DNA from: Lentisphaerota bacterium
GTDB taxonomy: Bacteria > Verrucomicrobiota > Kiritimatiellia > UBA8416 > VGWI01
Assembly: GCA_016873655.1 (NCBI GenBank)
Contig: VGWI01000001.1
Location: 71,983 to 135,982, forward strand
DNA length: 64,000 bases
Direction: 5' to 3'
In this document: positions 1-64,000 of the stretch, one piece after another
Position numbering within the stretch: the stretch's first letter is position 1
Layout of the letters: every line of letters starts with the position of its first letter
The notes under the pieces: generated by a model
Seen by the model: only the letters and a program-made list of their open reading frames with translations
Databases searched by the model: none
What the model was told of the DNA's origin: nothing
Position numbers and translations under genes: made by a program

Positions 1-56
1 CAGCCCTTCGTGCGGATGCTGCAGGGAGCGCGAGATTGCAGGAGCCTGGCGGTTCT

Positions 57-1241
57 CTACCTGATGTCGGAGAGGGGGATGGCGCTTGCGCCGTCGGACG
101 GGGTGAGGACGCGGGTTTCGCAGGGATGGCCGAACTCCGCCTCGTAGGCCGAGGAGAGCGCGGCGGCGATACGGACGGCGTCGGGCGGTTCAATGAGGGC
201 CACGACGCTCCCGCCGAAACCGCCGCCAGAGAGGCGGGCGCCCAGCACTCCGCGAGTCTGCCGTGCGGCGTCAACGAGGAGGTCGAGTTCCCTGCACGAA
301 TTCTCGAACATGGTCCGCGAGCTTTCGTGCGACTGGAACATCAGTTCGCCGAATTCATTCAGGCGGCCCTCCTCCAGGAGCACGCGGCCACGCATGACTC
401 GGTCGTTCTCGCCGACCACGTGCGCAGAGCGCTTCGCCGCCGCGGGGTCCATCCCGGCGGAGTACTGTTCCCATTCCTTCCACGAGACATCGCGCAGGTG
501 GGTGACCGGATGCTTCAGCACTGACGCAAAATACCGTGCAGCTTCCTCGCACTTTGCCCGGCGTTCGTTGTAGGCGGACTCCACGAGGCTGTGCTTTGCC
601 TTCGTGTTGCACATCAGGAAAGACGCGGTCGGGCCCAGGGGGACGGTTGAGGTCTCCAGCGTGCGGAAGTCGGTGCGCACAAGATGGTGCGCACGGCCGT
701 GCAGGCTTGTTATCTGGTCGAGAAGTCCGCACTTCACTCCGGCGAAATGATGTTCTGCGGTCTGTCCTATCTTCGCCATTGCCGCCGGGGCGACGTTGAT
801 GCCGTACAGCGCGGCGAGAGCAATGCCCGACGACATTTCAAGCGCCGCGGAGCTGGAGAGCCCGGCGCCGAGAGGGACGTTTCCCAGGAACATGCCGAGG
901 AAACCGGACTCGATGCTGCCGTGCTTTTCCAGGCCGGCGAGAACGCCGCGGACGTAGTTTGACCATGCAGCCTGGCGTGTCGGCTCCGGGTCGAGACCGA
1001 ACCGGGTTTCTTCCATGATGTCGCCCGCAACGAGTCTGCAGTCGCGTGAGCTGGACGGCGCCGCAACGAAGAACGTCCCCACGTCAATTGCCGCCGAAAG
1101 GACAAATCCCTCGTTGTAGTCGGTGTGGTTGCCGAGGATCTCGACGCGGCCCGGCGCGTAGGCCGCGACGGCGGGCGCGGCGCCGAACCATTCGGCAAAG
1201 CGGGTCTTCAGCGTGTTCAGCACGTCGGCATTCGGGGGCAT
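57..1241 (-). CDS. galK: galactokinase (GHMP kinase family)
   Basis: 394-aa ORF with the galactokinase signature PGRVEILGNHTDYNEGFVL near the N-terminus, a GHMP ATP-binding Gly/Ser-rich loop (PLGAGLSSSAALE) and C-terminal GGGFGG. ATG at 1241 preceded by GGAGAG. Confidence 0.85.
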   Translation of the reverse strand: MPPNADVLNTLKTRFAEWFGAAPAVAAYAPGRVEILGNHTDYNEGFVLSAAIDVGTFFVAAPSSSRDCRLVAGDIMEETRFGLDPEPTRQAAWSNYVRGVLAGLEKHGSIESGFLGMFLGNVPLGAGLSSSAALEMSSGIALAALYGINVAPAAMAKIGQTAEHHFAGVKCGLLDQITSLHGRAHHLVRTDFRTLETSTVPLGPTASFLMCNTKAKHSLVESAYNERRAKCEEAARYFASVLKHPVTHLRDVSWKEWEQYSAGMDPAAAKRSAHVVGENDRVMRGRVLLEEGRLNEFGELMFQSHESSRTMFENSCRELDLLVDAARQTRGVLGARLSGGGFGGSVVALIEPPDAVRIAAALSSAYEAEFGHPCETRVLTPSDGASAIPLSDIR

Positions 1242-1290
1242 GCTTGTTTCTCTCTCCGGTCGGGTTGTGTGGCCGGGTTGCCGGCGCGAC

Positions 1291-2610
1291 TCAGGCCCTG
1301 ATGATGCCCAGGAGTTCGTCCTGCCGGGTCTTCATGAGATCCTCGCGTTTCGCCTCGAGGTTCAGGCGGATCAGCGGTTCCGTGTTCGAGGCGCGGACAT
1401 TGAACCACCAGTCATCGTATTCAACCGTAACGCCGTCGAGTTCAAGGAGGCGTCCGTCCGAGTACCTGCTCTTGAGGGTCTTCAGGACCGACGCGGTGTC
1501 CCGCACCTCCGAATTGATTTCCCCGCTGGTGAAGTAGCGGCGCAGGGGTCTGACCAGTTCCGACAGCGGAACGGACGATGCGCTTACGATGTTGGCTACG
1601 GAGATGGCGGCCATGCAGGTGCTTTCGGTGAAGCCGTTGGCCCGGAAGTAGTAGTGTCCGGAGAGTTCGCCCGCAAAGATCGCGTTGTTGTCGCGCATCT
1701 GTTTCTTGATGAAGGCATGGCCGACGCGGCACATCATAGGGGTTCCGCCGTTTTCTTCGATAATCTCCCGGACCGCCCAACTGCTGCGGAGGTCGTAGAG
1801 GATTACCCCCTTTTCGCGGGAGAGAATATCCTTTGCGACCAGCGCCGTGATCATGTCCATCGGGATTATTCCGCCCTTTTCGTCGAGGAACCCAGCCCGG
1901 TCGGCGTCGCCATCGAAGGCAACGCCGAAGTCGAAGTTGCCTTTGCCCATCAGGTCCCGGATGGGGCGGAGTGTTTCATGGTGCAGCGGGTTTGCCTCGT
2001 GATTCGGGAATGTGCCGTCCAGTTCGTCGAAGAGCGGGGTGATTTCGAAGATGTCTTTCAGCGCGGCGGCTTCCACAACACCCATGGCGTTGGCCATGTC
2101 CATCGCCACTCGCGGCCGGCGCGTGAGGCGGGCCGTCTTGCGGACGTGTTCGCCGTAGGCGCGGGCAATGTCATGCGTTGTGATTTTCCCGGGCTTCTGA
2201 GCCGGGGCGGCGAACGCCCCGCTCTTCACGATGCGTTCGATATCGGCTATGCCCGTTTGTCCGCTTATCGGCACCGCGCCGGCGCGCGAGAGTTTCGCGC
2301 CGTTCCATTCGCCTGGATTGTGCGAGGCCGTGATCATTATTCCCGCATCGGTCTTCAGCGTCGCATTCGCGAAATAGGACATCGGGGTTGAGCAAAGGCC
2401 GATGTCAACGACGTCTGCCCCCTGCATCGTGAGTCCGCGCGCAAGCGCCTTGAAAAGCGGTTGCGAATGCGGGCGCATGTCGCGGCCGACAACCACGCTC
2501 CGGCATGAGGTGAAAGTCGCGAAGGCCCGCCCGATGCGGAACATGGTATCGTCGTCGAGGTCCTTGCCGTATATGCCGCGGATATCGTAAGCCTTGAAGA
2601 TTCCAGCCAT
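1291..2610 (-). CDS. phosphomannomutase/phosphoglucomutase (alpha-D-phosphohexomutase)
   Basis: TASHNPGEWNGAKL active-site serine loop and Mg-binding FDGDADR motif. The start was refined to the internal ATG at 2610 (MAGIFKAYDIRG, the typical PMM/PGM N-terminus), which is preceded by GGAAGGGA. The ORF track's longer ORF begins upstream. Confidence 0.85.
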   Translation of the reverse strand: MAGIFKAYDIRGIYGKDLDDDTMFRIGRAFATFTSCRSVVVGRDMRPHSQPLFKALARGLTMQGADVVDIGLCSTPMSYFANATLKTDAGIMITASHNPGEWNGAKLSRAGAVPISGQTGIADIERIVKSGAFAAPAQKPGKITTHDIARAYGEHVRKTARLTRRPRVAMDMANAMGVVEAAALKDIFEITPLFDELDGTFPNHEANPLHHETLRPIRDLMGKGNFDFGVAFDGDADRAGFLDEKGGIIPMDMITALVAKDILSREKGVILYDLRSSWAVREIIEENGGTPMMCRVGHAFIKKQMRDNNAIFAGELSGHYYFRANGFTESTCMAAISVANIVSASSVPLSELVRPLRRYFTSGEINSEVRDTASVLKTLKSRYSDGRLLELDGVTVEYDDWWFNVRASNTEPLIRLNLEAKREDLMKTRQDELLGIIRA

Positions 2611-2935
2611 TGTTATGATCCCTTCCGGTATTGGGCGACGGTCGCGCCGCGCTGAATAGAGACCATAATCCGCCGTTCTTTTCAAGTTCCGAGCAGGTAT
2701 GGTTAGTGAAGAACCTGCCGCAGGCACGCATGGCGTTGCCATAACCGGTCGCGCCGCGCCCCCGGAGAGTCACGGCGTGTCCAATGCCGCTTCATGAACG
2801 GCGCCCGCCGGCGGAGTGTGAGTGGCGCAGAGAAAACGGGGGAAGGGCGATCGCTGGACACTTCGGGCGGTCGGGATTATTCTCACGGTGGCCGGATGAT
2901 TTGGGGTCTTGTGGATCCAAGCGTTAAAGGGGAGC

Positions 2936-3373
2936 ATGATGGCGGTTTCGGCAAAGCAGTGCCGGGTTGTGCGGTGCGCCGTGGGCCGGCTTGAGCACGG
3001 GTCGGACCTGCTCGCCTCGCTTACCGATCTGTGCGTGAAAGAGGGTGTGCGCGCCGGACGGGTGACCGCGATCGGGGCTGTAAGCAGGGCGCGGCTGGCG
3101 ATGTATGACCAGGCCGGCAGACAGTACGTCTACACCGATTACGCGAGTCCGGCCGAGATACTTTCGCTCGCGGGCAACGTCTCGCTGAAGGAAGGGCGGC
3201 CCATGGTGCATTCCCACGTGACGCTGGCCGGCGCCGACGGCAGGGCGTTCGGCGGGCACCTTGCCGAGGGGACGGTCGTTTTTGCGTGTGAGTATGTTCT
3301 TGAGGTGTTTGGCGGCCCGGACTTCGAACGCGAGCATGACGATGTAACCGGCTTGCACCTGTGGAAGGAATGA
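2936..3373 (+). CDS. PPC (DUF296) domain protein, putative DNA-binding
   Basis: HSHVTLAGADGRAFGGHL and GRLEHGSDLLASL motifs are typical of the PPC/DUF296 fold. ATG at 2936 follows AAAGGGGAG. Confidence 0.6.
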   Translation: MMAVSAKQCRVVRCAVGRLEHGSDLLASLTDLCVKEGVRAGRVTAIGAVSRARLAMYDQAGRQYVYTDYASPAEILSLAGNVSLKEGRPMVHSHVTLAGADGRAFGGHLAEGTVVFACEYVLEVFGGPDFEREHDDVTGLHLWKE

Positions 3374-3394
3374 CCGGCTCAGCCGGGTGCCGCC

Positions 3395-4747
3395 ATGTCC
3401 ATGAAAAAACAGACAACTCAGCGGACGCCGACCCGCACGGTGGCGATCGTGGGGCGTCCCAACGTCGGCAAGTCCTCCATCTTCAACCGGCTCGCCAGTC
3501 GGAGAATAGCCATTGTTCACCAGGACAGCGGGGTTACGCGTGACAGGCTTGTCTGTGAGGTGACGTGGGAAAACCGGCGTTTTGAGTTGATAGACACTGG
3601 CGGGATAACGTGCCAGGACGGGTCGCGTGGCCAGACGGCCCTTGAAGCCAGGATCAATTCGCAGGTCGAGGTAGCCATCGGCGAAGCCGCGGCAGTGATC
3701 TTTGTTGTTGATGCCCGCGCCGGGCTCGCGGCCCTTGACGAGGAAGTGGCCAGGCTGCTGCGCGCTTCCGGCCGGCCGGTGTTCATTGCAGCCAACAAGT
3801 GCGATCCGCCTGCCGGGAAGGAAGCGCCGGTCGAGTTCCTGAAGTTCGGGTGGCCCGCGTTTCCGGTATCGGCCCAGCATGGGATAGGCTTTGACGCGCT
3901 GATGGATGCAGTGCTTCCCGTGCTCCCCGATGTCGAGGATCCAAGCCATGTAGCGCCGCTGAAGGTCGCGGTTGTCGGGCGGCCGAACGTCGGCAAGTCC
4001 TCCTACATCAACAAGCTCCTTGGCGATGACAGGGTAATGGTTGCCGACCAGCCCGGCACCACGCGTGACGTGGTGGATATTCCCTTCTCAATCGGCGAAG
4101 GGCCGGAAGCCCGTCACTACGTGCTGATGGATACGGCCGGGCTGCGCAAGCCTTCAAAGAGCGCGTCCGCGGCGGACAGGCTGAGCCAGTTCCGCGCCGG
4201 CGACGGCGTGGCCCGCGCCGATGTCGTCGTGCTCCTGGTGGATGCCTCGGCTGGACCGACTGCCGACGACAAACGGGTCGGCGGACTCATAATGGAGAAG
4301 AAGAAGGGGTGCGTGGTTCTTGTCAGCAAGTGGGATCTTGCCGGCATGTCCGAGCGCGAGTTCCGTGAGGAGTTGTCGCGGGGACTGCCGTTCATGCGTC
4401 ATTGTCCCGTCGTTATCGCTTCGGTGAAGACGGGCAGGGGAATTCGTGAGTCGGTCAGTGTGATTGACCATGTTGCAGCCCAGACGCGCCTGACGCTGAC
4501 AACGGGGCTGCTCTCCCGGGCGCTGCTTGACGCGTGGCGCCGCATCAAGCCCAGGGCGGTGGCGGGCAGGCGTCTTCACGTCTTCTACTCGGTACAGGTT
4601 GGCGTTGCTCCGATAACGGTGCGCGTGTTCGTGAACGACCCGAAGCTGGTTGACGATTCTTACCGCTCATACCTCGTGAAAGCTCTGCGCGGGAAGTTCG
4701 GCCTGGAAGGCGCACCGGTGCTTCTGCAGTTCCGGCCGAGAAGGTAG
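3395..4747 (+). CDS. der: ribosome-biogenesis GTPase Der (EngA), tandem GTPase domains + KH-like C-terminus
   Basis: Two G-domains, each with a P-loop GRPNVGKSS, DTAG and NKCD/SKWD motifs. 450 aa, the typical Der length. Confidence 0.9.
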   Translation: MSMKKQTTQRTPTRTVAIVGRPNVGKSSIFNRLASRRIAIVHQDSGVTRDRLVCEVTWENRRFELIDTGGITCQDGSRGQTALEARINSQVEVAIGEAAAVIFVVDARAGLAALDEEVARLLRASGRPVFIAANKCDPPAGKEAPVEFLKFGWPAFPVSAQHGIGFDALMDAVLPVLPDVEDPSHVAPLKVAVVGRPNVGKSSYINKLLGDDRVMVADQPGTTRDVVDIPFSIGEGPEARHYVLMDTAGLRKPSKSASAADRLSQFRAGDGVARADVVVLLVDASAGPTADDKRVGGLIMEKKKGCVVLVSKWDLAGMSEREFREELSRGLPFMRHCPVVIASVKTGRGIRESVSVIDHVAAQTRLTLTTGLLSRALLDAWRRIKPRAVAGRRLHVFYSVQVGVAPITVRVFVNDPKLVDDSYRSYLVKALRGKFGLEGAPVLLQFRPRR

Positions 4748-5068
4748 CGGCCGGATGGACACATCGCCTTGCGGACTGCACGAGTTCTCCAATGGCTTCA
4801 GACAGAGCAGGCCGTGCGGCCGGAAACCCAGACGCTTGTCGATCCAGTCCTAACACGTTCATGCGCGGGACGTTATGCTCATGGCTCCCTGTTGTTCCAG
4901 AACCGTGCAGGCCGCTGATCCATGCTACAGGCGCAGGCAATCCGGGCCTCAAAGGCGACTTCAGGCGGCGTGGCCCGGCATCCGGATGCTTCCGGTTCAG
5001 GCTTCGCCGGAGCCGAAGACGCGTGAAAATCAGGCGAACACCAGCTGCCGTGAGATTTCTCTTGTCGG

Positions 5069-5086
5069 ACCACAAGATGTTGTGGT
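5069..5086 (+). promoter_or_regulatory. candidate NrdR operator (NrdR box) upstream of nrdJ
   Basis: Perfect 18-bp palindrome ACCACAAGATGTTGTGGT, about 90 nt upstream of the nrdJ ATG. The core ccACAAgATgTTGTgg matches the NrdR-box consensus acaCwAtATaTwGtgt at about 12-13 of 16 positions. Confidence 0.4.
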
Positions 5087-5176
5087 GTTATCGCCAACGG
5101 CCCTTACGCAAGCCGCAGGGGTTGTGGTAGTGACATTTCTTTAACGATTAGTGATCTCTCAAGGGGGAAGTAAGTC

Positions 5177-8086
5177 ATGTTGGAAGCACGCGATTCATCT
5201 GTCGCGAATGACGCGGAAACCACGAAAGCGAGGGCGGGCCGAAGGGGTGTGCGGCGCGCGGCCGATGCGGACCGGGAGGACAGGGTGCGTGGGATGAAGA
5301 TAGACTACGTGTTCAGTCGCAGGGGGCGCAGTCCGTTTGATGAGGTGGAGTGGGAGACAAGAAAATCCGTCATCGCCGACGACACCGGGAAGCCCGTATT
5401 TGAGCAGGATGATGTTGAGGTGCCGAAGTTCTGGTCCATGCTGGCAACCAACGTTGTGGCCTCGAAGTATTTCTTCGGCGGCAAGAATACGACCGAGCGC
5501 GAGAACTCCGTGCGGCAGCTTGTCCATCGCGTGGCGCGAACAATAGCCGACTGGGGGTTGAGCGACGGTTACTTCGCCTCGCCCGAGGATGCCGATGCTT
5601 TCGCGCAGGAACTTTCCTTCCTGTGTCTGAACCAGTACGGCTCGTTCAACAGCCCCGTCTGGTTCAACGTCGGGCTTTTCCAGGTGTGCGGGCACACGTC
5701 CAACAGCAGGACCGCGTACTGCTGGGACGCGTCCAGGGGCGAGATCGGCCTTGCGCAGAACTCGTACGAGCGGCCGCAGGCTTCTGCGTGTTTCATCCAG
5801 TCCGTTCAGGACACGATGGAAGACATCATGCGGCTTGCGGGCTCCGAAGCGATGCTCTTCAAGTACGGGTCCGGGACCGGCACGGACCTGAGTTCCCTCC
5901 GCAGTTCGCGCGAGAAACTGTCCGGCGGCGGCACGCCGTCCGGTCCGCTCAGCTTCATGCGCGTGTACGATCAGGTCGCGGCGGTGATCAAGTCCGGCGG
6001 CAAGACGCGCCGCGCCGCGAAGATGCAGAGCCTCAAGATCTCGCACCCGGACATCGTGGAGTTCATCGAGTGCAAGATGAACGAGGAACGGAAGGCGTGG
6101 GCGCTGATCGATGCCGGCTATGACGGTTCGTTCGGCGGCGAAGCTTACGACTCGGTGTTCTTCCAGAACTCCAATCTTTCCGTCAGGGTCACCGACGAAT
6201 TCATGCGCGCCGTCGAGAACGACGGCGCGTGGCAGACCATTTCCGTGCGCACCGGCGAGCCGGTTGAGAAGCTCAAGGCCCGGGATCTGTTGAACAAGAT
6301 AGCGAATGGAACGCACGTGTGCGGTGATCCCGGCCTGCAGTACGACACGACGATCAACCGCTGGCACACGTGCAAGACGAGCGGGAGAATCAACGCCAGC
6401 AACCCGTGTTCGGAGTTCATGTTCCTCGACAACAGCGCGTGCAATCTCGCTTCGCTAAACCTGATGAAGTTTGTTGACGATTCCGGCACGTTCGACGTCG
6501 AGCGCTTCAAGCATGCGGTGCGGCTTTACATCATTGCGCAGGACATTCTCGTTGACGCGGCGAGCTATCCGACGCAGGAGATTGCGGAGAACTCGCACCG
6601 GTTCCGCCCGCTCGGGCTCGGATACGCCAACCTCGGCGCTCTCGTGATGCGGCTCGGGCTTGCCTACGACAGCGACGAAGGCCGTTCCTTCGCTTCCGCC
6701 GTGACGGCCGTCATGACCGGCGCCGCCTACAGCGCCAGCCAGGAACTGGCCCGCGTGAAGGGGACTTTCGACGGGTACGCCGCCAACCGCGAGTGCATGG
6801 CCGAGGTGATGAAGGCGCACCGCGAAGCGTGCGACCACATAGACACCGCGGTATGCGCGCCGTATCTGCGCAAGGCCGCCGTTACCGCCTGGGACCAGGT
6901 GCTTGAGCGGGCCGGGAAGGCGGGTTTCCGCAATTCCCAGGTGACGTTGCTTGCGCCGACAGGGACGATCGGCTTCATGATGGACTGCGACACCACCGGC
7001 GTTGAGCCCGACATCGCGCTGGTGAAGTACAAGCAGCTTGCGGGCGGCGGAACGATCAAACTCGCGAACAGGACGCTGCGCCCGGCGCTTGTGCGGCTCG
7101 GATACTCTGATGTTGAGGCCGAGGCGATCGTCCAGTACGTGAACGACCACGACACGATCGAAGGCGCGCCGGAACTGAAGGACGAGCACCTGCACGTTTT
7201 CGACTGCGCGTTCAAGCCGAAGAACGGGCGGCGGTTCATCTCCTACAAGGCGCACCTGAAGATGATGGCCGCGGTGCAGCCGTTCCTTTCCGGCGCGATC
7301 AGCAAGACGATCAACATGCCGACCGAGGCGACGGTCAACGAGATTATGCAGGCCTACATGGACGGATGGAAGATGGGGCTGAAGTCAGTTGCGATATACC
7401 GCGACGGCTCCAAGCGCACCCAGCCGCTCAACACCGGCAAGCAGGGGGCGCCTGGCGCGGGCGCGACGCAGGATGTGCCGGTGGTGTTGAGGGAGCCGTT
7501 CAGGCGGCGGATGCCGGCCACGCGCCGCTCAATCACGCACAAGTTCGAGGTGGCCGGGCACGAGGGATACCTCACCGTCGGCATGTACGAAGACGGAATG
7601 CCGGGCGAGTTGTTCATCACGATGGCGAAGGAAGGCAGCACCGTCGGCGGAACGATGGACGCCTTCGGTACGGCCATTTCGCTGTGCCTGCAGTACGGCG
7701 TTCCCGTGAAGGAACTGTGCAGCAAATTCGCGCACAGTCGTTTCGAGCCCAGCGGGTTCACGAAGAACCCGGACATACCGATTGCGAAATCGCTGGTTGA
7801 CTACATATTCCGCTGGCTCGCGCTCGTGTTTCCGGAAGGGCGGGGCGATGCGTTCACCGCTGCGGCGCAGGGAGTGCAGCATGCGGCGGCACCGCAGGCG
7901 CTCCCGGCGACGGATGGCCGGGATGGATCGGGCGGCCGCGGAGAGGCGCAGGGGAACACGGTTGATTCGGCGTTCAAGGATTTCATGCAGGACGCGCCCG
8001 CGTGTGACGTCTGCGGGTCCATCACCGTGCGCAACGGAGCCTGCTATCGCTGCTACAACTGCGGCAACTCCATGGGCTGCTCATGA
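5177..8086 (+). CDS. nrdJ: class II (adenosylcobalamin-dependent) ribonucleotide reductase
   Basis: 969 aa with an RNR catalytic core (NPCSEF, radical cysteine region). The C-terminal redox cysteine cluster CDVCGSITVRNGACYRCYNCG is typical of monomeric NrdJ. A strong RBS AAGGGGGAAG precedes the ATG at 5177. MKIDY at 5294 is an alternative start. Confidence 0.9.
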   Translation: MLEARDSSVANDAETTKARAGRRGVRRAADADREDRVRGMKIDYVFSRRGRSPFDEVEWETRKSVIADDTGKPVFEQDDVEVPKFWSMLATNVVASKYFFGGKNTTERENSVRQLVHRVARTIADWGLSDGYFASPEDADAFAQELSFLCLNQYGSFNSPVWFNVGLFQVCGHTSNSRTAYCWDASRGEIGLAQNSYERPQASACFIQSVQDTMEDIMRLAGSEAMLFKYGSGTGTDLSSLRSSREKLSGGGTPSGPLSFMRVYDQVAAVIKSGGKTRRAAKMQSLKISHPDIVEFIECKMNEERKAWALIDAGYDGSFGGEAYDSVFFQNSNLSVRVTDEFMRAVENDGAWQTISVRTGEPVEKLKARDLLNKIANGTHVCGDPGLQYDTTINRWHTCKTSGRINASNPCSEFMFLDNSACNLASLNLMKFVDDSGTFDVERFKHAVRLYIIAQDILVDAASYPTQEIAENSHRFRPLGLGYANLGALVMRLGLAYDSDEGRSFASAVTAVMTGAAYSASQELARVKGTFDGYAANRECMAEVMKAHREACDHIDTAVCAPYLRKAAVTAWDQVLERAGKAGFRNSQVTLLAPTGTIGFMMDCDTTGVEPDIALVKYKQLAGGGTIKLANRTLRPALVRLGYSDVEAEAIVQYVNDHDTIEGAPELKDEHLHVFDCAFKPKNGRRFISYKAHLKMMAAVQPFLSGAISKTINMPTEATVNEIMQAYMDGWKMGLKSVAIYRDGSKRTQPLNTGKQGAPGAGATQDVPVVLREPFRRRMPATRRSITHKFEVAGHEGYLTVGMYEDGMPGELFITMAKEGSTVGGTMDAFGTAISLCLQYGVPVKELCSKFAHSRFEPSGFTKNPDIPIAKSLVDYIFRWLALVFPEGRGDAFTAAAQGVQHAAAPQALPATDGRDGSGGRGEAQGNTVDSAFKDFMQDAPACDVCGSITVRNGACYRCYNCGNSMGCS

Positions 8087-8276
8087 TTGTGTCCGGTGCA
8101 GGCGCTGCTTGACCGGTTCGCCGCAGGCAGGCGCAGTGCGGGGCCGTCGTGATGACCTGTTGCGCGATGTCGTTGTCCGGGCTGCCGCTGGGATACTTGC
8201 GCCTGGAATTCGCCTGCCCGGTTACCGAAGCGCTCGCTTGACCGCGGGGCGGCGTGACCGCACACTGTGCGGCGCC

Positions 8277-9065
8277 ATGGAGATAGAACAGGCTTCGATA
8301 TTGCGGCATCAGCCGTGCGGGGGGGCGTACAGGGAGCTGGTGCTCAACGCGCCGGCCATTGCCGCGTCTGTCCGTCCCGGCCAGTTTCTGCACCTGCGTA
8401 TTCCGCGCTTTGAGCAGGCGGTGCTGCGCCGCCCGTTCAGCGTATTCCGCGCGGAAGGCGAACACATCTCCATCCTTTACAAGACCGTGGGCGCCGGCAC
8501 GATGGCCCTGACCGGTGTCAGGGAAGGCGAGGTTGTGAACGTGATGGGCCCGCTCGGGAACGGGTTCCCGTCGTCGTCGCCCGGCTCTCTGCCGGTGCTT
8601 GTAGCGGGGGGTTATGGTGTGGCTCCCCTGTATCTTCTGGCACGCAGGATGGACATGGCTGGAATCATCTTCATCGGCGCGGCAACGTCGGACGACGTGC
8701 TGTGTGTGGAGGACTTCGCTGCGTTCGGGTGGCAGATTGAAATCGCCACAGAAGACGGCTCCCGCGGGGCAAGAGGGCTTGTCACCGGCCCGCTCGACGC
8801 GTGGCTGGCGTCCAGGCGCTGCCCTGAGCAGCCTGAGATCTTCGCCTGCGGCCCGGACGGCATGCTGCGGGCGGTTGGCGAGCGCGCGATCAAGGCCGGC
8901 CATCGCGCATGGCTTTCGATGGACAGGCACATGGGCTGCGGGGTCGGGGCATGCCTCGGATGCGTACAGAGGTTGAAGAAGGCGGACGGAAGCGCGTACT
9001 GGGGCCGGGTGTGCAGGGACGGGCCGGTATTCGACGCCAGCCAGATAGTCTGGAACAATGGTTGA
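8277..9065 (+). CDS. pyrK: dihydroorotate dehydrogenase electron-transfer subunit (FAD/NAD-binding, 2Fe-2S)
   Basis: Ferredoxin-reductase-like fold: RPFS FAD-binding motif, GGYGVAPL NAD-binding motif, and a C-terminal CGVGACLGC 2Fe-2S motif. The start was refined to the ATG at 8277 (MEIEQ). The long Arg-rich N-terminal extension in the ORF track is judged spurious. Confidence 0.8.
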   Translation: MEIEQASILRHQPCGGAYRELVLNAPAIAASVRPGQFLHLRIPRFEQAVLRRPFSVFRAEGEHISILYKTVGAGTMALTGVREGEVVNVMGPLGNGFPSSSPGSLPVLVAGGYGVAPLYLLARRMDMAGIIFIGAATSDDVLCVEDFAAFGWQIEIATEDGSRGARGLVTGPLDAWLASRRCPEQPEIFACGPDGMLRAVGERAIKAGHRAWLSMDRHMGCGVGACLGCVQRLKKADGSAYWGRVCRDGPVFDASQIVWNNG

Positions 9066-9193
9066 CAAGCTGTGAGAGCACCGCAAACAGAGTGTCGGCT
9101 TTCCTCCGACGGCCGCAGTGGAAGCCGTGGCGGCGTCTCGGAGGGACGCTTGTTCACGTTGACTCTTTCCCCAGGCGGTCCGGGATTTTACCC

Positions 9194-10141
9194 ATGAGCA
9201 CGGCACCGCAGAGAATGGACCGGATACCCGACATGTCGGTGAACATTGCCGGGATTCACATGCGCAACCCCGTGATGGTTGCGTCGGGAACGTTCGGCTA
9301 TGGGCCGGAATACGCCGATCTTGTGCCGCTTGAGTCTCTCGGCGCCATCGTTGTCAAGGGCATCCACATGCGGCCCTGGGAAGGCAACTCCACGCCGCGC
9401 ATCGTGGAGGTGGCCGGCGGGCTTGTGAACGCCATCGGGCTGCAGAATCCAGGCGCTGAGAAGTTCATTGACGAGATCATGCCGTTCCTGCGCCGGCACG
9501 ACGTGCCGGTGATCGTCAACATATGGGGACGCACCGTTGCCGAATACGAGGAAGTGGCGGAGCGGTTTGACGGGGTGGCCGGTGTCAGCGGGCTGGAGGT
9601 GAATATCTCGTGCCCGAACATCAAGGAAGGCGGGATCGCCTTCGGAACGAACGTCAAGTCCGCCTCTGAAGTAATCGGGCGCGTGCGGGCGAAGACACGT
9701 TTGCCGCTGATCCCCAAGCTCTCGCCGAACGTAACCGACATAGGCATCTTCGCGCGTGCGGCGGAGGATGCCGGCGCCGACGCCGTTTCGCTTATAAACA
9801 CGCTGCCGGCGATGGTGATAGACATAGAGAAGCGGACCCCGGTTCTTGCCAACGTCGTTGGCGGCCTTTCCGGTCCCGCGATTCATCCGGTTGCCGTGAA
9901 GCTTGTGTGGGAGGCGGCCAAGGCGGTCCGCATACCGGTGATCGGAATGGGCGGGATAGCCGCGCCGCGCGACGCGATAGAGTTCCTCGTTGCCGGCGCA
10001 TCCGCTGTTGCCGTCGGCACGGCGAACTTCACGGATCCTGGCACTGCGGCGACGGTTGTGGCCGGCATAGCCGACTACCTCGTTTCCCATGGGATGAAAT
10101 CGGTGCGCGAACTGACCGGCAGTCTGCGACTCGGAAACTGA
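9194..10141 (+). CDS. pyrD: dihydroorotate dehydrogenase catalytic subunit, class 1B
   Basis: NPVMVASGTFGYG, ISCPN active-site region and IGMGGI FMN-binding motifs. Start refined to the ATG at 9194 (MSTAPQ). Lies immediately downstream of pyrK. Confidence 0.85.
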   Translation: MSTAPQRMDRIPDMSVNIAGIHMRNPVMVASGTFGYGPEYADLVPLESLGAIVVKGIHMRPWEGNSTPRIVEVAGGLVNAIGLQNPGAEKFIDEIMPFLRRHDVPVIVNIWGRTVAEYEEVAERFDGVAGVSGLEVNISCPNIKEGGIAFGTNVKSASEVIGRVRAKTRLPLIPKLSPNVTDIGIFARAAEDAGADAVSLINTLPAMVIDIEKRTPVLANVVGGLSGPAIHPVAVKLVWEAAKAVRIPVIGMGGIAAPRDAIEFLVAGASAVAVGTANFTDPGTAATVVAGIADYLVSHGMKSVRELTGSLRLGN

Positions 10142-10162
10142 CGGCCGGACCGGAGCGACCGC

Positions 10163-11797
10163 ATGGCCAAACAATCTGCAGCCATACGTGAATGGTTCAC
10201 GCCGCGTCGCAGTCTGATTCTTACTCTTTCGCTTTTGTTCGGACTGGCCTGTGCATGGCGGGTTCTGCATTTTCCGTACAACCGCGAGACCCTCTTCCGG
10301 GGGATGCCTGCTAACGCCTTCTGGGTGGCGGAGCATCCATCGCTTTCATCGGCATGGAAGGATGTTCTCTCCAATCCGCTGGTGAAGGCAGGCATAGCGG
10401 CCGGCGGACTGGAGGACGAAAGCGCCGGCCTCCTGCGAAGCCGGCGTATCGCGGGGGTCATGGAATCCCTCGCGGCCCGCAACACGGTGGCGTCATATGT
10501 GCCGTCCGACTCGGAAGGCGCATTTGCGGGGCCGGCTCTTGTCGCCGCGAGCTGGGTAGGGTACAGGACCCAGTTCCTGCGCTGGAGATCGTTGCCGAAG
10601 GCCATGGGCCCCGGCGCCGCGAAGTACAGGCTGATGCCGGGGGTGGATATCTGGACCGTCAAATCGGATGTTCCAGGTGGCAGCGGGTTTCTTTCCATCT
10701 GCGTGGCGGAGGGCGTGATATACGCCTGTCTGTCCCGGGATCCGTTCGGGGTGCAGCACGTTGTGTTGCGCGCGCTTGCAGGCGGCAAGCCCGCGCGCTC
10801 CGCCGCGGTGGTTGCCGGGAAACCTGAGCCTGAGCGCGGCGTGCAGCAGGGATGGGCTCTGTGGCAATGGCCGTTCGGGCCCACGCGGAACATGTGGAAT
10901 TCCAGCGTTTACAGGCTGGAAGTTCAGCCGGGCGGCTCGTTGCGGGGCGAAGCGGTTTCCGCGCCGCTGTCAGCCTTTCCTGTCGCATCCGCACCGGCCG
11001 TTGCGGGTGACTGGGACGGGCTGGGCGCGGTGCTGGGCAATGTGCCGGCAGCGTTTGCCGCGCTCACGCGTGAACAGGCTGGCCGGTTGGCCGGGGGGAC
11101 GGGCAGTCTTACGTTCGCCGTCATGGACATGCTGATTGACGGCAACGATCCGGTCTTCATTGCGTTGGCCGGCGGCGACTGTTCCGGAAGGATACTCGGT
11201 TTGAAAGTGCCGATGCTGCTTGCCGGCGTGAAGTCGGATCTGGCGCCTGACAGTCTCTTCGCACGGGTATCGGCCGGGCTGGATCTCCTGAACAGGCGTT
11301 ACAAGCTGGGCCTCATTCCCAGGCGGCGCGGTGACGGGATACGGACGTGGATTGCGCTCGACAGTTCCGGCGGGAAGGACACGCCCGGCCTGCTTGAAGG
11401 CGAGGCCCCGGCGATTGCGCTTGTGGGAGGGTGGCTGATTGCGGCAAGCAGCGAAGCCGGGCTGAAGCAACTGCTGGCCGGTCCGGCGCCGCGCGAGCCG
11501 GGCAAGTGGCTGCCGGTGATGAAGTCAGCCGGCTCTTTCCCTGTGTTCTGGTGCGATTCCACGCGCATATGCGGGCCGGCTCGCGACGCCGTGGCGGTGA
11601 TGACGCTGTGGACAATTGCCAAAGAGACAGAAGCTTCCCCCGGAAGCCTCAAGAGAGCGGACCTCGACCGCGCAAGGGCGTGGTTTGTTGAGGCGGAGAG
11701 AGCCGGCGAGATTGTTCTGGAAACGTTTTCCTCCGGCGACAGCGCGGGTGTTCGTCTGCGCGTGACCGGCACGGGCGCCGCGGCGGCCATACAATGA
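10163..11797 (+). CDS. hypothetical protein with N-terminal membrane anchor (544 aa)
   Basis: Long ORF with coding-like codon usage, starting 21 nt after the pyrD stop. Has an N-terminal hydrophobic segment LILTLSLLFGLACAW. No motif recognised. Confidence 0.5.
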   Translation: MAKQSAAIREWFTPRRSLILTLSLLFGLACAWRVLHFPYNRETLFRGMPANAFWVAEHPSLSSAWKDVLSNPLVKAGIAAGGLEDESAGLLRSRRIAGVMESLAARNTVASYVPSDSEGAFAGPALVAASWVGYRTQFLRWRSLPKAMGPGAAKYRLMPGVDIWTVKSDVPGGSGFLSICVAEGVIYACLSRDPFGVQHVVLRALAGGKPARSAAVVAGKPEPERGVQQGWALWQWPFGPTRNMWNSSVYRLEVQPGGSLRGEAVSAPLSAFPVASAPAVAGDWDGLGAVLGNVPAAFAALTREQAGRLAGGTGSLTFAVMDMLIDGNDPVFIALAGGDCSGRILGLKVPMLLAGVKSDLAPDSLFARVSAGLDLLNRRYKLGLIPRRRGDGIRTWIALDSSGGKDTPGLLEGEAPAIALVGGWLIAASSEAGLKQLLAGPAPREPGKWLPVMKSAGSFPVFWCDSTRICGPARDAVAVMTLWTIAKETEASPGSLKRADLDRARAWFVEAERAGEIVLETFSSGDSAGVRLRVTGTGAAAAIQ

Positions 11798-11994
11798 GGC
11801 CGGCGGCCTTGCGGCGCTCCCACTCCGCGAGGTAAGGGGCGGGCAGGGCCCATGCGCTGATGCTGGTTTTCTCCGCGCGGTCCAGGATCCCGGCGAAGGG
11901 CGTTTTCGGTTCAGAATGCGGCCGGATCCAGATCGCGCGTCAGATCGGCGAAGACCGAATCATTGGATGCTGTCGTATCGGTGTTGCCCGGGAC

Positions 11995-12552
11995 TCAATT
12001 GCGGTCGAAGTACGGGCTTTTACCGGTGATACTGATGGGGATCCCTATCGCCTGCACGGCGCCTTCGCCGAGCATGCCCAGATCGAGGCATGCCCGCCCG
12101 ATCGAATACATCAACCTGTTGTCCGCATGGTGCTGCGCGGCGACCGCGGCGGCTGAGCAGGCGGCGATGCCCAGATCGATTGTGTTGAAGGCGCAGATGC
12201 CGCCCGATTCCGCGAGCCCGGCGCAGGTCGGCTTGCCGCAGAAGCCGCAGTTCAGGCCGGCAGGCTTTGAGACGACCGCCACGACTATCACGGCCGGCGA
12301 ATTCTCGATATTGCCCGCATCGCGCCCCATGCCGGGGCGGTTCTCCTTTTCCGATATTTCGCGCATTCTGGCCACGACTCGCGCGCGGGTTGTGGCGTCC
12401 TCGATCGCCACCACGCGGATGTTGTCGACCCCGCGTGTTTTGGGGGCAGTGCGTGCCGCCGCGGCCATCAGCGCGGCGACCTGCAGGGCAGCCTGTTTCT
12501 CGAGATCTGCTGAAGAGATGATGTCCAGTTCCTCCGTCGGCTGCCGGTTCAC
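11995..12552 (-). CDS. ferredoxin-like Cys-cluster protein (DUF2148-like)
   Basis: CGFCGKPTCAG cysteine cluster. Start assigned to the GTG at 12550-12552, which overlaps the hisF TGA (GTGA coupling), because the upstream part of the ORF track's ORF lies inside hisF. About 185 aa, consistent with DUF2148 size. Confidence 0.5.
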   Translation of the reverse strand: MNRQPTEELDIISSADLEKQAALQVAALMAAAARTAPKTRGVDNIRVVAIEDATTRARVVARMREISEKENRPGMGRDAGNIENSPAVIVVAVVSKPAGLNCGFCGKPTCAGLAESGGICAFNTIDLGIAACSAAAVAAQHHADNRLMYSIGRACLDLGMLGEGAVQAIGIPISITGKSPYFDRN

Positions 12553-13325
12553 CAGTGCATGCGGATAGGAATGCCGGCTTTCACAAGGTCCTGCTTGATC
12601 TGCGGGATCGTGAACTCGCCGCTGTGGATCATGCCCGCCACGATCGCCGCGTCGGCCTCGGCCTTGAGGAAGACATCGGCCAGGTGTTGTGCGCAACCTG
12701 CCCCGCCGGACGCGACGACCGGCACAGGGACTGCCCGTGCGATCATGCCGGTCAGCTTCAGCTCGAAGCCCTGGCGTGTTCCGTCCGCGTCGACGGAATT
12801 GACGACTATCTCGCCCGCGCCCAGTTCCACGGCGCGCCTGGCCCATTCGAGAGCGTCCATGCCGGTTCGTTCCCGGAAGCCGCGCACCGTGATCTCATAG
12901 CCGCTCGGACAGGCCGGAGAGTCGGTCGAGACCGGGTCCATGCCGAGTACGATGCACTGCGAGCCGAAAGCTCTGGCGCCCTCGGAGATGATGCCGGGAT
13001 TCCTGACGGCCAGTGAGTTGACTGATATCTTCTCCGCGCCCGCCAGGAGCACGCGCGACATATCGGACACGGTGGAAATGCCGCCCCCGACCGCGAACGG
13101 GATACGGACGCTCCGTGCCACGTCGCGTACCATGTCAATGTCAATGGGCCGGTGTTCCGCCGACGCCGTGATGTCGTAGAAGACCAGCTCGTCGCAGCCG
13201 TCTTTGCAGTAGCGCTCGGCCATCTCGATCGGGTCGCCCAGGTCAACGTTGTTCTGGAACCGCACGCCCTTGGTGACGCGGCGGTTGCGGATGTCGAGGC
13301 AGGGAATTATGCGGCGTGAGAGCAT
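12549..13325 (-). CDS. hisF: imidazole glycerol phosphate synthase cyclase subunit
   Basis: MLSRRIIPCLDI N-terminus, DELVFYDITAS, and the (beta/alpha)8 phosphate-binding motifs VGGGIS and ASGGAG. Start refined to the ATG at 13325. Confidence 0.9.
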   Translation of the reverse strand: MLSRRIIPCLDIRNRRVTKGVRFQNNVDLGDPIEMAERYCKDGCDELVFYDITASAEHRPIDIDMVRDVARSVRIPFAVGGGISTVSDMSRVLLAGAEKISVNSLAVRNPGIISEGARAFGSQCIVLGMDPVSTDSPACPSGYEITVRGFRERTGMDALEWARRAVELGAGEIVVNSVDADGTRQGFELKLTGMIARAVPVPVVASGGAGCAQHLADVFLKAEADAAIVAGMIHSGEFTIPQIKQDLVKAGIPIRMHW

Positions 13326-13326
13326 C

Positions 13327-13974
13327 TCAGGCTCCGTTCCCGCTGTGGCGTCCGTTCCACTGGGAGAAGTTCTCCAGGAGCTTGAGGCCGGGCCGTCCGG
13401 ACTTTTCCGGATGGAACTGTGTGGCTGCGAGGTTGCCGCGGCCGAGGACCGACGCGAACCTGACACCTGCATACTCCGTTTCGGCCACGACTGTGGCCGG
13501 GTCGGACGGCGCGGGATAGTAGCTGTGGACGAAATAGAACTCGCTGTTATCCTCGATGCCTTCCAGCAGCGGGTGCGGGCGCACCACGGAAACGTTGTTC
13601 CATCCCATATGCGGAACCTTGTCGGAACGCGATGTGGGCCGGAAGAGTTTCACTGTTCCCGGCAGGAGCCCGAGGCAGGCGGTGCCGCCGTCCTCCTCCG
13701 ATGAATCGAGGAGGATCTGGGTTCCAACGCATATGCCGAGAAACGGTTTTCCGGAGGCGACAACCTGCGGGATGACGTCGGCCAGGCCCAGATCCGCCAG
13801 GTTTGCCATGGATGCGCCTGCGGCGCCGACACCCGGGAAGACGACGCGGTCGGCGGATCGGATCATGTCTGGATCGGACGTGATCCGCGCCTCGGCGTTG
13901 AGGGCTTGGAACGCCAGCAGCACGCTGGTCAGGTTCCCGGCCCGGTAATCAATGACCGCGATCATGCGCGCCAT
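13327..13974 (-). CDS. hisH: imidazole glycerol phosphate synthase glutamine amidotransferase subunit
   Basis: Class I GATase: MIAVIDYRAGNL, catalytic GICVGTQ cysteine, and HSYY / FHPEKS His/Glu region. ATG candidates at 13974 and 13965. The stop lies 1 nt before the hisF start. Confidence 0.85.
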   Translation of the reverse strand: MARMIAVIDYRAGNLTSVLLAFQALNAEARITSDPDMIRSADRVVFPGVGAAGASMANLADLGLADVIPQVVASGKPFLGICVGTQILLDSSEEDGGTACLGLLPGTVKLFRPTSRSDKVPHMGWNNVSVVRPHPLLEGIEDNSEFYFVHSYYPAPSDPATVVAETEYAGVRFASVLGRGNLAATQFHPEKSGRPGLKLLENFSQWNGRHSGNGA

Positions 13975-14113
13975 CGTCGCAGGAGTGCCGGACACGCTCA
14001 AGAACTATTGGTTTTCGGGGGGGTCAGTCGGTGCGGCTTGAATCCGCGCCGCCGGCGCAATACTGTGTCGGATGTCACCGGGGGGTCACGCAACTCAAGC
14101 TCGGGGGGTTGAT

Positions 14114-14506
14114 ATGAAAAAGAGGGAATTCGGGGCGTGTGCCGGTTTCACGCTCATCGAGATGCTTCTTGTGGTTGCGATACTGGCCGTACTGGCAACT
14201 ATCGTGGCGGTCAGAACGATCGGCGTGACGGGCGGCGCGAAGAAACAGGCAACGATTACTGGCATTGAGGTGATCAAGACCGCCATTGCCAGGTTTGAGA
14301 TGGACATTGGAAGGCTCCCGAAGAACCTGGAAGAGCTCGTGATCGAGGGCGACGAGAACTGGCCCGGGCCGTTTCTGGATTCAACGGAAGTGCCGAGAGA
14401 CGGATGGAACAACGAGTTCACCTACGAAATTAAGGGCAAGCGGGTGGTCATTACCTCGCCCGGCCCTGACGGGCAGATCGGGACAGGCGACGACATCGCC
14501 AAGTGA
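14114..14506 (+). CDS. prepilin-type N-terminal cleavage/methylation protein, GspG-like pseudopilin
   Basis: N-terminus GFTLIEMLLVVAILAVLA follows a short basic leader, and the GspG-like DGWNNEFTYE motif is present. ATG at 14114. Confidence 0.75.
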   Translation: MKKREFGACAGFTLIEMLLVVAILAVLATIVAVRTIGVTGGAKKQATITGIEVIKTAIARFEMDIGRLPKNLEELVIEGDENWPGPFLDSTEVPRDGWNNEFTYEIKGKRVVITSPGPDGQIGTGDDIAK

Positions 14507-14537
14507 CGAGCCGGATACCGGCCGGCGGAGGACTGCA

Positions 14538-15647
14538 ATGGCTGTTTCGCTGCGTATTGAGCGCGTGACGAAGCGGTTCGGGGCAGATGTTGCCGTTGAC
14601 CGCGCCGATTTCGAAGTGGCGCCTGGTGAGATATTCTTTCTGCTCGGTCCCAGCGGTTGCGGCAAGACGACGCTGCTGCGCTGCATCGCCGGGTTCTGCG
14701 AGCCGGACGAGGGGCGCATCCTCATTGGCGACGAAGATGTGACACATGTTCCCCCGCACAAGCGCGATACGGGGATGGTGTTTCAGAACTATGCCCTGTG
14801 GCCGCACATGACTCTGGCTGGGAACGTGGGTTTCGGGCTGGAGATGCGCGGGGTTTCGAAGCGCGAAGCAGCCGAGCGCGTACGGGATGCCCTGAGAATG
14901 GTGCGGATGGAAGACCGGGCCGATGCCAGGCCGAACGAGCTTTCCGGCGGGCAGCAGCAGCGCATTGCACTCGCGAGGGCACTGGTCATCAGACCGCGCT
15001 GCCTGCTGCTCGATGAGCCGCTTTCCAACCTGGATGCCAAGCTGCGGCTGGAGATGCGGTCTGAGATCCGGCGCATATGCAAGCAGGCTGGGCTGACGGC
15101 GGTTTACGTCACCCATGACCAGAAGGAAGCGCTCTCGGTGGCCGATCGTTTGGCGGTGATGGATGGCGGCAGGATATGCCAGACCGGCGCGCCCATGGAT
15201 GTTTACCGGACCCCCGCCACCACGTTCGTTGCCCGGTTCATCGGCGAGACGAACATCCTGGAAGGGCGTTTCGACGGCGGCTCCCCCTGCGGCGCGAAGG
15301 TGGAGACCCCCTTCGGTGAGTTTGTCAGTTCCAATCCGCTGCCGGCGGGAGTGGGGGCCGGCGACAGTGTCTGGGTTTCGTTCAGGCCGGAAGCCGTGCG
15401 TATTCTCCGGCGGGACGAGCGTCCGGGCGACGGGTGCGTGAACCTGTTGAGCGGCACCGTTTGTGAAAGCGTTTATCTTGGGGAAACAGCCCAGCATCTG
15501 GTTGAGATAGAACCCGTTGCCGGGCAGGGGGGCGGGACCGGGCAGGTCCGCGTTTTCGAACTGAACCCGAGAGACGTCGTATGCGGCGGCTCAGTTCCCG
15601 CGAGGATATCGGTTGATCCATCCGACGTCGTAATGCTTGCGAAATGA
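14538..15647 (+). CDS. ABC transporter ATP-binding protein (PotA/FbpC family, C-terminal TOBE domain)
   Basis: Walker A GPSGCGKTT, ABC signature LSGGQQQR, Walker B LLLDEPLS and an H-loop. GGAGGA RBS upstream. Confidence 0.85.
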   Translation: MAVSLRIERVTKRFGADVAVDRADFEVAPGEIFFLLGPSGCGKTTLLRCIAGFCEPDEGRILIGDEDVTHVPPHKRDTGMVFQNYALWPHMTLAGNVGFGLEMRGVSKREAAERVRDALRMVRMEDRADARPNELSGGQQQRIALARALVIRPRCLLLDEPLSNLDAKLRLEMRSEIRRICKQAGLTAVYVTHDQKEALSVADRLAVMDGGRICQTGAPMDVYRTPATTFVARFIGETNILEGRFDGGSPCGAKVETPFGEFVSSNPLPAGVGAGDSVWVSFRPEAVRILRRDERPGDGCVNLLSGTVCESVYLGETAQHLVEIEPVAGQGGGTGQVRVFELNPRDVVCGGSVPARISVDPSDVVMLAK

Positions 15648-17416
15648 GGCGGCCTGGGCGCCGGGCAATCATGTTGCGATCCGCTTCGATAGTGGTGCTG
15701 ATGGCGGTCATCGTTGCGCTGCCTTTCATATTCCGGAAGCCGGCCGACACCGGCTCATGGCGGCCGGGCGACCCGGTTGTAGTGGTCGTGACTCCCCACA
15801 ACGAGGCGATAAGGCGTGAGTTCGCCCGCGCGTTCGCGGACTGGCATGCCGCGCGGTACGGTGTGCCGGCGAAGGTGGACTGGCGGGCGGTCGGCGGGAC
15901 GACGGAGATAATGCGCTATCTTGCCGGCGAATACGCGACCTCGTTCAGGGCCTGGTGGAAGCGCCGGGGCGTGTGGCCTTCCGGCGGCGTTGACCTGCTG
16001 ATGAAGCCGCCATCCGGACTACTTGCCGCTTCGTCTGAAGGGAACGACGCCGAGATGGTGCGCGCCTACAGGGAAACCGATGATGCCCGGGCCTTCGGTT
16101 GCGGGATGGACGTGTTTTTCGGCGGCGGGACATACGACCACGGCAAGGCAGCCTCCTCCGGCTTCCTTGTATCGCCGTGGCCCGGCGACGCCGCGCCGGC
16201 GGGGCTGTTAGCCGACGCCGCGGGCAGGGATATCATCCCAAAGGCGCTTGGAGGCGAGGTATGGCGCGGCGATGCCTTTTTCGGCGCGACCGTGAGCACC
16301 TTCGGCATATGCGCGAACCTCGATCGGCTGGCCGACCTGAAAGTCGCGAAGCCGCCGGCGAGCTGGGCCGACCTCGCCGACCCGGCCTATGTCGGCCAGG
16401 TCGGCGTGGCTGATCCCACCAAGAGCGGCAGCATCGCCAAGGCATTCGAGATGATAGTGCAGGAACAATGCAGACTGGCGGTGGAATCCGCCGGTTACAC
16501 GGCGCGGGAGGTAGAGGAGTTCGAGAACAGCATAGGCACAGCCGGGCTTGCGCCGGGCGTGATGCCGCCGGGGGTGCCGGACGCATACCAGGCCGCGGTT
16601 GAGGCCGGCTGGCTGGCCGGTTTACGGCTCGTGCAGAGGATAGGCGCGAATGCCCGCTATTTCACCGATTCGGCGAGCAAGGTTCCCATAGACGTGAGCA
16701 TAGGCGATGCCGCGGCGGGTCTGGCGATAGATTTCTATGCACGGTACCAGTCCGAATTGAGCAGGGACGGGTATGGTCGGGCGAGGATGACTTTCGTTAC
16801 ACCGGTCGGCGGATCGAGCGTCAGCGCGGACCCGATCGCGTTGTTGCGGGGAGCGCCGAACCGCACGACGGCGGTGCGGTTTATTGAGTTTGTGCTGTCG
16901 GAGGACGGCCAGAAGCTCTGGAACTACGCGCCAGGCACGCCCGGCGGGCCGCGCGAGTTTGCCCTCAGGCGGCTGCCGATCAGGAGCGACTTCTACCCTT
17001 CCGGCGGCGAGGAGATCAGTGCAGTCGCGGCCGCGCACCTGTCGCGTTGTGTTGATGACCTTGCGGATCCGGCGGTGAACCCCTACGCGCAGGCTGGAGT
17101 GTTCACTTACAGGCCGCGGTGGACGGCCAGGCATTTCGGGGTGTTTCGCGACCTCGTCAAGGCGATGTGCATTGATTCCGGCGAAGAACTGCGCGCGGCG
17201 TGGCGGACGGTCATTGAGAACGGCGGTCCTTCCGGGAGACCGGACGCGATGCTGCTGATTGCACGGATGCCGGACAGGCCGGAACCGCTGACGTGGCGGA
17301 CCGTTCTGGACCTGCATTCGCGCATCGGTCGTGAAGAGCTTACGAGAGAATGGGCGGCTTTCTTCAGGCGAAGCTACGGCGAAGCGGCGCGTTGCGCCGG
17401 GGGAGGCGGCCGGTGA
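15644..17416 (+). CDS. ABC transporter periplasmic substrate-binding protein (iron(III)/polyamine type), unusually long
   Basis: N-terminal signal/anchor, ATGA overlap with the ATPase stop, and sequence character of solute-binding family 1. At 590 aa it is larger than typical FbpA. Confidence 0.55.
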   Translation: MRRPGRRAIMLRSASIVVLMAVIVALPFIFRKPADTGSWRPGDPVVVVVTPHNEAIRREFARAFADWHAARYGVPAKVDWRAVGGTTEIMRYLAGEYATSFRAWWKRRGVWPSGGVDLLMKPPSGLLAASSEGNDAEMVRAYRETDDARAFGCGMDVFFGGGTYDHGKAASSGFLVSPWPGDAAPAGLLADAAGRDIIPKALGGEVWRGDAFFGATVSTFGICANLDRLADLKVAKPPASWADLADPAYVGQVGVADPTKSGSIAKAFEMIVQEQCRLAVESAGYTAREVEEFENSIGTAGLAPGVMPPGVPDAYQAAVEAGWLAGLRLVQRIGANARYFTDSASKVPIDVSIGDAAAGLAIDFYARYQSELSRDGYGRARMTFVTPVGGSSVSADPIALLRGAPNRTTAVRFIEFVLSEDGQKLWNYAPGTPGGPREFALRRLPIRSDFYPSGGEEISAVAAAHLSRCVDDLADPAVNPYAQAGVFTYRPRWTARHFGVFRDLVKAMCIDSGEELRAAWRTVIENGGPSGRPDAMLLIARMPDRPEPLTWRTVLDLHSRIGREELTREWAAFFRRSYGEAARCAGGGGR

Positions 17417-17424
17417 GAAGGCGC

Positions 17425-19119
17425 ATGCCCAGCCCTACGCCCCTGTTGCTGCTTGCCCTGCTGGCGGTGGTACTGCTCTGGCCGCTTGCCGGGGTGATCG
17501 GCGGAGCGCTGATTGTGAACGGCCGCCTCTCCCTTGCCCCGTTGGCGGGAGTGTTCGCGAACCCGGTGTATGCCGAGGGACTGCTGAACAGCCTGAAGAT
17601 TGCCGTTGGAACCACGGTCCTCGCCGCGGCCATCGCGGTTCCGCTCGCATGGATCAGCGGCCGGTGCGAGTTTGCGGGGCAGCGCCTGTTGACCGGGCTG
17701 CTGCTGGTGCCGATGGTGCTGCCGCCGTTCGTGGGGGCGATCGGGCTCCAGCAGATTCTGGGTCAGTATGGCGTTCTCAACGCCGCGCTTGGGCTCGGTC
17801 CCGTGGACTGGCTCGGGCGGGGGCGGTATCCGGGCGTTGTCCTCCTGCAGTCCCTGGGGCTTTACCCGGTTCTCTACCTCAACGTCGTTGCCGCGCTCGC
17901 CAACGTGGATCCAGCAATGGAAGAGGCGGCGGAGAACATGGGCTGTACGGGGCTGCGGAAGTTCACGAGGATCACTCTTCCGCTGATCGCCCCGGGGCTG
18001 TTTGCCGGCGGGTCGCTTGTGTTTATCTGGAGTTTCACCGAGCTTGGCGCGCCGCTGATCATGAACTACCAGCGCTGCGCCCCGGTGCAGGTTTACGACG
18101 CGCTGAAGGACATGGGGTCCAGCCCCCTGCCGTACGCGCTCGTGTTCGTGATGCTGAGCGCGAGCCTTCTTCTTTACGCTGCCGTCCGCATGCTCTTCGG
18201 CAGGCATTCGAATGCAATGCAATCCAAGGCAACCGTGGCCAGGGCTATGCGGCGGCTTTCGGGGTGGCGCGGTGTAGGCGCGAGAATCCTGTTTGCCGGT
18301 GTCATAGCCGTCGCGCTACTGCCGCACATCGGGGTTGTTCTCACGAGCTTTTCCGCGCACGGGGCCTGGTACAGGACCGTGTTGCCGGCTGACTTCACTC
18401 TCGGCAACTTCAGGGATGCGCTAGGGCATGAGATGACGGTCGGCAGCATAAGGAACAGCCTGGTCTTCTCTCTGTTTGCGGTTGCGTGCGGGCTGGCGTG
18501 CGGGCTGGCGGCCGCGCGGGTTGTGGCGAGGTCCCGTTCGGTCCTGGCACCGGTGATTGACGCCGCGGCGATGGCGCCGCTCGCGGTGCCTGGAATAGTC
18601 CTTGCGTTCGGTTTTCTCTCGATCAGTTCGACACTCAGCAACCAGCCGTGGGTCAAGGAGAGCCCGTTCCTGCTCGGGCTTGTGGACGTGCGCGTCAACC
18701 CGGCGCTGTTCCTCATCATCGCCTACGCCGTGCGGCGGCTTCCGTACCTCGTGCGGTCGGCTGTTGCCGGGCTGCAGCAGACGCCGGTGGCGCTGGAGGA
18801 GGCCGGGGCCAACCTCGGCGCAGCGCCGGGGAGAGTGATGGTGCGCATCACCGCGCCGCTGATCGCCGCCAACCTGGTGGCCGGTGGGTTGCTTGCATTT
18901 GCGTTCAGCATGCTTGAGGTGTCCGACAGCCTCATGCTGGCGCAGCGCGCCGACCATTTCCCGATCACGAAGACAATCTACGAGCTGTTCCAGCTCATCG
19001 GAACAGGCCGCTACATAGCCTCGGCCCTCGGTGTATGGGCCATGGCGTTCCTTGCCGCCGCGCTGCTCGGGAGCAGCCTGTTGATGGGCAGGAAGCTTGG
19101 CGCGATATTCAGGGCCTAG
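17425..19119 (+). CDS. ABC transporter permease, fused two-domain (FbpB/ThiP-like)
   Basis: 12 predicted TM helices in two repeated MetI-like halves, each with the EAA-type loop (EEAAENMG / LEEAGANLG). Start refined to the ATG at 17425 after a GGGAGG RBS, 8 nt after the SBP stop. Confidence 0.8.
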   Translation: MPSPTPLLLLALLAVVLLWPLAGVIGGALIVNGRLSLAPLAGVFANPVYAEGLLNSLKIAVGTTVLAAAIAVPLAWISGRCEFAGQRLLTGLLLVPMVLPPFVGAIGLQQILGQYGVLNAALGLGPVDWLGRGRYPGVVLLQSLGLYPVLYLNVVAALANVDPAMEEAAENMGCTGLRKFTRITLPLIAPGLFAGGSLVFIWSFTELGAPLIMNYQRCAPVQVYDALKDMGSSPLPYALVFVMLSASLLLYAAVRMLFGRHSNAMQSKATVARAMRRLSGWRGVGARILFAGVIAVALLPHIGVVLTSFSAHGAWYRTVLPADFTLGNFRDALGHEMTVGSIRNSLVFSLFAVACGLACGLAAARVVARSRSVLAPVIDAAAMAPLAVPGIVLAFGFLSISSTLSNQPWVKESPFLLGLVDVRVNPALFLIIAYAVRRLPYLVRSAVAGLQQTPVALEEAGANLGAAPGRVMVRITAPLIAANLVAGGLLAFAFSMLEVSDSLMLAQRADHFPITKTIYELFQLIGTGRYIASALGVWAMAFLAAALLGSSLLMGRKLGAIFRA

Positions 19120-19125
19120 CTCGCG

Positions 19126-19551
19126 TCACCAGTTGACCTTCGAGCGCCGCCGGATCATCTGGAGAATTTCGCGCACGTAGGCGCATTCGCAGCGGGCGGG
19201 GCACGGCTCCATGTTGTCTGAGTGAAGGCAGTGCCCGGCGCAGGCGGCCGTGCGGGTTGCGCGTTCGAGGAAGACGGGCCCCGCGTAGAGGTCCGAGAAT
19301 GCTGCGACGTTAAGCGCGAGGGTGGTGCCGCAGCGGCCTGTCATGTGATTGAACAGGAAGCAGCCGGCGTCCAGGTTCACGAAGTTCGCCTGGTACCCGA
19401 CGATATGTATGGCAGGGTCGAGCACGAAGTCCCTGCGCGTCTTCCACGAGAAGCCGCAGCCCTGGCAGGTGCGGAATACGGCGGCATCGCAGGCGGCGTC
19501 GCGGCCTGCCGGAGAGGAAACGGCTGCTCCGTGTCCAGTTGTATCGCTCAT
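19126..19551 (-). CDS. hypothetical cysteine-rich protein
   Basis: 141-aa ORF with GC3-rich coding bias and Cys motifs CQGCG, CAGHC, CPARCEC. Same strand as, and downstream of, pilD. No family recognised. Confidence 0.35.
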   Translation of the reverse strand: MSDTTGHGAAVSSPAGRDAACDAAVFRTCQGCGFSWKTRRDFVLDPAIHIVGYQANFVNLDAGCFLFNHMTGRCGTTLALNVAAFSDLYAGPVFLERATRTAACAGHCLHSDNMEPCPARCECAYVREILQMIRRRSKVNW

Positions 19552-19780
19552 CGGGTTTCAGTATAGCAATTTCTTTGCGTCTTTACACCAAGGATGGACA
19601 TCGGGACCGCGCGAGGACTGCGCGGCGTTTGCCGCCGTTCCCACCGAGCGATATCTCCGGGTGACGGGCACGGCCGTAAAGCATGCCGATCCCAACCACC
19701 TCGTTGGGGTGCCGGCCGACATCACCTCTGGTGCATGCGGATACGGAGGCGAGCACGGGCGGGCTTGACGGGAGAACACG

Positions 19781-20665
19781 TCAGAACGTTCTGGCGGGTG
19801 ATGCCAGCGTGACATACAGGCGCCAGAGCACCGGTCCCCAAAGCATCCACAGGAGGGCGCCGAGCGAGAGGTAGGGGCCGAACGGGATCCTGCTCTGCAT
19901 CTGCCTGCGGCCTGTCATTACGAGTGTGAGCCCCACCAGCGACCCGATCAGTGACGATGCGAGGATGGTGAAGAAGACGGCGCGGGACCCAAGGAATGCG
20001 CCGATTGCCCCCATCAGTTTGACGTCCCCGAAGCCCATGGCTTCCTTCTTGAACAGCCATTCGCCGACTGTTGCCGTGGCCCAGAGGAGTCCCCATCCCA
20101 GCGCGGCGCCCAGCGAAGACCACAGGAGGGCGCGCATGACCTCCGTCTCGCCGTGGAGCGACGGGACAAGCGCGCTCAGCGAGAGGCCGGCGACTATGCC
20201 GCCGAGCGTTACCCTGTCCGGGATGATGAAGTGTTCGAAGTCCACGAAGGTGCCCAGCACGAGACCCGAGACGGCCAGCCACAGGACAGGTACGAGCCTC
20301 CAGTCCGACATGGGCGCGAGGCCGAACATGCGCGGGCTACTGCAAAGGTCATACTTCAGCCAGACGAGGAGGAAGAGAATCCCGACCAGCAATTCCACGC
20401 CCACGTAGCGAGGCGAGATGCGGGTTCCGCAGAACCGGCACCGGCCCCGGAGCATGAGCCAGGAAAGAATCGGTACGTTCAGGTATGCCGGTATCTGCCG
20501 CCGGCAGGAAGGGCAGAACGATCTTGGCGACACGACGGACAGGTCAAGGGGAATGCGGTAGATGCAGACGTTGAGGAAGCTGCCCATGCAGGTTCCCCAC
20601 ACGAAAGACAAGGCTGCGAAAAAGCCGCGCCAGGGAAAATCCGCCAAGCCCGCCGTGCCGCTCAT
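19781..20665 (-). CDS. pilD: prepilin peptidase (A24 family; leader peptidase / N-methyltransferase)
   Basis: N-terminal Zn-binding CPSC...CRFC tetrad, multiple TM helices, and the catalytic Asp motifs IIPD and FGDVKLMGAIGAFLG. ATG overlaps the aroE stop (ATGA). Confidence 0.85.
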   Translation of the reverse strand: MSGTAGLADFPWRGFFAALSFVWGTCMGSFLNVCIYRIPLDLSVVSPRSFCPSCRRQIPAYLNVPILSWLMLRGRCRFCGTRISPRYVGVELLVGILFLLVWLKYDLCSSPRMFGLAPMSDWRLVPVLWLAVSGLVLGTFVDFEHFIIPDRVTLGGIVAGLSLSALVPSLHGETEVMRALLWSSLGAALGWGLLWATATVGEWLFKKEAMGFGDVKLMGAIGAFLGSRAVFFTILASSLIGSLVGLTLVMTGRRQMQSRIPFGPYLSLGALLWMLWGPVLWRLYVTLASPARTF

Positions 20666-21543
20666 GGTTTATCTCCGTAGACGGCCTGTTCCAGCGCCGC
20701 GCGCATCGCCTCCACGGCGGCCGGCCTGCCGGTCCAGATGGTGAAAGCCCGCGCGCCCTGGTGAAGCAGCATGCCGAGACCGTTTGCGCAGGCCGCGCCG
20801 GCTGCTTCCGCTTCGATCATGATACCCGTGCGCGGGTACATGTAGACGAGGTCGAACAGCAACTGCCCCTTGCCGAACGCGTTGCGGTCCATGAGGGGAG
20901 CGTCCGACTGTTTCATTCCGCAGGGGGTGGCCTGTATCACGACATCGCATGCCGCTGCCGCGTCGCGCCAGGTCTCCGGCCCGGCTCGAACCGCTGAGGA
21001 CTCCGTGCCGTGTTTGGCGGAGATCTCCTTCGCGAGTGACGCGGCCCTTGGCGAATCCACGTCAGTCACCAGGATTTTCCGTGCGCCGGCGTCCGCGCAG
21101 GCGATGGCGACGGCCCTGCCGGCGCCGCCGCTGCCGAGTATGAAGACGCTCTTGCCGGACGGGGTTGTGTTGAACGCTTCCCTGAAAGCGGCGAGGAATC
21201 CGGCGCCGTCGGTGTTATGGCCGCGCATGCCGCCGCCGGGGAACTCGACTGTGTTGACCGCGCCAAGCGTGCGAGCCGACTCGTCAAGGTCCGCGATGCC
21301 GCGAAAGGCAACCTCCTTGAGCGGCACGGTAAGGTTGACGCCGGCGAACCCCATTTCCCGCATGGCGGGCAGAACCGTCATCAACCGATCGGGGTGGACA
21401 TCGAAAGGCAGGTAGATTGCGTCCATCCCGAGTGACCGGAACGCCGCATTGTGCATTACCGGCGACAATGAGTGGCTGATGGGATGCCCGAGCACTGCGA
21501 ACGGTCTGGTCTTTCCGCTTAGCTGCGGCAAGGCGTTTTCCAC
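20662..21543 (-). CDS. aroE: shikimate dehydrogenase
   Basis: GHPISHSLSP substrate-binding motif, NLTVPLK, and GSGGAGRAV NADP-binding motif. GTG start preceded by GGAGG. Confidence 0.85.
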   Translation of the reverse strand: MENALPQLSGKTRPFAVLGHPISHSLSPVMHNAAFRSLGMDAIYLPFDVHPDRLMTVLPAMREMGFAGVNLTVPLKEVAFRGIADLDESARTLGAVNTVEFPGGGMRGHNTDGAGFLAAFREAFNTTPSGKSVFILGSGGAGRAVAIACADAGARKILVTDVDSPRAASLAKEISAKHGTESSAVRAGPETWRDAAAACDVVIQATPCGMKQSDAPLMDRNAFGKGQLLFDLVYMYPRTGIMIEAEAAGAACANGLGMLLHQGARAFTIWTGRPAAVEAMRAALEQAVYGDKP

Positions 21544-21569
21544 TGGAACACCTCCGTACTCAATACGTG

Positions 21570-23117
21570 TTACGGGCCCGGGTTCGGGGCTGCCGGCTTG
21601 CCGACGGCCAGATACCTATTCACGCATGAAAGATAGGCTTTTGCCCCCGCTTCCACAATATCAGTGCTTGCCGCCTTGGCTGTGAGGATGCAGCCGTGTT
21701 CGAACTCAACCCGCACATTCGCCTCGCCCTGTGCGTCCATCCCGACGGTCACGGACTGCAGGGAGAAGTCGAGCAGCCTGCCCTTGATGCCGGTGATGCG
21801 GTCGATCGTCTTCAGAGCGGCGTCGACCGGGCCGTCGCCGCAGCCGGCATCCTGGAACATGTCGCCGCCCTTCCGCAGTCTGACGTTTGCGGTCGGTGTC
21901 GTTCCGGTGCCGGCCGCGACATGCAGGTAGTCGAGTTCGTATGCGTTCGGCACTGCGTCGAAACTCTCGCGGACGATCGCGAGGATGTCATCGTCGTAGA
22001 TGTTCTTCTTCTTGTCCGCCAGCTCTATGAACCGGTCGTACGTGTTCTGCACTTCCTCATCGGTCAGAGTGATGCCCAGCCTCGCCAGCTTGTCGCGGAA
22101 AGCGTGTCTTCCGGAATGCTTGCCCAGCACCAGTTCGGAGCCTTCCATGCCGATGTCTTCCGGGCGCATTATTTCGTAGGTGGTGCGCTCCTTGAGTACG
22201 CCGTCCTGGTGGACCCCCGACTCGTGAGCAAAGGCGTTTGCGCCGACGATGGCCTTGTTGCGCTGAACGGCTATGCCGGTCATGCTGCTGACCATTCTGC
22301 TGGTGCGATAGATTTCGCGCGTATTGACCCCGGTCTCCAGCCTGAAGCAATCGTGCCTTGTGCGGATTGCCATTACGGCCTCTTCCAGGGACGTGTTGCC
22401 CGCGCGTTCGCCGAGCCCGTTTACCGAGCACTCGATCTGCCTTGCCCCGGCCAGCACGCCGGCCAGTGAGTTGGCAACCGCCATGCCCAGGTCGTCGTGG
22501 CAATGAACGGAGAAGACGATTCCCGGCACCTTGATCCGCGAGATGAGGAACGAAATCAGTTCCGCGAACTCGTGTGGAACCGCATAGCCGACGGTGTCGG
22601 GAATGTTCAGGGTTGTTGCGCCCGCTTCCGCGGCGGCGGTATAGAGGTCCACCAGGTATTCCCGGTCGGATCTCGTGGTATCCTGCGCGGAGTATTCGAC
22701 GTCGTCGGTGAATGTCCGGGCCAGCCTGACGGACTTCGCCGACCGCTCAATGTTCTGGGCGCGCGTCACCTTCAGAATGCTCTTCAGGTGTATGTCGCTT
22801 CCCGAGCTGAACGTGTGGATTCGCCGTTTGGTCGCGGGCGCTATGGCTTTCCCCGCTGCCTCTATGTCTCTTTCAACCGTGCGCGCGAGGGCGGCAATCG
22901 TGGGGCCGACGACAGCTTCCGCGATCGCCCGGACGGCATTGAAGTCATCCGGGGACGCTATCGGGAAGCCGGCCTCTATAACGTCAACCTTCAGCGAGGC
23001 CAGTGCGTGGGCTATTTCCAGTTTCTCGCGGTGGTTCAGGCTTGCGCCAGGCGCCTGCTCGCCGTCGCGCAGGGTTGTGTCGAATATGATTACCCTGTCT
23101 TTGGCTTCGCTGTTCAC
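21570..23117 (-). CDS. leuA: 2-isopropylmalate synthase
   Basis: IFDTTLRDGEQ, HCHDDLGMAVANSL and a C-terminal LeuA-dimer regulatory domain, at about 515 aa. GTG start overlaps the ilvH TGA. Citramalate synthase cannot be excluded. Confidence 0.8.
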   Translation of the reverse strand: MNSEAKDRVIIFDTTLRDGEQAPGASLNHREKLEIAHALASLKVDVIEAGFPIASPDDFNAVRAIAEAVVGPTIAALARTVERDIEAAGKAIAPATKRRIHTFSSGSDIHLKSILKVTRAQNIERSAKSVRLARTFTDDVEYSAQDTTRSDREYLVDLYTAAAEAGATTLNIPDTVGYAVPHEFAELISFLISRIKVPGIVFSVHCHDDLGMAVANSLAGVLAGARQIECSVNGLGERAGNTSLEEAVMAIRTRHDCFRLETGVNTREIYRTSRMVSSMTGIAVQRNKAIVGANAFAHESGVHQDGVLKERTTYEIMRPEDIGMEGSELVLGKHSGRHAFRDKLARLGITLTDEEVQNTYDRFIELADKKKNIYDDDILAIVRESFDAVPNAYELDYLHVAAGTGTTPTANVRLRKGGDMFQDAGCGDGPVDAALKTIDRITGIKGRLLDFSLQSVTVGMDAQGEANVRVEFEHGCILTAKAASTDIVEAGAKAYLSCVNRYLAVGKPAAPNPGP

Positions 23118-23602
23118 GGTTTCACCTGCTCGCCCCGTGCGACGGCTATGACGCCGCTGCGGGACACGTCGAGGACCTTGAAAGGCTTCAGCATTTCGAT
23201 CAGGTCATTGACCTTTTCCTTTTCGCCGACCATCTGGATCGTGAGCGAGCCTGACTGGACGGACACGACTTTGGCCTCGAACAGGTCCGCCAGTCCGACG
23301 ATTTCCGCACGGCTTTTCGCCGGCGCGGCCACCTCTATGAGCGCCAGTTCCCTGTTGAGGTAGCGGCGCTGCGTGAGGTCGGTCACCTTCACCACGTCCA
23401 CCAGCTTGTTGAGCTGTTTCATCACCTGCTCCAGCACTCGGTCATCCCCCGGGACGGTCATGGTCATCCGTGAGAGGCCGGCGTCCTGGGTCGGGGCCAC
23501 GTTGAGGCTTTCTATGTTGAAACCTCTTCCGGAGATAAGGCCGACGATGCGGGCCAGGACTCCGGGCTGGTTTTCGACCAAAGCTGAAATAACGTGTTTC
23601 AT
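23114..23602 (-). CDS. ilvH: acetolactate synthase small (regulatory) subunit, ACT domain
   Basis: MKHVISALVENQPGVLARIVGLISGRGFNIESL is the classic IlvH/IlvN ACT-domain N-terminus. Start refined to the ATG at 23602 after GGAG. Confidence 0.85.
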   Translation of the reverse strand: MKHVISALVENQPGVLARIVGLISGRGFNIESLNVAPTQDAGLSRMTMTVPGDDRVLEQVMKQLNKLVDVVKVTDLTQRRYLNRELALIEVAAPAKSRAEIVGLADLFEAKVVSVQSGSLTIQMVGEKEKVNDLIEMLKPFKVLDVSRSGVIAVARGEQVKP

Positions 23603-23652
23603 CTGGTTTCTCCGGTTCTCCAACTTCTCAACCTGTCATTTCCTGCAGGGCT

Positions 23653-25374
23653 TCACGCCATACTGTGAACCATTTCAATCAGCGAGGCGCCCGGCGGCAC
23701 CATCGGGTAAACGTTGGCATTCTCGCTCACCACGCAGTCGAGCACGACCGGTCTGGGCGTGCTGAACGCCTTTTTCAGGGCAGATTTCACTTCCGACTGC
23801 CTGGTCACGCGCATGCCGACGGCCCCGTGCGCTTCCGCCAGCTTCACGAAGTCCGGGAGGTATTGCCCGGGCTTCCTGTCCGGGATGTTTTCCACCCGGT
23901 TCCGGCCAGTGGTTTTCAGCACCGACGCCGAATACTCGCCCTTGTAGAACATCTCCTGCCACTGGCGGACCATGCCGAGGTGTCCGTTGTTCAGGATCAC
24001 GACCTTGATCGGCAGGTCATGCTCCACCGCCACGACCAGTTCCTGGAAGTTCATCTGCGTGCTGCCGTCTCCCCCTATGTCGACGACAAGCGCGTCGCGT
24101 TTGCCGAATTGCGCGCCGATCGCCGCCGGCAGCCCGTACCCCATTGTGCCCAGGCCGCCCGAGCTCAGGAACGTGCGCGGCTTCGTGTACTTGAAGAAGT
24201 GCGCCGCCCACATTTGGTGCTGGCCGACCTCGGTTGTGATGATCGCCTTTCCGCGTGTCAGTTCGTACACCTGTTCGATGACGTACTGCGGAAGCAGTTG
24301 CGATGACTTGGTGTCGTAGGAGAAGGGGAACTCCTTCATCCATGCGTTCACCGACGCGAGCCATTCCCTGTGTCCGCCCTTGTCCACGAGCGGCAGCAGC
24401 TTCTGCAGGACGGGCTTGGCGTGACCGACGACCGGGATATCAACGGTCACGCTCTTGTCTATCGAGGAAGGGTCGATATCAATGTGCGCCTTCTTCGCCG
24501 CTGTGGCGAACTCGGATATTTTTCCTGTGACGCGGTCGTCGAACCTGGCCCCCACCGATATCAGCAGGTCGCATTCGCTCACAGCCCTGTTGGCTGCGAC
24601 GCTGCCGTGCATTCCCAGCATGCGCAGTGAGAGCGGGTCGGTCTCGGGGAACGCTCCGAGCCCCATCAGCGTCGTCGTGACAGGTATTCTGGCCTTTCTG
24701 GCAAGGGCTGTAAGCTCCCTTGATGCGTCGCCTGCTATGACGCCGCCGCCCACGTAGAGAAGGGGGCGCGCAGCCTTGTTGATCGCCTCCGCAAGCCGCG
24801 CGATCTGCTTGGAGTTCCCCTCGAAGGCCGGCCTGTAGCCGCGGAAGGACAATTCCTTCGGCGTGGTCTTGTCCGTCGAGGCCCGCTGCACGTCCTTCGG
24901 GACGTCGATCAGTACAGGGCCAGGCTTGCCCGAACGAGCCACGTAGAAAGCTTCCGCGATGGTGCGCGGGAGGTCGTCCACGTTGCGGACGAGGTAGTTG
25001 TGCTTGGTGACGGCCCTGGTGATGCCGGTTGTATCGGCCTCCTGGAACGCATCGTTGCCGATCATGGAAGACGGCACCTGGCCTGATATGCACACCATCG
25101 GTATGCCGTCCATGGCGGCCGTCGCGAGGCCGGTGACAGTATTGGTGGCGCCGGGGCCGGAGGTGACGAGGCAGCATCCGACCTTGCCGGTTGCCCGCGC
25201 GTAGCCGTCCGCCATGTGGGCGGCGCCCTGCTCATGGCGCACCAGCACGAACTCGAGCGACGAATGGTACAGCTCGCTGAAGATGTCCAGCACTGATCCG
25301 CCGGGTAGTCCGAATATGGTCTTCACGCCCTGTCTCTTCAGGCCGTCTATTATGCACTGGGCTCCGGTCTTCAT
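23653..25374 (-). CDS. ilvB: acetolactate synthase large (catalytic) subunit, ThDP-dependent
   Basis: Three ThDP-enzyme domains, including GDGS...NNGHLGMV (ThDP/Mg-binding) and the N-terminal GLPGGSVLDIFSEL. Start refined to the ATG at 25374 (MKTGAQ) after GGAGACGAAA. Confidence 0.9.
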   Translation of the reverse strand: MKTGAQCIIDGLKRQGVKTIFGLPGGSVLDIFSELYHSSLEFVLVRHEQGAAHMADGYARATGKVGCCLVTSGPGATNTVTGLATAAMDGIPMVCISGQVPSSMIGNDAFQEADTTGITRAVTKHNYLVRNVDDLPRTIAEAFYVARSGKPGPVLIDVPKDVQRASTDKTTPKELSFRGYRPAFEGNSKQIARLAEAINKAARPLLYVGGGVIAGDASRELTALARKARIPVTTTLMGLGAFPETDPLSLRMLGMHGSVAANRAVSECDLLISVGARFDDRVTGKISEFATAAKKAHIDIDPSSIDKSVTVDIPVVGHAKPVLQKLLPLVDKGGHREWLASVNAWMKEFPFSYDTKSSQLLPQYVIEQVYELTRGKAIITTEVGQHQMWAAHFFKYTKPRTFLSSGGLGTMGYGLPAAIGAQFGKRDALVVDIGGDGSTQMNFQELVVAVEHDLPIKVVILNNGHLGMVRQWQEMFYKGEYSASVLKTTGRNRVENIPDRKPGQYLPDFVKLAEAHGAVGMRVTRQSEVKSALKKAFSTPRPVVLDCVVSENANVYPMVPPGASLIEMVHSMA

Positions 25375-25418
25375 TTTCGTCTCCGCTCGTGTTCTCTTTC
25401 TCATGGCGCCGTGCTTTG

Positions 25419-25455
25419 TCCAGAAAGCAAAAACCCACCGCGAAGTCACGGTGGG
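25419..25455 (-). terminator. intrinsic terminator (attenuator) in the ilvB 5' leader
   Basis: On the minus strand: CCCACCG-ugacuucg-CGGUGGG stem-loop followed by UUUUUGCUUUCUGG, ending about 45 nt upstream of the ilvB ATG. Confidence 0.55.
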
Positions 25456-25487
25456 TCCTTAAGGACATTGGAGAGGGCGGCGCGCTC

Positions 25488-25586
25488 TTACCTTCTCTCC
25501 ACCGTGACGCGCACCGCACCTACGAGGCGCAGTACGAGCCCCGCTCCTACACCTGCAAGCGTCACGGATGGAGTTGTCCTGTCCAT
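25488..25586 (-). CDS. candidate ilv leader peptide (32 aa, Val/Leu-rich)
   Basis: Minus-strand small ORF ATG...TAA encoding MDRTTPSVTLAGVGAGLVLRLVGAVRVTVERR, with 7 Val, 4 Leu and 0 Ile. Its 3' codons (GUC ACG GUG GAG) are exactly complementary to the 5' arm of the downstream terminator. Confidence 0.45.
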   Translation of the reverse strand: MDRTTPSVTLAGVGAGLVLRLVGAVRVTVERR

Positions 25587-25741
25587 AGCAGCGTGGAGAG
25601 TAGCACCTGCCGCGGGTGGCAGTCAACGCGGAAAACGGCACTGAAATAGCGAGTTTTCGCGTTCCTTGACACGGGGTGGGGGTTGTGTGATTAATCGCCG
25701 GAGTTATCCGGCTCGGTTGCCGGTTCCCGGGGGATGATCTC

Positions 25742-26956
25742 ATGCGCATCAAGCCGTTTACGGCGCTCTGTCCGCCGGTCGAGGTGGCTGCCAGTGTTTC
25801 GGCTCCGCCATACGACACGATTGAGGAAGACCAGGCGCGCGCGGTGGTGTCCGCGAATCCCCGGAGTTTTCTCCGCATCTCCAGGCCTGAAGCGGACATG
25901 GAAGGGAAGGCGGATCCGCACGGCCCGGAGGCATATGCCAGGGCTGCCTCGAACTTCGCCGAGTTCCGGGCCACGCGTCTTCTGGTGCGAGAGGCGAACC
26001 CCGGTATGTTTCTATACAGGCTTTCAAAGGATGGGCACTCGCAGACGGGGGTCGTTGCGTGCTGTCATACCGCCGACTACGGCAGCGGAGTGATAAAGAG
26101 GCATGAGAAGACCCGGATTGAGAAGGAGAATGACAGGGCCGCGATGATCCGCGCCTTGAGGGGCAATACCGAGCCCGTACTGCTCGCATACCGGGACAGG
26201 CCGGGAATAGACGCCTGTGTTTCCGGGATTGCCGCCGGGGCGCCGAGATACGACTTCACGGCGGCGGACGGAGTGCGGCACACGCTCTGGGCGGTGGCGG
26301 GCGGCGCGGGGCTTGACGCGATGTTCGCGAAGGTTCCGGGCGCGTACATAGCCGACGGGCACCACCGGGCGGCGGCCGCGGCCCGTGTCGCCGCCGGAGA
26401 GCAGGTCGGGGGCGGCTCAGGCGAATGCGGTGACCGTGAGTGGTTCCTTGGGGTGCTTTTCCCCGCATCCCAGCTCAACGTGATGCCCTACAACCGGTGT
26501 TTGAGCGACTTGAACGGGCTGAGCGAGAAGGAATTCGCCGAAGCGGCTGCGCGTGCTTTCAAGCTTGAGCCGTGTGACGGACCGAGCCCGGTCTGTGCGC
26601 GCGACATTCGCATGTATATGGGCGGACGCTGGCACAGGCTCACGTGGAACGGGGAGCCTGGCGGAGATCCGGTGGCGTCGCTGGACGTCAGCGTTCTCCA
26701 GGACCGCTTGCTGGGGCCGGCGATAGGCGTGACGGATCCGAGAACCGACAAACGTCTCATATACGTCGGAGGCATACACGGGACCGCGGAGCTGGTGAGG
26801 CTGGTTGACTGTGGAAGGGCCAGGGCGGCTTTTTCGATGTTCCCGACTTCGGTCGAGCAGGTGATGGCCGTCTCGGACAGCGGGCGCATGATGCCGCCCA
26901 AGAGCACGTGGTTTGAGCCGAAGCCGCGGTCAGGCCTGTTCGTGCAAACGTTCTGA
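25742..26956 (+). CDS. DUF1015 domain-containing protein
   Basis: Conserved DUF1015 motifs APPYD, YIADGHHR and GGIHG. 404 aa. Confidence 0.7.
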   Translation: MRIKPFTALCPPVEVAASVSAPPYDTIEEDQARAVVSANPRSFLRISRPEADMEGKADPHGPEAYARAASNFAEFRATRLLVREANPGMFLYRLSKDGHSQTGVVACCHTADYGSGVIKRHEKTRIEKENDRAAMIRALRGNTEPVLLAYRDRPGIDACVSGIAAGAPRYDFTAADGVRHTLWAVAGGAGLDAMFAKVPGAYIADGHHRAAAAARVAAGEQVGGGSGECGDREWFLGVLFPASQLNVMPYNRCLSDLNGLSEKEFAEAAARAFKLEPCDGPSPVCARDIRMYMGGRWHRLTWNGEPGGDPVASLDVSVLQDRLLGPAIGVTDPRTDKRLIYVGGIHGTAELVRLVDCGRARAAFSMFPTSVEQVMAVSDSGRMMPPKSTWFEPKPRSGLFVQTF

Positions 26957-26996
26957 AGTGCCGGCCGGAGACCGGCGTGCGATCGGGATCGGGCCA

Positions 26997-28481
26997 ATGA
27001 AGACGCCTGAGAACATTCTCCGTAAACTGAAGGAACTGCCTGAGAAGCCTGGCTGTTACCTCATGCGGGATGCGCGGGGGACGATCATATACGTCGGGAA
27101 GGCCGCCTCGCTCCGCAAGCGCGTGCAGTCCTACTTCCGCCGGGCCACTCTGCGTTCAGGATCGCCGAAGCTTCGCGGCATGGTCCGGAGCATCGCTGAT
27201 TTCGACCATGTTGTGACCAGGAACGAGGCCGAGGCGGCGTTGACCGAAGGCCGCTGGATCAAGGATTACCGTCCCAGGTACAACATCAGTTTTCGCGACG
27301 ACAAGAGATTTCTTCTTCTCAGGGCGGACCCGCGGCAGGTTTTGCCCAGGTTCGCCCCGTGCAGGATCAGGAAGCCTGACCAATCGGTGTATTTCGGGCC
27401 CTACGCGTCATCGTCCGCCGCGCGGGCGACTCTTGATTTTGTGGAGAAACGGTTCGGCCTGCGCCGTTGCAAGGCGGTGCTTCCCGACGCCGAGACGCAC
27501 CGGCACTGCATAGACGACGTTGTCCGCACATGTTCGGCGCCGTGTGTAGGGAAGGTGGATGTTTCCGGGTACAGACGCCGGTTCGAAGAAGCGTGCGCGT
27601 TCCTGCGCGGAGAAAGACGGTCCGTGCTTGCAGACCTGCGCGAGTCGATGCGGGCGGCATCGAACGATATGGCGTTTGAGCGTGCCGCCGCCCTGAGGGA
27701 CCTCCTGCTGTCGTTGCATGCGACCGTTCGGCAGAGAGCACGTGCGCCGGCTTCGCCGGCGGCGGTGAGGGACAGGGCGGAAGAGGGGATCCGGGAGTTG
27801 GCCGGCGCGCTCGGTCTGCCGGCGGCCCCGAGAATCATCGAGGCATTCGACATATCGAACACGTTTGGTGAGAACGCCGTTGCCAGCATGGTGGTGGCCG
27901 AAGACGGGATTCCGCAGAAGAGACGGTACCGCCGTTTCCGTATCCGGTCCGTTCGCGGGATTGACGATGCGGCGATGATGGCGGAAGTGGTGGAAAGGCG
28001 GTGCCGGGCCCTTGATCCGGCCGGCCAGAGGCGTCCCGACCTGGTGCTGGTGGATGGCGGGCTGGCGCAACTGGGCGCCGCGAGGAAGGTCCTCGACGCG
28101 ATGGGTTGGGGGGACGTCCCTGCCGCCGGACTGGCGAAACGGCTCGAAGAGGTGTTTCTTGCCGGGAGTTCGGAGCCGGTAAGGTTGAGGTCCGACTCGC
28201 CCGGTTTGCTTGTTCTTCGCCGGATACGCGATGAGGCGCATAGGTTTGCCCTGACCCATCATCGATCCATACGAGAGAGGCGGATCAGGGATTCCCGGCT
28301 TGACGAGATTCCCGGTATAGGCGAAACGCGGAAGCGGCTGTTGTTGTCCAGGTTCGGGTCTGTTCGCGCGATACGATCGGCGACGGCGGATGAGCTGGCC
28401 GAAGTCGCCGGTATAGGACGGGTAACCGCGCGCATGGTTCTCGAAGGACTGGGCGAGCCGGGAGTCAGGCGGGAGACATGA
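26997..28481 (+). CDS. uvrC: excinuclease ABC subunit C (short form)
   Basis: N-terminal GIY-YIG (GCYLMRD...IIYVGKA...YN), UvrBC-interaction region, RNase H-like endonuclease domain and C-terminal HhH (GIGRVTARMVLEGLG). Start refined to the ATG at 26997. Confidence 0.8.
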   Translation: MKTPENILRKLKELPEKPGCYLMRDARGTIIYVGKAASLRKRVQSYFRRATLRSGSPKLRGMVRSIADFDHVVTRNEAEAALTEGRWIKDYRPRYNISFRDDKRFLLLRADPRQVLPRFAPCRIRKPDQSVYFGPYASSSAARATLDFVEKRFGLRRCKAVLPDAETHRHCIDDVVRTCSAPCVGKVDVSGYRRRFEEACAFLRGERRSVLADLRESMRAASNDMAFERAAALRDLLLSLHATVRQRARAPASPAAVRDRAEEGIRELAGALGLPAAPRIIEAFDISNTFGENAVASMVVAEDGIPQKRRYRRFRIRSVRGIDDAAMMAEVVERRCRALDPAGQRRPDLVLVDGGLAQLGAARKVLDAMGWGDVPAAGLAKRLEEVFLAGSSEPVRLRSDSPGLLVLRRIRDEAHRFALTHHRSIRERRIRDSRLDEIPGIGETRKRLLLSRFGSVRAIRSATADELAEVAGIGRVTARMVLEGLGEPGVRRET

Positions 28482-29485
28482 AGATTCTTGTGGCGAAGAT
28501 GAGTTCTCTTGGAGACCTGTTCCATCCCCTGCCTGCCGTTCATTGTCTGAAGATGGGGCTGCGCGCTGACATTCACTGGGTTGCGAATGAAGAATACGCC
28601 GAGCTGGTCTCGACGTTTACCGACGTTGACAGGGTGATTGCCTTCCCTCGCCGGCATTTCATGTCCGGCGCCGCGCGTTTTCTGGGAGAACTGCGTCGCG
28701 AGCGTTACGACATGCTGGTGGATTTTCAGGGGCTGCTCAAGAGCGCGATGGTGTTGCGGGCCGCCCGTGGCGGGCTGCGGATTGGTCCGTCATTCAGCAG
28801 GGAGGGTGCGCGCTTCCTCTATGACAAGGTCGCAGGCCGCGTCAACAAGGAACGGCATGCAGTGGAAGAGAACATGGACGTTGTGAGGATGCTCGGGCTT
28901 CCGCTCCTGGATGCGTGCTTTCCCATAGCGCTTCCGCCTCCGGTTCTGAGCGATGCGGCGCCACGTGTCGGGTTGGTTGTCGCATCGAGATGGCCTACGA
29001 AGAACTGGCCGGAGGAGTATTTCGGCGCTGTGGCTGCCGGTCTCAAGAAGCTCTGCGGGGCCACGGTCTACGTGATTGGCGGCGCGGGCGACGCAGGCGT
29101 CGCCGCGCGCGTGATTGAGGCGGCCCGAGTGCCGGTTGTCGACTTGACGGGGCGTTTGACGCTTGTGCAGATGGCCGGGGTTCTCGCCGAGCTGGACCTG
29201 TTGATCGCGAACGACAGCGGCCCCGTGCATGCCGCGGCGGCAGTCGGGACCCAGGCGCTGGTGTTATTCGGGCCGACGGATCCGATGCGCACCGGGCCGT
29301 ACGGAGACCGGCACAGGATGCTGACTTCGGGCGATGACTGCAGCCCCTGTTTCTCGCGGTCGTGCATGCGTGGGGACATCCGTTGCATGAAGAGCATAGC
29401 TCCGGACAGGGTTATCGAGGCGGCCGCCCAGATGATTTCAGCGCGGCGCGACAGGCCCGTGGAGGTAACTCAGAGTCCGGCGTAG
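28478..29485 (+). CDS. glycosyltransferase family 9 (ADP-heptose:LPS heptosyltransferase-like)
   Basis: MKILVAKMSSLGDLFHPLPAV N-terminus and the C-terminal GT-B motif LLIANDSGPVHAAAAVG. ATG overlaps the uvrC stop (ATGA). Confidence 0.75.
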   Translation: MKILVAKMSSLGDLFHPLPAVHCLKMGLRADIHWVANEEYAELVSTFTDVDRVIAFPRRHFMSGAARFLGELRRERYDMLVDFQGLLKSAMVLRAARGGLRIGPSFSREGARFLYDKVAGRVNKERHAVEENMDVVRMLGLPLLDACFPIALPPPVLSDAAPRVGLVVASRWPTKNWPEEYFGAVAAGLKKLCGATVYVIGGAGDAGVAARVIEAARVPVVDLTGRLTLVQMAGVLAELDLLIANDSGPVHAAAAVGTQALVLFGPTDPMRTGPYGDRHRMLTSGDDCSPCFSRSCMRGDIRCMKSIAPDRVIEAAAQMISARRDRPVEVTQSPA

Positions 29486-30399
29486 GCGCGGATGCCCATT
29501 GCTATGCCTTCGGCCGCTTTGCCGCGGTACTGCCTGGTGATGATCTTTGCCTCCTCGCCCGGATTCGAGAGAAAAGCGCATTCCACCAGCACGGCCGGGC
29601 AAGGGGCGGACGTCAGCACGGCAAACCGCGCGCGTCTCACGCCGCGGTCGTCGGCGGATGTCGCACGCAGCATTTCCTTCTGGATGGCATGGGCAAGAAC
29701 AACATTCCCGGAGTCGAATGCGTTGCCGGCCACAGGCGTTGCCGACGGCGCTCCGCCTGCGGTGGAGTTGTAACCGGCCGACGCGCAGATATACGTCTCA
29801 ACACCGGCCGCTGTCCGGTTTTGTGCGGAGTTCATGTGGATGGAGACGAAGATATCGGCGTTTGCCTGCGCCGCGAGCGCGGTGCGGGCGGCGAGGGGGG
29901 TATCCCTGTCTCTTTCCCGTGTGAGCCTGACATCCAGCGGCAGTCCTCTCAGATGCGACGAGACCCGTTTTGCTATGTCAAGGGTGGCTTTCTTTTCGAA
30001 CACCTTGCGGGGGCTGATCGCGCCCGTATCGCTCCCCCCGTGTCCCGGGTCCAGAACAACAACCCATTTGCGGCCACGCGGCCGGCGGGCTGGAGGTGAA
30101 AGCAGAGGATCCAGTGTTCCTGAAACATCTCCCTGGGGAAGAATGAAGACCCCGCTTGACGCGCGGACCGGTTCGTTCAGCCAGACTGACACGCCGTTGA
30201 TGGAGACGAGTCTGCTGCCATCCTCCACGGAGAGCGAACCGCGGGCGCCGGCGGACGAGGCGGTCTTTCCGTTGATGGCGGGCGGCGGCAAGCCGTAACC
30301 TGCGCAGATGTCCGGCAGCCGGTACGATCGAGTGGCGGCCGAAGCATGCATGCAGCACATCAGTCCCGCCGCGGCCAGATGAATGATTCGCATGGCCAT
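29470..30399 (-). CDS. N-acetylmuramoyl-L-alanine amidase (Amidase_3) with signal peptide
   Basis: Signal peptide MAMRIIHLAAAGLMCCMHASAA. Zn-binding catalytic motifs VVLDPGHGG...D and IFVSIHMNS. Confidence 0.8.
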   Translation of the reverse strand: MAMRIIHLAAAGLMCCMHASAATRSYRLPDICAGYGLPPPAINGKTASSAGARGSLSVEDGSRLVSINGVSVWLNEPVRASSGVFILPQGDVSGTLDPLLSPPARRPRGRKWVVVLDPGHGGSDTGAISPRKVFEKKATLDIAKRVSSHLRGLPLDVRLTRERDRDTPLAARTALAAQANADIFVSIHMNSAQNRTAAGVETYICASAGYNSTAGGAPSATPVAGNAFDSGNVVLAHAIQKEMLRATSADDRGVRRARFAVLTSAPCPAVLVECAFLSNPGEEAKIITRQYRGKAAEGIAMGIRAYAGL

Positions 30400-30509
30400 G
30401 CTGTACCAGACAGCGTGCGGGTCTTCAACACTTGACGCCGGAGCCGCCCGGCCGCTAAATACGAGCGCGTCTTGACCGTTTTGAGGAAACGCGGCGGAAG
30501 GCTGGAAAG

Positions 30510-31898
30510 ATGGCCGAAGTTACTCTGGACAACGTTCCTGAACGCGTCCGTGACTACTACAGGAAAGGCGTGGCGGCCCTGCAGAAGGGCAATCTTGACT
30601 ACGCCATCGACATGATGAGCTCCTGCCTGGAGCTAGAACCCCGTTTTCTTGACGCCAGAAAGGCCCTGCGGGACGCGGAAATACAGAAGCTTCTGCGCGG
30701 CAAGGTGACGCCGCTCACCCATGCGATGTCCACAGCGACCGGCATTTCGCAGTACCTGCAGGGCATGGCGCTCCTCAAGTCAGGCAAGGGACTCCAAGCG
30801 CTTGCCGTGGCCGAAAAGCTTCTGAAGCGTGATGCGCTCAACATGAAGTTCGTTATGTTCTTTGCCGAGGCGGCACAGGCGCTCTCGATGTCCGAAGCCG
30901 CCATACATACTCTTGAAAAGGCGCACGACGCCAGTCCTGACGACCTTGCTGTTATCAAGGCCCTTGCGCGCCTGTACCTCGATGTCGGCCGCATGCGTGA
31001 GTCCAGGTATTGTTACGAGCGTCTCTGCGAAAAGCTTCCGGATGATTTCCAACTGAGGAAGGCGCTCAAGGACGTAACCGCTCTGGCGAGTATGCGGCAG
31101 GGCGGGTGGGAGGCGGCTGCCGACGGCGGGTCCTATCGTGACATGATGAAGAACACCGAAGAGGCTGCCCTGCTGGAAAAGGAATCGAAGGCAGTGAGGA
31201 CGGACCGGGACACCGACGCCTTGATTCGTGACATGCGCACGAGGATTGAGCGGGAGCCGATGAACGTGAACTACTACCGGGCTCTTTCGCGTCTGCACAT
31301 CCAGACCAGGCAATTTGATGAAGCTGTGTCGGTTCTTCGCAAGGCGGCTGAGATTGCGGCGGGCGACCCGGAAGTGCACGCGGCTCTCAGTTCGGCGATT
31401 CTGCAGAAGATGGACCATGAGATCAGCGAGTTGAGGGAGGCGGGGCGCGAGGAAGATGCGGAGACCATGGAAGCAGAGCGCACGAGATTTATTCACGACG
31501 ACCTCCAGGAGCGTGTCCGGCGGTACCCGAACGACCTGGGTGTGCGGTTCGAGTGGGGGATGCTGCTGCTTGAGCGCGGGAACACCAACGAAGCCATCCA
31601 GCAGTTCCAGATGTCGCAGCGGAGTCCGAAGTTCAGAACCCGGTCTCTGCTCCAGATGGCGCTATGTTTCAAGCAGAAGAGCCAGTACGACATGGCGCTC
31701 GAGCAGCTCAAGACCGCGGATTCCGAACTGCCCGTGATGGACGGTGTCAAGAAGGACATCGTATACGAGATAGCCCGACTTCTGGAACTGACCGGCGATT
31801 CGAAGCAGGCGGTGTTTTACTACAAGCAGATATATGCAGTCGACATCGCCTATCGGGATGTAGCCGCCAAGGTTGAGCAAACCTACAGGGGCAGTTGA
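30510..31898 (+). CDS. tetratricopeptide-repeat protein
   Basis: Multiple 34-residue repeats with the A/L/Y spacing pattern throughout 462 aa. No catalytic motif. Confidence 0.65.
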   Translation: MAEVTLDNVPERVRDYYRKGVAALQKGNLDYAIDMMSSCLELEPRFLDARKALRDAEIQKLLRGKVTPLTHAMSTATGISQYLQGMALLKSGKGLQALAVAEKLLKRDALNMKFVMFFAEAAQALSMSEAAIHTLEKAHDASPDDLAVIKALARLYLDVGRMRESRYCYERLCEKLPDDFQLRKALKDVTALASMRQGGWEAAADGGSYRDMMKNTEEAALLEKESKAVRTDRDTDALIRDMRTRIEREPMNVNYYRALSRLHIQTRQFDEAVSVLRKAAEIAAGDPEVHAALSSAILQKMDHEISELREAGREEDAETMEAERTRFIHDDLQERVRRYPNDLGVRFEWGMLLLERGNTNEAIQQFQMSQRSPKFRTRSLLQMALCFKQKSQYDMALEQLKTADSELPVMDGVKKDIVYEIARLLELTGDSKQAVFYYKQIYAVDIAYRDVAAKVEQTYRGS

Positions 31899-31902
31899 GG
31901 GG

Positions 31903-32709
31903 CTACTCCTGATCCTGGGCCGGCGTTGCCGCCGGCGGGTGCGGCCAGATTCCTTTCAGAGCGTCTTCAACGATCTTCTTCGTGTCCCTGGGGAAATCGC
32001 TGCGAAGGATCCATTTCACGAAACCTGAGTCCTTCTCCACCAGTTCGCGCAGAGGGGTGCCTTTTGCCCGGCCGAAGTTGAGGGTCACCTGGTTGTTCGT
32101 CCACCGCAGGCGGCCTGTCCGGTCCACCCATGAAGGGTCCCTAGGGTTGCAGTATTCATGGAGCTCATCCATATCCGTCGGGAGGTCCCCGTAACGTGCA
32201 AACTGTCCTTCCAGAACGCGGATGGTTGCCTCCACATCGGCCAGTGCTCCATGGGCGTCGAGGTGCAGTTCTCCGCAGTAGTAAGAGAGAGCCGCCGACA
32301 GATCGCGCGGCACTCTCCTGTGGAAGATTCGCTGAACATCAATCGTGCGGCGCGCGTCCGGGTCGAAATCAATGCCGCAGCGGGCAAACTCCTCGACGAG
32401 CATCGGCACATCGAAACGGAGGAGGTTGTAGCCGGCGAGATCCGCGTTGTTGAGGAGGGAGAAAACTCCCCGTGCTACGGCCGAGAAGGGCGGGGAGTCA
32501 GCAACGTCCGAATCGCCGATGCCGTGGATGGCTGTTGCTTCAGGGGGTATCGCCATCTGCGGGTTGACGCGGAACTCGTGAGTGGCCCTCGACTTATCCG
32601 GCAGTATGCGGACGATGGCAATGTCTATGATCCTGTCCGCCTTGGGGCTTATGCCGGTTGCTTCGATATCGAGGCACGCGAGCGGGCGGTCGAGTTTGAC
32701 GGGCAGCAT
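31903..32709 (-). CDS. 3'-5' exonuclease, DnaQ/DEDDh family (epsilon-like)
   Basis: Exo I LDIEATG, Exo II (YNLLRFDVPML) and Exo III (HGALADVEAT) motifs. Start refined to the ATG at 32709 after GGAG. The ORF track's start is a TTG. Confidence 0.75.
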   Translation of the reverse strand: MLPVKLDRPLACLDIEATGISPKADRIIDIAIVRILPDKSRATHEFRVNPQMAIPPEATAIHGIGDSDVADSPPFSAVARGVFSLLNNADLAGYNLLRFDVPMLVEEFARCGIDFDPDARRTIDVQRIFHRRVPRDLSAALSYYCGELHLDAHGALADVEATIRVLEGQFARYGDLPTDMDELHEYCNPRDPSWVDRTGRLRWTNNQVTLNFGRAKGTPLRELVEKDSGFVKWILRSDFPRDTKKIVEDALKGIWPHPPAATPAQDQE

Positions 32710-32964
32710 TTCCGGACTCCTGCAGCGCCGTGGCGCGGCCAACGGCTTCGTCGGGCGACGTTATGCCACGGGCGCAGGTGATGCAACCGCAAAAGCGGAG
32801 CAGATCCGCGCTCCGGCCTCGGGACTTACTGTTTGACACATCGAGCGCGTGTCTGCAAGACTGGCCGCGCCTGTTGTACCCGTACTTGGCGGCCGGCGCG
32901 GCGCATGGCTGGCCGGTCTATTTCTGCCGGGCGGGCAGGCGGGCTAAGATCGGAGATCGCGTAG

Positions 32965-33117
32965 ATGAGCCAGCATACAAGTCTCAAGGCGGCCAGTCGT
33001 ATTGCCGCCAAACGGAATGTCCTCAAGCGGTTTGAGCGCATAGACATACTGAAACGGCGCGGGCAGTGGAAGCCGGGCGACAAGGCTCTCGGACTGAGGA
33101 AGACCAAGGCGGATTGA
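32965..33117 (+). CDS. small basic protein (about 50 aa), absent from the ORF track because it is under 60 aa
   Basis: ATG at 32965 after GGAG. Encodes MSQHTSLKAASRIAAKRNVLKRFERIDILKRRGQWKPGDKALGLRKTKAD, a Lys/Arg-rich protein resembling the conserved 'small basic protein' family. Lies in an otherwise 460-bp gap. Confidence 0.5.
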   Translation: MSQHTSLKAASRIAAKRNVLKRFERIDILKRRGQWKPGDKALGLRKTKAD

Positions 33118-33203
33118 CCGGAGATCCGCAAGTGTGTGGAACGCTTGAATCTGGCGGCGATAGGGACAACCGGCGTGCTGGTCCTGTCCGGAATGTTGCA
33201 CGG

Positions 33204-33626
33204 ATGTCCGCACGGGCCATCGCTTGCGGCCTGATCCTTTGTGCGTCGGTGGAGTCGGCTTCAGCCGCGTCCGATGTCGCCGTGGAGGGTCAGACCCCCG
33301 TTCGTCAGGTGCAGCCCCTGGACGGCCTTCAAGGGCGGGCTTTGAAACCGGGCATTCCTCAGGGCCGATCCGTTCGGATCGCCGGCATTGTTCAGCCCGC
33401 GTCGTTCTCTTTCCGAAGGCCCAGTCGGTATTTCCTTCGTGTTGATCTGCCGGGCAACAAGTCCTACACGGTTCGCTATCTTGTTGCCGACCGACAGGTG
33501 CTCTTCGGGATGATGGGCCGGTACGTAAGAGTTGAAGGCCGCGAGTACTGGCTGGATGGCAATGAGATACCGGTGCTGGTTGCTGACCGGGTCATCGACG
33601 AGCCGGCGCCTGACGGCGACAGGTAG
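33204..33626 (+). CDS. hypothetical secreted protein
   Basis: Signal-peptide-like MSARAIACGLILCASVESASAAS, then about 115 aa with no recognised motif. The ORF track's ORF starts earlier, at 33066. Confidence 0.4.
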   Translation: MSARAIACGLILCASVESASAASDVAVEGQTPVRQVQPLDGLQGRALKPGIPQGRSVRIAGIVQPASFSFRRPSRYFLRVDLPGNKSYTVRYLVADRQVLFGMMGRYVRVEGREYWLDGNEIPVLVADRVIDEPAPDGDR

Positions 33627-33688
33627 TCTTCGAACGAGCGCCCGTGCAGTTGCGGCGGCTTGGAACAACAGGCAGGGGGATAGAGGCG

Positions 33689-34786
33689 ATGCAGGTGCCA
33701 TCCTGGCTTGTCGGACACAGTATTGCGGGCAACGCTGTGTGGCGGTGGCTGTTGTTTCTTGCTCTGATTCTGATTGCGGCAGCCATCGGCCAAATCGTCA
33801 AGATCGTTGCTGAACGCGTTGCCGACCGCCGGTTTGGCGGCAAGGATGCCTGGGGCGGGGTTCTGCTGCGTGCTGTATCCAGGACGTGGGTTCTGGTGTC
33901 GACAGCGATAGGATTCCATGCCGCCCGCGCCGTGCTTGTGCTGGATGCGGTGCCTTCCTCAATGGCCGACTCCATCGGGGCGATACTGAACGCAGCTGCC
34001 GCGGGCTACGCATTCTATTGCCTGTGTGACCTGTCAGATTTCTTCCTCATGCGTCTTGCCAGCAGGACCGAGAGCAAGGTTGACGATGTCCTGGTGCCGC
34101 TTGTCGGGCGCAGTGTAAGGATCATAATCGGGATGATCGTGATTCTGAACGTAGTCCAGGAAGTGAGCGGAAAGAACATCACGACCATCCTGGCCAGCCT
34201 GGGAGTGGGCGGGCTCGCGGTGGCGCTTGCCGGGCAGGACACGATAAAGAACTTTTTCGGGTCGTTGGTGATACTTGGAGACAGGCCGTTCGAGGTGGGC
34301 GACAGGATAGTTGTTGACGGGCATGATGGACCGGTGGAGGCGGTTGGATTCCGTTCCACGAAGATCCGCACTCTTGAAGGGGCGTTGGTAACCGTGCCGA
34401 ACGCCGAGATGGTGAGTCGGTCCGTATGCAATATGGGGAAGCGGGAGTACATACGACGCACCATGACGATCACCATCACCTATGACACTTCTCCGGCCAA
34501 GGTGCGGAGGGCGCTGGACATTCTCAGGGACATCCTGAAAGACCACGAAGGGATGAAGGAGGACAGGCCGCCAAGGGTGTTCTTTGGCGATTTTGGCGAT
34601 TGGGCGCTGAAGCTGAACGTGATCTACTGGTATCATCCCGCCGACTACTTTCTCTACATGGCCTTCTCGGAAGGAGTCAATTTCAGGGTACTTGAGAGAT
34701 TCAACGAGGAAGGGATATCCTTTGCCTTCCCGTCGCAGACAGTCTACATGTCAGGCGCAGCAGTGGATGAGATGTCGGCCGGTTGA
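33689..34786 (+). CDS. mechanosensitive ion channel, MscS family
   Basis: TM3-pore region LASLGVGGLAVALAGQDTIKNFFGSLVIL followed by the MscS beta-domain DRPFEVGDRIVVDGHDGPVEAVGFRSTKIRTLEG. ATG at 33689 after AGGGGGA. Confidence 0.8.
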   Translation: MQVPSWLVGHSIAGNAVWRWLLFLALILIAAAIGQIVKIVAERVADRRFGGKDAWGGVLLRAVSRTWVLVSTAIGFHAARAVLVLDAVPSSMADSIGAILNAAAAGYAFYCLCDLSDFFLMRLASRTESKVDDVLVPLVGRSVRIIIGMIVILNVVQEVSGKNITTILASLGVGGLAVALAGQDTIKNFFGSLVILGDRPFEVGDRIVVDGHDGPVEAVGFRSTKIRTLEGALVTVPNAEMVSRSVCNMGKREYIRRTMTITITYDTSPAKVRRALDILRDILKDHEGMKEDRPPRVFFGDFGDWALKLNVIYWYHPADYFLYMAFSEGVNFRVLERFNEEGISFAFPSQTVYMSGAAVDEMSAG

Positions 34787-34813
34787 AGCGGCCCCTCAAG
34801 AAGGAGTTGCCAG

Positions 34814-35572
34814 ATGCCTCTTGGCGGATTGGACCTCAGGCGACTGGATCCGGAGTGTGCGCTGTCCCTGCGCAGCATGGCCGGCAAGATTGCTCACGAC
34901 ATGAACAACATGCTTGTTCCCCTTGCCGCATACCCCGAGTTGCTGCGGTGTTTTGTCGAGGGGCAGGACGAAGCGACTGGTTACATAGACAGCATGGAGA
35001 AGGCTCTGGACGGCATCACTTGCTTCATGCGAAGGCTGCTTGCGCTGTCCGGACGAGACCGCGGAGAGCGTGTCGTTCATGACATGAACGATATGGCTGT
35101 TGCGGCTGCGTCTGTGGTTTCCGAAGTGTGCCCGGGCATTGCGGTGGAATGCTCCCGTGGTGGTGAGACCGCCGCGATACTATGCGATATTGAGTCGCTG
35201 GACATGGCCGTTCGCGAGATATGCTCCAATGCTTTTGAGGCCATGCCGTCAGGCGGCAAGCTGCGGATATCGACCGGGCTCAAGTCGGAGAGCGGCGGAC
35301 GAACGAGCACCTGCGGGCTGCTGGTCCCTGCCGGAGAGTACGCGTGGCTTCGTGTGCAGGACTCAGGCCACGGAATGAGTGAAGGGGAAATGTCATCGCT
35401 CTTCTGCCCTCTTGAGTCCGCGAAGCACCGTGGCGGGCGGCGCGGCGCCGGCATGGGGTTGAGTCTTGTGTGGGTCACCGTAAGGGACCATGGGGGGCAC
35501 ATAGATGTCTCATCCGGCAAGGAAGGCACGACCGTTTCAGTGAGTCTGCCAACAATGCGGGAGGGCGTGTGA
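34814..35572 (+). CDS. cytoplasmic sensor histidine kinase (HisKA + HATPase_c)
   Basis: H-box IAHDMNNML. N, G1 (DSGHGM) and G2 (GMGLSLV) boxes. No TM segments. AAGGAG RBS. Confidence 0.75.
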   Translation: MPLGGLDLRRLDPECALSLRSMAGKIAHDMNNMLVPLAAYPELLRCFVEGQDEATGYIDSMEKALDGITCFMRRLLALSGRDRGERVVHDMNDMAVAAASVVSEVCPGIAVECSRGGETAAILCDIESLDMAVREICSNAFEAMPSGGKLRISTGLKSESGGRTSTCGLLVPAGEYAWLRVQDSGHGMSEGEMSSLFCPLESAKHRGGRRGAGMGLSLVWVTVRDHGGHIDVSSGKEGTTVSVSLPTMREGV

Positions 35573-35628
35573 CGGATGCGATTGAGTGTGTTGCGGTCGC
35601 GCGGCAACCGTGCAGGCGCGACAGAATA

Positions 35629-36003
35629 ATGATAGTGGATGACGAACGCGCCATCCGGCGTTTATTCAGCCTTATCCTCACCTCTGAACTCCCGGGACAC
35701 GAAATTGACATTGCAGAGGACGGCGGCCAGGCCGTTGAACTCTTCAGGCAGCGGCACCAGGGGCTTCTCCTTATGGATCTGCGAATGCCCGGGATGGATG
35801 GCAGGGCCGCATTTCTTGCGATAGAACAGGCGTGTCGGGAGTCGAACTGGGAGATGCCGTCTGTGGTTTTCTGCACCGGCTTCACTCCGCCCGAAACCGT
35901 ACGCAGGGTTGTCGAAGAAAGCTGCGATGTGCATGCCCTGCTGGCAAAGCCTGTAAGCAACGATGTCCTCCTGGATGTTGTGAAGCGGCGCCTGTCCCGC
36001 TAG
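35629..36003 (+). CDS. single-domain response regulator (CheY-like receiver)
   Basis: MIVDDE...LLLMDLRMPGMDG with the conserved Asp pocket and a downstream Lys (LAKP). Start refined to the ATG at 35629. Lies immediately downstream of the kinase. Confidence 0.75.
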   Translation: MIVDDERAIRRLFSLILTSELPGHEIDIAEDGGQAVELFRQRHQGLLLMDLRMPGMDGRAAFLAIEQACRESNWEMPSVVFCTGFTPPETVRRVVEESCDVHALLAKPVSNDVLLDVVKRRLSR

Positions 36004-36028
36004 GGAACTGCGCAGGCGGTACATAGAT

Positions 36029-36877
36029 ATGCGTGTTTTCAGCACCGTTCAATCAATGCGCGAATGGTCCGACTCATGCTTCCGCGCGGGTGAGCGCATC
36101 GGCTTCGTGCCGACGATGGGATGTCTTCACGAGGGGCATATGTCGCTTGTGCGGCTTGCTCGCGAGATGGCCGACGTGACCGTCGTAAGCATATTCGTCA
36201 ATCCGACGCAGTTTGGCCCTGGAGAGGACTTTGAACGCTATCCGCGGGTACTGGGGAGCGATCTGAGCATGTGCGAGGCAACGGGAGTGGATGCGGTGTT
36301 CACGCCCGCGGTCAGCGAGATGTACGCGGAGGACGCGTCCACAATCGTGGAAGAGGCCGCTATTTCCCGTGGCATGTGTGGCGCAAGCCGTCCGGGACAC
36401 TTCCGTGGTGTTGCGACGGTTGTGGCCAAGCTCTTTAACATCGTGAAGCCCGCCGTTGCGGTTTTTGGCCGGAAGGACGCACAACAGTTGATGGTCATTA
36501 AGCGGATGGTAAGGGATTTGAATTTTCCCGTTGAAATAGTTGCCGCGCCAATAGTCCGTGAGTCGGATGGGCTCGCGATGAGTTCCAGGAACCGATACCT
36601 GTCGGCCGATGAGCGCATGGTTGCGCTGGGCATAAACCGTGCTCTCAGGTGGGCAGAGGCCAGGTATGCGAATGGGGAAAGATCCGCGAGGAGTATCGCG
36701 GCGGGGATAGGTGAGCGGATTTCAGGAGGCGGGGTTGCGGTGCCTGAGTATGTGGAAGTCGTTGCGGCTGAAGATATGAAGCCTGTATCGGAACTTGGGC
36801 CGGGGATCATGATTGCTGTGGCCGCCCGTGTGGGAGCGACCAGGCTGATAGACAATGTGGTTCTTGGAGTAGTGTGA
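36029..36877 (+). CDS. panC: pantoate--beta-alanine ligase
   Basis: GFVPTMGCLHEGHMSLV HIGH-type motif and the FGRKDAQQL and SSRN motifs. 282 aa. Confidence 0.9.
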   Translation: MRVFSTVQSMREWSDSCFRAGERIGFVPTMGCLHEGHMSLVRLAREMADVTVVSIFVNPTQFGPGEDFERYPRVLGSDLSMCEATGVDAVFTPAVSEMYAEDASTIVEEAAISRGMCGASRPGHFRGVATVVAKLFNIVKPAVAVFGRKDAQQLMVIKRMVRDLNFPVEIVAAPIVRESDGLAMSSRNRYLSADERMVALGINRALRWAEARYANGERSARSIAAGIGERISGGGVAVPEYVEVVAAEDMKPVSELGPGIMIAVAARVGATRLIDNVVLGVV

Positions 36878-36878
36878 T

Positions 36879-37538
36879 ATGGGCGATACGGAGAGAGTTT
36901 GTCCGGCATGCGGGGCAAGAGTTCGGACGTCCGTAGCGGCACTCCGCTACGTTTGTCCGAAGTGCTCTCAACATGTTCAGCTACAATCGAGTGAGGCCGG
37001 CAGTGGCGACGAACCGCCGATGGATGTTCAGGCGCGCCGTCTCAAAGTCCGCGAAACGGTGGGGGCGAAGCCGGATGAGCCGGCGTTGAGCGTTGGCAGG
37101 GCCGGCGGGCGGTCCAAACCGATCCCGATCCGCCCGAAGCAGCGGCGTGTTTCGGGGGCCGTCTTCACCTTCTCGCACATTGCGAGCTGGGTGATATTCT
37201 TTGTGCTGGGCGGCATCATGGCTGGACTGCGCTACGGCGGGTGGTTGGATCCGGCGCGCCTCGAGATGATGAGGAGTGCGTCGTTCTACGTTGCGGCGGT
37301 GGTTCACGTGGTGGTGGTGCTGACGGTACTGCATGATTCCGTGCTGGCAGGGATAATCGGCCTGCTGCTTCCGCCGTACGCCCTGTACTACCTGTTTGCA
37401 AGGTCCGACAGGTTCTTCATCAGGGCGCTGGTCGCAGGCATTCTCATCGGCGTGGGGCAGGACGCTATGGCGACATTCAGCGCGCACTGGGTCAGGATCG
37501 TCGAGTTGGTCCATGCCTACATACGTTCCGGCGGCTGA
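36879..37538 (+). CDS. hypothetical membrane protein with N-terminal zinc ribbon
   Basis: CPACG...CPKC ribbon, a basic/Pro-rich linker, and 4 predicted TM helices. Starts 1 nt after the panC stop. Confidence 0.45.
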   Translation: MGDTERVCPACGARVRTSVAALRYVCPKCSQHVQLQSSEAGSGDEPPMDVQARRLKVRETVGAKPDEPALSVGRAGGRSKPIPIRPKQRRVSGAVFTFSHIASWVIFFVLGGIMAGLRYGGWLDPARLEMMRSASFYVAAVVHVVVVLTVLHDSVLAGIIGLLLPPYALYYLFARSDRFFIRALVAGILIGVGQDAMATFSAHWVRIVELVHAYIRSGG

Positions 37539-37541
37539 TCC

Positions 37542-37991
37542 TCACTCAGGGCGGACGCCCTGGGTCCGATCAAGACCTTCGCTCGTTCTGATCTTCTCCA
37601 TGCAGTCCGGGCAGAGCCCGTGCGAGAATGTGACAGCCGAATGGCTGGCGATATAGTCCTCCACCGCCTCCCACGCCTGGCGGCTTATGCGTACCCTGTG
37701 ACACGAAGAACACACGGTGACCAGGCTGGCGGCGAACTTTCTCTGCCGCAGGTAGGTGTTCCCGACCGTAAGGATTGCGGTTACCATGACGCCGCATGTC
37801 AAAACGGAACAGCCGAAGAAGTCCAAGCCCGACTTTTCGGTGCCGAATACAAGGTAAGGAAGATCAACCGTCCCGTTCGCCCATATGAGCAGTATCAGGA
37901 GGAGAAACGCCGCGAATTGCCAGAACGCGATGGCTGCAAAGCTCTTTGCTACGACGGGGATGCGTTCGACTACATCGGGTTCTGCGGGCAT
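37542..37991 (-). CDS. hypothetical small membrane protein with C-terminal Cys motifs
   Basis: Two TM helices followed by CSSCH and CPDC. Lies 30 nt downstream of the histidine kinase on the same strand. Confidence 0.4.
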   Translation of the reverse strand: MPAEPDVVERIPVVAKSFAAIAFWQFAAFLLLILLIWANGTVDLPYLVFGTEKSGLDFFGCSVLTCGVMVTAILTVGNTYLRQRKFAASLVTVCSSCHRVRISRQAWEAVEDYIASHSAVTFSHGLCPDCMEKIRTSEGLDRTQGVRPE

Positions 37992-38020
37992 CGTGATGCC
38001 TCCGTGTTGGGCCGTTACCG

Positions 38021-39697
38021 CTACTGCCTGGTCCGGCGCAGGGACAAGGCTCTTGCCTCCATCATCGCGAGGATGATCCGGTCCGGGGAAGCGAACTCCG
38101 GCGTGAAGACGACGTCGGAGATCAAAGCCGCCAGATCCCCTTCAGGTTCCCCGCAGACCACAAAACCGGTGCCAGGGCTGAGTTTGATCAGGGCCCTGAC
38201 TATGCCTGCCGCGCCGTGTTGAAGCATGCCTATGTCAAACACGGCGCCGTCAAGCGCCGGTTCTGACTCCATGAAAGCCAGAGAGGACGCTATCTCGCCC
38301 GCTCTTTCGACCTTCATTCCGAGCAGTTCCATGCGCTCGCGCAGGCCGGCGTGCTGTCTGGAAGTGGCCATCAGCACGTGCCAGTGGGACGCGTAGGCGG
38401 CGAGTTCCTGGGGCAATTCCGAACGGTCCTCAGTCAACGAGGATGGATCGGCAGCCGGCATCCATACAACGTAGACGGGTGACCTGTCCCTGCCTTGCAG
38501 GGAGTCGAGCCGGCCGCCGCACTCAGCAACCGCCGACTCGAGTACTGACTGAATGATTCCAGGCTCGGATCCCGGGGACTGATCGTGCACCTCTTCACCC
38601 GTATTCCGGCGTTCCGCGTCCCCGCCCTGCGATCTTATGACCACGGCGCCGGCATAGTCGCCTCTTCGTTCCAGCCCCAGTTCCGGATCAGTGGCGGCTG
38701 ATATGGTTACTGTGCCTGGAACATGGTTTGCATCCGCGGCAAGGAGGCCGAGGTTGAGGACCACCTGTTCCAGCTGTGCTCGTGGCATGCCTACAGGCGG
38801 AACGCTCTCGACACTCGTCTCGACCGTCCACCCTCTCGACAGTGTGTCGCGGAGTACCGCGGCGGCCATCTCGAGGGGGTCTCTGACGTCAATGGTTGGC
38901 TGCCACGAAACGGACGGTCTGATCAGGCCTAGCAGGCGCGCTGTGACCATCGACCCGTGCCGCGCGGACTGGTCGATGGCGCGAATCGAGGACGCGGATT
39001 CCTCGGACCCCGCGGGGAGCCTGGCAAGCAGCGAAGCGTGGCCGGCGATCGAGAACAAGAGTTTGCTGAAATCGTGAGCCACACCGTTTGCCATCTGTTC
39101 CAGGAGTTGAAGCCTGGCCACCTGGCGATTGCGCAATCGCGCCCTGTTCATCATTGTGATGTCGCTGATCATTACCACCGACAACCCTTCGGACTGCTGG
39201 GCTCTGAATCGCAGCGTGCGTTTCTGTCCGCCGAACTCGCATGGGCGCTCAAGTTCAACGGGGTCCGCCGGCCGGGCGAGAAGTTCGCAGTCGGCGTGTG
39301 TCAGGCACGGGAAGACGTCCCCGAGCCTGACGGTGCCTGGCACATCCGGAAGTGTGGCGAAGGATCTGGTCGCCGCGTTGAATCCCGTGACGCGGCCGCT
39401 GCGGTCGGCAGTGAGTATGGCATCCCTGAGGTGGTCGAGTTCCGTGACGAACTTGCCAACCCGTCTTCGCCCTTCGGCCTCGGCGGCCATACGGATACCC
39501 CAAAGGCCGAACGCGCCGGCGATGGACATGAAGCCGAGGGTCAAAGCCCACAACGCGGCTGATGTGGCGCGCGCCATGTCCGGCGACAGCCTGTCGTCCA
39601 GGAAATGCATTGTCTGAACGACGGCAAGAGATGCCGTGGCGAACAGAAGAAGAAGAAGGACGGCATATGCCCAGGTCTCTGACCTGAAGCCTCTCAC
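38021..39697 (-). CDS. membrane sensor histidine kinase with degenerate C-terminal receiver-like domain
   Basis: Two N-terminal TM helices. H-box VAHDFSKLL, an HATPase region, and a C-terminal roughly 170-aa receiver-like fold. GTG start overlaps the secretin TGA (GTGA). Confidence 0.75.
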   Translation of the reverse strand: MRGFRSETWAYAVLLLLLFATASLAVVQTMHFLDDRLSPDMARATSAALWALTLGFMSIAGAFGLWGIRMAAEAEGRRRVGKFVTELDHLRDAILTADRSGRVTGFNAATRSFATLPDVPGTVRLGDVFPCLTHADCELLARPADPVELERPCEFGGQKRTLRFRAQQSEGLSVVMISDITMMNRARLRNRQVARLQLLEQMANGVAHDFSKLLFSIAGHASLLARLPAGSEESASSIRAIDQSARHGSMVTARLLGLIRPSVSWQPTIDVRDPLEMAAAVLRDTLSRGWTVETSVESVPPVGMPRAQLEQVVLNLGLLAADANHVPGTVTISAATDPELGLERRGDYAGAVVIRSQGGDAERRNTGEEVHDQSPGSEPGIIQSVLESAVAECGGRLDSLQGRDRSPVYVVWMPAADPSSLTEDRSELPQELAAYASHWHVLMATSRQHAGLRERMELLGMKVERAGEIASSLAFMESEPALDGAVFDIGMLQHGAAGIVRALIKLSPGTGFVVCGEPEGDLAALISDVVFTPEFASPDRIILAMMEARALSLRRTRQ

Positions 39698-41445
39698 GGC
39701 TGAGCCTTTGTCTCCGAAGCCTTGCCGGTGTCTTCGGAGGGCTTCTTCTCTTCGGCTTCCATCTTCCTGATCAGTCCCTCAATCTCCGCTTCCATCTGCT
39801 TGCGCTTCGGGGAATCCTGGAGCAACTTGCGGTGAACGAGTGCGGCGTCTTCGGGCAGGCCCTGTTTCGGGCCTATACTCCCCGGCGTAGCGATGCCGAG
39901 GGTGACGAAAATTATCGTTTCCTGCTGGTTCTTCTCCTTGTGCGTATGCGAGAAGAGGAACCGGCCGATGAGGGGTATGTCTCCAAGGAGAGGAATTTTC
40001 TTTGTCCTGTCCCCCTCTGTCGTCTCCGTGAGGCCGCCGATGGCCACCGTCTTGCCGTTTTCGAGGCAGAACACCGTCTGTATCTTCTTGGTGGCGACGA
40101 CCGGGAATGTCTGGCCGTTAGGCGCTATCTTGTCTTCCAGGTAGCGGGTCAACTCCGGCTCTATCCTGACGGTGATATTCGAACTCGTGTTGATGGTCGG
40201 GGTCACTGTCAGTTTTACGCCCGTGTCAACCGGGTCGCCGGCGTTGTAGGTTACGAAGGGCGCCGTTGTTTCCGTCGCCGGGGTGACAACCGACTGGAAT
40301 GGCCGCTCACGCCTGCCGACATGTATTACGGCAGATTCCTCGTTAGCGACAATCAGCTTCGGATTTGAGACAATGCTGACTCCGTTCATCTGTTTCAGGG
40401 CGCTAAGGACCAGGCGGAAGTCATCCACGCTGAGCACCGAAGTGCGGATGTCGGCAATCTGCTTCACAAACGAATCTTTCACATCTTCGGTTACCCTCTG
40501 GTTCTGGTCGAGAGAGTCGGCGATCGTGTAAGTCGGTTCGATGCTGCGGATAGTAACCACCTCGCCATCCGGGCTTTCCTTGAAATCCACGGTTTCGTTC
40601 TGAATCTGCTTGCCGTAGATATCGTAGTACTTCCTGACCCCGTCGTTCGCGATCCTGTTGCCGGCACGCGAGTCTGCTGCTGCCACAGAGTTGTTGCGTG
40701 TCCGGTTTTCGGAATAATTCCAGTTGAAGGGGCTGGCTGAAGCGCCATAGCCCTCGAGCACCTGCCAGTTGATTCCGAGATCGCGGATGGCCGAGTCGTT
40801 CAACTCCAGGAATTTCGCCTCTATGAAGACCTGTTCGCGAAGCTTGTCTATTTCATCGATGACTCTCTCCACCTCGATACGGTTGGCTTCGGTTGTCTTG
40901 AGGACAAGCGCATTGCGCGACGGGAAGGCGGAGACGGCCGCGTTCTGCACGAGCAGGTTGCTGACAACCATGGAGACTTCGGGGACGGTTGCGTATCTAA
41001 GGAAGATTGTTTTGACCACCATCGGTTCCGGCGCGTCCGCCGGCTTGGGGACGATGCTGTACACTGCGGAGCCCGGCGTCTTCTCCATGAGCGCGAGATC
41101 ATGCATGTCAAGAATTGCCGTCAGGGCGGGTTTCCACTGAACATCGGTGAGGTTGACCGTGACGCGCCCTTCGAGATTTGTTGCCGAGGCCACTATGTTC
41201 GCGCCTGATATGCGGGTGAACATGCGCACCACGTCCACCAGAGCAACATCATCGAGAGTGATGCTGATGAGGTTGGCGTCGTTGGTTGTTGCCGGCAGGA
41301 CCGGTCCCGTATCGTCGGCGATGGCTACGAACACGACTTCATTCGATGCGGCCGCGGTTCCATTGGTCTGCGCGACGGCGACCCCGCGCAGCACGCCGAG
41401 AACCGAACACAAAGCAAGCAGGCACAATGGACGTATACTCTTCAT
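39694..41445 (-). CDS. secretin (type IV pilus PilQ / T2SS GspD family)
   Basis: Signal peptide MKSIRPLCLLALCSVLG. C-terminal secretin domain with PLLGDIPLIGRFLFSHTHKEKNQQETIIFVT. N-terminal repeated N-domains. Confidence 0.85.
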   Translation of the reverse strand: MKSIRPLCLLALCSVLGVLRGVAVAQTNGTAAASNEVVFVAIADDTGPVLPATTNDANLISITLDDVALVDVVRMFTRISGANIVASATNLEGRVTVNLTDVQWKPALTAILDMHDLALMEKTPGSAVYSIVPKPADAPEPMVVKTIFLRYATVPEVSMVVSNLLVQNAAVSAFPSRNALVLKTTEANRIEVERVIDEIDKLREQVFIEAKFLELNDSAIRDLGINWQVLEGYGASASPFNWNYSENRTRNNSVAAADSRAGNRIANDGVRKYYDIYGKQIQNETVDFKESPDGEVVTIRSIEPTYTIADSLDQNQRVTEDVKDSFVKQIADIRTSVLSVDDFRLVLSALKQMNGVSIVSNPKLIVANEESAVIHVGRRERPFQSVVTPATETTAPFVTYNAGDPVDTGVKLTVTPTINTSSNITVRIEPELTRYLEDKIAPNGQTFPVVATKKIQTVFCLENGKTVAIGGLTETTEGDRTKKIPLLGDIPLIGRFLFSHTHKEKNQQETIIFVTLGIATPGSIGPKQGLPEDAALVHRKLLQDSPKRKQMEAEIEGLIRKMEAEEKKPSEDTGKASETKAQP

Positions 41446-41469
41446 CTGTTCCTCCCGCCCCGGATTCCA

Positions 41470-42174
41470 CTATTGTTTTGGATAAGTCACTACCGCCGCA
41501 TATGCAATCTGGCCCGCAGCATCCACTCTCCAGACCGTGTTTGAGCCAACGGCACCGCTCGGGCTGGTCACCGTGTAGACTCCGGAGTTCGGATTGATCG
41601 TGCCAAGCGCCGGAATGGAAACGTTCCAGTTCCCGAGCGGTTCGATGCCACCCGAGGATCCGAAGTTGACGGCTGTTATGGTGAACGTGAATGGAGCGTT
41701 CGTCTGCGCCGCAGTGAGGGTTACCATGCCCGGTATTATCAGGAACGTTGTGTCCGCCGTTATTTCCGCCGATGCGGTCAGTCCTTCATCGTCGGTCACC
41801 GTGACACTGTTCGGCGCGACCTTGTTTGCTCCGTAGATCGCGGTGGCGGTGTTGGCGCTCACGCCGATGATGTCGCCGAACGCGATGTTTGCGGCCTGCC
41901 AGGAATAGGGAGGGGTTCCGCCCTTGACCGCGAATGTCACCTGCTGGCCGGCGAATGTCACGTTGTAGGTTTGGGGCACTATCGCGACTCCCTGTCCGAA
42001 CACGGGATTGCCGGGGTCGGCCAGTTCGTCCACGTCAGGCTGGTTGGCCCCGAAATAGGAGTCAATGGAATTGATGTCGCTGACGTCAGGGTCGTCCTCG
42101 CATCCACAGAACAGGACAGCCCCTGCAGCAACAATGGCAACCGCGGCCAACGCAACCGGCATCTTCAGTTTCAT
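41470..42174 (-). CDS. hypothetical lipoprotein with Ig-like beta-rich region
   Basis: Start refined to the ATG at 42174: MKLKMPVALAAVAIVAAGAVLFCGC has a lipobox. The Thr/Ala/Gly-rich beta-strand composition is typical of Ig-like domains. Sits between the PilP-like gene and the secretin. Confidence 0.5.
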   Translation of the reverse strand: MKLKMPVALAAVAIVAAGAVLFCGCEDDPDVSDINSIDSYFGANQPDVDELADPGNPVFGQGVAIVPQTYNVTFAGQQVTFAVKGGTPPYSWQAANIAFGDIIGVSANTATAIYGANKVAPNSVTVTDDEGLTASAEITADTTFLIIPGMVTLTAAQTNAPFTFTITAVNFGSSGGIEPLGNWNVSIPALGTINPNSGVYTVTSPSGAVGSNTVWRVDAAGQIAYAAVVTYPKQ

Positions 42175-42644
42175 GGCTTGGTCCTTTCTTCGTCCGTGCT
42201 CAGGCGATAATACAGTCTCTGGCTGAACACGCCCTTCTTGTTTATGTCCGTTATCTTCCAACAGTACGTTACACCGTTGCGGGTTATCCAGCCTGTACTG
42301 CCGGCTTCGACGAGACCGATTTCATCCAGCACGGCAATGTAACGTCCTGAGCGTGCCCGGGTTATGCCCTTCACCGTGAGAGAAGGCCATTCGATGGGAA
42401 CAGTTATCTCTGGTTCCTTTTCCTCTTCCAACCCGCCGTCAACAGAGTCCGGAGGGGGAGGGACATAGCCGACCGGCCAGAACGGGTCCCGCTCAACCAT
42501 TGATGGAGGCATGTTCGAGGCGCCGCCGGCTGCGTCTGGCGTTGCTTCCTCCGACGCGCGGCAGACGGAGACCTCGATGGCAAGGAGAAGGAGAATCGAG
42601 AAGGGAGTTCTCAATTTCGATCGTATTCCAGGCGGTGTTGTCAT
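42171..42644 (-). CDS. PilP-like pilus assembly protein (by position and size)
   Basis: 157 aa with an N-terminal signal/anchor. ATGA overlap with the upstream gene. Lies between a PilO-like gene and the secretin, as in pilMNOPQ operons. Confidence 0.4.
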   Translation of the reverse strand: MTTPPGIRSKLRTPFSILLLLAIEVSVCRASEEATPDAAGGASNMPPSMVERDPFWPVGYVPPPPDSVDGGLEEEKEPEITVPIEWPSLTVKGITRARSGRYIAVLDEIGLVEAGSTGWITRNGVTYCWKITDINKKGVFSQRLYYRLSTDEERTKP

Positions 42645-43294
42645 TGTTCGATGGCGCCTTCGGCCGCTTGAGCCACCAGCGTTTCCTCTGCTTCGGGATC
42701 ACCCCATATGGGCCACTGAACCCGGAAAGTAACACGATGCCGTTGCGGGTCGCGGTCATCCGACGTAACTTGCACTTTGGAGACGCACAAATACGGGTTC
42801 CCCGTCTCCACGCGGTTGAGAAGTCTGGCCAATGCATTCATGCTGCATTTAGCGGTTATTTCCGCCGTGTACGACTTGAAAGTCTTCTTCGGTTGATCCG
42901 GGCCGGCCGACGGCTCGCGAGTTTCCAGAACCGAAACGCCCAGTTCATTGATCGATTGTATGCCGGAATCAGGGTCGGTGCACTGCTCCATGTACCGCGT
43001 GGCGCCGATGAGGTAGTTGCCGTGCCGCGGTTTCAGAAGATACCGCGCCGATATGTCGCGGACTTCGTTTGCGATGGCTATGTTCTCGGCCCGGGTCGTC
43101 TCAATGCGCGATATCAGCACCGCAGAACTTCCAAGGTTCCTGTTGATCCTGTCCATGTCGTCGGTGAGCTTCTGATTCCTGGCCATGAGGGGACGAATCA
43201 GGCCGAAGGCTACCCCGTAGACGACGCCGATGGATCCGACTGCGACGAGCACGAGAACCTTGATGCGGTCGTTGCGGTTGTCCGGAAGCTTCAT
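42641..43294 (-). CDS. PilO-like bitopic membrane protein
   Basis: Single N-terminal TM (VLVLVAVGSIGVVYGVAFGLI) followed by a coiled-coil and periplasmic domain. 217 aa. Start overlaps the PilN-like stop. Confidence 0.5.
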   Translation of the reverse strand: MKLPDNRNDRIKVLVLVAVGSIGVVYGVAFGLIRPLMARNQKLTDDMDRINRNLGSSAVLISRIETTRAENIAIANEVRDISARYLLKPRHGNYLIGATRYMEQCTDPDSGIQSINELGVSVLETREPSAGPDQPKKTFKSYTAEITAKCSMNALARLLNRVETGNPYLCVSKVQVTSDDRDPQRHRVTFRVQWPIWGDPEAEETLVAQAAEGAIEQ

Positions 43295-43911
43295 CAGAAG
43301 GCCCTCGGCTTGTACCGGCAGCGTATCTCGAAAAGCCTGTCATCAGGAGATGCATTCTTAGACGTATCGGCTGAGAATGCGGCGACTTCGACAGACTCCA
43401 GCTGTGTCGCGAAGACGGAGAAAGTCCGCAAGTTCTGCTCCAATTCATCGACGGCAAGATCTGAGCCCTTGCCCACGGATCTGCCCCTGATCTGCATCGT
43501 GAAGCTGCGCGCCATGGCCTTGTCTTTCTCGAGGGTCAGAAGAACCTGATCGGTGTTCAATTCGACGAGCTGTATTGCCGGTGGCACGAGGCGTGGCAGT
43601 GCGGCAAGCTGGGTGTGCCAGACGATCTGAGAGCGACGCCAACCGTCGAGTTCTTCCTTGAGTCGCCTGTTGACGTTCAGCTCCGCCGCGATCCTGATGG
43701 CCATTTCCTGCTTCGGCTCCGCCTCCAGCCATTTCCTTTCCAGTTTGTCCACGGCGGCGGTCTTGTTCCACACGTGAACGGCGACGAACGCAAGAGACGC
43801 CCCGATCAGGACGGGTATGGAAAAGGCGATGACCTTCACCACGAATGCCGGCGTGAACAGGCTGGGGTTGCGCTGTTCTGACGGCAGGATAAGGTCAACG
43901 CGCAGATTCAT
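43294..43911 (-). CDS. PilN-like bitopic membrane protein
   Basis: Start refined to the ATG at 43911 (MNLRVDLILPSEQ, resembling the PilN INLLP PilM-binding motif), then one TM and a periplasmic coiled-coil. ATGA overlap with the pilM stop. Confidence 0.5.
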   Translation of the reverse strand: MNLRVDLILPSEQRNPSLFTPAFVVKVIAFSIPVLIGASLAFVAVHVWNKTAAVDKLERKWLEAEPKQEMAIRIAAELNVNRRLKEELDGWRRSQIVWHTQLAALPRLVPPAIQLVELNTDQVLLTLEKDKAMARSFTMQIRGRSVGKGSDLAVDELEQNLRTFSVFATQLESVEVAAFSADTSKNASPDDRLFEIRCRYKPRAF

Positions 43912-44918
43912 TTGGCCTCCAGCGTAGCCTGACAAGCTCCGATCGCCGCTGCAAACCTGGCCGGGTCGCCAATGTCCTCTCCCAAAACGCCTTCGGGAAC
44001 CGACGCGTGCTCAAACGGATTCCATCTTTCAACGTCGAATGCGGTTTGCATCGGCGTGATCAGGTCTCGTCCCGCCTCGACCGAGCCGGAGATGAACAGG
44101 GACCGGATGCGGCATGCTTCGCGGCGCTCCACGTAGTCTCTCGACACTGCGATTCGGTTCAGCATCTGCCCCGCAACGTCTCCCGCGATGTCGGAAACAT
44201 CGAACGCCCCGTCCGTCAGAACTCCCATTGCGGTTTGCGCATCGACTCCGAGCGATTCCTGTACGCGTTCGAGGATGCTGTGAGTGCCCAGTTCAAGGCG
44301 CTGGCAGAGCACCGGGATGCCTTTGCTGAAGACCGCGAAGTAAGAACACCGCTCTCCTATGTTCAGTGACGCGACCGCTTTTGCCTTGAAGGACATGCCC
44401 GGTCCGTTCGTGAACGCCGTCATCGCGGCGAGCCCGGCTATCTCGACAGAATGCGGGGCAGGTCTTCCGGACGGGAAAAAGGACAGTGCTCCTGATATCT
44501 CGTCCTCCGCAACCGCCGCGGCGAGAACGAGGGATTCCTGCCGTCCGTGTCCTTCCGTAATGACCTTGTATCCGATGCGACGGCCCGATGTGTCCCGGAT
44601 CCCCAAGCCTGTCACAAGGCGTGATTCCAGTCCGCCATCATGCAGGCCGGGCAGCATGAGCAGTTTCACTGTGGCTTCAGAGCCTTCTATTGCAATTGCA
44701 GCGTGCGGGGCGCGGAGCTTGGCCGGGAGCTCCATCGGCTTGCGCGCTTCTTCGGAGTCTTCGTTGGCACGTGGCAGCGCCGCGGCTGCCGACAGCGAGG
44801 TGGTCGCGCCGACGCGACGCATTCTTACAGCCAGCACGACAGTGCGCCTGACGTCGATGCCTACAACGTCAGCAGGCCCCTGCTTAACTTTGTCGAGAAT
44901 GTCTTTGAACGATGCCAT
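43908..44918 (-). CDS. pilM: PilM-like actin-fold pilus assembly ATPase-like protein
   Basis: 336 aa. The N-terminal VVGIDVRRTVVLAV phosphate-1-like motif matches the PilM/FtsA actin fold. It is the first gene of the pilMNOP-secretin array. Confidence 0.6.
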   Translation of the reverse strand: MASFKDILDKVKQGPADVVGIDVRRTVVLAVRMRRVGATTSLSAAAALPRANEDSEEARKPMELPAKLRAPHAAIAIEGSEATVKLLMLPGLHDGGLESRLVTGLGIRDTSGRRIGYKVITEGHGRQESLVLAAAVAEDEISGALSFFPSGRPAPHSVEIAGLAAMTAFTNGPGMSFKAKAVASLNIGERCSYFAVFSKGIPVLCQRLELGTHSILERVQESLGVDAQTAMGVLTDGAFDVSDIAGDVAGQMLNRIAVSRDYVERREACRIRSLFISGSVEAGRDLITPMQTAFDVERWNPFEHASVPEGVLGEDIGDPARFAAAIGACQATLEAK

Positions 44919-44971
44919 GGAAACCGATCCCGAAGCCTCTTCCTCAGGGCATACGCGCCGCGTACTGGCTC

Positions 44972-44988
44972 AAGCACGACGTGTGCCT
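44972..44988 (-). promoter_or_regulatory. candidate sigma-54 promoter upstream of pilM
   Basis: Minus-strand AGGCAC-acgtcg-TGCTT (GG-N10-GC), about 44-60 nt upstream of the pilM ATG. Confidence 0.3.
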
Positions 44989-45339
44989 TTGCTTGGCAAA
45001 GATCATACCCGTTTCTTCGCGGGCGGCAAGAACCTATGTGATCGGGGGTTGTGACCGCGTAAGTTCTGCGGGAAGTCCCCTTCCGACGGGAGAGCGCCTT
45101 CTCACGATTGCGACTGGTCGCAGTCAAGCGAGTCGGGGTTAGGCGCCACGTCAGGGCCGGATGCCCGAATGCCGACGGCAGTCATTCCGTGCTTCATCGC
45201 TTGATTCCCTGTGCGCGGCCGGTCTGGCGAATGGGGCAGGCAAGGCACTTCGTCGCAGTCCGCATATTCTCCCTCAAAAACGTTGCACTGTCGGCGTGAA
45301 GGTTGGTAGCTTCACCGAGACTGCGCGTGGTGCGGCAGA

Positions 45340-46527
45340 TTGCAGGAGACGTGGTTGACCATGGATCATAAGAAGCAACTGTCGAAGACAATGAGGATAG
45401 ACCTCATTCCCGAGACTCCCATGGAGCCGGTGGAGGACAAGAAGACGCGCGTTGTGGTTGCGTCTTCAGGAGCGCGTGAGCCGGTCGACGGAGTTGGTGC
45501 GCACGGTCCTGACGCTTCCATCTATCAGCAGCTCCTTCACAGCCTCTACGACGCCGCAATCATCTGTGATGATCAGGGCGCGATACTGGATGTCAACGTG
45601 CGCGCCCTCGATTTCTTCTTATACACCCATGCAGGATTCTGCAGCCTTCACATATGGGACGTTGTTTCCGGCGCCGACGAGGGGTTGCTCAAGACCATCA
45701 TGGAGAACCTGTCGAACGAGAGGTTCACTCTTATTCAGGCTTACTGTATGCGCAAAGACGGACGGTATTTCCCTTCCGAGATAGCTGTCAGCAAACTCCT
45801 TGTGGCCGAGGGCCTCCGCTTGTGTTTCTACGTTCGCGACATCACCCTGCGGAGACAGGCTGAGGAAATGCTGAGAACGGAGCACAATGCGATCCAGAAT
45901 GCCGACAACGGCATCGCGGTGGCCAACATAAACGCGGAGATAGAGTACGCCAATCCCTCGATGCTGCGGATGTGGAACCTGCCGGACTTGGAAGCGGTAA
46001 TGGGAAAGAATGTGCGCGAGCTTCTGGTGTCCTCGCCGGATATCGACGAGATGCTCGCGGCCGTGACCGTCAAGGGGAAGAGCTGGGCGGGCGAGGTAAG
46101 TGGGCTGCGAAGAGACGGGGCCACGTTTGAAGTTCAGGTAGCGGCCGCGTGCAACAGGAACAGCGAAGGTGAGACAATCGGTATAGTGTTGTCCTTTGCC
46201 GACATAAGCGACCGGAAGCGCGCGGAGAAGGCGGAGATGGAGGCCGAGCGGCACCGGGTAATGCTCGAGAGTCTTGGAGCCGCGTGCCATCATCTGGGGC
46301 AGCCTGCGACCGTGCTGCTGGCCAACCTGGGCATGATGCAGGCCAAAGTGGACAGGTCTGATCCCGTTGTGGGCGAGCTGGTCGAGATGAGTATCGAGGC
46401 CGCCGAAGTGCTGGGAAGCATACTTCACAAACTCAACGAGGTCTCCGAGTACAAAACCACGAGATACCTTGCGGGCGCGGATGATGGCGGGGACGGCAGT
46501 GAGAGCAGGATCCTCGACATAGGTTGA
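45340..46527 (+). CDS. PAS-domain sensor protein with degenerate HisKA-like C-terminus (no ATPase domain)
   Basis: Two PAS folds, one around DAAIICDDQGAILDVN and one around NGIAVANINAEIEYANPSMLRMW. A C-terminal dimerisation-like helix, ESLGAACHHLGQPATVLL, lacks the canonical phosphoacceptor His context. CAGGAGACG RBS. Confidence 0.65.
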   Translation: MQETWLTMDHKKQLSKTMRIDLIPETPMEPVEDKKTRVVVASSGAREPVDGVGAHGPDASIYQQLLHSLYDAAIICDDQGAILDVNVRALDFFLYTHAGFCSLHIWDVVSGADEGLLKTIMENLSNERFTLIQAYCMRKDGRYFPSEIAVSKLLVAEGLRLCFYVRDITLRRQAEEMLRTEHNAIQNADNGIAVANINAEIEYANPSMLRMWNLPDLEAVMGKNVRELLVSSPDIDEMLAAVTVKGKSWAGEVSGLRRDGATFEVQVAAACNRNSEGETIGIVLSFADISDRKRAEKAEMEAERHRVMLESLGAACHHLGQPATVLLANLGMMQAKVDRSDPVVGELVEMSIEAAEVLGSILHKLNEVSEYKTTRYLAGADDGGDGSESRILDIG

Positions 46528-46535
46528 GATCCCGT

Positions 46536-48788
46536 ATGGATGCTCCGTCAAGCTGCGCATGCACGGATGGTGCTCCCAACGCATCGCGCTTCGTCGCGGG
46601 GCTTGCTTCATCGGCATACGTTGCCGCCGCATTCATCGGAGCTTTCCTGCTCTTCGTGGTCCAGCCCATGGTCTCCAAGGCGATTCTTCCCGTGTATGGC
46701 GGCAGCAGCCTGGTCTGGGGCGCCTGCATGGTGTTTTTCCAGGGGGCGCTTCTTGCGGGCTATGCCATCTCCCTGTGGACGCACAGGAAGATGGGCCTGA
46801 GGCGGGCCATGCTTGTGCACCTTTTCATCCTCGCGACGCCATTGCTGTTTCTTCCTCTTGATGTCTCCGTCCATCAGGGCGGGACTGCTCCGCCCGGCGC
46901 TCGGTTGCTGGTTGCGTGGCTCTTCAGGCGCGCCGCCCTTGCGGCAGTGGCCCTCTCGACCGTCAGTCTTGTTTTGCAGCGATGGGTGAGGGCGACCCCG
47001 GGCCGTTTAGCGTCACGGCCCCATCTTCTCTACGCGGCATCGAATACCGGGTCCATATCAGCCTTGTTGCTGTACCCTTTTGTACTGGAACCGTTTCTTG
47101 ACCTCTCGATGCAGGCCTTCGCGTGGTCACTGGCATACGTAGTACTGCTCGTGCTGCTGATTGCTTCCCTGCCCCGCCGCGGGCATGAACGGGACGATGA
47201 TGTCGCGACATCCGGCTTCCCGGTCGAGATCCGGCCTTCGGCATACATCCGGTGGTTTCTGCTCTCCTTCGCATCCTGCGCTCTTCTTCTGGCGGCCACC
47301 AACAGGCTGTCGTTTGATCTGGCCTCGATCCCATTTCTCTGGGTGTTGCCGCTCTCTGTGTATCTCGGATGTTTCGTCGTATCATTCGGGAGCCGGCCGC
47401 CGCGACAGGAATGCACCCGGCGCTTCTTCGGCTGGGCATTGACGTGCGGGGGGCTCCTCTGCCTTGTCTCGTCGTTGAGGATGTCGTTGCCGGCTCCCGC
47501 GGCGGTTTTGCTTCACCTTGCCGTTCTTGGCGGGGTATGTCTGGGATGCACCGAGAGTCTGGTCAGGTCCAGGCCAGGCCATGCGCAGGGGATGACCTCG
47601 TTCTATCTTGCAGTTGCCGCGGGCGGGTTCGCCGGAAGTTTCCTGGTGGCATGGGTCGCGCCGCTCTGTTTCAAATGGCACGCGGAATACCCTGTTGCAC
47701 TTGCCTTGGCAGCGTGGGCGGTGTCGGACGCAGGATCGAGGAGGGCATGGGTGCGGGCCGGCTTGATTCCGGCGCTCGTGGCTTTCGGTTCGGTCACTAT
47801 CGTTCCACTGACGGTCAGGCAGTTTCTTCCCGGGGCTGCTTCAGGGCTCGTGATGGTGCCTGCCGCAGGCTTGCCGCTGGCGCTTGCCTTGAGACGGGGG
47901 TCTTCTTCTGCGTCGTCGGCCGCTGCGGTCCTGGCTGCGGTTGCCCTCGGGTTGGGGTTTACGGAATCGGCCGCCACGGGAGGCTCTGAGATCCTTCGCC
48001 TGAGGAACTACTACGGCACGTACAGGGTATTTGAGGATTCCGGGCTGCGGTATCTCCAGCACGGGAACACGCAGCACGGGCGGCAGCGGGTTGCAGGGGA
48101 TGGGGCTGGAGTCCCATTGTCCTACTACCATCCGTCCACACCCGCGGGCGACTTCCTGTCTTCACGGATCTTGCCCGGGAAGCGCGCGGCAATGGTCGGG
48201 CTTGGGACGGGTGCTCTCGCGGCATACTCGGGGAGCGGCTCTGTTCTGGACATCTACGAACTGGATCCGGCCAACGAGCCGGTGGCAAGAAAGTACTTCT
48301 CGTATCTCGGGGATGCTGAGGAGCGCGGTGCGCTTGTCCGGCTGCACGTGTGTGACGGGCGGCTGGGGCTGGCTTCAGCCGCGAAGGCTTCTTATGACGT
48401 GATCATAGTGGATGCTTTCAGCAGTGGATCTGTGCCGGTGCATCTGCTTACAAAGGAAGCATTTGAAACGTACCGCGGCGCCATGAACACGGACGGGATA
48501 TGCCTGATGCATCTATCCAACCGCGCTCTGAACATGGTTCCGTTCGTCGCCTCAACCGCAGCAGAAGCCGGATTGACGGCGTTGACGGCATCGAACGCTG
48601 GCAACGTTCATCCGGACGCGGACCTTACCGAGTGGGTTGCGCTGATCAATCATTCCTCTGTCGATCTCAGGCGGGCGTTAGAGATGCGCGGCTGGGTTGA
48701 TGTCCCCGGGCCCTTGCCAAGGCCGTGGACCGACAATTATTCAAATCTGGCCGCGGCATGGCTTGCCGGCTTCCGTCAGGGGAAGTAG
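46536..48788 (+). CDS. fused polytopic membrane domain / spermidine-synthase-like (PABS) protein
   Basis: An N-terminal polytopic membrane region of about 500 aa. The C-terminal aminopropyltransferase fold has GLGTGALAAYSG, the SAM-binding Gly loop, and the VIIVDAFSS acidic motif. ATG at 46536, 9 nt after the PAS-protein stop. Confidence 0.7.
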   Translation: MDAPSSCACTDGAPNASRFVAGLASSAYVAAAFIGAFLLFVVQPMVSKAILPVYGGSSLVWGACMVFFQGALLAGYAISLWTHRKMGLRRAMLVHLFILATPLLFLPLDVSVHQGGTAPPGARLLVAWLFRRAALAAVALSTVSLVLQRWVRATPGRLASRPHLLYAASNTGSISALLLYPFVLEPFLDLSMQAFAWSLAYVVLLVLLIASLPRRGHERDDDVATSGFPVEIRPSAYIRWFLLSFASCALLLAATNRLSFDLASIPFLWVLPLSVYLGCFVVSFGSRPPRQECTRRFFGWALTCGGLLCLVSSLRMSLPAPAAVLLHLAVLGGVCLGCTESLVRSRPGHAQGMTSFYLAVAAGGFAGSFLVAWVAPLCFKWHAEYPVALALAAWAVSDAGSRRAWVRAGLIPALVAFGSVTIVPLTVRQFLPGAASGLVMVPAAGLPLALALRRGSSSASSAAAVLAAVALGLGFTESAATGGSEILRLRNYYGTYRVFEDSGLRYLQHGNTQHGRQRVAGDGAGVPLSYYHPSTPAGDFLSSRILPGKRAAMVGLGTGALAAYSGSGSVLDIYELDPANEPVARKYFSYLGDAEERGALVRLHVCDGRLGLASAAKASYDVIIVDAFSSGSVPVHLLTKEAFETYRGAMNTDGICLMHLSNRALNMVPFVASTAAEAGLTALTASNAGNVHPDADLTEWVALINHSSVDLRRALEMRGWVDVPGPLPRPWTDNYSNLAAAWLAGFRQGK

Positions 48789-50335
48789 GCCGGTGTGCGT
48801 GAACCCTCACTGGTGACAGTCGAGCCGAGCTTCTCCAGCAAGTCTGTGTGCAGGGACTTTCTCACGAATATGCACGCGATGGGGTCGTTGTAGACCAGCG
48901 CCCAGTCGTTTCTGGCAAGCATGGTCCGTGTGGCGGGGTTTCCGACATGCAACAGTGCTATGTCTGTCGGGTACCCGTCAATGGCTCTGGAAGCGTGCTC
49001 ACCTGCGTAGATGAAGTCGAAATAGACCTTTGATGTCTCCCGGCTGTATGCACAGTCGAAGCGCCCGTCCAGAAAGACGCGGCAATCCGGATAGAGGTGC
49101 CAGATTGCCATCTCCGCCCAGTCGAAGAAGATGACTGCGTTGCCTCGGATGTTGTGTTCTTTCATGAATCGGATGGCGTCGACGGCATATTTGTCGCGTG
49201 GCACTTCCATCTCAGCAGGATGGGTCTTGTTGAACAAGAAGACGGCGCCCATGAGGAGGATTGCGGATGCTGTCAGAACCGAGATCTTGACGCTCGTGCT
49301 CACCCCGGCGGCGAGACTGGCAAGCGGACGCGATACACGGGCGTCCAACTCGGCTGGCACCACAAACGCCGCGACGATAGCGAAGATGGGGATGTTACGC
49401 CGCATGAGCACCGCGGCGGCGAGCGATGCCGCCAGCAAGCATCGCCATTCCGGTCCGGTGCGCTTTGGCCTGACCAGTGCAGGCAGGCTCACGGCGCCCA
49501 GCAGCAGAAAGTCCGCGTGGTCTTGGAAGTCGCGGAGGGGATTGAACATGGCCCACTCGCTCAGGAATGGCCTGTACCGGCCGGCAGCGTCCGAGATGAA
49601 GTCCCACAGCATAAGTCCGTATGGGTTGAGACTGCTGGCCGCGATGAGCAGACATGCCGCGGCGATGGCCGGAAGAGCGCGGCGGGTGGATGCCGTGTGC
49701 GTGCGGGTGAAGAAAGCGGCGGAGCCGAAGACGAGAAGCGTGATGATCCCGATGAAGAAAGCGCCGTGCAGGTTGGCCCACAGCACACCGCCGAGCAGAC
49801 AGGCCGGGTAGAATGCCGGTTTTCTGAGCCAGTCGCGGCGCAGTGAGACAAGGAGTATGGCCAGGAGCAGATATGTGAACAGATGCGGTCGCGTCGAAAA
49901 ACCGTAACCTATCGTCGAAACGAAGAGCAGCGTGAACAGGAAGCGCAGAGGGCCGGACACATTACTCCTGGCGGAGTCCGCAGTCGCAATTCCAAGGACG
50001 AGGAACCCGAGCAGGATCTTGACGAGCAGGAGGCCCGCATTCCCGCAACACCTGAAGACCGCGTTATAGACATACTGCGCAAGCCACTCGTGGTTGACCC
50101 ACAGCCGGTCTGGTTCCGTGAAGGAGTATGTGTTCGCCCTGAGATAGCCATCCTGCCAAGGCAATGAGGTGACAAATCCGACGTTGCCCCACAGGTCAAC
50201 GTCTGCTTCGTTGTTCGAGAACTGGAACAGGCCGAAGCAAGCTACGCAGGCCGCGGCACAGACCGCTAACAGGCGGTTCCTCGAGACTGGCCCGTGCCGT
50301 GGGGAGTCCGATGAAAGGTGTATGTCGGTCAGCAT
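48776..50335 (-). CDS. hypothetical polytopic membrane protein, possible GT-C-type glycosyltransferase
   Basis: About 12 TM helices with an acidic first loop (NNEADVDLW...TEPDRLWVNHEW) and a C-terminal soluble domain. Divergent from the TMTC-like gene. The functional call is inference. Confidence 0.4.
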   Translation of the reverse strand: MLTDIHLSSDSPRHGPVSRNRLLAVCAAACVACFGLFQFSNNEADVDLWGNVGFVTSLPWQDGYLRANTYSFTEPDRLWVNHEWLAQYVYNAVFRCCGNAGLLLVKILLGFLVLGIATADSARSNVSGPLRFLFTLLFVSTIGYGFSTRPHLFTYLLLAILLVSLRRDWLRKPAFYPACLLGGVLWANLHGAFFIGIITLLVFGSAAFFTRTHTASTRRALPAIAAACLLIAASSLNPYGLMLWDFISDAAGRYRPFLSEWAMFNPLRDFQDHADFLLLGAVSLPALVRPKRTGPEWRCLLAASLAAAVLMRRNIPIFAIVAAFVVPAELDARVSRPLASLAAGVSTSVKISVLTASAILLMGAVFLFNKTHPAEMEVPRDKYAVDAIRFMKEHNIRGNAVIFFDWAEMAIWHLYPDCRVFLDGRFDCAYSRETSKVYFDFIYAGEHASRAIDGYPTDIALLHVGNPATRTMLARNDWALVYNDPIACIFVRKSLHTDLLEKLGSTVTSEGSRTPAYFP

Positions 50336-50414
50336 ATCTTGAAAGAAGATCCGTCCCTTGTGGTATCGTGCCTTGCGAGAGGGTGGTTTGTCGAGTTCTG
50401 GGGGGGATTACTTG

Positions 50415-52487
50415 ATGTCAACCCGAGGAATCCAACGCATCAACTGGCGTGTTCTGGCGCCGTTTGCCTTGGCCGCTGTTTGTGTTCTTTCATACTCAAA
50501 CAGCTTCGGCGCCGAGTTCATACTCGACGACAGCCGGGTCATTCTGACGAATCCCTTCATAGCGAGGCTCTGGCCGCTCAACACCTCGCCTCGCGGCGTG
50601 GCGGATCTGACTTTCCGGCTCAACCACTTCTTCGGAGGCCTCAACCCGTCAGGCTACCATGCTGTCAATGTGGCAATACATACGGCAGCAGCCCTTGTTC
50701 TCTTCGGGTTGCTGTGCAGGGCGGCGGCATTCCGACGCGTGAGAGAATCGTTGGGAATGGATCAGGTTTCGATGGGTTTCCTTGCGGCGGCGCTGTGGGC
50801 CGCGCATCCGTTGCAGACGGAAAGCGTGACCTACGTGTGTCAACGCTACGAATCTCTTGCGGGTCTCTTCACCTTCTTCTGTCTTTACGCGTTTGTCCGG
50901 GGTATGGGCGGCGGCCGGGCGGCCAGGTTATGGTTTGATCTCTCGATCGTCGTCTGCGCGCTGGGGATGGGTGTGAAGGAAACGATGGCTGTCGTTCCGC
51001 CGTTGTTGCTGGTGCTCGACGCAGGGCTGCTTGCCGAATGTCCGGCCGAGGCATGGCGGAAGAGAAAATGGGTGCACGTGGCGTTGTTCATGACGTGGGC
51101 TTTTTTCGGGCTGTTCCAGTTCTCCTACACGATCCACAACACTGCCCACGGACTCAGTGCCCCGCGTGTGGAGGTCGGCATCCCGCCTCTCTGGTACCTC
51201 GTGACGCAGTTCGGTGTGATCGTGCACTATCTTCGTCTGGCTCTGCTTCCGATAAACCTGTGTCTGGACTATGGCTGGCCCATCGCGCAGAAATGGCATG
51301 AGACGCTGCCTCAGGCGCTGGTGCTGGCATTCCTGGGCGGCGCTTCCGTCCTGGCGGTTGTCAAGCGGCATCCGCTGGGCTTTCTCGGGGCGGGCTTCTT
51401 TCTGACGCTTGCTCCGACATCCAGCGTTATTCCGATTTCCGACCCGGCGTTCGAGCACCGCATGTATGTTCCTCTTGCTTTTGTGCTGACAGCGTTGGTC
51501 GGGGGATCCGGTGTCGTCGTAAGCGCTGCGTGTCGAAAACTCGGGCGTTCTCTGTGCCGGCCCGCAGCCGTGGTCGCAGCCGTCTTGGTAGTCGTTCTCT
51601 CGGTCGCGACATGGCAGCGGAATGCTGACTACGCGTCCTCGGAGAGGATGTGGGAAGATGTTTCGAAGAAGTGTCCCGCAAACTACAGGGCCAGGCTGGG
51701 ATTGGGGCAGGCCCTGATGGATCGGGGCGCCTATGAAGATGCGTGCAAGGTCCTTTCGGGGCTGAAGCTGGATCTGGACACGGCGATCCTCAGCGGCGGA
51801 CAGACGAAACTTGTCGCTGCACGGAATCCGGGGGCGGTCTACTACCCTGTTCTTGTCCAACTCGGCATGGCGGAGTCGAACCGCGGGCGGTTCGGGGAAG
51901 CAGAGCCCCTCCTGCGCGGTGCGATCGCATGGAACCCCAAAGCTGCCGATGCGTATTGTAGTCTTGCTGCTGTCAGAATAACGCTGGGTGAGGAGGTCGA
52001 AGCTGAGTCTCTCTTGCGGCAGGCGCTGGCCGTGGACGCCGAATCGGTTGGGGCAAACGCGCTCATGGCGGGACTGATGGCAAGATCGGGCAGGCACGTT
52101 GTTGCGAAACAGTATTACCGGGCCGCGCTCAGCCGTGCGCCCGACCGCGCGGTGCTGTGTACGGACTATGCCTGGTTGCTTGCAACCAGTCCGCTTGTGA
52201 ATGTCAGGGATGCGGGTGAAGCCGAAGTATTCGCCCGGAAGGCGGTGGAGCTGACAGGAGGGACCAGTCACCGGGCGTTTGATGTGCTGGGCGCGGCGCT
52301 GGCGGAGGCGGGCCGTTTTGATGAGGCCGCCGAGATGGCCGGGAAGGCCATCTCAATACTCGACGCATCTTCTTCGGGTTTGGGTTCCCTGGAGACCCGG
52401 GCGGAGATCGTCTCAAGGATCGGTTTGTACCGCAGCGGCCAATCCTTCCGCGCTGTGTCCGCGGCGGAGAACGAATCCGGGAATTGA
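50415..52487 (+). CDS. TMTC/DUF1736-like membrane glycosyltransferase with C-terminal TPR array (putative protein O-glycosyltransferase, GT-C)
   Basis: The N-terminal multi-TM domain contains the DUF1736 hallmark GYHAVNVAIHTAAAL and an acidic first loop. The C-terminal roughly 300 aa are TPR repeats. ATG at 50415 after GGGGGG. Confidence 0.7.
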   Translation: MSTRGIQRINWRVLAPFALAAVCVLSYSNSFGAEFILDDSRVILTNPFIARLWPLNTSPRGVADLTFRLNHFFGGLNPSGYHAVNVAIHTAAALVLFGLLCRAAAFRRVRESLGMDQVSMGFLAAALWAAHPLQTESVTYVCQRYESLAGLFTFFCLYAFVRGMGGGRAARLWFDLSIVVCALGMGVKETMAVVPPLLLVLDAGLLAECPAEAWRKRKWVHVALFMTWAFFGLFQFSYTIHNTAHGLSAPRVEVGIPPLWYLVTQFGVIVHYLRLALLPINLCLDYGWPIAQKWHETLPQALVLAFLGGASVLAVVKRHPLGFLGAGFFLTLAPTSSVIPISDPAFEHRMYVPLAFVLTALVGGSGVVVSAACRKLGRSLCRPAAVVAAVLVVVLSVATWQRNADYASSERMWEDVSKKCPANYRARLGLGQALMDRGAYEDACKVLSGLKLDLDTAILSGGQTKLVAARNPGAVYYPVLVQLGMAESNRGRFGEAEPLLRGAIAWNPKAADAYCSLAAVRITLGEEVEAESLLRQALAVDAESVGANALMAGLMARSGRHVVAKQYYRAALSRAPDRAVLCTDYAWLLATSPLVNVRDAGEAEVFARKAVELTGGTSHRAFDVLGAALAEAGRFDEAAEMAGKAISILDASSSGLGSLETRAEIVSRIGLYRSGQSFRAVSAAENESGN

Positions 52488-52521
52488 TCGGGAGCGACCC
52501 GTGCGCCGTCTGTGCCGGGCG

Positions 52522-52893
52522 CTATGCGTCTATTGAAGCTTTGTTCCCGTTCCTCCCAGCTTGTCCTTCCCCGTTTCTCAACGCCAGTTCCTGAGACAGG
52601 CGCCGGATCTGGCGGCGATGCTGCGATATGACAAGAGAGAATTGCAGGCACATTAACAGCAGGACGAAGAAGCCCATCAGGAAAAGCGTTGTGGTCGGAG
52701 TTACCGCTCCGATCAGGTTGGACAACCTGACGAGCAGGTCATACCTGACAACAACGAAAAGCGCGCCGACACTGATGCCCAGCCATATCCAGCAGTATGC
52801 AATGTCAAGTTTGCCTTTCTGAACCAGCCTTACCGTGAGAAACAGGAGCAGCAGACTCAGGGCTATCGAAGCCATGAACTGTCTCAGAGACAT
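52522..52893 (-). CDS. DUF2304-like small membrane protein
   Basis: About 123 aa with 3-4 TM helices. The start at 52893 follows GGGAGG and overlaps the stop of the upstream GT2 gene, which is the usual GT2–DUF2304 pairing. Confidence 0.55.
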   Translation of the reverse strand: MSLRQFMASIALSLLLLFLTVRLVQKGKLDIAYCWIWLGISVGALFVVVRYDLLVRLSNLIGAVTPTTTLFLMGFFVLLLMCLQFSLVISQHRRQIRRLSQELALRNGEGQAGRNGNKASIDA

Positions 52894-53651
52894 GGGGTGC
52901 TTCCTCCCTTCTCGCCTGCTTCGTTTGCGGTACGTTCGCGCCTCCATGCGCGCCAGACCAGGAAATTAAGGGCGACTATGAACATTGAAAGCGTGACCTT
53001 GGCGGAGTAGTAGAGAGGGCGAAGGCCGGCGTGCATGGACTGACCGCCGGATCTATCGGCCATCCTTACCGGCACCTCAACGATCCGGAGACCTGCAAGC
53101 CTGCACATCAGGATCACATCCGAGTCGGGGTAGTCGCAGGGAAATGCTCCGCTGGTGAACAGGTGCAGAGCTCTCCGGGTGATGGCCTGAAAGCCGGATG
53201 TGGGGTCGGAGAGTCTCAGGCCGGTAGTGAGCCTGAGAACTGACGCGAACAAAGCGTGTCCGGCGCGGCGCAAGGGGGTTGTGGCGGTAGCGCCGTCGGG
53301 TCGGTAACGGGATCCTATTACGATGTCGGCGGAACCATTGAGGACCGGGGCCATGATCAGTCGGACTTGGTCAGGCAGGTGTTGGCCGTCGCCGTCCATC
53401 TGCACGGCGAAGTCGTACCCCGACGCAAGGGCGTGCATATAGCCGGTCTCGAGAGCTGCTCCGTATCCAAGGTTGCAGCCGTGTCGAAGGACGAGTGCAC
53501 CGGCCGAGCGCGCTTCGCATGCGGAGGAATCGGGCGAGGCGTCGTCGATCACGACGACGTCCAAATCGGGGAAGGCGGCGCGGACGGATCGGACCACATT
53601 GCCGATCCTTCCGCGTTCCCTGTAGCAAGGTATCAGTACAACGGCTCGCAT
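52884..53651 (-). CDS. glycosyltransferase family 2, polyprenyl-phosphate hexose (mannose/glucose) synthase-like
   Basis: VVLIPCYRE...VVVIDDASPD (DXD-type), the VQMDGDGQH catalytic motif, and a C-terminal membrane anchor. These match the Dpm1/Ppm1/GtrB family. Confidence 0.8.
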   Translation of the reverse strand: MRAVVLIPCYRERGRIGNVVRSVRAAFPDLDVVVIDDASPDSSACEARSAGALVLRHGCNLGYGAALETGYMHALASGYDFAVQMDGDGQHLPDQVRLIMAPVLNGSADIVIGSRYRPDGATATTPLRRAGHALFASVLRLTTGLRLSDPTSGFQAITRRALHLFTSGAFPCDYPDSDVILMCRLAGLRIVEVPVRMADRSGGQSMHAGLRPLYYSAKVTLSMFIVALNFLVWRAWRRERTANEAGEKGGSTPCL

Positions 53652-53772
53652 ATCGGGCTTGCACTCCCCTGCCGCAAATCAAGCAGGCGAGCGCAGGCGG
53701 ATATTAGGCTGACGATCGGGAAGTGTCAGCAGAGATCTTGGACAACGGCAGGAACAGGAAGCGAAGCCCAGA

Positions 53773-53816
53773 CAGAAAAACGAAGCCCCGCTGCAAGAGC
53801 GGGGCTTCGTTTTTCG
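53773..53816. terminator. bidirectional intrinsic terminator downstream of the pilin gene
   Basis: AGAAAAAC-GAAGCCCCGC-tgcaaga-GCGGGGCTTC-GTTTTTCG: a perfect 10-bp GC-rich stem flanked by an A-run on one side and a T-run on the other. Sits 23 nt after the pilin stop. Confidence 0.75.
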
Positions 53817-53838
53817 AGATTCAGTCAGAAGACTCGAA

Positions 53839-54177
53839 TTACAGAGCGTGAGCGTTCGGGCTTGTGACCGAGCAGCTCGGATCCGTGCCCATCGCCTGGT
53901 AGGTGTACGTGCCGCTGGCCGGGCAGACCGGAGTCGTGCCGCCCTTGATGTACGAATCAACAGCGGTCGTCACAACAGCCGCGGTGCCCGCGATGTTGTT
54001 CGCCATGGCCCACTGCTCCTTGGCGCTGTCAATCTGACGCAGGTTGTTGATGCAGGCGTTCTGCCTGGATGTGTCACGGGCCTTCACGAATGAAGGAATC
54101 GCGATCGCGGCCAGAAGGCCGATGATCGCCACAACAATCATGATCTCCACCAACGTGAAACCACTCTTCTTACTCAT
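53839..54177 (-). CDS. type IV pilin (major pilin candidate) with C-terminal disulfide-bonded D-region
   Basis: MSKKSGFTLVEIMIVVAIIGLLAAIAIP is the prepilin leader plus conserved hydrophobic helix, with Glu at +5. Two C-terminal Cys, CPASGTYTYQAMGTDPSC, are 17 residues apart. AGGAGG RBS. Followed by a strong terminator and preceded by a sigma-54-type promoter. Confidence 0.8.
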   Translation of the reverse strand: MSKKSGFTLVEIMIVVAIIGLLAAIAIPSFVKARDTSRQNACINNLRQIDSAKEQWAMANNIAGTAAVVTTAVDSYIKGGTTPVCPASGTYTYQAMGTDPSCSVTSPNAHAL

Positions 54178-54248
54178 CGCACTTCCTCCTTTTGCTCTGG
54201 GCTGCGACTTTGCCCCAACACTCGAACCCTAAACAACGGGTGACTATC

Positions 54249-54265
54249 AAGCAGGGCTTGTGCCA
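54249..54265 (-). promoter_or_regulatory. sigma-54 (RpoN) promoter of the pilin gene
   Basis: Minus-strand TTGGCAC-aagcc-CTGCTT with GG and GC spaced by 10 nt, about 72 nt upstream of the pilin ATG. A sigma-54 activator gene is adjacent. Upstream direct repeats GCAAGAT lie at 54297-54303 and 54310-54316. Confidence 0.5.
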
Positions 54266-54439
54266 AGTCTCCATTCTCAGGTGTTCGCAGGCATGAGCAA
54301 GATGTTGTATGCAAGATAGATAAATCGGTGGGTGCATGATGAACAGGGTCCGCGTCTGCACAGGCGGTTCGCGGAGATGATAAGCTCAATTCGCAGAAAC
54401 GAGTAACTAGAATGTCAACTATGCGAATTGCTGAGAAGG

Positions 54440-55825
54440 CTATGCTTCCGAGTCGGGGAGCTTTCTGTAGAGTGTCGCGAGGCTTATCTTGAGAGCTTTG
54501 GCGGCTTCTTCCTTGTTGCCTCGAGTAAGAGAGAGCACTTGCTGCAGGTACTCTTTCTCCTTCTGGCGCAGGAAGGCTCTCAGAGATTTTCCTCTCTCTG
54601 CGTCCAGGGATCCTGGTTGGTTCTGTCCTGCCGTTGCCGGAGAGGGGGCTGACTTGGCTGACTCCACGACTTTTGCGGGAAGGTCACCGGGTTTGATTCT
54701 GCCGTCTGTGGCGAAGGCCAGCGCATGCTTTATCGCGTTCTCGAGCTCTCGCACATTGCCGGGCCAGTTGTAGATCTCCATCACGTGACTGGCTTCAGGA
54801 TCAAGTGTCGGAAGATCCTTGCCTTCAGGGGTTTCGGCTCGAATGACGTGGTAGATTAGAGGCAGTATGTCATCCTGTCTCTCGCGAAGGGGTGCTATCT
54901 GTATCGGGATCACGCTCAGGCGATAGTAAAGATCCTCGCGGAACTTGCCTTCCTGGATAAGGCTCTCGAGTTTGGTGTTTGTTGCGGCAAGGACCCGTGC
55001 ATCCACGGGGATGTTCTCGTTGCTGCCGACGCGCCGGACTTCCTTCTCCTGCAATACGCGGAGGAGTTTGCCCTGAATTGAGAGCGGCATTGACCCTATC
55101 TCGTCAAGGAAGATGGTGCCGCCTGAGACTGCCTCGAAAAGGCCCTGCTTATCGGAAGCGGCTCCGGTGAAGGCGCCTTTCACGTGTCCGAACATCTCGG
55201 ACTCGAGAAGTGGCTCAGGGAGGGCCGCGCAGTTCACGGCAAGGAACTTCTTTTCTTTGCGCGGGCTCTGCGTGTGTATCGCTTTTGCGACAAGCTCTTT
55301 GCCTGTGCCGCTCTCCCCATAGATGAGAATCGTGGTATCGGTCGGCGCCACCTTGCGGATCATCTCGCACACGTTCTTCATGGACGGGCTCTCGGCGATG
55401 ATGTTCTCCATGCGATACTTTGTTGTGAGCATCGCCTTGAGATCGGCGTTTTCGGTGAGTGCGGTACGGTAGGCGAGTGCTCTCTGGACGGTGATCAGGA
55501 GTTCATCGACCTTGAAAGGTTTCGTGACGTAATCAAACGCCCCGAGTTTCAGTGCCTTGATGGCGGTTTCGACCGAACCGTAGGCAGTGAGCATTATGAC
55601 GGAAGTTGAGGGCGAGTCGTGCCTCGCAAACTGAAGGATGTCCATGCCCCCGACTGGCTTCATGTAGATGTCGCAGAGCAAGAGATCGAAATCCTGCTCC
55701 TTGATCAGGGCCTGAGCTTTCTCGCCATTGTTCTCCGGCACGACTTCGTAACCTTCAGCACGCAGTATCGTGCTGAGCACGCTCAAGATGCTCGGTTCAT
55801 CGTCGACAACCAATATCCTGGGCAC
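54440..55825 (-). CDS. sigma-54-dependent response regulator (NtrC/PilR family: receiver + AAA+ + Fis-type HTH)
   Basis: Receiver domain (ILVVDDE...LLLCDIYMKP). AAA+ sigma-54 interaction domain with Walker A GESGTGKE, the GAFTGA motif and ESEMFGH. A C-terminal HTH. Likely GTG start at 55825 after GGAAGGAG. The ORF track's ORF starts at 55867. Confidence 0.85.
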   Translation of the reverse strand: MPRILVVDDEPSILSVLSTILRAEGYEVVPENNGEKAQALIKEQDFDLLLCDIYMKPVGGMDILQFARHDSPSTSVIMLTAYGSVETAIKALKLGAFDYVTKPFKVDELLITVQRALAYRTALTENADLKAMLTTKYRMENIIAESPSMKNVCEMIRKVAPTDTTILIYGESGTGKELVAKAIHTQSPRKEKKFLAVNCAALPEPLLESEMFGHVKGAFTGAASDKQGLFEAVSGGTIFLDEIGSMPLSIQGKLLRVLQEKEVRRVGSNENIPVDARVLAATNTKLESLIQEGKFREDLYYRLSVIPIQIAPLRERQDDILPLIYHVIRAETPEGKDLPTLDPEASHVMEIYNWPGNVRELENAIKHALAFATDGRIKPGDLPAKVVESAKSAPSPATAGQNQPGSLDAERGKSLRAFLRQKEKEYLQQVLSLTRGNKEEAAKALKISLATLYRKLPDSEA

Positions 55826-55965
55826 GGCAAGCGCTCCTTCCGTCGACCCTACCGCAGTGGCGGGCACGAGAGACGGTGACAGATGCAGAGTGTAGCGGGC
55901 GTATGATGCACGGTGGGGCTCCCAAGCGCAAGGGTATTTTTCTCATTTTTGGGAGAAGTGCGGTG

Positions 55966-56032
55966 CCCCCTTGGCGAGACTGAACGCGCCTCGCCGGCTC
56001 TGCCGGAGGCGCGTTCAGTCTCGCCAAGGGGG
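55966..56032. repeat. long perfect inverted repeat (27-bp arms, 13-nt loop)
   Basis: CCCCCTTGGCGAGACTGAACGCGCCTC / gccggctctgccg / GAGGCGCGTTCAGTCTCGCCAAGGGGG. Lies between the stop of the GspG-like gene and the start of the sigma-54 activator gene. There is no U-tract on the transcribed strand. Confidence 0.6.
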
Positions 56033-56043
56033 GGGCTGGCGGG

Positions 56044-56550
56044 CTATTTCAGGATGACGTAGATGTTATCGCTGTCATAGATGTTTCGGCCCCGTCCGTT
56101 GGGGCCGAACGAGCCCACGACTACTCTCATCCGATTGCCCACAAGGTAATCAGGGTCGAAGAAGTACGGGTTGCCCCACGGATCATTCTCGATTTCCGGT
56201 ACGTACGGACCCCTCCAGTTGCTGTATGCCGCAGTTGAGGAGAGGATGCCAGCATCGCTTGCCCTGAGGTCCCAGATTTCACGGTCTTGAGAAACGTTCC
56301 TGATCAGGGCTCCGGGCCAGCGCCCGGTGTCCCACGCAAGCTGTTTGATTCCGGCAGCCAGTATTTCCACTTCTGCCATCGCCTTCCGCTTCTTGGTCTC
56401 GGTGTTTGTCTTGTTCAGTGCCGGAATGGCTATCGCCAGCAGTATCATGACCACGCTGAGCGTGATCATGATCTCCATAAGGGTGAAGCCTGGCCCTGAT
56501 TGCCCTCGAGCGAAGGCACGACGCTCTGCTTCTTCAGTCGGAATGTTCAT
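56044..56550 (-). CDS. GspG-like pseudopilin (prepilin-type N-terminus)
   Basis: GFTLMEIMITLSVVMILLAIAIP N-terminus and the GspG hallmark NDPWGNPYFFD. Start refined to the ATG at 56550 (MNIPTEEAERR...). The ORF track's ORF extends to 56850. Confidence 0.75.
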   Translation of the reverse strand: MNIPTEEAERRAFARGQSGPGFTLMEIMITLSVVMILLAIAIPALNKTNTETKKRKAMAEVEILAAGIKQLAWDTGRWPGALIRNVSQDREIWDLRASDAGILSSTAAYSNWRGPYVPEIENDPWGNPYFFDPDYLVGNRMRVVVGSFGPNGRGRNIYDSDNIYVILK

Positions 56551-56600
56551 TATCGGACTCCTATTGTCCATCCCATGCGCAGAGGATATACTACATTGGA

Positions 56601-56617
56601 AGCAGGCTCGGTGCCAG
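56601..56617 (-). promoter_or_regulatory. sigma-54 promoter candidate for the GspG-like pseudopilin gene
   Basis: Minus-strand CTGGCAC-cgagc-CTGCTT, the same unusual CTGCT -12 element as the pilin promoter, about 50 nt upstream of the ATG at 56550. Confidence 0.45.
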
Positions 56618-56772
56618 AAGGCGGGTGGATCGGAAATAGGATCGCGACGCCGAATGGCATACTTCGTGAGCGAAACAAGTCGCAAGTGTTTGAACGTCTT
56701 CGGGTAGCGCGTTGTCATTATCGAGAACTGGATGGCGGGCAAGTCTCTGCTAGGTAGATGGTTGTGCAATAT

Positions 56773-56788
56773 GGCCCGAGAGTTGCTA
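56773..56788 (+). promoter_or_regulatory. sigma-54 promoter candidate for the divergent minor-pseudopilin operon
   Basis: TGGCCC-gagag-TTGCT on the plus strand, about 50 nt upstream of the ATG at 56839. Confidence 0.35.
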
Positions 56789-56838
56789 ATTGTTGTTGCA
56801 CATCTTCTCGGGTATTCAGGCAAGGAGCTGATGGCAGA

Positions 56839-57291
56839 ATGAGAAGGCACATCTCAACAAGAAGGTTGGTGTTTTGGCGCTGTGCCGGCAAGTGCGGTTT
56901 CACGATGATTGAGGCGCTTGTTGCCGTGACGATCCTTGGGTTTTTTGTCGTGGGCGTATGTGCTCTGGTTGTTACGACGCGGGAAACGATGGATACAGCG
57001 CGTGCTCACTACACGGCTTCCAACATAGCCAAGAACCGCATCGAAAGGCTTCATGCGCTGGTATTCGATGACCTGGCGCAGTACGCGGAGGCGGGGGTTG
57101 TCGTGAACGACTCCGGCATGCCGTCATCGTCCGGTAACTTCATGCGTACGACGGTGGTTTCCAACGTGAACGACAGGCTGTTTGACATCAGGTGCGTTGT
57201 TACCATGCGCAACCGGGTGTCGCTTGCTTTCGAGGGGGGGGGCGAGTCGGTGCAGACTCTTATTGCGCGTTACGAGGCCCCGGAACGATGA
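56839..57291 (+). CDS. minor pseudopilin (GspH/GspI-like; prepilin-type N-terminus)
   Basis: Basic leader followed by GFTMIEALVAVTILGFFVV. 150 aa. ATG at 56839. Stop overlaps the next gene's ATG (ATGA). Confidence 0.65.
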   Translation: MRRHISTRRLVFWRCAGKCGFTMIEALVAVTILGFFVVGVCALVVTTRETMDTARAHYTASNIAKNRIERLHALVFDDLAQYAEAGVVVNDSGMPSSSGNFMRTTVVSNVNDRLFDIRCVVTMRNRVSLAFEGGGESVQTLIARYEAPER

Positions 57292-59348
57292 AGATTATGG
57301 AACATGACAGTGGCTTGTCAGCAGGCTTCAGCCTGGTCGAGTTGAGCGTTTCGATGGCCATAACACTGGTTGCCCTCGCGATCTCGATGGCAGGGATGAA
57401 GTACGCCATGAGAGGTTCTTCGCAAAACTCGGTGCAGAACGAGCTTGATGTGGACGTTCAGTTGGCGATGGAGAGAGTGAAGTACGATCTAAGGATGACT
57501 TCGTTGGATCAGGTGTTTTTCTATCCGGAGGGGCCTGGTCCGTATTCTGCCATGTCTTTCCCGATGGCCTCGGACAGCGACGGGGATGGCCGTCTGGATT
57601 TCGACGGCGAGGTGTTGCTGTGGAACCGGACCGTGATCTATCACGTCTGGCAGGGGCAGCCGTATCAGTTGAGAAAGACGGTTTTCTCGCCAAGAGTCAA
57701 CCTGACGGACGTGCAGCGACAGGCTCAACTGAACGCCGTTTTTGCGAACGGATCGGGAGCCGGCACGTACAACGGCACCAATGCCCAGTCAACCGTTGTG
57801 TTCGAGAACCTGTTCCAGTGGCAGTTGCGGACTGTCGGTTCCACCTACGATTGCTACGCTCCTTCAGTGAGAAGGGAAATGGTTTCGTTCGGCTCGGCAG
57901 TTCTCGATTCAGGGACTCATTCGTTCAGGTTTGAGGTTGTGTCCAAGAACTCGGCGAGTTCCGGGCGAAACATCGGGCTTGACCTGATCTTTGCCTCCCC
58001 AAGCTACAGTCCTAGAGAGGGCGAGGCTCAGTTGCCGGCGTCGGTTCAGGTTGGTGTGGCAGCCGCGAGGGAGTACAGGCCGGGCGGATCATGGAGCGGG
58101 AACCACCATCTGCTCTTCCCTGCGACGGCTAACGGCCACTACTTCGATCTCTCCATGGAAAACGACCGATGGGAGGAGACGAATTTCGATTCGAGGGGCG
58201 ACGAATTCAAGAACGCGAGAGTTGTGTTCGATGACACTTTGACGCCAAAGGACTTCGTGGTCCGGCTTGACGGGCCCGGCACGAACTGGACCTCTGCGGC
58301 CCAGACGGGCACAACGAATACCGCAGAGGTGCTTGTCAGCGATATCCAGAACAAGGTTATCCGCGTGCCCATCCGGGGCGGCATGATGATAGGTGGAGGC
58401 TGGCTTGGATTCAGCGGACGCAGGTGCCGGATGGCGTTCAAAGCCGGTTCAGCTTCGTTCACGATTGATTCGGCATTCATCTCCGAGAGCGCCAGTAGCG
58501 AGACGAACACCATGAACACGATTGCGACCAGCACCAGGCGCATTACGTTCGGAGGAGCGAATGGGATCGGCATCGCGGCCGGGCAGACTGCATGGTCAGA
58601 CCTGATTGACTTCCCCCTGGACAAGGACAAGAGCTACCACGTCACTTACTCCGTCAGGAACGGGGCCGGCCATGGCTACACGGTAGGCTGGCCACAGTCT
58701 GTTCCTTCCAGTCTGCCAGGTTGCTACGTCGTCAATGCCCCTGTTGGCGGGGGAGAGGCAGTCGCATTGCAGGCGGACTGGCGTGCCAGAGGGGATGTTT
58801 TCCACACGAACATGGTTCTCGGTCTCCGAACCATCTACTCGACGTGTCCGGAGAAGGGCCGGTATGTTTCTCCTTCTTTCGACACGCAGCAGAGCGCGCC
58901 AGCCTACAGTACGATCGCGTGGAACGCGGATGTCCCTTCCGGCACGGCCCTGAACATGTACGTTCGCACCGCGGCCAACAGCGCGATGTCAAGCGCAGCG
59001 GCGTGGACAAACCTGAGTGCAGTAAGCCAGGGGGCCATCAGCCCTGGGAACGGAAGGTACGTGCAATTCGCCGCCGACCTCTTCTCAAGCTCGACGGGAG
59101 AACAGACCCCGTTGCTCAAGGACGTGAGGATCAGATGGATCGGCGTCAAGCGCGGCGTGGATGTTGCCGCCGTGGTTACGAAAGGCCCTGACTACGGGGT
59201 CGTCAAGGTTACGGTTGACGGGAAGCCCTTGAGCTCGGGTTTGATGATAGATCTGGAGATATTCAAGGAGGCAAGAGGGTTCAAGGGCACCAAGCTAATG
59301 ACTTCGAGCCTGCGGGCTGAGGTGATGCCCAGGAATTCCGGAAGGTAG
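57288..59348 (+). CDS. giant prepilin-type protein (686 aa) with EF-hand-like calcium-binding loop (PilY1/large minor pilin-like)
   Basis: N-terminus GFSLVELSVSMAITLVALAI is prepilin-type with Glu+5. DSDGDGRLDFDGE matches the DxDxDGxxD Ca-binding loop known from PilY1. The remainder is beta-rich. Confidence 0.6.
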   Translation: MKIMEHDSGLSAGFSLVELSVSMAITLVALAISMAGMKYAMRGSSQNSVQNELDVDVQLAMERVKYDLRMTSLDQVFFYPEGPGPYSAMSFPMASDSDGDGRLDFDGEVLLWNRTVIYHVWQGQPYQLRKTVFSPRVNLTDVQRQAQLNAVFANGSGAGTYNGTNAQSTVVFENLFQWQLRTVGSTYDCYAPSVRREMVSFGSAVLDSGTHSFRFEVVSKNSASSGRNIGLDLIFASPSYSPREGEAQLPASVQVGVAAAREYRPGGSWSGNHHLLFPATANGHYFDLSMENDRWEETNFDSRGDEFKNARVVFDDTLTPKDFVVRLDGPGTNWTSAAQTGTTNTAEVLVSDIQNKVIRVPIRGGMMIGGGWLGFSGRRCRMAFKAGSASFTIDSAFISESASSETNTMNTIATSTRRITFGGANGIGIAAGQTAWSDLIDFPLDKDKSYHVTYSVRNGAGHGYTVGWPQSVPSSLPGCYVVNAPVGGGEAVALQADWRARGDVFHTNMVLGLRTIYSTCPEKGRYVSPSFDTQQSAPAYSTIAWNADVPSGTALNMYVRTAANSAMSSAAAWTNLSAVSQGAISPGNGRYVQFAADLFSSSTGEQTPLLKDVRIRWIGVKRGVDVAAVVTKGPDYGVVKVTVDGKPLSSGLMIDLEIFKEARGFKGTKLMTSSLRAEVMPRNSGR

Positions 59349-59388
59349 ACATGGTGATCAGGGCCCTTGCAGGGGCAGGGAGGTAGCG

Positions 59389-60537
59389 ATGAGACTGTTC
59401 ACTGGAAGAGGAAGTGCGAGATCGGGATCGGCCATCTTGTCGGTCATCGTTGTTCTCAGTTCGGTGGCGCTTGTGCTGGCGATTTCTGTGTCGTCCAGTC
59501 TGCAGCGCGCCCACCTGGCGAGAAAGCTCTCCAATCGTGTTCGCGCACACGCGATAGCGGAGGCCGGAGTGGCCGACGCCTACGCTGCCCTGTACACGAA
59601 CTGGGGGGCGAGAACGAATTCCGTGGCATTCCCGGTCAAGTCATTTGGCGGCGGGACGTTCGACGCTACGGTCACCTCGACTGACCCGTATTGGGCAGTG
59701 ATTTGCTCCACGGGTTGGTACGGCGGAGTTGAGCAGAGCGTGATTCTGGACGTGAAGCTGGCAGTTGAGACTCAGTCCGGCCCGAGCAGCCCGGCTTTCG
59801 ATTGCACGATATTGGCCGAGAGGGCTATCACCTGGAGCGGCGGCGGTGATTTCAGATCAAACGGAGTTATCAGGGGGAACGCCGCACTCACGCAGTCTGG
59901 CAGCGGACAACTGAACTGCGACGTCAAGGCGACTGGGGCAGTCAGGCTCAACGGCAACTCGGGCTACATAGACGGAGACGTGTGGGCGCCTGAGATCAGT
60001 GGGAAGACAAGCAAGATAATGGGGGCGATGCATGTTGAGCCGGTGGCCGCGATGCCGATCCCGGTTCTTGACCTCACTCCCTACTACAACCATGCCGATT
60101 CGCAGGTGCCTCGTCAGGTGTTCACGGGCAAGAAGACGATCAACAGCAACCTGGTGGTTCCCGGCGGCATCATGTGGGTGAACGGCGACCTGGACATCAG
60201 CGGGAACATTGACCTGACTGGTTGCTTCATCGCCACCGGCGACATAAAGATCGCCGGCAATGGCAGGCACTTCAAAGTGAACGGCTATCCGGCCTTCGTC
60301 AGCAGGGACGGTTCGATCAAGTTCCCCGGCGGCAAGGAAATAGAGGGGTTGCTTTACACGCGGATAGGCGACGTTGATATGTCGGGCGGCGGCCACATCA
60401 GGGGGTCGATAATCTGCGGTGGTGAGTTCAAGAAAACAGGCGGATCCACCGTGTTCAGCTACGTCAAATCGGTGCCTGCAGTGCCCGGTCAGGTTCAGAC
60501 GCAGGGCAGGGTGCTGGCGATGGCCTGGCAGAAGTAG
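59389..60537 (+). CDS. pseudopilin-like protein with C-terminal beta-helix/solenoid repeats (PilX/ComZ-like)
   Basis: Hydrophobic N-terminal helix GSAILSVIVVLSSVALVLAISV. Repeated G-x-I/V-x-I/V-x-G turns (GNIDLTGCFIATGDIKIAGNG..., GGHIRGSIICGG) are typical of parallel beta-helices. Confidence 0.5.
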   Translation: MRLFTGRGSARSGSAILSVIVVLSSVALVLAISVSSSLQRAHLARKLSNRVRAHAIAEAGVADAYAALYTNWGARTNSVAFPVKSFGGGTFDATVTSTDPYWAVICSTGWYGGVEQSVILDVKLAVETQSGPSSPAFDCTILAERAITWSGGGDFRSNGVIRGNAALTQSGSGQLNCDVKATGAVRLNGNSGYIDGDVWAPEISGKTSKIMGAMHVEPVAAMPIPVLDLTPYYNHADSQVPRQVFTGKKTINSNLVVPGGIMWVNGDLDISGNIDLTGCFIATGDIKIAGNGRHFKVNGYPAFVSRDGSIKFPGGKEIEGLLYTRIGDVDMSGGGHIRGSIICGGEFKKTGGSTVFSYVKSVPAVPGQVQTQGRVLAMAWQK

Positions 60538-60619
60538 ATGGCGAGACCGGCCCGTTCTTTTCTGCAGCCGTCGTATGAAGGACGATGTTTTCCTGAGGAG
60601 CGCCCCTTGCGTGGCGCTG

Positions 60620-63016
60620 CTACATAGGACGTGAGGGCGCAGGCGTTGGGTCGTTGGCAGGTTGCGCCGTTGGGTCGGGCTCGGGCGCCATTTCGGGGAG
60701 GGCGCGGATGCGTTTCATCTCGTTGTTCACCGCCACGGCAGCGTCCATCAGCCCGCGTTTTGTGAAATCTTTCTGCAGGTCTGCAAGCTGTTTGAGGTAC
60801 GCGTTAGCGATCTGGACGACGCGTCTCTTCCTCTCTTCAACTCTGCGGGTGGCCTGGGCCCGGAACTCAACGCGAAGCTGGTCCAATTGCGGGTGCGAGG
60901 GATAGAGCATGCCGGTCTCGCCGGCGGCAGCGGGGTCGGGGATGAACCGGTCCGCGCGGAAGCGCTCCATTTCCTCGGTGAACGCCGCCCATCCGTCAAA
61001 GTCGCCCTTTTTCTGCATGTCCTGCTGGCGTTTGGCCAGGTCGGCCAGATACGCCTCCGGCCATTCCTGTTCCGCGCGGCGGAACTCCGAGACCACCGAA
61101 TCTGCGGCCCGGGTGAAATCGGCCCTGGCCTGTGCGAGCAGTTCCGTGTGTCCAGCCTCCGGTGGCAGGGGCGGCGGAGCCTCCGCCGGGTTGCCGGCGG
61201 GGGCATCCGGCCGTGAGTACATGTCCGCCGCTTCCCACAGCGCCGCGTAAGAGTCGAATGCCGGGCGCAGTGGCGCCGGTTCGCGGAGAGCGATGGCGAA
61301 CCCGTAGACTGCCTTGAAGAGGCGCGGTGTGACGGGGGAAAAGATGCGGAACGCCGGCGGCGCGGAGAGGAGGTAGAGCGCCAGGACTGCGAAGGCCGAA
61401 ACTGCGGACACCCGCACTGTTCGGCGCAGGCGGATTGAGGCCGCGATTCTGCGGACGCGCGGGTCGGCCGGCGCGGCGTCGGTCAAGTCCTCGACTATGC
61501 GTTCGGCGAAGGCCCAGTCCCTGCGCGCCGCCGCCTCGCGCGCGCGGTCGAGGTCGCGTTCCACCCGCAGCGAGGCCAGTTGCTTCTTCTGTCCGGAGAA
61601 CAGCGAATCGTTCGAGAGCGTTTCGTACTCGTTGATATGGCGTTCGGCCTGCTCGTAGTTGCGGACGGCGATCTCGTTCGGGATCAAGTCTTTCAGCTTC
61701 ATCCGTCGCGCCAGCGCGCGGCGGGCGTCTTCGCCGTAGTGATGAATCCGCTCGACCATGCGGCGTCCGTTTTCGCCGCAGGGCTTGAACCCGGATATCT
61801 GGCCGCACTGCTGGATGATGAGTTCGTAGGACTTGTCATCCCAGTACTTGCGGATGCGATCTTCCAGCGAGGTGGCGATTTCGTATTCGCGTGAGTCGGC
61901 GCCGCATACGCCGCAGAACTGGATGCCGATCCTGATTTCCGATCCGCATTCCGAGCACACCTCGCCGCCATCCCATCCGCATTTGCCGCAGTAGCGGATC
62001 ATCACAGGGTTGACCGTGTCGCACCACTTGCAGCGCCAGGTGCTTTTCACGGTCGGCACTTCGATCGTCGAAGGTGCTTTCACCAGGTTCAGGGCGGCGG
62101 CGAAGTCCCGCACCGATAGCCAGCGGCGTTCGCGGTCCGGCTCCAGAGCCTTGGCGATCGGCATCCGGAGCCCTTCGGGGATGTCGCTCTCGCGGAAGTA
62201 GCGGGGGTTCTGGCCGGTTATGCTGAAGAACAGTAGGGCGCCGAGCCCGTAGACATCGGCGCGCTCGTCGGTGACCGTTGCATCAGCTTCCTGCTCCGGG
62301 GCGCCGTACCCGAGCGAGAGCATTCTTTCACCCGGCAGGGTCAGGCGCTGGGTGTCCGGGGTCATCTTCAGGGCGAGGCCGAAGTCAACGATACGCGGTT
62401 CGTAGTTGCCGTTAAGAAGCACGTTCGAAGGCTTGAGATCGCGGTGGATCACGCGGCAGGAATGGGCGTAGGAGACCGCGTCGCAGATCTTGAGCATGAG
62501 GTCCAGGGCATCGGAGACCGACAGCGGGCCATCGCGGTGTACGCGGTCGGCCAGTGAAAACGGCATCGGCGGCACCTTGTTGGGCGATGCCTCGGTTGGG
62601 CCGGCTACATACTCCATCACTATGTAGGGGCCTTCCTCATCCTCGCCCAGCCCGTAGATGTGCACGATACCGCTGTGGTTGAGGGCGGCGACGGCGCGGG
62701 CTTCCCGGAGGAACCGGCTCTTGAGAGAGGCGTTTGCGATGCTGGCGGCGTTCAGTCTCTTGATCGCTACGTGCCGGCCGAGTTTCTGGTCACGAGCGAG
62801 GTAGACAACGCCCATCCCGCCGTCGCCGATCTTTTCGAGGACCGCGTAGTGGGTCTTTATCGAGCCGGCCGGGGCCGCTGAGGTAGTTGCCCAGTCCCGG
62901 TTTCGCTGAGTTGTGCCGACGTTGGGCGCAACGAGCCTGACTGTGCGGGGTTCCCGTTCCGCGGGGGCATCCCCGTCCAGCGTGCCGTCATCATTGTCTC
63001 GTTGTCTCTCTGGCAT
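60620..63016 (-). CDS. transmembrane Ser/Thr protein kinase with two zinc ribbons and extracytoplasmic C-terminal domain
   Basis: Hanks kinase subdomains GDGGMGVVY, VAIKRL, HRDLKPSNVLL, DFG and APE. Two ribbons, CKWC...CGKC and CSEC...CGVC. One TM helix, VSAVSAFAVLALYLLSAPPAF. ATG at 63016; the ORF track's ORF starts at a TTG at 63052. Confidence 0.8.
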   Translation of the reverse strand: MPERQRDNDDGTLDGDAPAEREPRTVRLVAPNVGTTQRNRDWATTSAAPAGSIKTHYAVLEKIGDGGMGVVYLARDQKLGRHVAIKRLNAASIANASLKSRFLREARAVAALNHSGIVHIYGLGEDEEGPYIVMEYVAGPTEASPNKVPPMPFSLADRVHRDGPLSVSDALDLMLKICDAVSYAHSCRVIHRDLKPSNVLLNGNYEPRIVDFGLALKMTPDTQRLTLPGERMLSLGYGAPEQEADATVTDERADVYGLGALLFFSITGQNPRYFRESDIPEGLRMPIAKALEPDRERRWLSVRDFAAALNLVKAPSTIEVPTVKSTWRCKWCDTVNPVMIRYCGKCGWDGGEVCSECGSEIRIGIQFCGVCGADSREYEIATSLEDRIRKYWDDKSYELIIQQCGQISGFKPCGENGRRMVERIHHYGEDARRALARRMKLKDLIPNEIAVRNYEQAERHINEYETLSNDSLFSGQKKQLASLRVERDLDRAREAAARRDWAFAERIVEDLTDAAPADPRVRRIAASIRLRRTVRVSAVSAFAVLALYLLSAPPAFRIFSPVTPRLFKAVYGFAIALREPAPLRPAFDSYAALWEAADMYSRPDAPAGNPAEAPPPLPPEAGHTELLAQARADFTRAADSVVSEFRRAEQEWPEAYLADLAKRQQDMQKKGDFDGWAAFTEEMERFRADRFIPDPAAAGETGMLYPSHPQLDQLRVEFRAQATRRVEERKRRVVQIANAYLKQLADLQKDFTKRGLMDAAVAVNNEMKRIRALPEMAPEPDPTAQPANDPTPAPSRPM

Positions 63017-63312
63017 TGACTGTTCCGGCGATCGGGCTGCAGTTCCTTCCAAGGCGTTATGGAGACCGGTCTTATACCACGACCGGATGGGACTGGCATT
63101 TGAAAAGTGGCGGAGGTTCGGGCGCAGCTGCGGTTTATCGCATCTCCATCTGTCCGTCGGCCTTGCGTCGGCGTCGGCAGACTCATGTTGGTCTCATTCC
63201 GGCGGGCTCCTGACGTTCATTCTGTTCAGCGGCATGCGCAAGGCGTTGATGGATAGATGGTTGAATGCGATGGGCAACGGTTGTGCCGTACCGGTGGCGG
63301 GGGGACAAGCCG

Positions 63313-63341
63313 CTTGACGGCGCGTGGTCCCTCCGATATGC
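63313..63341 (+). promoter_or_regulatory. candidate sigma-70 promoter for ispD
   Basis: TTGACG-17 nt-TATGCT, ending about 65 nt upstream of the ispD ATG. Confidence 0.3.
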
Positions 63342-63404
63342 TCGCGGCCCGAGTGGAGGTGGTTGAATCGTGTATCTGCCTGCCGATCGTTGGGGAGGGC
63401 GCTC

Positions 63405-64000
63405 ATGAACTTCGGTGTAATCGTCGCCGGGGGCAACAGCACGCGGATGGGTCCGAAAGTGGACAAGGCTTTTCTCAGCCTTGGGACACGGCCGGTGCTT
63501 GCGTACTCCGTACTTGCGTTTGAGCACTGTCAGGACATTGACGGGATTGTGCTTGTGGTGCGCAAGGACCGGGTTGAGGCGGCGCGCGGTATGGTGCAGT
63601 TGTATGGTTGCGCGAAGGTAAAGAAGATCGTTGCGGGCGGTGCGCAGCGCCAGGTTTCCGTGGCGAAGGGGCTTGAGCAGCTGGGTCCGGAAGTGAAGGT
63701 TGTTGCGGTTCATGACGGTGCGCGGCCCTGCATTACTCCGGGGTTGGTTTCCGAAACGATCCAGGCGGCGAAGCGTTACGGTTCGGGTGTGGCGGCCGTG
63801 AAGATAACGGACACCGTCAAGCACGTTGAGCGCGGGCTGACCGTGACGCGCACTGTGAGCAGGGAGAAGCTGTGGGCGGTGCAGACGCCCCAGGCCTTCA
63901 AGGTGGACGTGCTTCAGAAGGCGTTCAAAGCTGTCAGGAAGAAGAGCGCGGATGTTACGGACGAGGCTTCCGCGCTCGAGTTGATAGGCGAGCAGGTCCG
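63405..64000 (+). CDS. ispD: 2-C-methyl-D-erythritol 4-phosphate cytidylyltransferase (3'-truncated by the window end)
   Basis: MNFGVIVAGGNSTRMG...DKAFL, the VAVHDGARPC motif and TDEASALE. GGGGAGGG RBS. Runs off the window end. Confidence 0.85.
   Translation, partial: MNFGVIVAGGNSTRMGPKVDKAFLSLGTRPVLAYSVLAFEHCQDIDGIVLVVRKDRVEAARGMVQLYGCAKVKKIVAGGAQRQVSVAKGLEQLGPEVKVVAVHDGARPCITPGLVSETIQAAKRYGSGVAAVKITDTVKHVERGLTVTRTVSREKLWAVQTPQAFKVDVLQKAFKAVRKKSADVTDEASALELIGEQV

Follow-up and report, generated by a model that had tools for sequence, protein, structure and literature searches.

The window analysed here, a 64,000-nucleotide stretch of a contig from a Lentisphaerota bacterium, carries on its minus strand a run of genes beginning with ilvB, which encodes the large subunit of acetolactate synthase (23653..25384, with a Shine-Dalgarno sequence GGAG at 25384-25381 and the ATG at 25374). 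Its product has 573 aa in the JGI gene calls of identical contigs. On the same strand follow ilvH (23623-23114), leuA (23117-21570), aroE (21543-20662), and pilD, encoding an A24 prepilin peptidase (20665-19781). The Pfam assignments of these genes agree with the original prediction, which placed leuA, aroE and a prepilin peptidase downstream of ilvB-ilvH. The upstream neighbour of the leader is a divergent DUF1015 gene (Pfam). The intergenic gap is 367 bp, close to the 370 bp first given for the ilvB leader, though no more than about 215 nt of it are transcribed as leader. The genome had been described as non-enterobacterial and PVC-like, and the IlvB neighbours are indeed found in Kiritimatiellia and Verrucomicrobia MAGs, while an identical IlvB is labelled as coming from a 'Lentisphaerae bacterium' MAG.

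The leader contains a minus-strand ORF of 32 codons followed by UAA (25488..25586), encoding MDRTTPSVTLAGVGAGLVLRLVGAVRVTVERR. A recheck of the sequence gave exactly the ORF and the composition originally reported, with seven Val, four Leu and no Ile residues. Among the 145 ATG-initiated ORFs of the window with 25-45 aa, only two reach its V+L+I fraction of 0.34, and it alone has eight V/L/I residues within 13. GUA makes up three of the seven Val codons, compared with 8% of the Val codons in the genes of the window (P=0.014). The candidate regulatory codons are scattered (LVLRLV) and form no long run, which counts against reading the ORF as the leader peptide of an attenuator. No Shine-Dalgarno sequence was seen when the sequence preceding the ORF was read, and in public contigs identical to the window the gene callers have left this mini-gene uncalled.

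A putative sigma-70-type promoter, recognized by eye from the consensus, lies at 25597..25626 on the minus strand. It consists of a -35 box TTGACT (25626-25621), an 18-nt spacer and a TGc-extended -10 box TACTCT (25602-25597); one natural variant contig has a C->G change at 25600, within the -10 box. Transcription is predicted to start at about 25592-25589, that is 3-6 nt 5' of the leader AUG, which is itself found 10 nt past the -10 box.

An intrinsic terminator is found at 25421..25455 on the minus strand, as originally proposed, and is better drawn as a 9-bp stem with the loop ACUU. It is formed by CCCACCGUG followed by AC (segment 3, 25455-25445), by CGCGGUGGG after the ACUU loop (segment 4, 25442-25434), and by the U-tract UUUUUGCUUUCUG (U5GCUUUCU, 25433-25421). 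The hairpin CCCACCGUG-ACUU-CGCGGUGGG (25455-25434) has a calculated energy of -16.4 kcal/mol. The 55 nt previously given as the gap between the ORF and the terminator needs correction, as the stem begins 32 nt past the stop codon and the U-tract 54 nt past it. The string CGGTGGGTTTT occurs once in the window, at the terminator, and a strict scan for a hairpin followed by a U-tract gave three sites on both strands of the 64 kb, including this one. Since no gene on the same strand lies upstream, the DUF1015 gene being divergent, it is a terminator of a 5' leader and not of a gene end. The ilvB ATG follows the U-tract after only about 46 nt, which leaves no room for a separate ilvB promoter. A generic promoter and terminator scan of the window reported neither the leader promoter nor the terminator, because the U-tract directly continues the terminator stem and the -10 box is a weak one; both were found instead by reading and by custom scans.

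Alternative pairings of the leader RNA

Two segments within the ORF can take part in structures that compete with the terminator. Segment 1 (25559..25573, minus strand, CUCCAUCCGUGACGC) covers codons 5-10 and is the 5' arm of a protector, or anti-antiterminator, helix 1:2. Segment 2 (25497..25510, minus strand, GCGUCACGGUGGAG) covers codons 26-30 and ends 6 nt, or two codons, 5' of the UAA. Its partner can be segment 1 or, by way of GUCACGGUGG, segment 3, the latter pairing giving an antiterminator. Helix 1:2, CUCCAUCCGUGACGC (25573-25559) against GCGUCACGGUGGAG (25510-25497), has 14 bp with one bulged U, and is stronger than the anti-antiterminator pairing first described. Helix 2:3 was proposed from the complementarity of UCACGGUGG (25507-25499) to CCACCGUGA; this 9-nt match is exact and extends to a perfect 10 bp between GUCACGGUGG (25508-25499) and CCACCGUGAC (25454-25445). 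The calculated duplex energies are -24.6 kcal/mol for 1:2, -19.9 kcal/mol for 2:3, and -17.5 kcal/mol for 3:4. Compared with dinucleotide shuffles, the duplexes of the window are unusual (p=0.003 for 1:2 and p=0.01 for 2:3), and folding of the whole leader gives z=-3.2.

Two further hairpins appear in the MFE folds. An internal hairpin (25511..25535, minus strand, GUACUGCGCCU-CGU-AGGUGCGGUGC) lies directly 5' of segment 2, inside the tract of Val and Leu codons, and may be a pause or spacing element. Its equivalent is found when seven relatives are folded together with RNAalifold, where columns 68-72 pair with columns 86-90. The second, hairpin X (25469..25501, minus strand, UGGAGAG ... CUCUCCA), spans the stop codon between segment 2 and the terminator and is followed by a small GUCCUUAAGGAC palindrome; most relatives likewise have, in their MFE structures, a hairpin across the stop codon or right next to it. 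A recurrent LVRP sequence before segment 2 was considered as a nascent-peptide arrest motif, but is more likely a by-product of the inner hairpin, which is conserved (GUACGGCC...).

The single-sequence p-values are only about 0.01, and GC-rich DNA is generally well supplied with codons for Val, Leu, Ala, Gly, and Arg. It therefore has to be considered whether an ORF rich in GC, a hairpin and a degree of complementarity have come together by chance in an intergenic region of 62% GC. Strict terminators are rare in this DNA, with the three sites mentioned, and the same architecture with the same positions is present in 25 diverged relatives where it is accompanied by compensatory changes. As far as such sequence comparisons can tell, chance co-occurrence is thus effectively refuted.

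Conservation in relatives

The comparison comprises 26 leaders, namely the one in the window, 24 relatives handled quantitatively, and one (L172) judged by eye. The 25 relatives are ilvB loci of PVC/Kiritimatiellia-type MAGs and metagenomes, with IlvB proteins about 57-81% identical over the stretch each scan compared. An alignment of related ilvB upstream regions had been suggested as a check on the small Val/Leu-rich ORF, and such an ORF, of 28-40 codons, is kept at the same place in 25 of 25 relatives. All collected relatives also have a terminator core CCCRYCG/CGGYGGG and a U-run upstream of ilvB, with minor variants of the core in L007, L010, L169, and L172. In most relatives ilvB follows the terminator after only 25-87 nt, and it therefore has no promoter of its own in these genomes either.

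The layout of the leaders is tightly kept. Segment 1 is found at about nucleotide 19 of the ORF, segment 2 ends 3-7 codons before the stop, and the stop codon lies 42-67 nt 5' of segment 4 in all collected leaders. The anchor base of segment 1 has ORF index 18 (0-based) in 16 of 18 relatives, 17 in the window and 21 in L021, and the stop codon is found 11-23 nt past the segment-2 anchor in 18/18 leaders. The distance between the two anchors takes seven values, all congruent modulo 3 in 13 of the 18 leaders. A promoter-like box (TTGAC(N)-16/18 nt-TAnnnT) ends 6-12 nt 5' of the start codon in 22 of the 25 scored leaders, and L172 was judged by eye to have the same arrangement. Given this spacing between the start codon and the predicted -10 box, the mini-gene is probably leaderless or nearly so, as in Corynebacterium ilvBNC. 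In the window, where a Shine-Dalgarno sequence is lacking, translation of the ORF hinges on this putative leaderless start, a dependence that counts against an attenuator.

Pairing in all three helices is kept through compensatory changes, in line with a second check that had been proposed. Helix 1:2 is paired in 77% of the alignment cells, compared with 37-50% when the register is slid, and 10 of its 14 pairs show compensatory changes, in 30 cells. The values for helix 2:3 are 79% against 33-50%, with 15 compensatory cells, while helix 3:4 is paired in 93% of the cells and has three pairs with compensatory changes in 11 cells. Across the three helices the slid registers gave 33-51% pairing. 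The covariation score of the helices was reached by 0 of 500 shuffles, although shuffle counts are not probabilities here, given the relatedness of the sequences and the anchoring of the alignments, by hand or by rule, on conserved cores. Rule-anchored block alignments were used in place of a whole-leader MAFFT alignment of ten diverse relatives, which placed segments 1 and 2 wrongly in L021 and L092 and shifted segment 1 of the window out of register. For L005 and L169 the RNAduplex anchors chose another partner site and were replaced by the last G[GA]UG[GU] in the ORF. An unanchored MAFFT alignment of the seven closer leaders led RNAalifold to predict 1:2 together with the terminator, and the 2:3 duplex stands out against shuffles at p<=0.02 in 11 of 17 leaders.

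The ORF carries a coding signal of its own. The mean V+L+I fraction is 0.36 in the ORF frame compared with 0.15 and 0.10 in the other frames (17/17 leaders, Wilcoxon p=8e-6), and T (U in the RNA) is found at 40% of the second codon positions but only at 13% and 19% of the first and third. In the pooled peptides Val is enriched 2.28-fold, Leu 1.66-fold, and Thr 1.58-fold, while Ile and Phe are at 0.93-fold and 0.30-fold; the profile is thus not that of a generic hydrophobic peptide. The bias towards Val and Leu, but not Ile, first noted in the single leader is in this way a property of the whole family (V 2.3x, L 1.7x, I 0.9x). One relative, L165, has a V+L+I content of only 21%, which speaks against an attenuator.

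Another possibility is that the ORF encodes a real small protein, hydrophobic and membrane-bound, and is followed by a terminator of its own, with ilvB being expressed by constitutive leaky read-through. The ORF is kept in 26 of 26 loci, and a hydrophobic peptide of 28-40 aa has the usual size for such proteins. The peptide sequence is, however, conserved chiefly where it overlaps segments 1 and 2, while the middle keeps its composition but has no fixed sequence or length. Unlike in transmembrane helices, there is no enrichment of Phe, Ile, Met, Trp, or Ala, and the amino acids that are enriched are precisely those which the downstream operon produces. Furthermore, the covariation of 2:3 connects the coding region with the terminator, something that a stand-alone gene would not need, and in most relatives the 25-87 nt gap mentioned above leaves ilvB without a promoter of its own. 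A membrane protein is for these reasons a very improbable explanation.

How a ribosome might influence the folding was studied in a scan of ribosome positions, a folding check also called for in the original prediction. When the full-length leader was folded at equilibrium, the terminator won at any ribosome position in nearly all sequences. Such a scan is uninformative, since the local hairpin always wins at equilibrium, and an attenuator would therefore need kinetic, co-transcriptional control, as in trp. The switch was consequently scanned using a transcript that ends before segment 4. With the ribosomal A-site in the Val/Leu tract, segment 3 was sequestered (P>=0.7) in 24 of 25 leaders, giving the antiterminator. 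In most leaders the sequestration dropped sharply once the ribosome front covered segment 2, in the window from 0.9 to 0.1-0.2, and with the ribosome at the stop codon it was <=0.5 in 16 of 25 leaders, so that segment 3 is freed near the stop. For the ribosome-free transcript ending before segment 4 the 2:3 state (-62.9) and the 1:2 state (about -61) are nearly isoenergetic; the anti-antiterminator role of 1:2 is for this reason argued from covariation and folding order and not from thermodynamics.

The switch might be real and yet be set by an RNA-binding protein, a small ligand, or ppGpp- or NTP-sensitive polymerase kinetics, the ORF being incidental or merely serving to open 1:2. In S. coelicolor, a similar ilvB leader was unaffected by mutation of its candidate regulatory codons (PMC1262725), which counts against control by the ribosome, and in other bacteria ppGpp riboswitches or T-boxes are found at ilvB (PMC10272879). 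The cores CCCAYCG/CGGUGGG are also unusually invariant in nearly all relatives and could be a protein-binding site. On the other hand, an Rfam search of the whole window, in which Leu_leader, Thr_leader, His_leader, Trp_leader, Phe_leader, T-box, ykkC/ppGpp and other families were considered, gave nothing at the gathering score among the leader, T-box and riboswitch families or any other. At E<=10 only weak matches driven by the terminator appeared (rnk_pseudo with 24.5 bits against a cut-off of 55, Hrs13, and DUF1874), and none of the families fits even at this level. Identity with a T-box, a riboswitch or a known leader is ruled out by this search. The RNA between the segments varies in length and sequence, but stays an open frame with a period-3 U signal and enriched Val and Leu codons. 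Nor would control by a protein or a ligand need a constant distance between start codon and promoter, or a constant relation between stop codon and segment 2. Control without the ribosome as sensor is accordingly considered unlikely.

A putative Val/Leu attenuator and related systems

Conservation, covariation, codon bias, and the ribosome scan all favour the trp/ilv-type four-segment attenuator of the original prediction. It is quite probable that the leader is a ribosome-mediated leader-peptide transcription attenuator of ilvB-ilvH-leuA(-aroE-pilD), answering to charged tRNA-Val and tRNA-Leu. The sequence data lead us to infer translation of the ORF, a decisive role of stalling, and the identity of the amino acids sensed. 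Transcription would start a few nucleotides 5' of the leader AUG, giving leaderless or near-leaderless translation. Segment 1 (codons 5-10) would pair first with segment 2 (codons 26-30), and this 1:2 helix would be melted by the first ribosome as it enters about codon 5. A shortage of Val-tRNA or Leu-tRNA would make the ribosome stall within codons ~8-22 (…LVLRLV…) and leave segment 2 bare just ahead of it, able to pair with the emerging segment 3 (10 bp, -19.9 kcal/mol). With 2:3 formed there would be no terminator, and the RNA polymerase would read into ilvB. If the supply is good, the ribosome would reach the last codons or the UAA and mask segment 2; 3:4 would then form (9 bp plus the U-tract), and transcription would terminate about 46 nt before ilvB. 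When there is no translation 1:2 would stay, and the terminator would likewise form.

The ribosome-position scan places the predicted zone of productive stalling at codons ~8-22, and the productive stall codons are likely V8, L10, V13, L17, V18, L19, L21, and V22. The Val codons within segment 2 (codons 25-29) cannot, on this model, be productive stall sites.

Judged by its sequences, the leader family is a new one of a well-known kind of regulator. No description of ribosome-sensing attenuators in this PVC lineage was found in the literature. The chances seem evenly balanced that this is the first family of ribosome-mediated attenuators in the PVC superphylum (Kiritimatiellia-like), working obligatorily via leaderless initiation. 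If so, with the AUG at a fixed 6-12 nt from the -10 box and segment 1 at nucleotide 19 of the ORF, it would be the very first 70S ribosome to load at the nascent 5' end that opens the protector helix and starts the race with the RNA polymerase. This would imply tight coupling of transcription and translation in a Kiritimatiellia-like lineage, and a compact natural Val/Leu sensor with an unusually rigid geometry. Leader-peptide attenuation, best studied in Proteobacteria and Actinobacteria, would be extended to an uncultured and little-studied PVC lineage. As an RNA/uORF family outside Rfam, with at least 26 members and clean covariation, it could be used in annotation pipelines. The practical value is modest, and lies in the annotation of branched-chain amino acid regulation in Kiritimatiellia-type MAGs and in a candidate Val/Leu-responsive part.

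Attenuation by uORFs has been proposed to be common for ilvB genes (PMC10272879). In the C. glutamicum ilvBNC attenuator, an antiantiterminator, an antiterminator and a terminator are combined with translation from 1 nt of the transcript start and with CUU and GUA as control codons (PMC11857589). This system (the ilvB-II motif) resembles the one in the window in that it controls ilvB and the gene for the small subunit by a uORF rich in branched-chain amino acid codons (PMC11857589; PMC10272879), in having three overlapping hairpins, and in being translated essentially from the 5' end of the transcript. Like it, the leader in the window uses GUA (three times) and CUN codons. The apparent leaderless start echoes Corynebacterium and supports the idea of a repeated origin of leaderless uORF attenuators. 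The Corynebacterium uORF, from the Actinomycetota, usually encodes 15-17 aa, compared with 28-40 aa in the PVC family, and no similarity between the two is apparent, although they were set apart without a direct comparison. Helix 1:2 in the window is also, unlike that in Corynebacterium, long-range and encloses the whole regulatory codon tract as well as the inner hairpin. The Corynebacterium element has been experimentally tested, while the one in the window is known from its sequence.

The ilvBN leader peptide ivbL of E. coli and Salmonella has 32 aa and responds to Val and Leu, a response reportedly described by Friden et al. in 1982 and by Hauser and Hatfield in 1983-84. Both ivbL and ilvL (ilvGMEDA) belong to four-segment attenuators upstream of acetohydroxyacid synthase genes, and their logic is the same as that proposed for the window, a ribosome stalled at regulatory codons freeing segment 2 for segment 3. 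The E. coli leaders have a Shine-Dalgarno sequence, a 5' UTR and long unbroken runs of Val codons, whereas the leader in the window has interspersed codons and is probably leaderless. Segment 1 (codons 5-10) lies upstream of the regulatory codons in the window, but overlaps them in E. coli. A blastn search (word size 11) with the window leader gave no match in 5,426 complete E. coli genomes, and homology to the enterobacterial ivbL and ilvL leaders is ruled out by this result.

The ilvB-OMG and Leptospira ilvB motifs from the Breaker laboratory are candidate uORF attenuators upstream of ilvB with an in-frame start and stop, and the peptides predicted from them are described as 'rich in BCAAs and threonine' (PMC10272879). 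The enrichment of Val, Leu, and Thr in the PVC family is similar. These motifs, themselves predictions, come from other taxa and have another consensus. In a coarse test with core strings, neither CGGUGGG nor CCCACCG was found in the published ilvB-OMG alignment, and identity with this motif is on that ground ruled out.

The trpL leader of E. coli has the same alternative 1:2, 2:3, and 3:4 pairing as the leader in the window, the same kinetic control, and the same logic of superattenuation. It differs in sensing another amino acid by two tandem Trp codons and in having a Shine-Dalgarno-dependent start. Its reading frame also stops between segments 1 and 2, while the ORF in the window runs through segment 2.

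The ilvB operon and its leader

The ilvB gene (ATG at 25374, 573 aa, minus strand) is the first gene of an operon that continues on the same strand with ilvH, leuA, aroE and the gene for an A24 prepilin peptidase (pilD), and start and stop codons overlap at the ilvH/leuA and aroE/pilD junctions. The next gene upstream, encoding a DUF1015 protein (25742-26956), is found on the opposite strand. The 367-bp gap is thus a divergent promoter region, so that a minus-strand terminator anywhere in it belongs to the 5' leader of ilvB. Read from the sequence, the minus strand of the gap contains a predicted -35 box TTGACT (25626-25621), a predicted -10 box TGc-TACTCT (25602-25597) 18 nt after TTGACT, a 32-codon ORF (25586-25488) with its AUG 10 nt after TACTCT, and a terminator hairpin, CCCACCGUG-ACUU-CGCGGUGGG followed by UUUUUGCUUUCUG (25455-25421). 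Between the terminator and the ATG of ilvB, which has GGAG before it, are 46 nt. The original prediction had placed the terminator 55 nt downstream of the leader ORF, while the stem in fact begins 32 nt after the stop codon; its other statements about the leader sequence were correct when the strand was re-read.

The leader ORF is not called by the gene callers on the matching JGI contigs. The ilvB frame is open upstream to a GTG at 25449 (25375-25449, minus strand; a 598-aa ORF), within the terminator stem, and automatic annotation could through this codon stretch ilvB too far, across the attenuator. The start at ATG 25374 (573 aa) is the one supported by the JGI gene call and by alignment with homologues. 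There is a minor ambiguity also for ilvH, which has a TTG start at 23623 in the ORF listing (169 aa), while the 162-aa JGI call on an identical contig would put the start about 21 nt downstream (23602-23623, minus strand). The aroE and peptidase genes (19781-21543, minus strand) are packed tightly into the ilvBH-leuA unit. In two relatives (L164, 2975-3122, and L165, 3022-3101) aroE follows directly after ilvH, without leuA, and the linkage of acetohydroxy acid synthase and aroE under a Val/Leu attenuator therefore looks conserved.

Of the window's 145 ATG-ORFs of 25-45 aa, two reach the leader ORF's V+L+I fraction of 0.34, and the leader ORF alone has a density of eight V/L/I per 13 residues. 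GUA, which accounts for 8% of the Val codons in the window's genes and is the rarest of them, encodes three of the seven valines in the leader ORF (P=0.014). A strict scan for hairpins with U-tracts on both strands of the 64 kb gave three sites, the ilvB leader terminator among them. The only other clean terminator in the window is a bidirectional intrinsic terminator at 53780-53810, a perfect palindrome (ACGAAGCCCCGCT-CTTGC-AGCGGGGCTTCGT) with T-runs on both strands, and canonical terminators seem to be rare in the source genome.

Conservation among relatives

The IlvB protein of the window is identical to that of an NCBI MAG labelled 'Lentisphaerae bacterium' and to those encoded on three JGI metagenome contigs, whose leaders are identical except for one SNP in the -10 box. 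This is a C to G change at 25600 in L163, altering the third position of the predicted -10 hexamer (TACTCT to TAGTCT), and is the sole difference across the 368 nt compared upstream of the ilvB start codon. The next relatives, from MAGs labelled Kiritimatiellia, Verrucomicrobia or Lentisphaerae, display at most 78% IlvB identity over the full length, and up to 81% when the N-terminal 265 residues are compared.

Loci were collected by a genome scan, a metagenome scan and nine homologue-contig look-ups, giving 26 leaders: the window, 24 quantified relatives and L172, which was read by eye. As proposed, the relatives keep the small V/L-rich ORF; all 26 leaders have one of 28-40 codons with a V+L+I fraction of 0.21-0.50, and its stop codon is found 42-67 nt before the terminator 3' arm. 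The terminator CCCRYCG...CGGYGGG-U-run is common to all, with minor core variants in four, and lies 25-87 nt before ilvB except in L021 and L092 (about 225 nt). In these two a near-perfect extended -10, TGCTATAAT in L021 (about 2925-2935) and TGCTATACT in L092 (about 660-670), is found between the terminator and ilvB, which suggests a second promoter bypassing the attenuator. L021 still has the element at an IlvB identity of 57%, while it is absent from most more distant ilvB loci of the same scans (e.g. Sumerlaeota, L012-L020).

The ORF frame is the richest in V/L/I in all of 17 leaders (0.36 vs. 0.15 and 0.10), and U occupies the second codon position in 40% of cases, against 13% and 19% for the first and third. 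Compared with the proteins of the window, the 26 pooled peptides are enriched in V (2.28-fold), L (1.66-fold) and T (1.58-fold), with I at 0.93-fold and F at 0.30-fold, a composition that points to specific sensing of Val and Leu and argues against a generic membrane peptide. In 13 of 18 leaders the distances between the segment 1 and segment 2 anchors, with seven different values, fall into a single class modulo 3, as would be expected of a coding spacer and not of a pure RNA spacer.

Helices and the position of the ribosome

The four leader segments can form a protector (1:2), an antiterminator (2:3) and the terminator (3:4). In the window the duplex energies are -24.6 kcal/mol for 1:2 (14 bp, one bulged U), -19.9 kcal/mol for 2:3 (10 perfect bp) and -17.5 kcal/mol for 3:4; dinucleotide shuffles gave p=0.003 for 1:2 and p=0.01 for 2:3. 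Folded without constraints, the leader forms 1:2 and the terminator (z=-3.2).

Covariation was studied in a gap-free, rule-anchored block alignment of 18 leaders, in which segment 1 is found at ORF index 18 in 16 and the stop codon lies 11-23 nt past the segment 2 anchor. The compensatory changes sought in relatives were found for all three helices. In 1:2, 77% of the cells are paired, against 37-50% when slid by 1-3, with compensatory changes in 10 of 14 pairs; in 2:3, 79% are paired against 33-50% when slid, with 15 compensatory cells; and in 3:4, 93% are paired, with three covarying pairs. For each helix the score was reached by 0 of 500 column shuffles, which are counts and not probabilities, given the relatedness of the sequences and the use of conserved cores as anchors. 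An independent prediction, by RNAalifold on seven leaders aligned with MAFFT alone, recovered the terminator, the long-range 1:2 helix and an inner hairpin just before segment 2.

In the full-length leader, equilibrium folding always favours the terminator, as in trp, so the choice between read-through and termination would have to be made kinetically, during transcription. Ribosome positions were scanned on a transcript ending just before segment 4, masked up to 10 nt past the A-site codon. In agreement with the original prediction, segment 2 keeps segment 3 sequestered (P>=0.7) when the ribosome is anywhere within the V/L tract in 24 of 25 leaders, and this pairing drops once the ribosome front covers segment 2; in 16 of 25 it has fallen to <=0.5 when the ribosome reaches the stop codon. 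In the window the switch point falls between codons 24 and 25, which would make V8, L10, V13 and L17-V22 the productive stall codons; the Val codons of segment 2 would not be productive sites. In the ribosome-free truncated transcript the 1:2 and 2:3 states are only about 2 kcal/mol apart. 'Superattenuation' would thus depend on 1:2 forming first, and its covariation is the main evidence that this helix is likely to matter. Layout, coding signal, covariation and ribosome scan thus uphold the proposed attenuator, with the segment 2 Val codons set aside as stall sites. So refined, a Val/Leu attenuator is supported, and translation of the ORF and Val/Leu-dependent read-through are predicted.

Relation to known ilvB attenuators

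Attenuation by ilvB uORFs is established in Escherichia coli and Corynebacterium glutamicum, and has been proposed for Corynebacterium (ilvB-II), the ilvB-OMG motif and a Leptospira motif, with peptides 'rich in BCAAs and threonine' (PMC10272879). It has further been predicted in other Actinobacteria, where S. coelicolor provides a caution, as mutating candidate regulatory codons in its ilvB leader left regulation unchanged (PMC1262725). The Val/Leu leader has no match in any Rfam family and no matching E. coli sequence, and its core strings do not occur in the ilvB-OMG alignment. No description of leader-peptide attenuation in Verrucomicrobia or Kiritimatiellota turned up in full-text literature searches. 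By these comparisons the leader is a putative new sequence family of a familiar mechanism. Its value lies in the phylogenetic extension of leader-peptide attenuation, in the apparently leaderless start and in providing a family that annotation can use directly.

Some other phyla have differing ilvB leader peptides. Two deltaproteobacterial MAGs (L051 and L064) have Ile-rich ORFs (...IAIIIGIIIP...), MNTVSAAKNVTIAIIIGIIIPFHMGAG and MERVRTIVNPVQIAIISGIIIPYDIGVG, about 200-60 nt upstream of ilvB (locus position 3001), followed by a terminator, AGCCGTTACC...GGTAACGGCT-T6; they seem to represent an independent attenuator family with Ile specificity. In L157 and L158 a 13-codon uORF, MLIVRYAPRGGRT, is followed by AGGCCC-CTCGC-GGGCCT-T6, about 140-50 nt upstream of ilvB, and may be a short attenuator.

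No Shine-Dalgarno sequence precedes the leader AUG, while ilvB has one. In 22 of 25 scored leaders the start codon follows 6-12 nt after the end of a predicted promoter of the form TTGAC(N)-16/18-TAnnnT, and the same layout was seen by eye in L172. Given this predicted promoter, the transcript would start at the AUG or within a few nt of it. Two relatives, L021 and L092, have instead a GUG start preceded by AGGAAA and a longer 5' UTR. L004 and L094 share TGGCA(C/T)-N5-TTGA directly before the leader ATG (3-25 nt upstream) and have a TTGACG box 23 nt from a TATTGA hexamer; the shared motif is a candidate for an extended -10 promoter or for a sigma-54-like -24/-12 element. A precedent for the predicted leaderless leader peptide is found in C. 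glutamicum ilvBNC, where the start of translation lies one nucleotide from that of the transcript and attenuation involves antiantiterminator, antiterminator and terminator hairpins with CUU and GUA as control codons (PMC11857589).

Follow-up and report, generated by a model that had tools for sequence, protein, structure and literature searches.

Organisation of the operon

The window analysed here, a stretch of 64,000 nucleotides, derives from an uncultured freshwater bacterium and carries at positions 37542-44918 a single tightly packed operon for type IVa-pilus-like assembly proteins on the minus strand. A first-pass annotation of this DNA had described an array of eight genes, and all eight minus-strand ORFs are present at the coordinates first given; independent calling on the source contigs returned the same genes. 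The first gene (43908..44918) encodes a PilM-like cytoplasmic actin-fold protein of 336 aa, for which the name is weak in the window itself (TIGR01175, E 1.7e-5, below cut-off); its orthologues lie upstream wherever the contig is long enough and in two related loci (L002 and L004) carry PF11104 PilM_2. The PilN-like bitopic membrane protein that follows (43294..43911, 205 aa) has no HMM match in the window, and 4 of the 13 orthologues at this position give weak PF05137 PilN matches (best E 0.001); its conserved N-terminus 'MNLRVDLILxSEQR' presumably resembles the PilM-binding INLLP motif. The third gene (42641..43294, 217 aa) was named PilO and scores as a PilO/GspM-like membrane protein, with PF10741 T2SSM_b at the cut-off (21.7 bits) and NF040576 GspM below it (E 3.5e-10). 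At the PilP position (42171..42644, 157 aa) we find a protein with a signal peptide, a conserved RDPFWP(V/I)G motif and a small C-terminal beta domain that has no conserved lipobox and no Pfam, NCBIfam or PDB match, a 12-sequence profile included, and it is only from position and motif that it can be putatively assigned as PilP/GspC-like. The proposed names are less certain than the annotation suggested, and the solid one is that of the PilQ/GspD-type secretin (39694..41445, 583 aa; PF00263, E 7.4e-35), which scores equally with TIGR02515 PilQ and TIGR02517 GspD (~171 bits, both below cut-off) and has Neisseria PilQ (6.5e-27) and GspD (2.6e-25) as best PDB matches. There was no pilus ATPase or platform gene in the window.

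A periplasmic lipoprotein of 234 aa (41470..42174) is encoded after the PilP-position gene and ahead of the secretin, and the lipobox and Ig-like character noted previously are both evident, the lipobox '..GCE[DE]' being conserved in 13 full-length orthologues and the protein consisting of two Ig-like repeats of ~80 aa with a GG.pPY.W motif in each. Matches to the Ig-like Pfam families PF26182 and PF06832 were obtained for one homologue (P0145), and a faint PF26182 match for the orthologue in L004. Its start was placed at ATG 42174, the upstream TTG of the raw ORF being rejected. The insertion at this point is found in 15 of 22 informative loci (window included) and, although real in the window, is missing in 6 of the 21 related ones. 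In the periplasm the lipoprotein probably serves the secretin or the PilP ring as an accessory protein.

The run of overlapping genes reported from pilM through pilP can be read directly in the sequence as ATGA (pilM/pilN), TGATG (pilN/pilO) and ATGA (pilO/pilP), and it extends further to the lipoprotein with another ATGA that was absent from the earlier description, giving four overlaps of 1–4 nt each. The secretin is separated from the lipoprotein by 24 nt with a Shine-Dalgarno GGGAGG 6 nt 5' of its ATG, and its stop overlaps the GTG start of the following kinase-like gene as GTGA (39697-39694), exactly as reported. The last gene of the operon, which encodes a small Cys protein, is in the position described at a distance of 29 nt and not 30 nt, with a Shine-Dalgarno GGAGG in the gap. 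No terminator-like sites and, in a promoter scan covering the sigma-70-type consensus only, no promoter-like sites were present on the operon strand from 37542 to 43800.

The Cys protein (37542..37991, 149 aa) shows both features originally attributed to it, namely two TM helices (13-42 and 58-89, pLDDT above 90 in the AF2 model) and the sequence CSSCH...SHGLCPDC, which forms a cytoplasmic C-terminal Cys4/His module modelled with low confidence. Family alignment identifies C94, C97, H124, C127 and C130 as invariant, and the module is very widely distributed, matching 16,267 cluster representatives, with no Pfam or NCBIfam model match. Its membership of the operon holds in the window but is a recent addition, as only the close relatives L113 and L114 have the protein at the same position, and it appears to be a sublineage-specific add-on. 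The same two loci and no others also share with it a convergent plus-strand membrane protein of 219 aa (36879..37538), which has an N-terminal CPxC..CPxC zinc-ribbon-like motif, no Pfam match and a stop 3 nt from that of the Cys-protein gene.

Degeneration of the kinase-like protein

The gene behind the secretin (38021..39697) encodes a pseudo-histidine kinase of 558 aa annotated by NCBI as hypothetical. The GTG start fits homology, the first residues aligning with M1 of the consensus 'MRxFxxExWxYAVLL' of 106 homologues; a later ATG used in one source annotation would remove TM1. AF2 modelling (pLDDT 89.6) and conservation confirm the two TM helices, short periplasmic loop and receiver-like C-terminal fold initially described. 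The TM hairpin is conserved across the family and its short loop variable, and between hairpin and receiver lie, in this order, a PAS domain, a DHp of CckA type and a CA fold.

The family profile was aligned with the DHp-CA region of CckA (5idj; E 1.6e-24), which places the family 'LNLGLLAAD' opposite the N box 'MNLAVNARDA', a variable acidic stretch opposite G1 'SDDGPGI' and 'EsGViqSV' opposite G2 'GEGTGLGL'. The position of the Mg-ATP Asn in the N box is Leu in 85/106 homologues and Asn in 0/106, no G1 or G2 box was found across the same 106 proteins and conservation is lowest of all in the ATP lid (top-residue frequency 0.23). The pseudo-receiver lacks the acidic pair after beta-1 and the Lys after beta-5, and none of 120 homologues gave a HATPase_c or Response_reg Pfam match. 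As an internal positive control for kinase motifs we utilized a sensor-less soluble histidine kinase of 252 aa encoded on the plus strand of the window (34814..35572), in which HATPase_c is intact (PF02518, E 5e-16). The best-conserved parts of the kinase-like family are DHp helix 1 (top-residue frequency 0.74, the highest of any segment), the TM2/linker helix and the PAS core.

The phospho-His position (His208) is occupied by H in 81/106 homologues and by N, Y, R, Q, F or D in the remaining 25 (24%), with Tyr in six members and Phe, for example, in P0046 (locus L002). For comparison, 0.9% of HisKA domains in general are without the His (PMC12632262). The members without it form 19 separate clusters at 55% identity, about 13 with His-bearing nearest neighbours, and phospho-His has been lost many separate times in this family. 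Judged by its residues, the family has lost what is required for Mg-ATP binding and receiver phosphorylation and tolerates loss of the phospho-His, and the protein is not a competent kinase, contrary to the functional sensor kinase that had been proposed. Given these losses in the ATP site, the His and the receiver, phosphotransfer profiling of the protein would most likely be blank. The window copy retains His208 and Asp209 and may have a phosphotransfer role, and the CA fold may bind nucleotide in a non-canonical manner.

Linkage of the kinase-like gene to the secretin

The kinase-like gene had been considered part of the pilus and secretin set, and the comparison with related loci, drawn from Kiritimatiellia/"Lentisphaerae" MAGs, bears this out together with the GTGA overlap. 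A secretin gene lies directly upstream of the kinase-like homologue (35-52% protein identity) in 30/30 related loci, as opposed to 0/80 loci of generic CckA-like kinases (1.31 Mb) utilized as a control. This adjacency survives rearrangements on both sides, and in one locus (L003) the pair persists behind LamG-domain giants without pilMNOP nearby. The suggested translational coupling is a different matter, as a true overlap of the two genes occurs in the window alone; orthologues have gaps of 4 to 189 nt between them, with a median of about 29, the largest leaving room for separate promoters.

Neighbouring regulators

Candidate partners for the kinase-like protein are encoded on both sides of the operon. 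A canonical CheY-like single-domain response regulator (35569..36003, plus strand; PF00072, E 3.8e-17), with the DD, D, T and K residues visible in its translation, has its start overlapped by the gene of the soluble kinase and is followed by panC (36029-36877, plus strand), both CheY-like gene and panC being convergent to the operon. Of the related loci, 15 have panC and 12 have the CheY-like gene convergent downstream of the pseudo-kinase, and this neighbourhood is missing in 5 of the ~20 loci with downstream DNA.

Divergent from pilM is a plus-strand gene (45340..46527) for a PAS-PAS protein, with PAS Pfam matches, that has a NifL-like H-domain and is without an ATPase domain. Its best PDB match is NifL (9qq6, E 1.2e-5) and the segment 'LGAACHHLGQPATVLL' gives a weak alignment (7.3 bits) with the H domain of NifL; L002, L100, L113 and L114 have either a homologue or a PAS protein in this place. 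Further away on the minus strand is a PilR-like REC-sigma54 activator (54440-55867; PF00158 2.7e-73, PF00072 2.8e-28) with an intact receiver and no adjacent PilS, next to a type IV pilin gene (53839-54177, minus strand; N_methyl 6.5e-9) with a sigma-54-type promoter-like site (TGGCACAAGCCCTGC, 54251-54265, minus strand, 1 mismatch) 74 nt upstream of the pilin ATG. The description of this activator as unlinked does not really hold, since in L002 and L100 the activator, pilin, PAS protein, pilMNOPQ and kinase-like genes are contiguous. The activator is adjacent in only these 2 related loci. A sigma-54 activator is part of the ancestral cluster.

Proposed role and alternative explanations

As the inactive kinase directly follows the secretin gene in all related loci examined, a role in signalling or scaffolding that does not involve its own phosphorylation is probable. 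We favour, with moderate confidence, a machine-coupled pseudo-histidine kinase that would be co-produced with the secretin and alignment proteins and would act via protein contacts and not autophosphorylation. The conservation of DHp helix 1, which in real kinases is the response-regulator docking surface, along with that of the TM2/linker helix and PAS core makes a mechanism of sensing plus regulator contact the most likely one. The TM hairpin and PAS domain would read the state of the membrane or machine, be it the pilin pool, PilN/PilO or secretin assembly, and the DHp would then bind, sequester or dephosphorylate a response regulator, for which the candidates are the PilR-like activator adjoining the sigma-54-promoted pilin gene and the convergently encoded CheY-like regulator.

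In ChpT and Spo0B, too, a DHp with its His is joined to a CA-like domain blind to ATP, and with this precedent the protein could be a membrane-bound histidine phosphotransferase in which His208 is phosphorylated in trans, for example by the soluble kinase, in a PAS/TM-controlled relay to a response regulator. The window copy and 76% of the family retain the His, and the genes for the sensor-less kinase and CheY-like protein lie at a distance of about 2 kb. Such a relay needs the His, yet the 25/106 members without it (such as P0046 with its Phe) retain the other conserved features and synteny, and homologues of the soluble kinase occur in 5 related loci only; we consider this reading unlikely.

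Slightly less likely still is a protein devoted to taking phosphate off a response regulator, as a phosphatase or as a sink, similar to a PilS locked in phosphatase mode, that would hold the PilR-like or CheY-like regulator unphosphorylated at a given state of the machine or pilin pool. Beyond the strong conservation of DHp helix 1, D209 is invariant and the D/ExxT/N phosphatase motif has its Asn or Thr at H+4 in 80/106 homologues, and HisKA phosphatase activity does not depend on the His itself (PMC12632262). However, Asn/Thr is missing in 26/106, including the window copy with Lys at H+4 where the motif requires Asn or Thr, which argues against a phosphatase variant for this copy. In addition, CA-bound nucleotide stimulates phosphatase activity in well-studied bifunctional kinases, and the nucleotide pocket is degenerate here.

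We regard it as quite improbable that the protein is a working hybrid sensor kinase in which His208 autophosphorylates and passes phosphate to the PilR-like activator or CheY-like protein, with kinase dosage tracking that of the pilus machine. The clearly CckA-like DHp, the H208 and D209 of the window protein and a PilR-like activator with an intact receiver and no PilS beside it fit such a scheme, but the N-box Asn, G1, G2 and lid are missing in 106/106 homologues, HATPase_c matches 0/120, the His has been lost repeatedly and the receiver is without its acidic pair and Lys.

Just as doubtful is the reading that the protein watches over the secretin and not the pilus, sensing from the inner membrane whether secretin is being produced or mislocalised, in functional analogy to PspB/PspC with the sigma-54 activator PspF. 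Monitoring of the secretin would account for a pseudo-kinase behind the secretin even without pilMNOP, and the invariance of the pair, a sigma-54 activator in the ancestral cluster and a conserved TM hairpin with a variable loop are in keeping with it; however there is no homology to Psp proteins and the case rests on one locus (L003) without pilMNOP. Inherited gene order without a functional link, the kinase-like gene being a decaying remnant behind the secretin, would suit the degenerate motifs and the gaps of up to 189 nt but is scarcely credible, as conservation argues strongly against it, with full-length conservation across at least 455 homologues at 35-52% identity, invariant non-catalytic residues (G55, G64, E148, R163, R165, D179, D209, E310, G380), a high-confidence AF2 fold and adjacency in 30/30 loci despite rearrangements on both sides.

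Comparison with known systems

The gene order matches that of canonical type IVa pilMNOPQ clusters, with PilM, two bitopic proteins, a small periplasmic protein and the secretin, and shares their overlapping stops and starts as well as a type IV pilin and PilR-like regulator nearby. It differs in the extra Ig-like lipoprotein before the secretin and the two signalling-type genes after it, in a PilP-position protein without a lipobox or PilP HMM match and in a PilO that scores as GspM.

The best sequence relatives of the pseudo-kinase are the CckA-type hybrid kinases (NF046026/NF046020; 5idj), which it matches in its H-box ('GVAHDFNNLL'), in fold and in the succession PAS-DHp-CA-REC. Unlike CckA it has lost the N-box Asn, G1, G2, lid and receiver active site, is anchored by a two-TM hairpin and is encoded in a fixed position behind a secretin, and it reaches at most 93 bits with the CckA NCBIfam models against a cut-off of 1000. 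DivL of Caulobacter is a pseudokinase in which Tyr replaces the His and which signals in reverse via DivK~P to CckA. Both proteins are derived from histidine kinases and function, in the case of the pseudo-kinase presumably, with no need of autophosphorylation, Tyr is also found in the six pseudo-kinase members mentioned above, and the single-domain CheY-like regulator encoded nearby recalls the DivL setting; however DivL keeps a nucleotide-binding CA domain, which the pseudo-kinase family is without, DivL is not known to be linked to a secretin or pilus operon, and the window copy retains its His.

PsmA of Streptomyces (PMC12963549) is a pseudokinase of the polarisome. Like the family described here it resembles a hybrid histidine kinase, varies at the His position and has degenerate ATP motifs and a lid that does not accommodate ATP, and, as proposed for the pseudo-kinase, it works within or modulates a multiprotein machine. 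The pseudo-kinase differs in its lineage, its machine and in having His in 76% and DxxN in most members. With PilS-PilR of Pseudomonas and Myxococcus the window has in common a membrane HisKA-type protein among pilus genes and a sigma-54 REC activator adjoining a sigma-54-promoted pilin gene. PilS senses pilin inside the membrane and is mainly a phosphatase when pilin is abundant. It has six TM helices, a functional ATPase domain and a gene beside pilR, whereas the pseudo-kinase gene follows a pilQ-like secretin, and the likeness is one of type and neighbourhood without sequence-level membership. NifL, a PAS-PAS-H-GHKL anti-activator of the sigma-54 activator NifA that still binds adenine nucleotide, and RetS, a non-autophosphorylating hybrid kinase that blocks GacS, are not known to have either the simple hairpin membrane anchor or the secretin linkage of the pseudo-kinase. 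The mode of action we propose for the pseudo-kinase would resemble that of DivL, RetS, NifL or a PilS in phosphatase mode.

An operon of type IV pilus assembly genes

Eight consecutive ORFs were called on the minus strand of the window between 37542 and 44918, and the same eight genes have been called independently on the public contigs holding this DNA (JGI sample 3300020074; NCBI FJ224_ locus tags). In the order of transcription they are pilM, pilN, pilO, a gene in the position of pilP, a lipoprotein gene, the secretin gene, the gene of a kinase-like protein of 558 aa (38021-39697) and that of a small membrane protein with a Cys motif (the Cys protein). Read directly from the sequence, the junctions of pilM with pilN, of pilO with the PilP-position gene and of the latter with the lipoprotein gene are all ATGA overlaps, pilN and pilO meet in TGATG, and the secretin and kinase-like genes overlap in GTGA (39697-39694). 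Gaps of 24 nt with GGGAGG and of 29 nt with GGAGG precede the secretin and Cys-protein genes respectively, again on the minus strand. The ATGA junction with the PilP-position gene places the start of the lipoprotein at ATG 42174 rather than at the TTG with which the raw ORF begins further upstream. The array of eight genes with overlapping junctions described in the first-pass annotation is, with small corrections, confirmed by the ORFs, the direct reading of the junctions and the independent gene calls.

A scan with a sigma-70-type consensus, which provides weak evidence, found no promoter- or terminator-like sites on the minus strand over 37542-43800 and one weak promoter-like site upstream of pilM; the window offers no evidence against a single operon. 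No RNA families were found in the window with Rfam, and an antisense ORF on the plus strand (42500-43549) was rejected as non-coding since it lies inside the conserved pilN and pilO genes.

One and the same operon encodes PilM together with a PilQ/GspD-superfamily secretin. The secretin is unambiguous by its domain match (PF00263, E 7.4e-35), with equal scores for PilQ and GspD, and PilM is recognised weakly in the window (TIGR01175, E 1.7e-5) and by PF11104 in its orthologues. The PilN-like protein of the window has no match, and 4 of 13 orthologues show weak matches to PF05137; the third protein, in the position of PilO, matches GspM/T2SSM_b and not PilO. For the PilP-position protein (42171-42644) we found no Pfam, NCBIfam or PDB match, whether with the single protein or with a 12-sequence profile, a Pfam scan of its orthologues was empty, and PDB profile searches with this family and the PilN-like family returned chance-level matches only. 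It has a signal peptide, an invariant RDPFWP and a small, beta-rich conserved C-terminal domain (alignment A5), and the family shows no conserved lipobox Cys, whereas PilP itself is an inner-membrane lipoprotein with a PilP/HR domain. Its position makes a PilP-like role possible, and it may represent a divergent HR-domain protein of the PilP/GspC type or a new component of the alignment complex. Scanning the 48 larger ORFs of the window revealed no gene for a pilus ATPase or platform protein (PilB, PilC, PilT); in one related metagenome locus (L002) a T2SSF gene adjoins the pilus cluster.

A hybrid-kinase relic with lost catalytic residues

In Pfam the kinase-like protein of the window gives only sub-threshold PAS and HisKA signals, with no HATPase_c (PF02518) at E <= 0.1 and no Response_reg, and NCBI labels it hypothetical. 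A search of 5.8 billion proteins, in which 8000 candidates were scored, identified at least 455 homologues, nearly all of full length (about 555-600 aa) and 35-52% identical, and all named sources are MAGs of Kiritimatiellia, 'Lentisphaerae' or 'Verrucomicrobia'. Precomputed HATPase_c or Response_reg domains are absent from the 120 homologues listed. The NCBIfam model NF038348 ('T2SS_HK'), considered as a possible link to a known family of secretion-linked kinases, was rejected: its match covers just residues 253-337 and scores 16.7 bits (E 0.0019), where the cut-off is 450; nor is this model among the matches at E <= 1e-8 for 10 other members of the family.

The AF2 model, which draws on 106 homologues (pLDDT 89.6), predicts an N-terminal TM1, a short loop and a TM2 that continues into a long helix, followed by a PAS domain (residues 93-179), a two-helix DHp (181-259), an alpha/beta CA-like domain (272-415) in which the lid has the lowest confidence, and a (beta-alpha)5 domain with the fold of a receiver (440-557). 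The CA fold is detectable by profile or structure comparison only, and the register of the catalytic motifs was set by profile alignment to the DHp-CA region of CckA (5idj, E 1.6e-24).

The window protein retains a phospho-acceptor H box, AH208D209F. Across the 106 homologues D209 is invariant, and the position of His208 is occupied by His in 81 and otherwise by N, Y, R, Q, F or D, against a loss of this His in only ~0.9% of HisKA domains overall (PMC12632262). Clustered at 55% identity, the members without His form 19 separate groups, and for about 13 the nearest neighbours carry His, so that the phospho-acceptor has been lost many times. The Mg-ATP Asn of the N box, the second Asn of NLxxNAxDA, is replaced by Leu319 in the window and by Leu in 85 of the 106 sequences (Asn in 0/106), and the family motif at this very place, EQVVLNLGLLAAD, is itself highly conserved. 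There is no conserved counterpart of the G1 box (DxGxG), and G380 is the sole surviving Gly of G2 (GxGxGL). The ATP lid, in real kinases among the best-conserved motifs, is here (residues 355-378) the least constrained segment, with a mean top-residue frequency of 0.23 and low pLDDT, the most constrained being DHp helix 1 (0.74), the TM2/linker helix (0.64-0.69) and TM1 (0.61).

Measured against the five active-site residues of receivers, for which we followed PMC12632262 and standard criteria, the C-terminal domain keeps only the acidic residue at the end of beta-3 (D488; acidic in 95/106). The acidic pair after beta-1 is absent, positions 445-447 being G/R/A/T and P/S, the end of beta-4 is mostly Cys, with Ser/Thr in 31/106, and no Lys follows beta-5; judged by these residues the domain is a pseudo-receiver. 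As an internal control, the soluble kinase encoded at 34814-35572 in the same window gives a normal HATPase_c match. With the N-box Asn, G1/G2 and the lid lost family-wide, the His dispensable and the receiver degenerate, the earlier designation as a hybrid-like histidine kinase has to be given up: by its sequence the protein does not look like a working kinase, and we refer to it as the pseudo-kinase.

Conserved linkage to the secretin gene

Related loci were collected from metagenomes by exact-protein look-ups and by scanning contigs. When the full-length family alignment was used the scan was swamped by the generic H box and returned 80 loci of ordinary CckA-like kinases, useless for synteny and reused here as a negative control; the family-specific N-terminal alignment (186 residues) returned 26 true loci. 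In all 30 of the 30 loci having upstream DNA the secretin gene directly precedes the pseudo-kinase homologue, and no secretin or PilMNOP homologues are present in the 80 control loci (1.31 Mb). The pilM, pilN, pilO and PilP-position genes precede this pair wherever the contig is long enough, with one exception (L003). In this locus, which lies on a 1.1-Mb contig of a distant relative (1162-11806), three LamG-domain proteins, one of 1610 aa, replace pilMNOP ahead of the secretin/pseudo-kinase pair, and IS elements and a DruA-type gene are found downstream.

With the start codons of the orthologues inferred by alignment, the distance from secretin to pseudo-kinase gene spans 4-189 nt with a median of ~29, and is at most 15 nt in 13 of 29 cases; given this spread the 4-nt overlap is special to the window, while close coupling is common. 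The proposal that a kinase gene is tied to the pilus machine is half right: the coupling is real and conserved, but the protein is most probably not a kinase.

Accessory and neighbouring genes

In the lipoprotein family the signal peptide is conserved and ends in '..GCE[DE]'; the protein contains two repeats of ~80 residues, each with a GG.pPY.W signature, and Ig-like Pfam domains are found in one homologue. As the homologue search yielded 4 proteins, orthologues were taken from the related loci instead. The gene lies between the PilP-position and secretin genes in 15 of 22 informative loci and is missing from six that otherwise keep the operon, and we regard its product as a common, optional periplasmic accessory; nothing shows it to be a pilotin, which with a secretin accessory protein was one of two possibilities raised in the first-pass annotation.

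The Cys protein belongs to a family of 22 proteins in the homologue search and directly follows the pseudo-kinase only in two close relatives (L113 and L114; 56-63% identity). According to the AF2 model and the family alignment, two TM helices precede a cytoplasmic tail in which C94, C97, H124, C127 and C130 are invariant; the helices are the only confident part of the model, the Cys module reaching pLDDT 51-68. This module of ~45 aa (37542-37700, minus strand) has the motif C-x2-C-[HK][KR][VI]R...W...E.Y...FSHG-x-CP-x-C. With the last 63 residues as query, HMMER matched 16,267 of the 1.84 billion cluster representatives scanned (E <= 0.001), nearly all with the module at the C-terminus and a few proteins carrying two. 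PAS, REC, MASE3, MASE6, Reg_prop/Y_Y_Y or dCache domains lie upstream of it in the ten matches scanned, and a weaker relative shows a sub-threshold match to MASE7, an architecture in which the module appears to take the place of the output domain of signalling proteins. No literature was found by motif string. Very widespread, in more than 16,000 protein clusters, and matched by no Pfam or NCBIfam model, the Cys4/His module constitutes a second lead.

Among the related loci, 15 have a convergent panC gene downstream of the pseudo-kinase and 12 have a canonical CheY-like gene there; both are absent from 5 loci having downstream DNA. In the window (34814-36877, plus strand) a sensor-less soluble histidine kinase of 252 aa, with a DHp and an intact HATPase_c, overlaps the start of the CheY-like gene, and panC comes next. 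Of the related loci, 12 have the CheY-panC pair facing the pseudo-kinase in convergent orientation, and only 5 have the soluble kinase. A further plus-strand gene (36879-37538) encodes a 219-aa protein without a Pfam match, in which an N-terminal zinc-ribbon-like motif (CPxC...CPxC) is joined to a C-terminal multi-TM region. Its stop codon is separated by 3 nt from the convergent stop of the Cys-protein gene, the last of the operon, leaving no room for terminators. Among the related loci only L113 and L114 have both genes, which look as if they had been inserted together between pseudo-kinase and panC.

Pilin and sigma-54 activator genes

About 9 kb away from the operon, within 53839-55867 on the minus strand, lie a type IV pilin gene (112 aa; N_methyl 6.5e-9, leader G|FTLVE) and the gene of a PilR-like REC-sigma54 activator whose receiver is intact and which carries a GAFTGA motif. 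A promoter-like site of the sigma-54 type, TGGCACAAGCCCTGC (54251-54265, minus strand), is positioned 74 nt upstream of the pilin gene, with the activator gene directly upstream of it, and no PilS-type kinase gene adjoins the activator gene. The sigma-54 pattern occurs at chance level over the whole window (60 found against 73 expected) and only the site before the pilin gene is positionally meaningful; a site upstream of pilM (44974-44988) has two mismatches and was not counted as evidence. In two related loci (L002 and L100) the genes for the activator, pilin, a PAS protein, pilMNOPQ and the pseudo-kinase are contiguous, which suggests that they formed one cluster in an ancestor and that its parts have come to lie ~9 kb from each other in the window.

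Divergent from pilM is the gene of a PAS-PAS protein (45340-46527, plus strand) without an ATPase domain; L002, L100, L113 and L114 each have either a homologue of it or a PAS protein called in its position. Among PDB entries it matches NifL best (9qq6, E 1.2e-5), and a second stretch, LGAACHHLGQPATVLL, aligns weakly (7.3 bits) to the H domain of NifL. It is a second kinase-relic-like protein that shares a cluster with the sigma-54 activator. Elsewhere in the window, minor-pilin-like genes (56044-60537; T2SSG-like, DUF7305-like) lie near the gene of a eukaryotic-type Ser/Thr protein kinase of 810 aa with a double zinc-ribbon insert (60620-63052, minus strand).

Possible role of the pseudo-kinase

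The pseudo-kinase is a conserved, folded and membrane-anchored relic of a hybrid kinase, with no recognisable ATP site, a losable His and a gene tied to that of the secretin. We consider it probable that it serves as a non-autophosphorylating, machine-coupled signalling adaptor. Such a protein would be produced along with the machine and would signal by contact. As DHp helix 1, the TM hairpin, the PAS core and the invariant residues E148, R163, R165 and D179 are conserved, we propose that its input may be intramembrane or cytoplasmic and that a partner of response-regulator type would dock on the DHp. Two proteins are candidates for this partner, the convergent CheY-like protein and the PilR-like activator that would act on the sigma-54 pilin promoter.

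A more specific version, which is possible and which we put forward tentatively, holds that the pseudo-kinase is a non-enzymatic stoichiometric subunit or sensor whose TM hairpin contacts a machine component or the pilin pool, with the DHp and pseudo-receiver relaying by binding alone to a regulator of sigma-54-dependent pilin expression or of pilus dynamics, in reverse signalling of the DivL kind. If true, a two-component relic that works without phosphorylation would here for the first time be built into a pilus/secretin system as its feedback device, and would be conserved across an entire clade of phylum level.

Among other activities, that of a ChpT-like phosphotransferase has in its favour the His kept by most members, and against it the repeated replacement of this His; it seems to us unlikely. 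A pure phosphatase is a little less likely again. The window copy keeps His208 and Asp209, and Lys stands in it at H+4 of the D/ExxT/N phosphatase motif. We give very little credence to a working kinase, the H box of the window protein notwithstanding, and equally little to a Psp-like sensor of secretin stress. That the synteny of secretin and pseudo-kinase is meaningless seems least likely of all, given 30 of 30 loci.

Comparison with known systems

Two-component systems linked to pili are already known, as are pseudo-histidine kinases. The searchable literature yielded no phylum-wide pseudo-hybrid-kinase fixed behind a secretin gene; nothing relevant was found either on pilus-linked pseudokinases or on the pili of Kiritimatiellia, for which we know of no pilus genetics. 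Pseudo-histidine kinases such as DivL, RetS and PsmA have only lately been recognised as a class, and the cellular partner is known for few. The present family has several hundred members, and its gene order indicates a type IV pilus or type II-like secretin as the partner machine. It therefore offers a concrete system for phosphate-free signalling by a kinase relic, and bears on feedback from pilus/secretin assembly to gene expression in Kiritimatiellia. It is also a warning for annotation, as these genes are neither 'histidine kinases', as labelled by JGI, nor merely 'hypothetical', as labelled by NCBI.

The PilS-PilR system is defined by a PilS that has six TM helices and a working kinase core and whose gene lies beside pilR. 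In contrast, the pseudo-kinase has two TM helices and a dead CA domain, and its gene follows that of the secretin ~15 kb from the PilR-like gene; only the PilR/sigma-54/pilin half of that system is present in the window. The closest working models are DivL, RetS, NifL, PilS in its phosphatase mode and PsmA, among which DivL represents reverse signalling from a phospho-receiver and RetS and NifL represent stoichiometric inhibition. Pseudo-histidine kinases are defined as proteins derived from histidine kinases that lack at least one of ATP binding, autophosphorylation and phospho-donor function and are nevertheless conserved (PMC12632262). Having lost its ATP-binding motifs, with a dispensable His and strong conservation elsewhere, the pseudo-kinase belongs with those of the DivL/PsmA type, a functional class and not one homologous family. 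PsmA of Streptomyces, a pseudokinase resembling a hybrid kinase, acts as modulator of a multiprotein machine (PMC12963549).

Follow-up and report, generated by a model that had tools for sequence, protein, structure and literature searches.

Control of pilin transcription by sigma-54 and PilR-type activators is textbook knowledge for Proteobacteria, Myxococcus and Geobacter. In Geobacter, pilA directly follows pilR and is under the control of PilR, and its RpoN promoter has been mapped by 5'-RACE (PMC2725144). In Pseudomonas aeruginosa, Myxococcus xanthus and Xanthomonas, PilS-PilR controls pilA through RpoN. Sigma-54 and pili are linked in general (PMC3162934; see also PMC7170775 and PMC6211767). 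A full-text literature search did not find this type of pilin control described for Kiritimatiellia or the wider PVC group.

We analyzed a stretch of 64,000 nucleotides (64 kb; hereafter, the window) from an uncultured freshwater Kiritimatiellia bacterium of a metagenome lineage, in which, as in the pilR-pilA region of Geobacter sulfurreducens, the gene for an NtrC-family activator is followed by a pilin gene, with a predicted −24/−12 promoter in the spacer. A public contig, Ga0194113_10000300 (JGI sample 3300020074, from a lake), overlaps the window. As judged from the sequence, the pilin gene appears to be under a sigma-54 promoter controlled by the neighboring activator gene, and the arrangement appears to be the well-known pilR-pilA order of Geobacter and Pseudomonas, here in a little-studied phylum: the host belongs to Kiritimatiellia, in the PVC group, whereas Geobacter belongs to Desulfuromonadota. 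Other differences from Geobacter are the C that precedes TGC here (Geobacter consensus, TTGGCACGGTTTTTGCT) and the lack of a pilS gene beside the activator in this window. With P. aeruginosa, M. xanthus and Xanthomonas, the locus shares a two-component activator, a sigma-54-type pilin promoter and candidate upstream sites. The core of the original prediction, a sigma-54 promoter that serves a pilin gene located beside an NtrC-family activator gene, held in all computational tests that were run, and we consider it highly probable that the whole model, which joins the sigma-54 pilin promoter and the adjacent activator with a palindromic enhancer and a shared pilus regulon, is correct. The proposed mechanism is the standard one for this activator family and sigma-54, and no concept is changed; for an uncultured lineage, the outcome comprises a promoter logo, a candidate box for the activator and three or four operons that form a predicted regulon, which would be of use in annotating pilus regulation in PVC metagenome genomes.

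The pilin gene and the conserved motif upstream of it

The open reading frame at 53839–54177 (minus strand) encodes a type IV, major-pilin-like protein of 112 amino acids, and the same product was called by gene callers on 8 public contigs. The protein starts with MSKKSG|FTLVEIM, preceded in the DNA by an AGGAGG ribosome-binding site, and has a class III signal peptide (MSKKSG|FTLVEIMIVVAIIGLLAAIAIP), with a short basic leader, G−1, F+1, E+5 and a hydrophobic N-terminal helix; this N-terminus matches PF07963 (N_methyl, 6.5e-09) and TIGR02532. Cysteines are at residues 42, 85 and 102. In NCBIfam, the best matches cover the N-terminal regions of Myxococcus PilA and GspG and stay below cut-off throughout; among solved structures, the closest are those of type IV pilins, namely, Geobacter PilA-N, the 'geopilin', which is among those of the N-terminal half, Myxococcus PilA and the PilA of 9laa (residues 4–106 aligned). 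Downstream, at 53775–53815 (minus strand), is a strong intrinsic terminator that was also matched in the terminator scan, an 18-bp stem followed by UUUUUCU (fold −39.1 kcal/mol, z = −8.05). The gene's apparent own promoter, strong ribosome-binding site and strong terminator, the PilA major pilins among its closest solved relatives, and the presence of separate GspG-like and minor-pilin genes are suggestive, and only suggestive, of a major, filament-forming subunit.

The predicted sigma-54 promoter, TTGGCACAAGCCCTGCTT, occupies 54249–54266 on the minus strand, in non-coding DNA directly downstream of the activator gene and on the coding strand of the pilin gene. The sequence bears out the original prediction of a motif with GG-N10-GC spacing 72 nt upstream of the pilin ATG: the spacing between GG (54264–54263) and GC (54252–54251) is exact, both dinucleotides lie within TGGCAC-N5-TTGCW-like elements, and 72 nt separate the last T of the motif (54249) from the ATG (54177). 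If C 54251 is taken as −12, the start site is predicted at approximately 54239, one nucleotide from the previously proposed 54238. The resulting 5' UTR (54178–54239) would be 62 nt long and contains the AGGAGG ribosome-binding site and a block, GGGCAAAGTCGCAGCCC, that is kept in the alignment of the closest relatives; its predicted fold is not significant (z = −1.26).

Matches to TGGCAC-N5-CTGCT are rare, with 2 on both strands of the 64 kb compared to 0.08 expected, and the same 2 matches are recovered with TGGCAC-N5-YTGCW (0.16 expected in 128 kb of strand). Both are located 51–72 nt upstream of start codons of prepilin-type genes, on the coding strand; the second and last one precedes the GspG-like gene, where the recurrence had been predicted. 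The relaxed pattern GGCAC-N6-TGCT has only 3 matches in the window, the additional one being upstream of the pilM-like/secretin operon. In a position matrix search, the pilin site ranked first in the window (17.3 bits). The matrix score was rejected as sole proof of a promoter, given that shuffled windows score similarly (16.8 bits or more in 5 of 30); the significance of the promoter derives from its location and conservation.

Conservation was assessed in 25 loci of other species, with activators 45–71% identical to that of the window. The motif TGG[CT]A[CT]-N5-NTGCT was found between the activator stop codon and the next gene in 14 of these loci, each from another species; the motif was followed by a pilin gene in 12 cases and, in the other 2, by the end of the contig just past it. 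The pilin gene directly follows the activator in 13 related loci and lies about 2 kb away in one (L026), and the distance from TGG to ATG among the orthologues is 71–119 nt. When the 143 nt preceding the pilin ATG were aligned for 13 species with MAFFT, unforced, the only invariant columns were TGG.A, TGCT and one scattered T, with a mean column identity of 39%.

It could be argued that the GG-N10-GC matches arose by chance or have no function and that the pilin gene depends on an unrecognized housekeeping-sigma promoter or on transcripts that run on from the activator gene. The scores of the shuffled windows are in line with such an explanation, and so is the report that many sigma-54 sites in E. 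coli are bound without driving transcription (PMC4591121). In a scan of 53600–57000 with the E. coli consensus only, from which PVC-group promoters may deviate, neither the pilin nor the GspG-like gene was preceded by a sigma-70-like promoter on the minus strand. The terminator scan had no match in the spacer that separates the activator and pilin genes, so that some read-through into the pilin gene is possible. However, TGG.A and TGCT are invariant in 13 species amid poorly conserved DNA, and every match to the core patterns in the window is upstream of pilus genes and on the correct strand. Furthermore, we know of no role for GAFTGA-containing activators, such as the one encoded here, apart from sigma-54. 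Because of the comparative data, a chance origin of the motif is very unlikely, and we assign this explanation as a whole a very low probability compared to transcription of the pilin gene from a sigma-54 promoter.

Compared to the canonical sigma-54 consensus, mrNrYTGGCACG-N4-TTGCWNNw (Barrios et al. 1999, as quoted in PMC2725144), the pilin promoter shares GG, GC, the 10-nt spacing, TGGCAC, TGC and the following W, and matches 14 of the 17 specified positions; it has A for the G that follows TGGCAC and, in the −12 element, a single change, C for the first T of TTGC. The majority of the related pilin promoters (9 of 16) have C at the same position. The Klebsiella nifH promoter, too, has CCCTGCA at −12. 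Among 39 intergenic sites detected by sigma-54 ChIP-seq in E. coli, C precedes TGC in 7, including astC, glmY, norV and patA, which are marked as confirmed in EcoCyc (PMC4591121 Table 1). C before TGC is normal in E. coli, if in a minority of sites, so that to describe the CTGCT element as non-canonical was an overstatement; its status as typical of this lineage stands.

The adjacent activator and its relation to PilR

The gene at 54440–55825 (minus strand; GTG start preceded by AAGGAG) encodes an NtrC-family sigma-54 activator (bEBP) of 461 amino acids, the only protein of this kind encoded in the window. Pfam and a motif scan agree in showing a complete protein, as originally predicted: the domains are PF00072 Response_reg (2.6e-28), PF00158 Sigma54_activat (2.5e-73), PF25601 AAA_lid_14 and PF02954 HTH_8 (1.2e-10), the last being the Fis-type helix-turn-helix, and the scan recovers the GAFTGA loop (within ESEMFGHVKGAFTGA) and ESEMFGH. 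The translation also contains the Walker motifs GESGTGKE and FLDEIG, and the receiver aspartate in LLLCDIYM.

The designation of the activator as PilR-type is apt with respect to functional analogy and gene order, and less so in that no PilS gene adjoins it in the window. Among the best 25 of 118 NCBIfam matches, which are headed by AtoC and NtrC and include a PEP-CTERM response regulator, ZraR, LuxO and others, all below cut-offs, there is no PilR model; its PDB matches include no PilR structure, the closest solved structures being Aquifex NtrC1 and NtrC4. A search of the window by tblastn with the PilS-like proteins of relatives detected no PilS-like gene, and the GspG-like gene occupies the place upstream of the activator. 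In two related loci (L020 and L031), a gene encoding a PilS-like 6TM domain and HisKA precedes the activator gene; in these and a third one (L014), a HisKA protein is encoded beside the activator, two of the three having the PilS-type 6TM domain and all lacking HATPase_c, unlike the PilS-PilR systems described above. By analogy, a PilR role of the activator is supported.

Alternatively, the sigma-54 promoters could be real and activated by another enhancer-binding protein, the location of this activator beside the pilin gene being incidental. The families of such activators are large, this one belongs to no named NCBIfam equivalog, and both the pilin gene and the motif are missing after the activator gene in about 9 of the 25 related loci, so that the pairing of activator and pilin is common rather than universal. 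Nevertheless, the order of activator and sigma-54 motif is kept in 14 species, with the pilin gene next in all but the two loci that are cut by contig ends, no second activator is encoded in the window, and in at least 10 species the activator gene is itself preceded by a palindromic box, as expected of an autoregulated cognate site. We therefore consider activation by a different protein improbable and favor the adjacent activator as the regulator of the pilin promoter.

Between the activator and GspG-like genes, at 55965–56036, there is a near-perfect 29-bp hairpin (fold −68.6 kcal/mol, z = −9.8) that is likely to be a transcript boundary. An Rfam scan of 53600–57000 yielded only spurious sub-threshold matches, to this long hairpin (as a miRNA precursor) and to the terminator.

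Candidate enhancer sites

The original prediction placed an enhancer or IHF site at a tandem GCAAGAT repeat in the spacer between the activator and the promoter. A 16-bp palindrome, TTYKCA-N4-TGMRAA, situated further upstream, is likely to be the better enhancer candidate. Three boxes of this type (54368–54383, 54390–54405 and 54412–54427) and an overlapping fourth (54422–54437) make up a candidate enhancer at 54368–54437; the three distal boxes are centered near −136, −158 and −180, i.e. 22 bp apart, and boxes of the same type, paired at 21–23 bp, are found at the equivalent place in the orthologous loci. The pilin-spacer boxes are individually weak (8–11 bits). Two further overlapping, weak palindrome-like boxes near −42 and −52 (54274–54299; the stronger one, 54284–54299, scores 10.3 bits) are of uncertain role because they are unusually near the promoter.

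The density of the palindrome is 10.7 per kb in activator-to-promoter intervals vs. 0.29 per kb elsewhere, a comparison that is partly circular because intervals of this kind had also served to define the pattern. Independent tests are provided by a matrix for which sites from other species alone were used in training and by the recurrence of the box upstream of the activator gene. With the other-species matrix, 6 of 18 matches in the window fall in 1.2% of its length (binomial p = 4 × 10−8); the best two are upstream of the GspG-like and pilM-like/secretin promoters, the third-best is upstream of the activator gene, and four are in the pilin spacer. The third-best match, TTCTCATTTTTGGGAG (55940–55955, 12.6 bits), is a candidate autoregulatory box; an equivalent box, none of which was a training site, is located about 40–110 bp upstream of the activator start in at least 10 related loci.

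The GCAAGAT repeat spans 54297–54317. Its first copy is at 54297–54303, as originally given, and the second is at 54311–54317 rather than 54310–54316. The idea that the repeat binds the activator or IHF has some appeal since the repeat has the distal boxes on one side and the promoter on the other, the usual location for IHF sites or bends, and each copy overlaps a TGMRAA-like half-site (TGAGCA and TGCAAG). Against this, a 7-bp direct repeat within 30 bp occurs in 16% of the shuffles of the 174-bp spacer, none of the orthologous spacers contains GCAAGAT, not even the closest ones (L009 and L011), and the stretch from the enhancer candidate to the promoter has no match to the IHF consensus WATCAR-N4-TTR on either strand. 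The repeat was accordingly rejected as an enhancer and is probably no specific site; that it nevertheless functions as one for either protein seems very improbable. The palindromic boxes, which are thus retained as the candidate sites, differ from those of P. aeruginosa PilR, which binds tandem direct repeats. They were derived here independently of the Geobacter PilR site.

Under the proposed mechanism, the pilin gene would probably be a single-gene transcription unit that extends from the sigma-54 (RpoN) promoter to the strong terminator. The sigma-54 holoenzyme would sit on the −24 GG and −12 GC as a closed complex, idle until the activator is phosphorylated on its receiver domain; the phosphorylated activator would then oligomerize on the palindromes, 135–190 bp upstream of the start site, and open the promoter by ATP hydrolysis via the GAFTGA loop.

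The predicted pilus regulon

The same activator would probably drive the GspG-like gene and the pilM-like/secretin operon, and possibly the divergent minor-pilin operon, and would probably bind upstream of its own gene as well. The GspG-like gene (56044–56550, minus strand) encodes a pseudopilin of 168 amino acids with PF08334 T2SSG and N_methyl domains (TIGR01710 gspG, 2.6e-14, below cut-off); it starts at ATG 56550, with a TAGGAG ribosome-binding site, and the public contig carries the same 168-aa call. Its predicted sigma-54 promoter, TGGCACCGAGCCTGCTT (56600–56616, minus strand, with TGGCACCGAGCCTGCT at 56601–56616), is 51 nt upstream of the ATG, and the start site predicted at approximately 56590 would give a 5' UTR of about 40 nt. 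The best palindromic box in the window by the other-species matrix, TTGTCATTATCGAGAA (56712–56727, 17.2 bits), lies in the divergent intergenic region, centered at about −130 from this predicted start site. In the opposite direction, a possible sigma-54-like promoter, TGGCCCGAGAGTTGCT (56772–56787, plus strand), faces the minor-pilin operon, which starts at ATG 56839, extends to 60537 and encodes proteins with N_methyl motifs and a weak PilV-like match; this promoter is tentative because its score of 12.7 bits falls within the range of shuffled windows.

The operon of pilM-like, GspM-like and secretin genes, identified by profile matches, runs from 44918 down to approximately 38021 on the minus strand. 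A sigma-54-like promoter, GGCACACGTCGTGCT (44973–44987, minus strand), which is the GGCAC-N6-TGCT match mentioned above, is located 55 nt upstream of it, and the second-best palindromic box in the window, TTCTCACGATTGCGAC (45099–45114, 17.0 bits), is centered at about −145 from the predicted start site. Orthologous pilM-like operons in four relatives (L025, L026, L028 and L034) also carry a sigma-54 motif. Upstream of the classical GspG gene at 14114, no convincing GG-N10-GC site was found.

A search of the six-frame translation of the 64-kb window with an RpoN-box regular expression did not detect rpoN. In one of the relatives (L028), RpoN (Sigma54_CBD and Sigma54_DBD) is encoded next to the pilus secretin operon, and we infer that rpoN is present in this genome because of the GAFTGA activator found here and the rpoN gene of the relative.

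A broader joint reading, which combines a regulon-wide master activator, a phosphatase-only PilS-like partner and a shifted −12 preference across Kiritimatiellia, is conceivable given these sequence comparisons, although we regard it as rather doubtful. If it were true, one autoregulated activator that binds TTYKCA-N4-TGMRAA would switch the pilin, pseudopilins, minor pilins and the pilMNOPQ-like operon. The PilS-like partner of several relatives would have kept the 6TM and DHp (HisKA) domains and lost the ATP-binding catalytic domain, and would be a phosphatase-only, pilin-sensing feedback device and no kinase. The sigma-54 promoters of the lineage would prefer C over T just upstream of the −12 TGC.

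Besides the pilM-like, GspM-like and secretin operon, the pilus assembly genes in the window include that for a prepilin peptidase (A24; 19781–20665, minus strand; PF06750 and PF01478), which is needed for pilin and pseudopilin processing. No PilT was seen, and tblastn with the proteins of relatives detected neither pilB nor pilC in the window; in relatives, PilB and PilC homologues adjoin the activator.

The pilin promoter and the neighbouring activator

On the minus strand, positions 54266-54249 read TTGGCACAAGCCCTGCTT, with GG at 54264-54263 and GC at 54252-54251, i.e. with the GG-N10-GC spacing of sigma-54 promoters. The final base of the motif lies 72 nt from the pilin ATG (54177); motif, spacing and distance are all as originally described. 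The pilin ORF (53839-54177, minus strand; 112 aa) is preceded by AGGAGG, starts with MSKKSG followed by FTLVEIMIVVAIIG, and matches the prepilin N-methylation motif in a domain search; its nearest solved structures are type IV major pilins, with 9laa aligned across residues 4-106. The gene ends in a terminator (18-bp stem, then a run of U; −39.1 kcal/mol, z −8), and a scan against the E. coli consensus found no sigma-70-like promoter on the relevant (minus) strand. The identical pilin, with the same gene calls, is present on 8 public contigs (from JGI lake metagenome samples and from Logan assemblies).

Directly upstream of the pilin, the gene at 54440-55825 (−) has a 461-aa product in which the domains Response_reg, Sigma54_activat, AAA_lid_14 and HTH_8 are recognised. 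Both ESEMFGH and GAFTGA are present, so that domain search and motif scan bear out the expected complete NtrC-family activator. Between this gene and the GspG-like gene lies a near-perfect 29-bp hairpin (55965-56036; −68.6 kcal/mol, z −9.8) that lacks a U tract and gave only spurious, below-threshold matches to miRNA precursors in Rfam.

Conservation of the promoter and the −12 element

The activator protein was scanned against one genome per species; the closest relatives (45-71% identity) come from Kiritimatiellia, Lentisphaerae and Verrucomicrobiota metagenome genomes. In 14 of 25 related loci, TGG[CT]A[CT]-N5-NTGCT occurs between the activator stop codon and the next gene, which in 12 of the 14 encodes a pilin (identity to the query, 40-94% across the aligned stretch); for the remaining 2, the contig ends just past the motif. 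The 143 nt preceding the pilin start codon in 13 species were aligned with MAFFT, the motif not being used as an anchor; apart from one scattered T, only TGG.A and TGCT were invariant among the upstream columns (mean column identity, 39%). The alignment is a clean phylogenetic footprint of the predicted −24/−12 promoter. The motif is also found at pilin paralogues of two relatives (L023 and L026), and a sigma-54 motif is carried by the pilM-like operons of L025, L026, L028 and L034. Three tandem pilin paralogues follow the activator in L023 (7554-8905), two of them with their own TGGCACGCCGT[CA]TGCTTTA promoter.

Compared with the sigma-54 consensus mrNrYTGGCACG-N4-TTGCWNNw (quoted in PMC2725144), the pilin promoter matches at 14 of 17 specified positions (our own count), and its −12 element departs at the first T only. 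Among the first 39 intergenic E. coli ChIP-seq sites, the base before TGC is most often T (27 sites), then C (7), A (4) and G (1) (PMC4591121); astC, glmY, norV and patA, marked in the table as having experimental confirmation in EcoCyc, are among the C sites (PMC4591121). With C in 7 of 39 sites, CTGC is an ordinary minority variant. In 16 related pilin promoters, the same position is C 9, A 4, T 2 and G 1 times. Thus, of the original description of CTGCT as non-canonical but genuine for this organism, the second half stands, the variant being typical of the lineage, whereas the first is overstated. The E. coli table also lists the −24 variants TGGCCC and AGGGCAC, which resemble those of the two weaker sites in the window (PMC4591121).

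The 5' UTR of the pilin contains another conserved block (54195-54215, minus strand; columns ~155-190 of the 13-species alignment), of the form GGGCA-N3-5-TCGCAGCCC in the window and in L009, L010 and L011, and CCGGCA-N3-TGCCGATTGCG in L025, L028 and L034. This block is a small stem-loop with a half-site resembling TTCGCA; folding of the UTR in the window is not significant (z −1.26).

Recurrence of the motif and candidate activator-binding palindromes

Counting both strands, TGGCAC-N5-YTGCW has 2 matches in the 64-kb window vs. 0.16 expected. The second, TGGCACCGAGCCTGCT at 56601-56616 (−), lies 51 nt 5' of the ATG (56550) of a gene for a 168-aa, GspG-like protein with a T2SSG domain; the predicted repetition of the TGGCAC-N5-CTGCTT architecture at this gene is therefore present. 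The relaxed pattern GGCAC-N6-TGCT has exactly one extra match, a third sigma-54-like promoter, AAGGCACACGTCGTGCTT at 44973-44987 (−), 55 nt 5' of the pilM-like/GspM-like/secretin operon (44918 down to ~38021, minus strand), a result that weighs less because the pattern was chosen after the site was seen. With a position matrix built from the related promoters, the pilin site has the top score in the window (17.3 bits), but 5 of 30 shuffled windows scored at least 16.8 bits, so that the score by itself proves nothing; the weight of the promoter case is in where the matches fall and in their conservation.

The GspG-like gene is divergent from a minor-pilin operon (ATG 56839, genes to 60537). Facing that operon, TGGCCCGAGAGTTGCT at 56772-56787 (+) may be a weaker sigma-54-like site of its own. 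At 12.7 bits, within the chance range, this site is tentative; a palindrome at 56712-56727 is common to it and the GspG-like promoter.

The tandem GCAAGAT repeat exists, ~58 to 78 nt 5' of the predicted start site, its second copy being at 54311-54317; the position of that copy was the one slip in an otherwise accurate description of promoter, pilin and activator. As a candidate enhancer or IHF site, the repeat was rejected: an equal repeat arises in 16% of shuffled pilin spacers, the pilin spacer has no IHF consensus, and all orthologous spacers lack the repeat.

What stands out in the orthologous spacers are the k-mers TGAGAA, TGCGAA and TGCAAA, arranged as 16-bp palindromes, TTYKCA-N4-TGMRAA (hereafter, boxes). 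Counted at ≤2 mismatches, boxes have a density of 10.7 per kb in activator-to-promoter intervals vs. 0.29 per kb in the remainder of these loci, and are mostly paired, 21-23 bp apart, 80-205 bp 5' of the predicted start. Because the pattern was derived from the intervals where it was counted, an independent test was needed, and the window was scanned with a matrix from 14 sites of other species only. The top three matches were at 56712-56727 (17.2 bits; ~130 bp 5' of the GspG-like start site), 45099-45114 (17.0 bits; ~145 bp 5' of the pilM-like operon start site and ~120 bp 5' of AAGGCACACGTCGTGCTT) and 55940-55955 (12.6 bits; 5' of the activator gene). The pilin spacer contains four more, of which three are spaced 22 bp (54368, 54390 and 54412). 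Altogether, 6 of the 18 matches of at least 8 bits are inside the 1.2% of the window 5' of the three promoters (p = 4 × 10−8). A box 5' of the activator gene in at least 10 related species suggests autoregulation.

Regulatory model and pilus gene setting

In the mechanism that we infer from the motifs, their placement and conservation, and the domain content, sigma-54 holoenzyme would form a closed complex at 54249-54266, and the response-regulator activator, once phosphorylated, would assemble on the upstream palindromes and open the pilin promoter through ATP hydrolysis, with transcription from the predicted start site. We consider it highly probable that this standard mechanism operates at the pilin promoter and that the GspG-like gene, the pilM-like/secretin operon and the activator's own gene are likely under the same activator. 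The layout is that of Geobacter pilR-pilA (PMC2725144), an arrangement already known, now in a new phylum. A tentative assignment of the activator to PilR draws support from gene order and the function predicted for it, not from an adjacent PilS.

No rpoN was found in the 64-kb window; the relative L028 encodes an RpoN with core-binding and DNA-binding domains, adjoining its own secretin operon. In relatives, the activator-pilin pair is flanked by PilB-like (T2SSE + MshEN) and PilC-like genes and, in L020 and L031, also by a PilS-like 6TM + HisKA protein lacking the HATPase domain; the window contains no PilB-like, PilC-like or PilS-like genes. The upstream neighbour of the activator in L020 (4394-5689), L031 (3124-4383) and L014 (4841-5773) is a HisKA (DHp) protein, with the PilS-type 6TM domain in the first two. 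These proteins end ~25-35 residues past HisKA, and HATPase_c is really absent because the next gene starts ~100-230 nt later; they could be phosphatase-only or phosphotransfer partners.

Elsewhere in the window, a prepilin peptidase gene (19781-20665, minus strand) lies 5 kb beyond a second, classical GspG pseudopilin gene (14114-14506, plus strand), which is solitary, 5' of an ABC transporter operon, and has no sigma-54-like motif upstream. Downstream of the pilin, a possible pilin glycosylation module comprises genes for a glycosyltransferase of family 2 (52884-53651), a DUF2304 protein (52522-52893) and two further proteins, one of 709 aa with TPR repeats at its C-terminal end (50358-52487) and one of 519 aa (48776-50335). 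In L009, L011, L015 and L031, too, the pilin is flanked by homologues of these two further proteins. Thr and Ser are abundant in the C-terminal half of the pilin. Next to the minor-pilin operon is a gene (60620-63052, minus strand) for a Ser/Thr protein kinase that carries a double zinc ribbon, and a gene for a PAS-only protein (45340-46527) runs divergently from the pilM-like operon; each product is a possible source of signals to the pilus system. A homologue of the kinase is encoded near the orthologous activator in L024.
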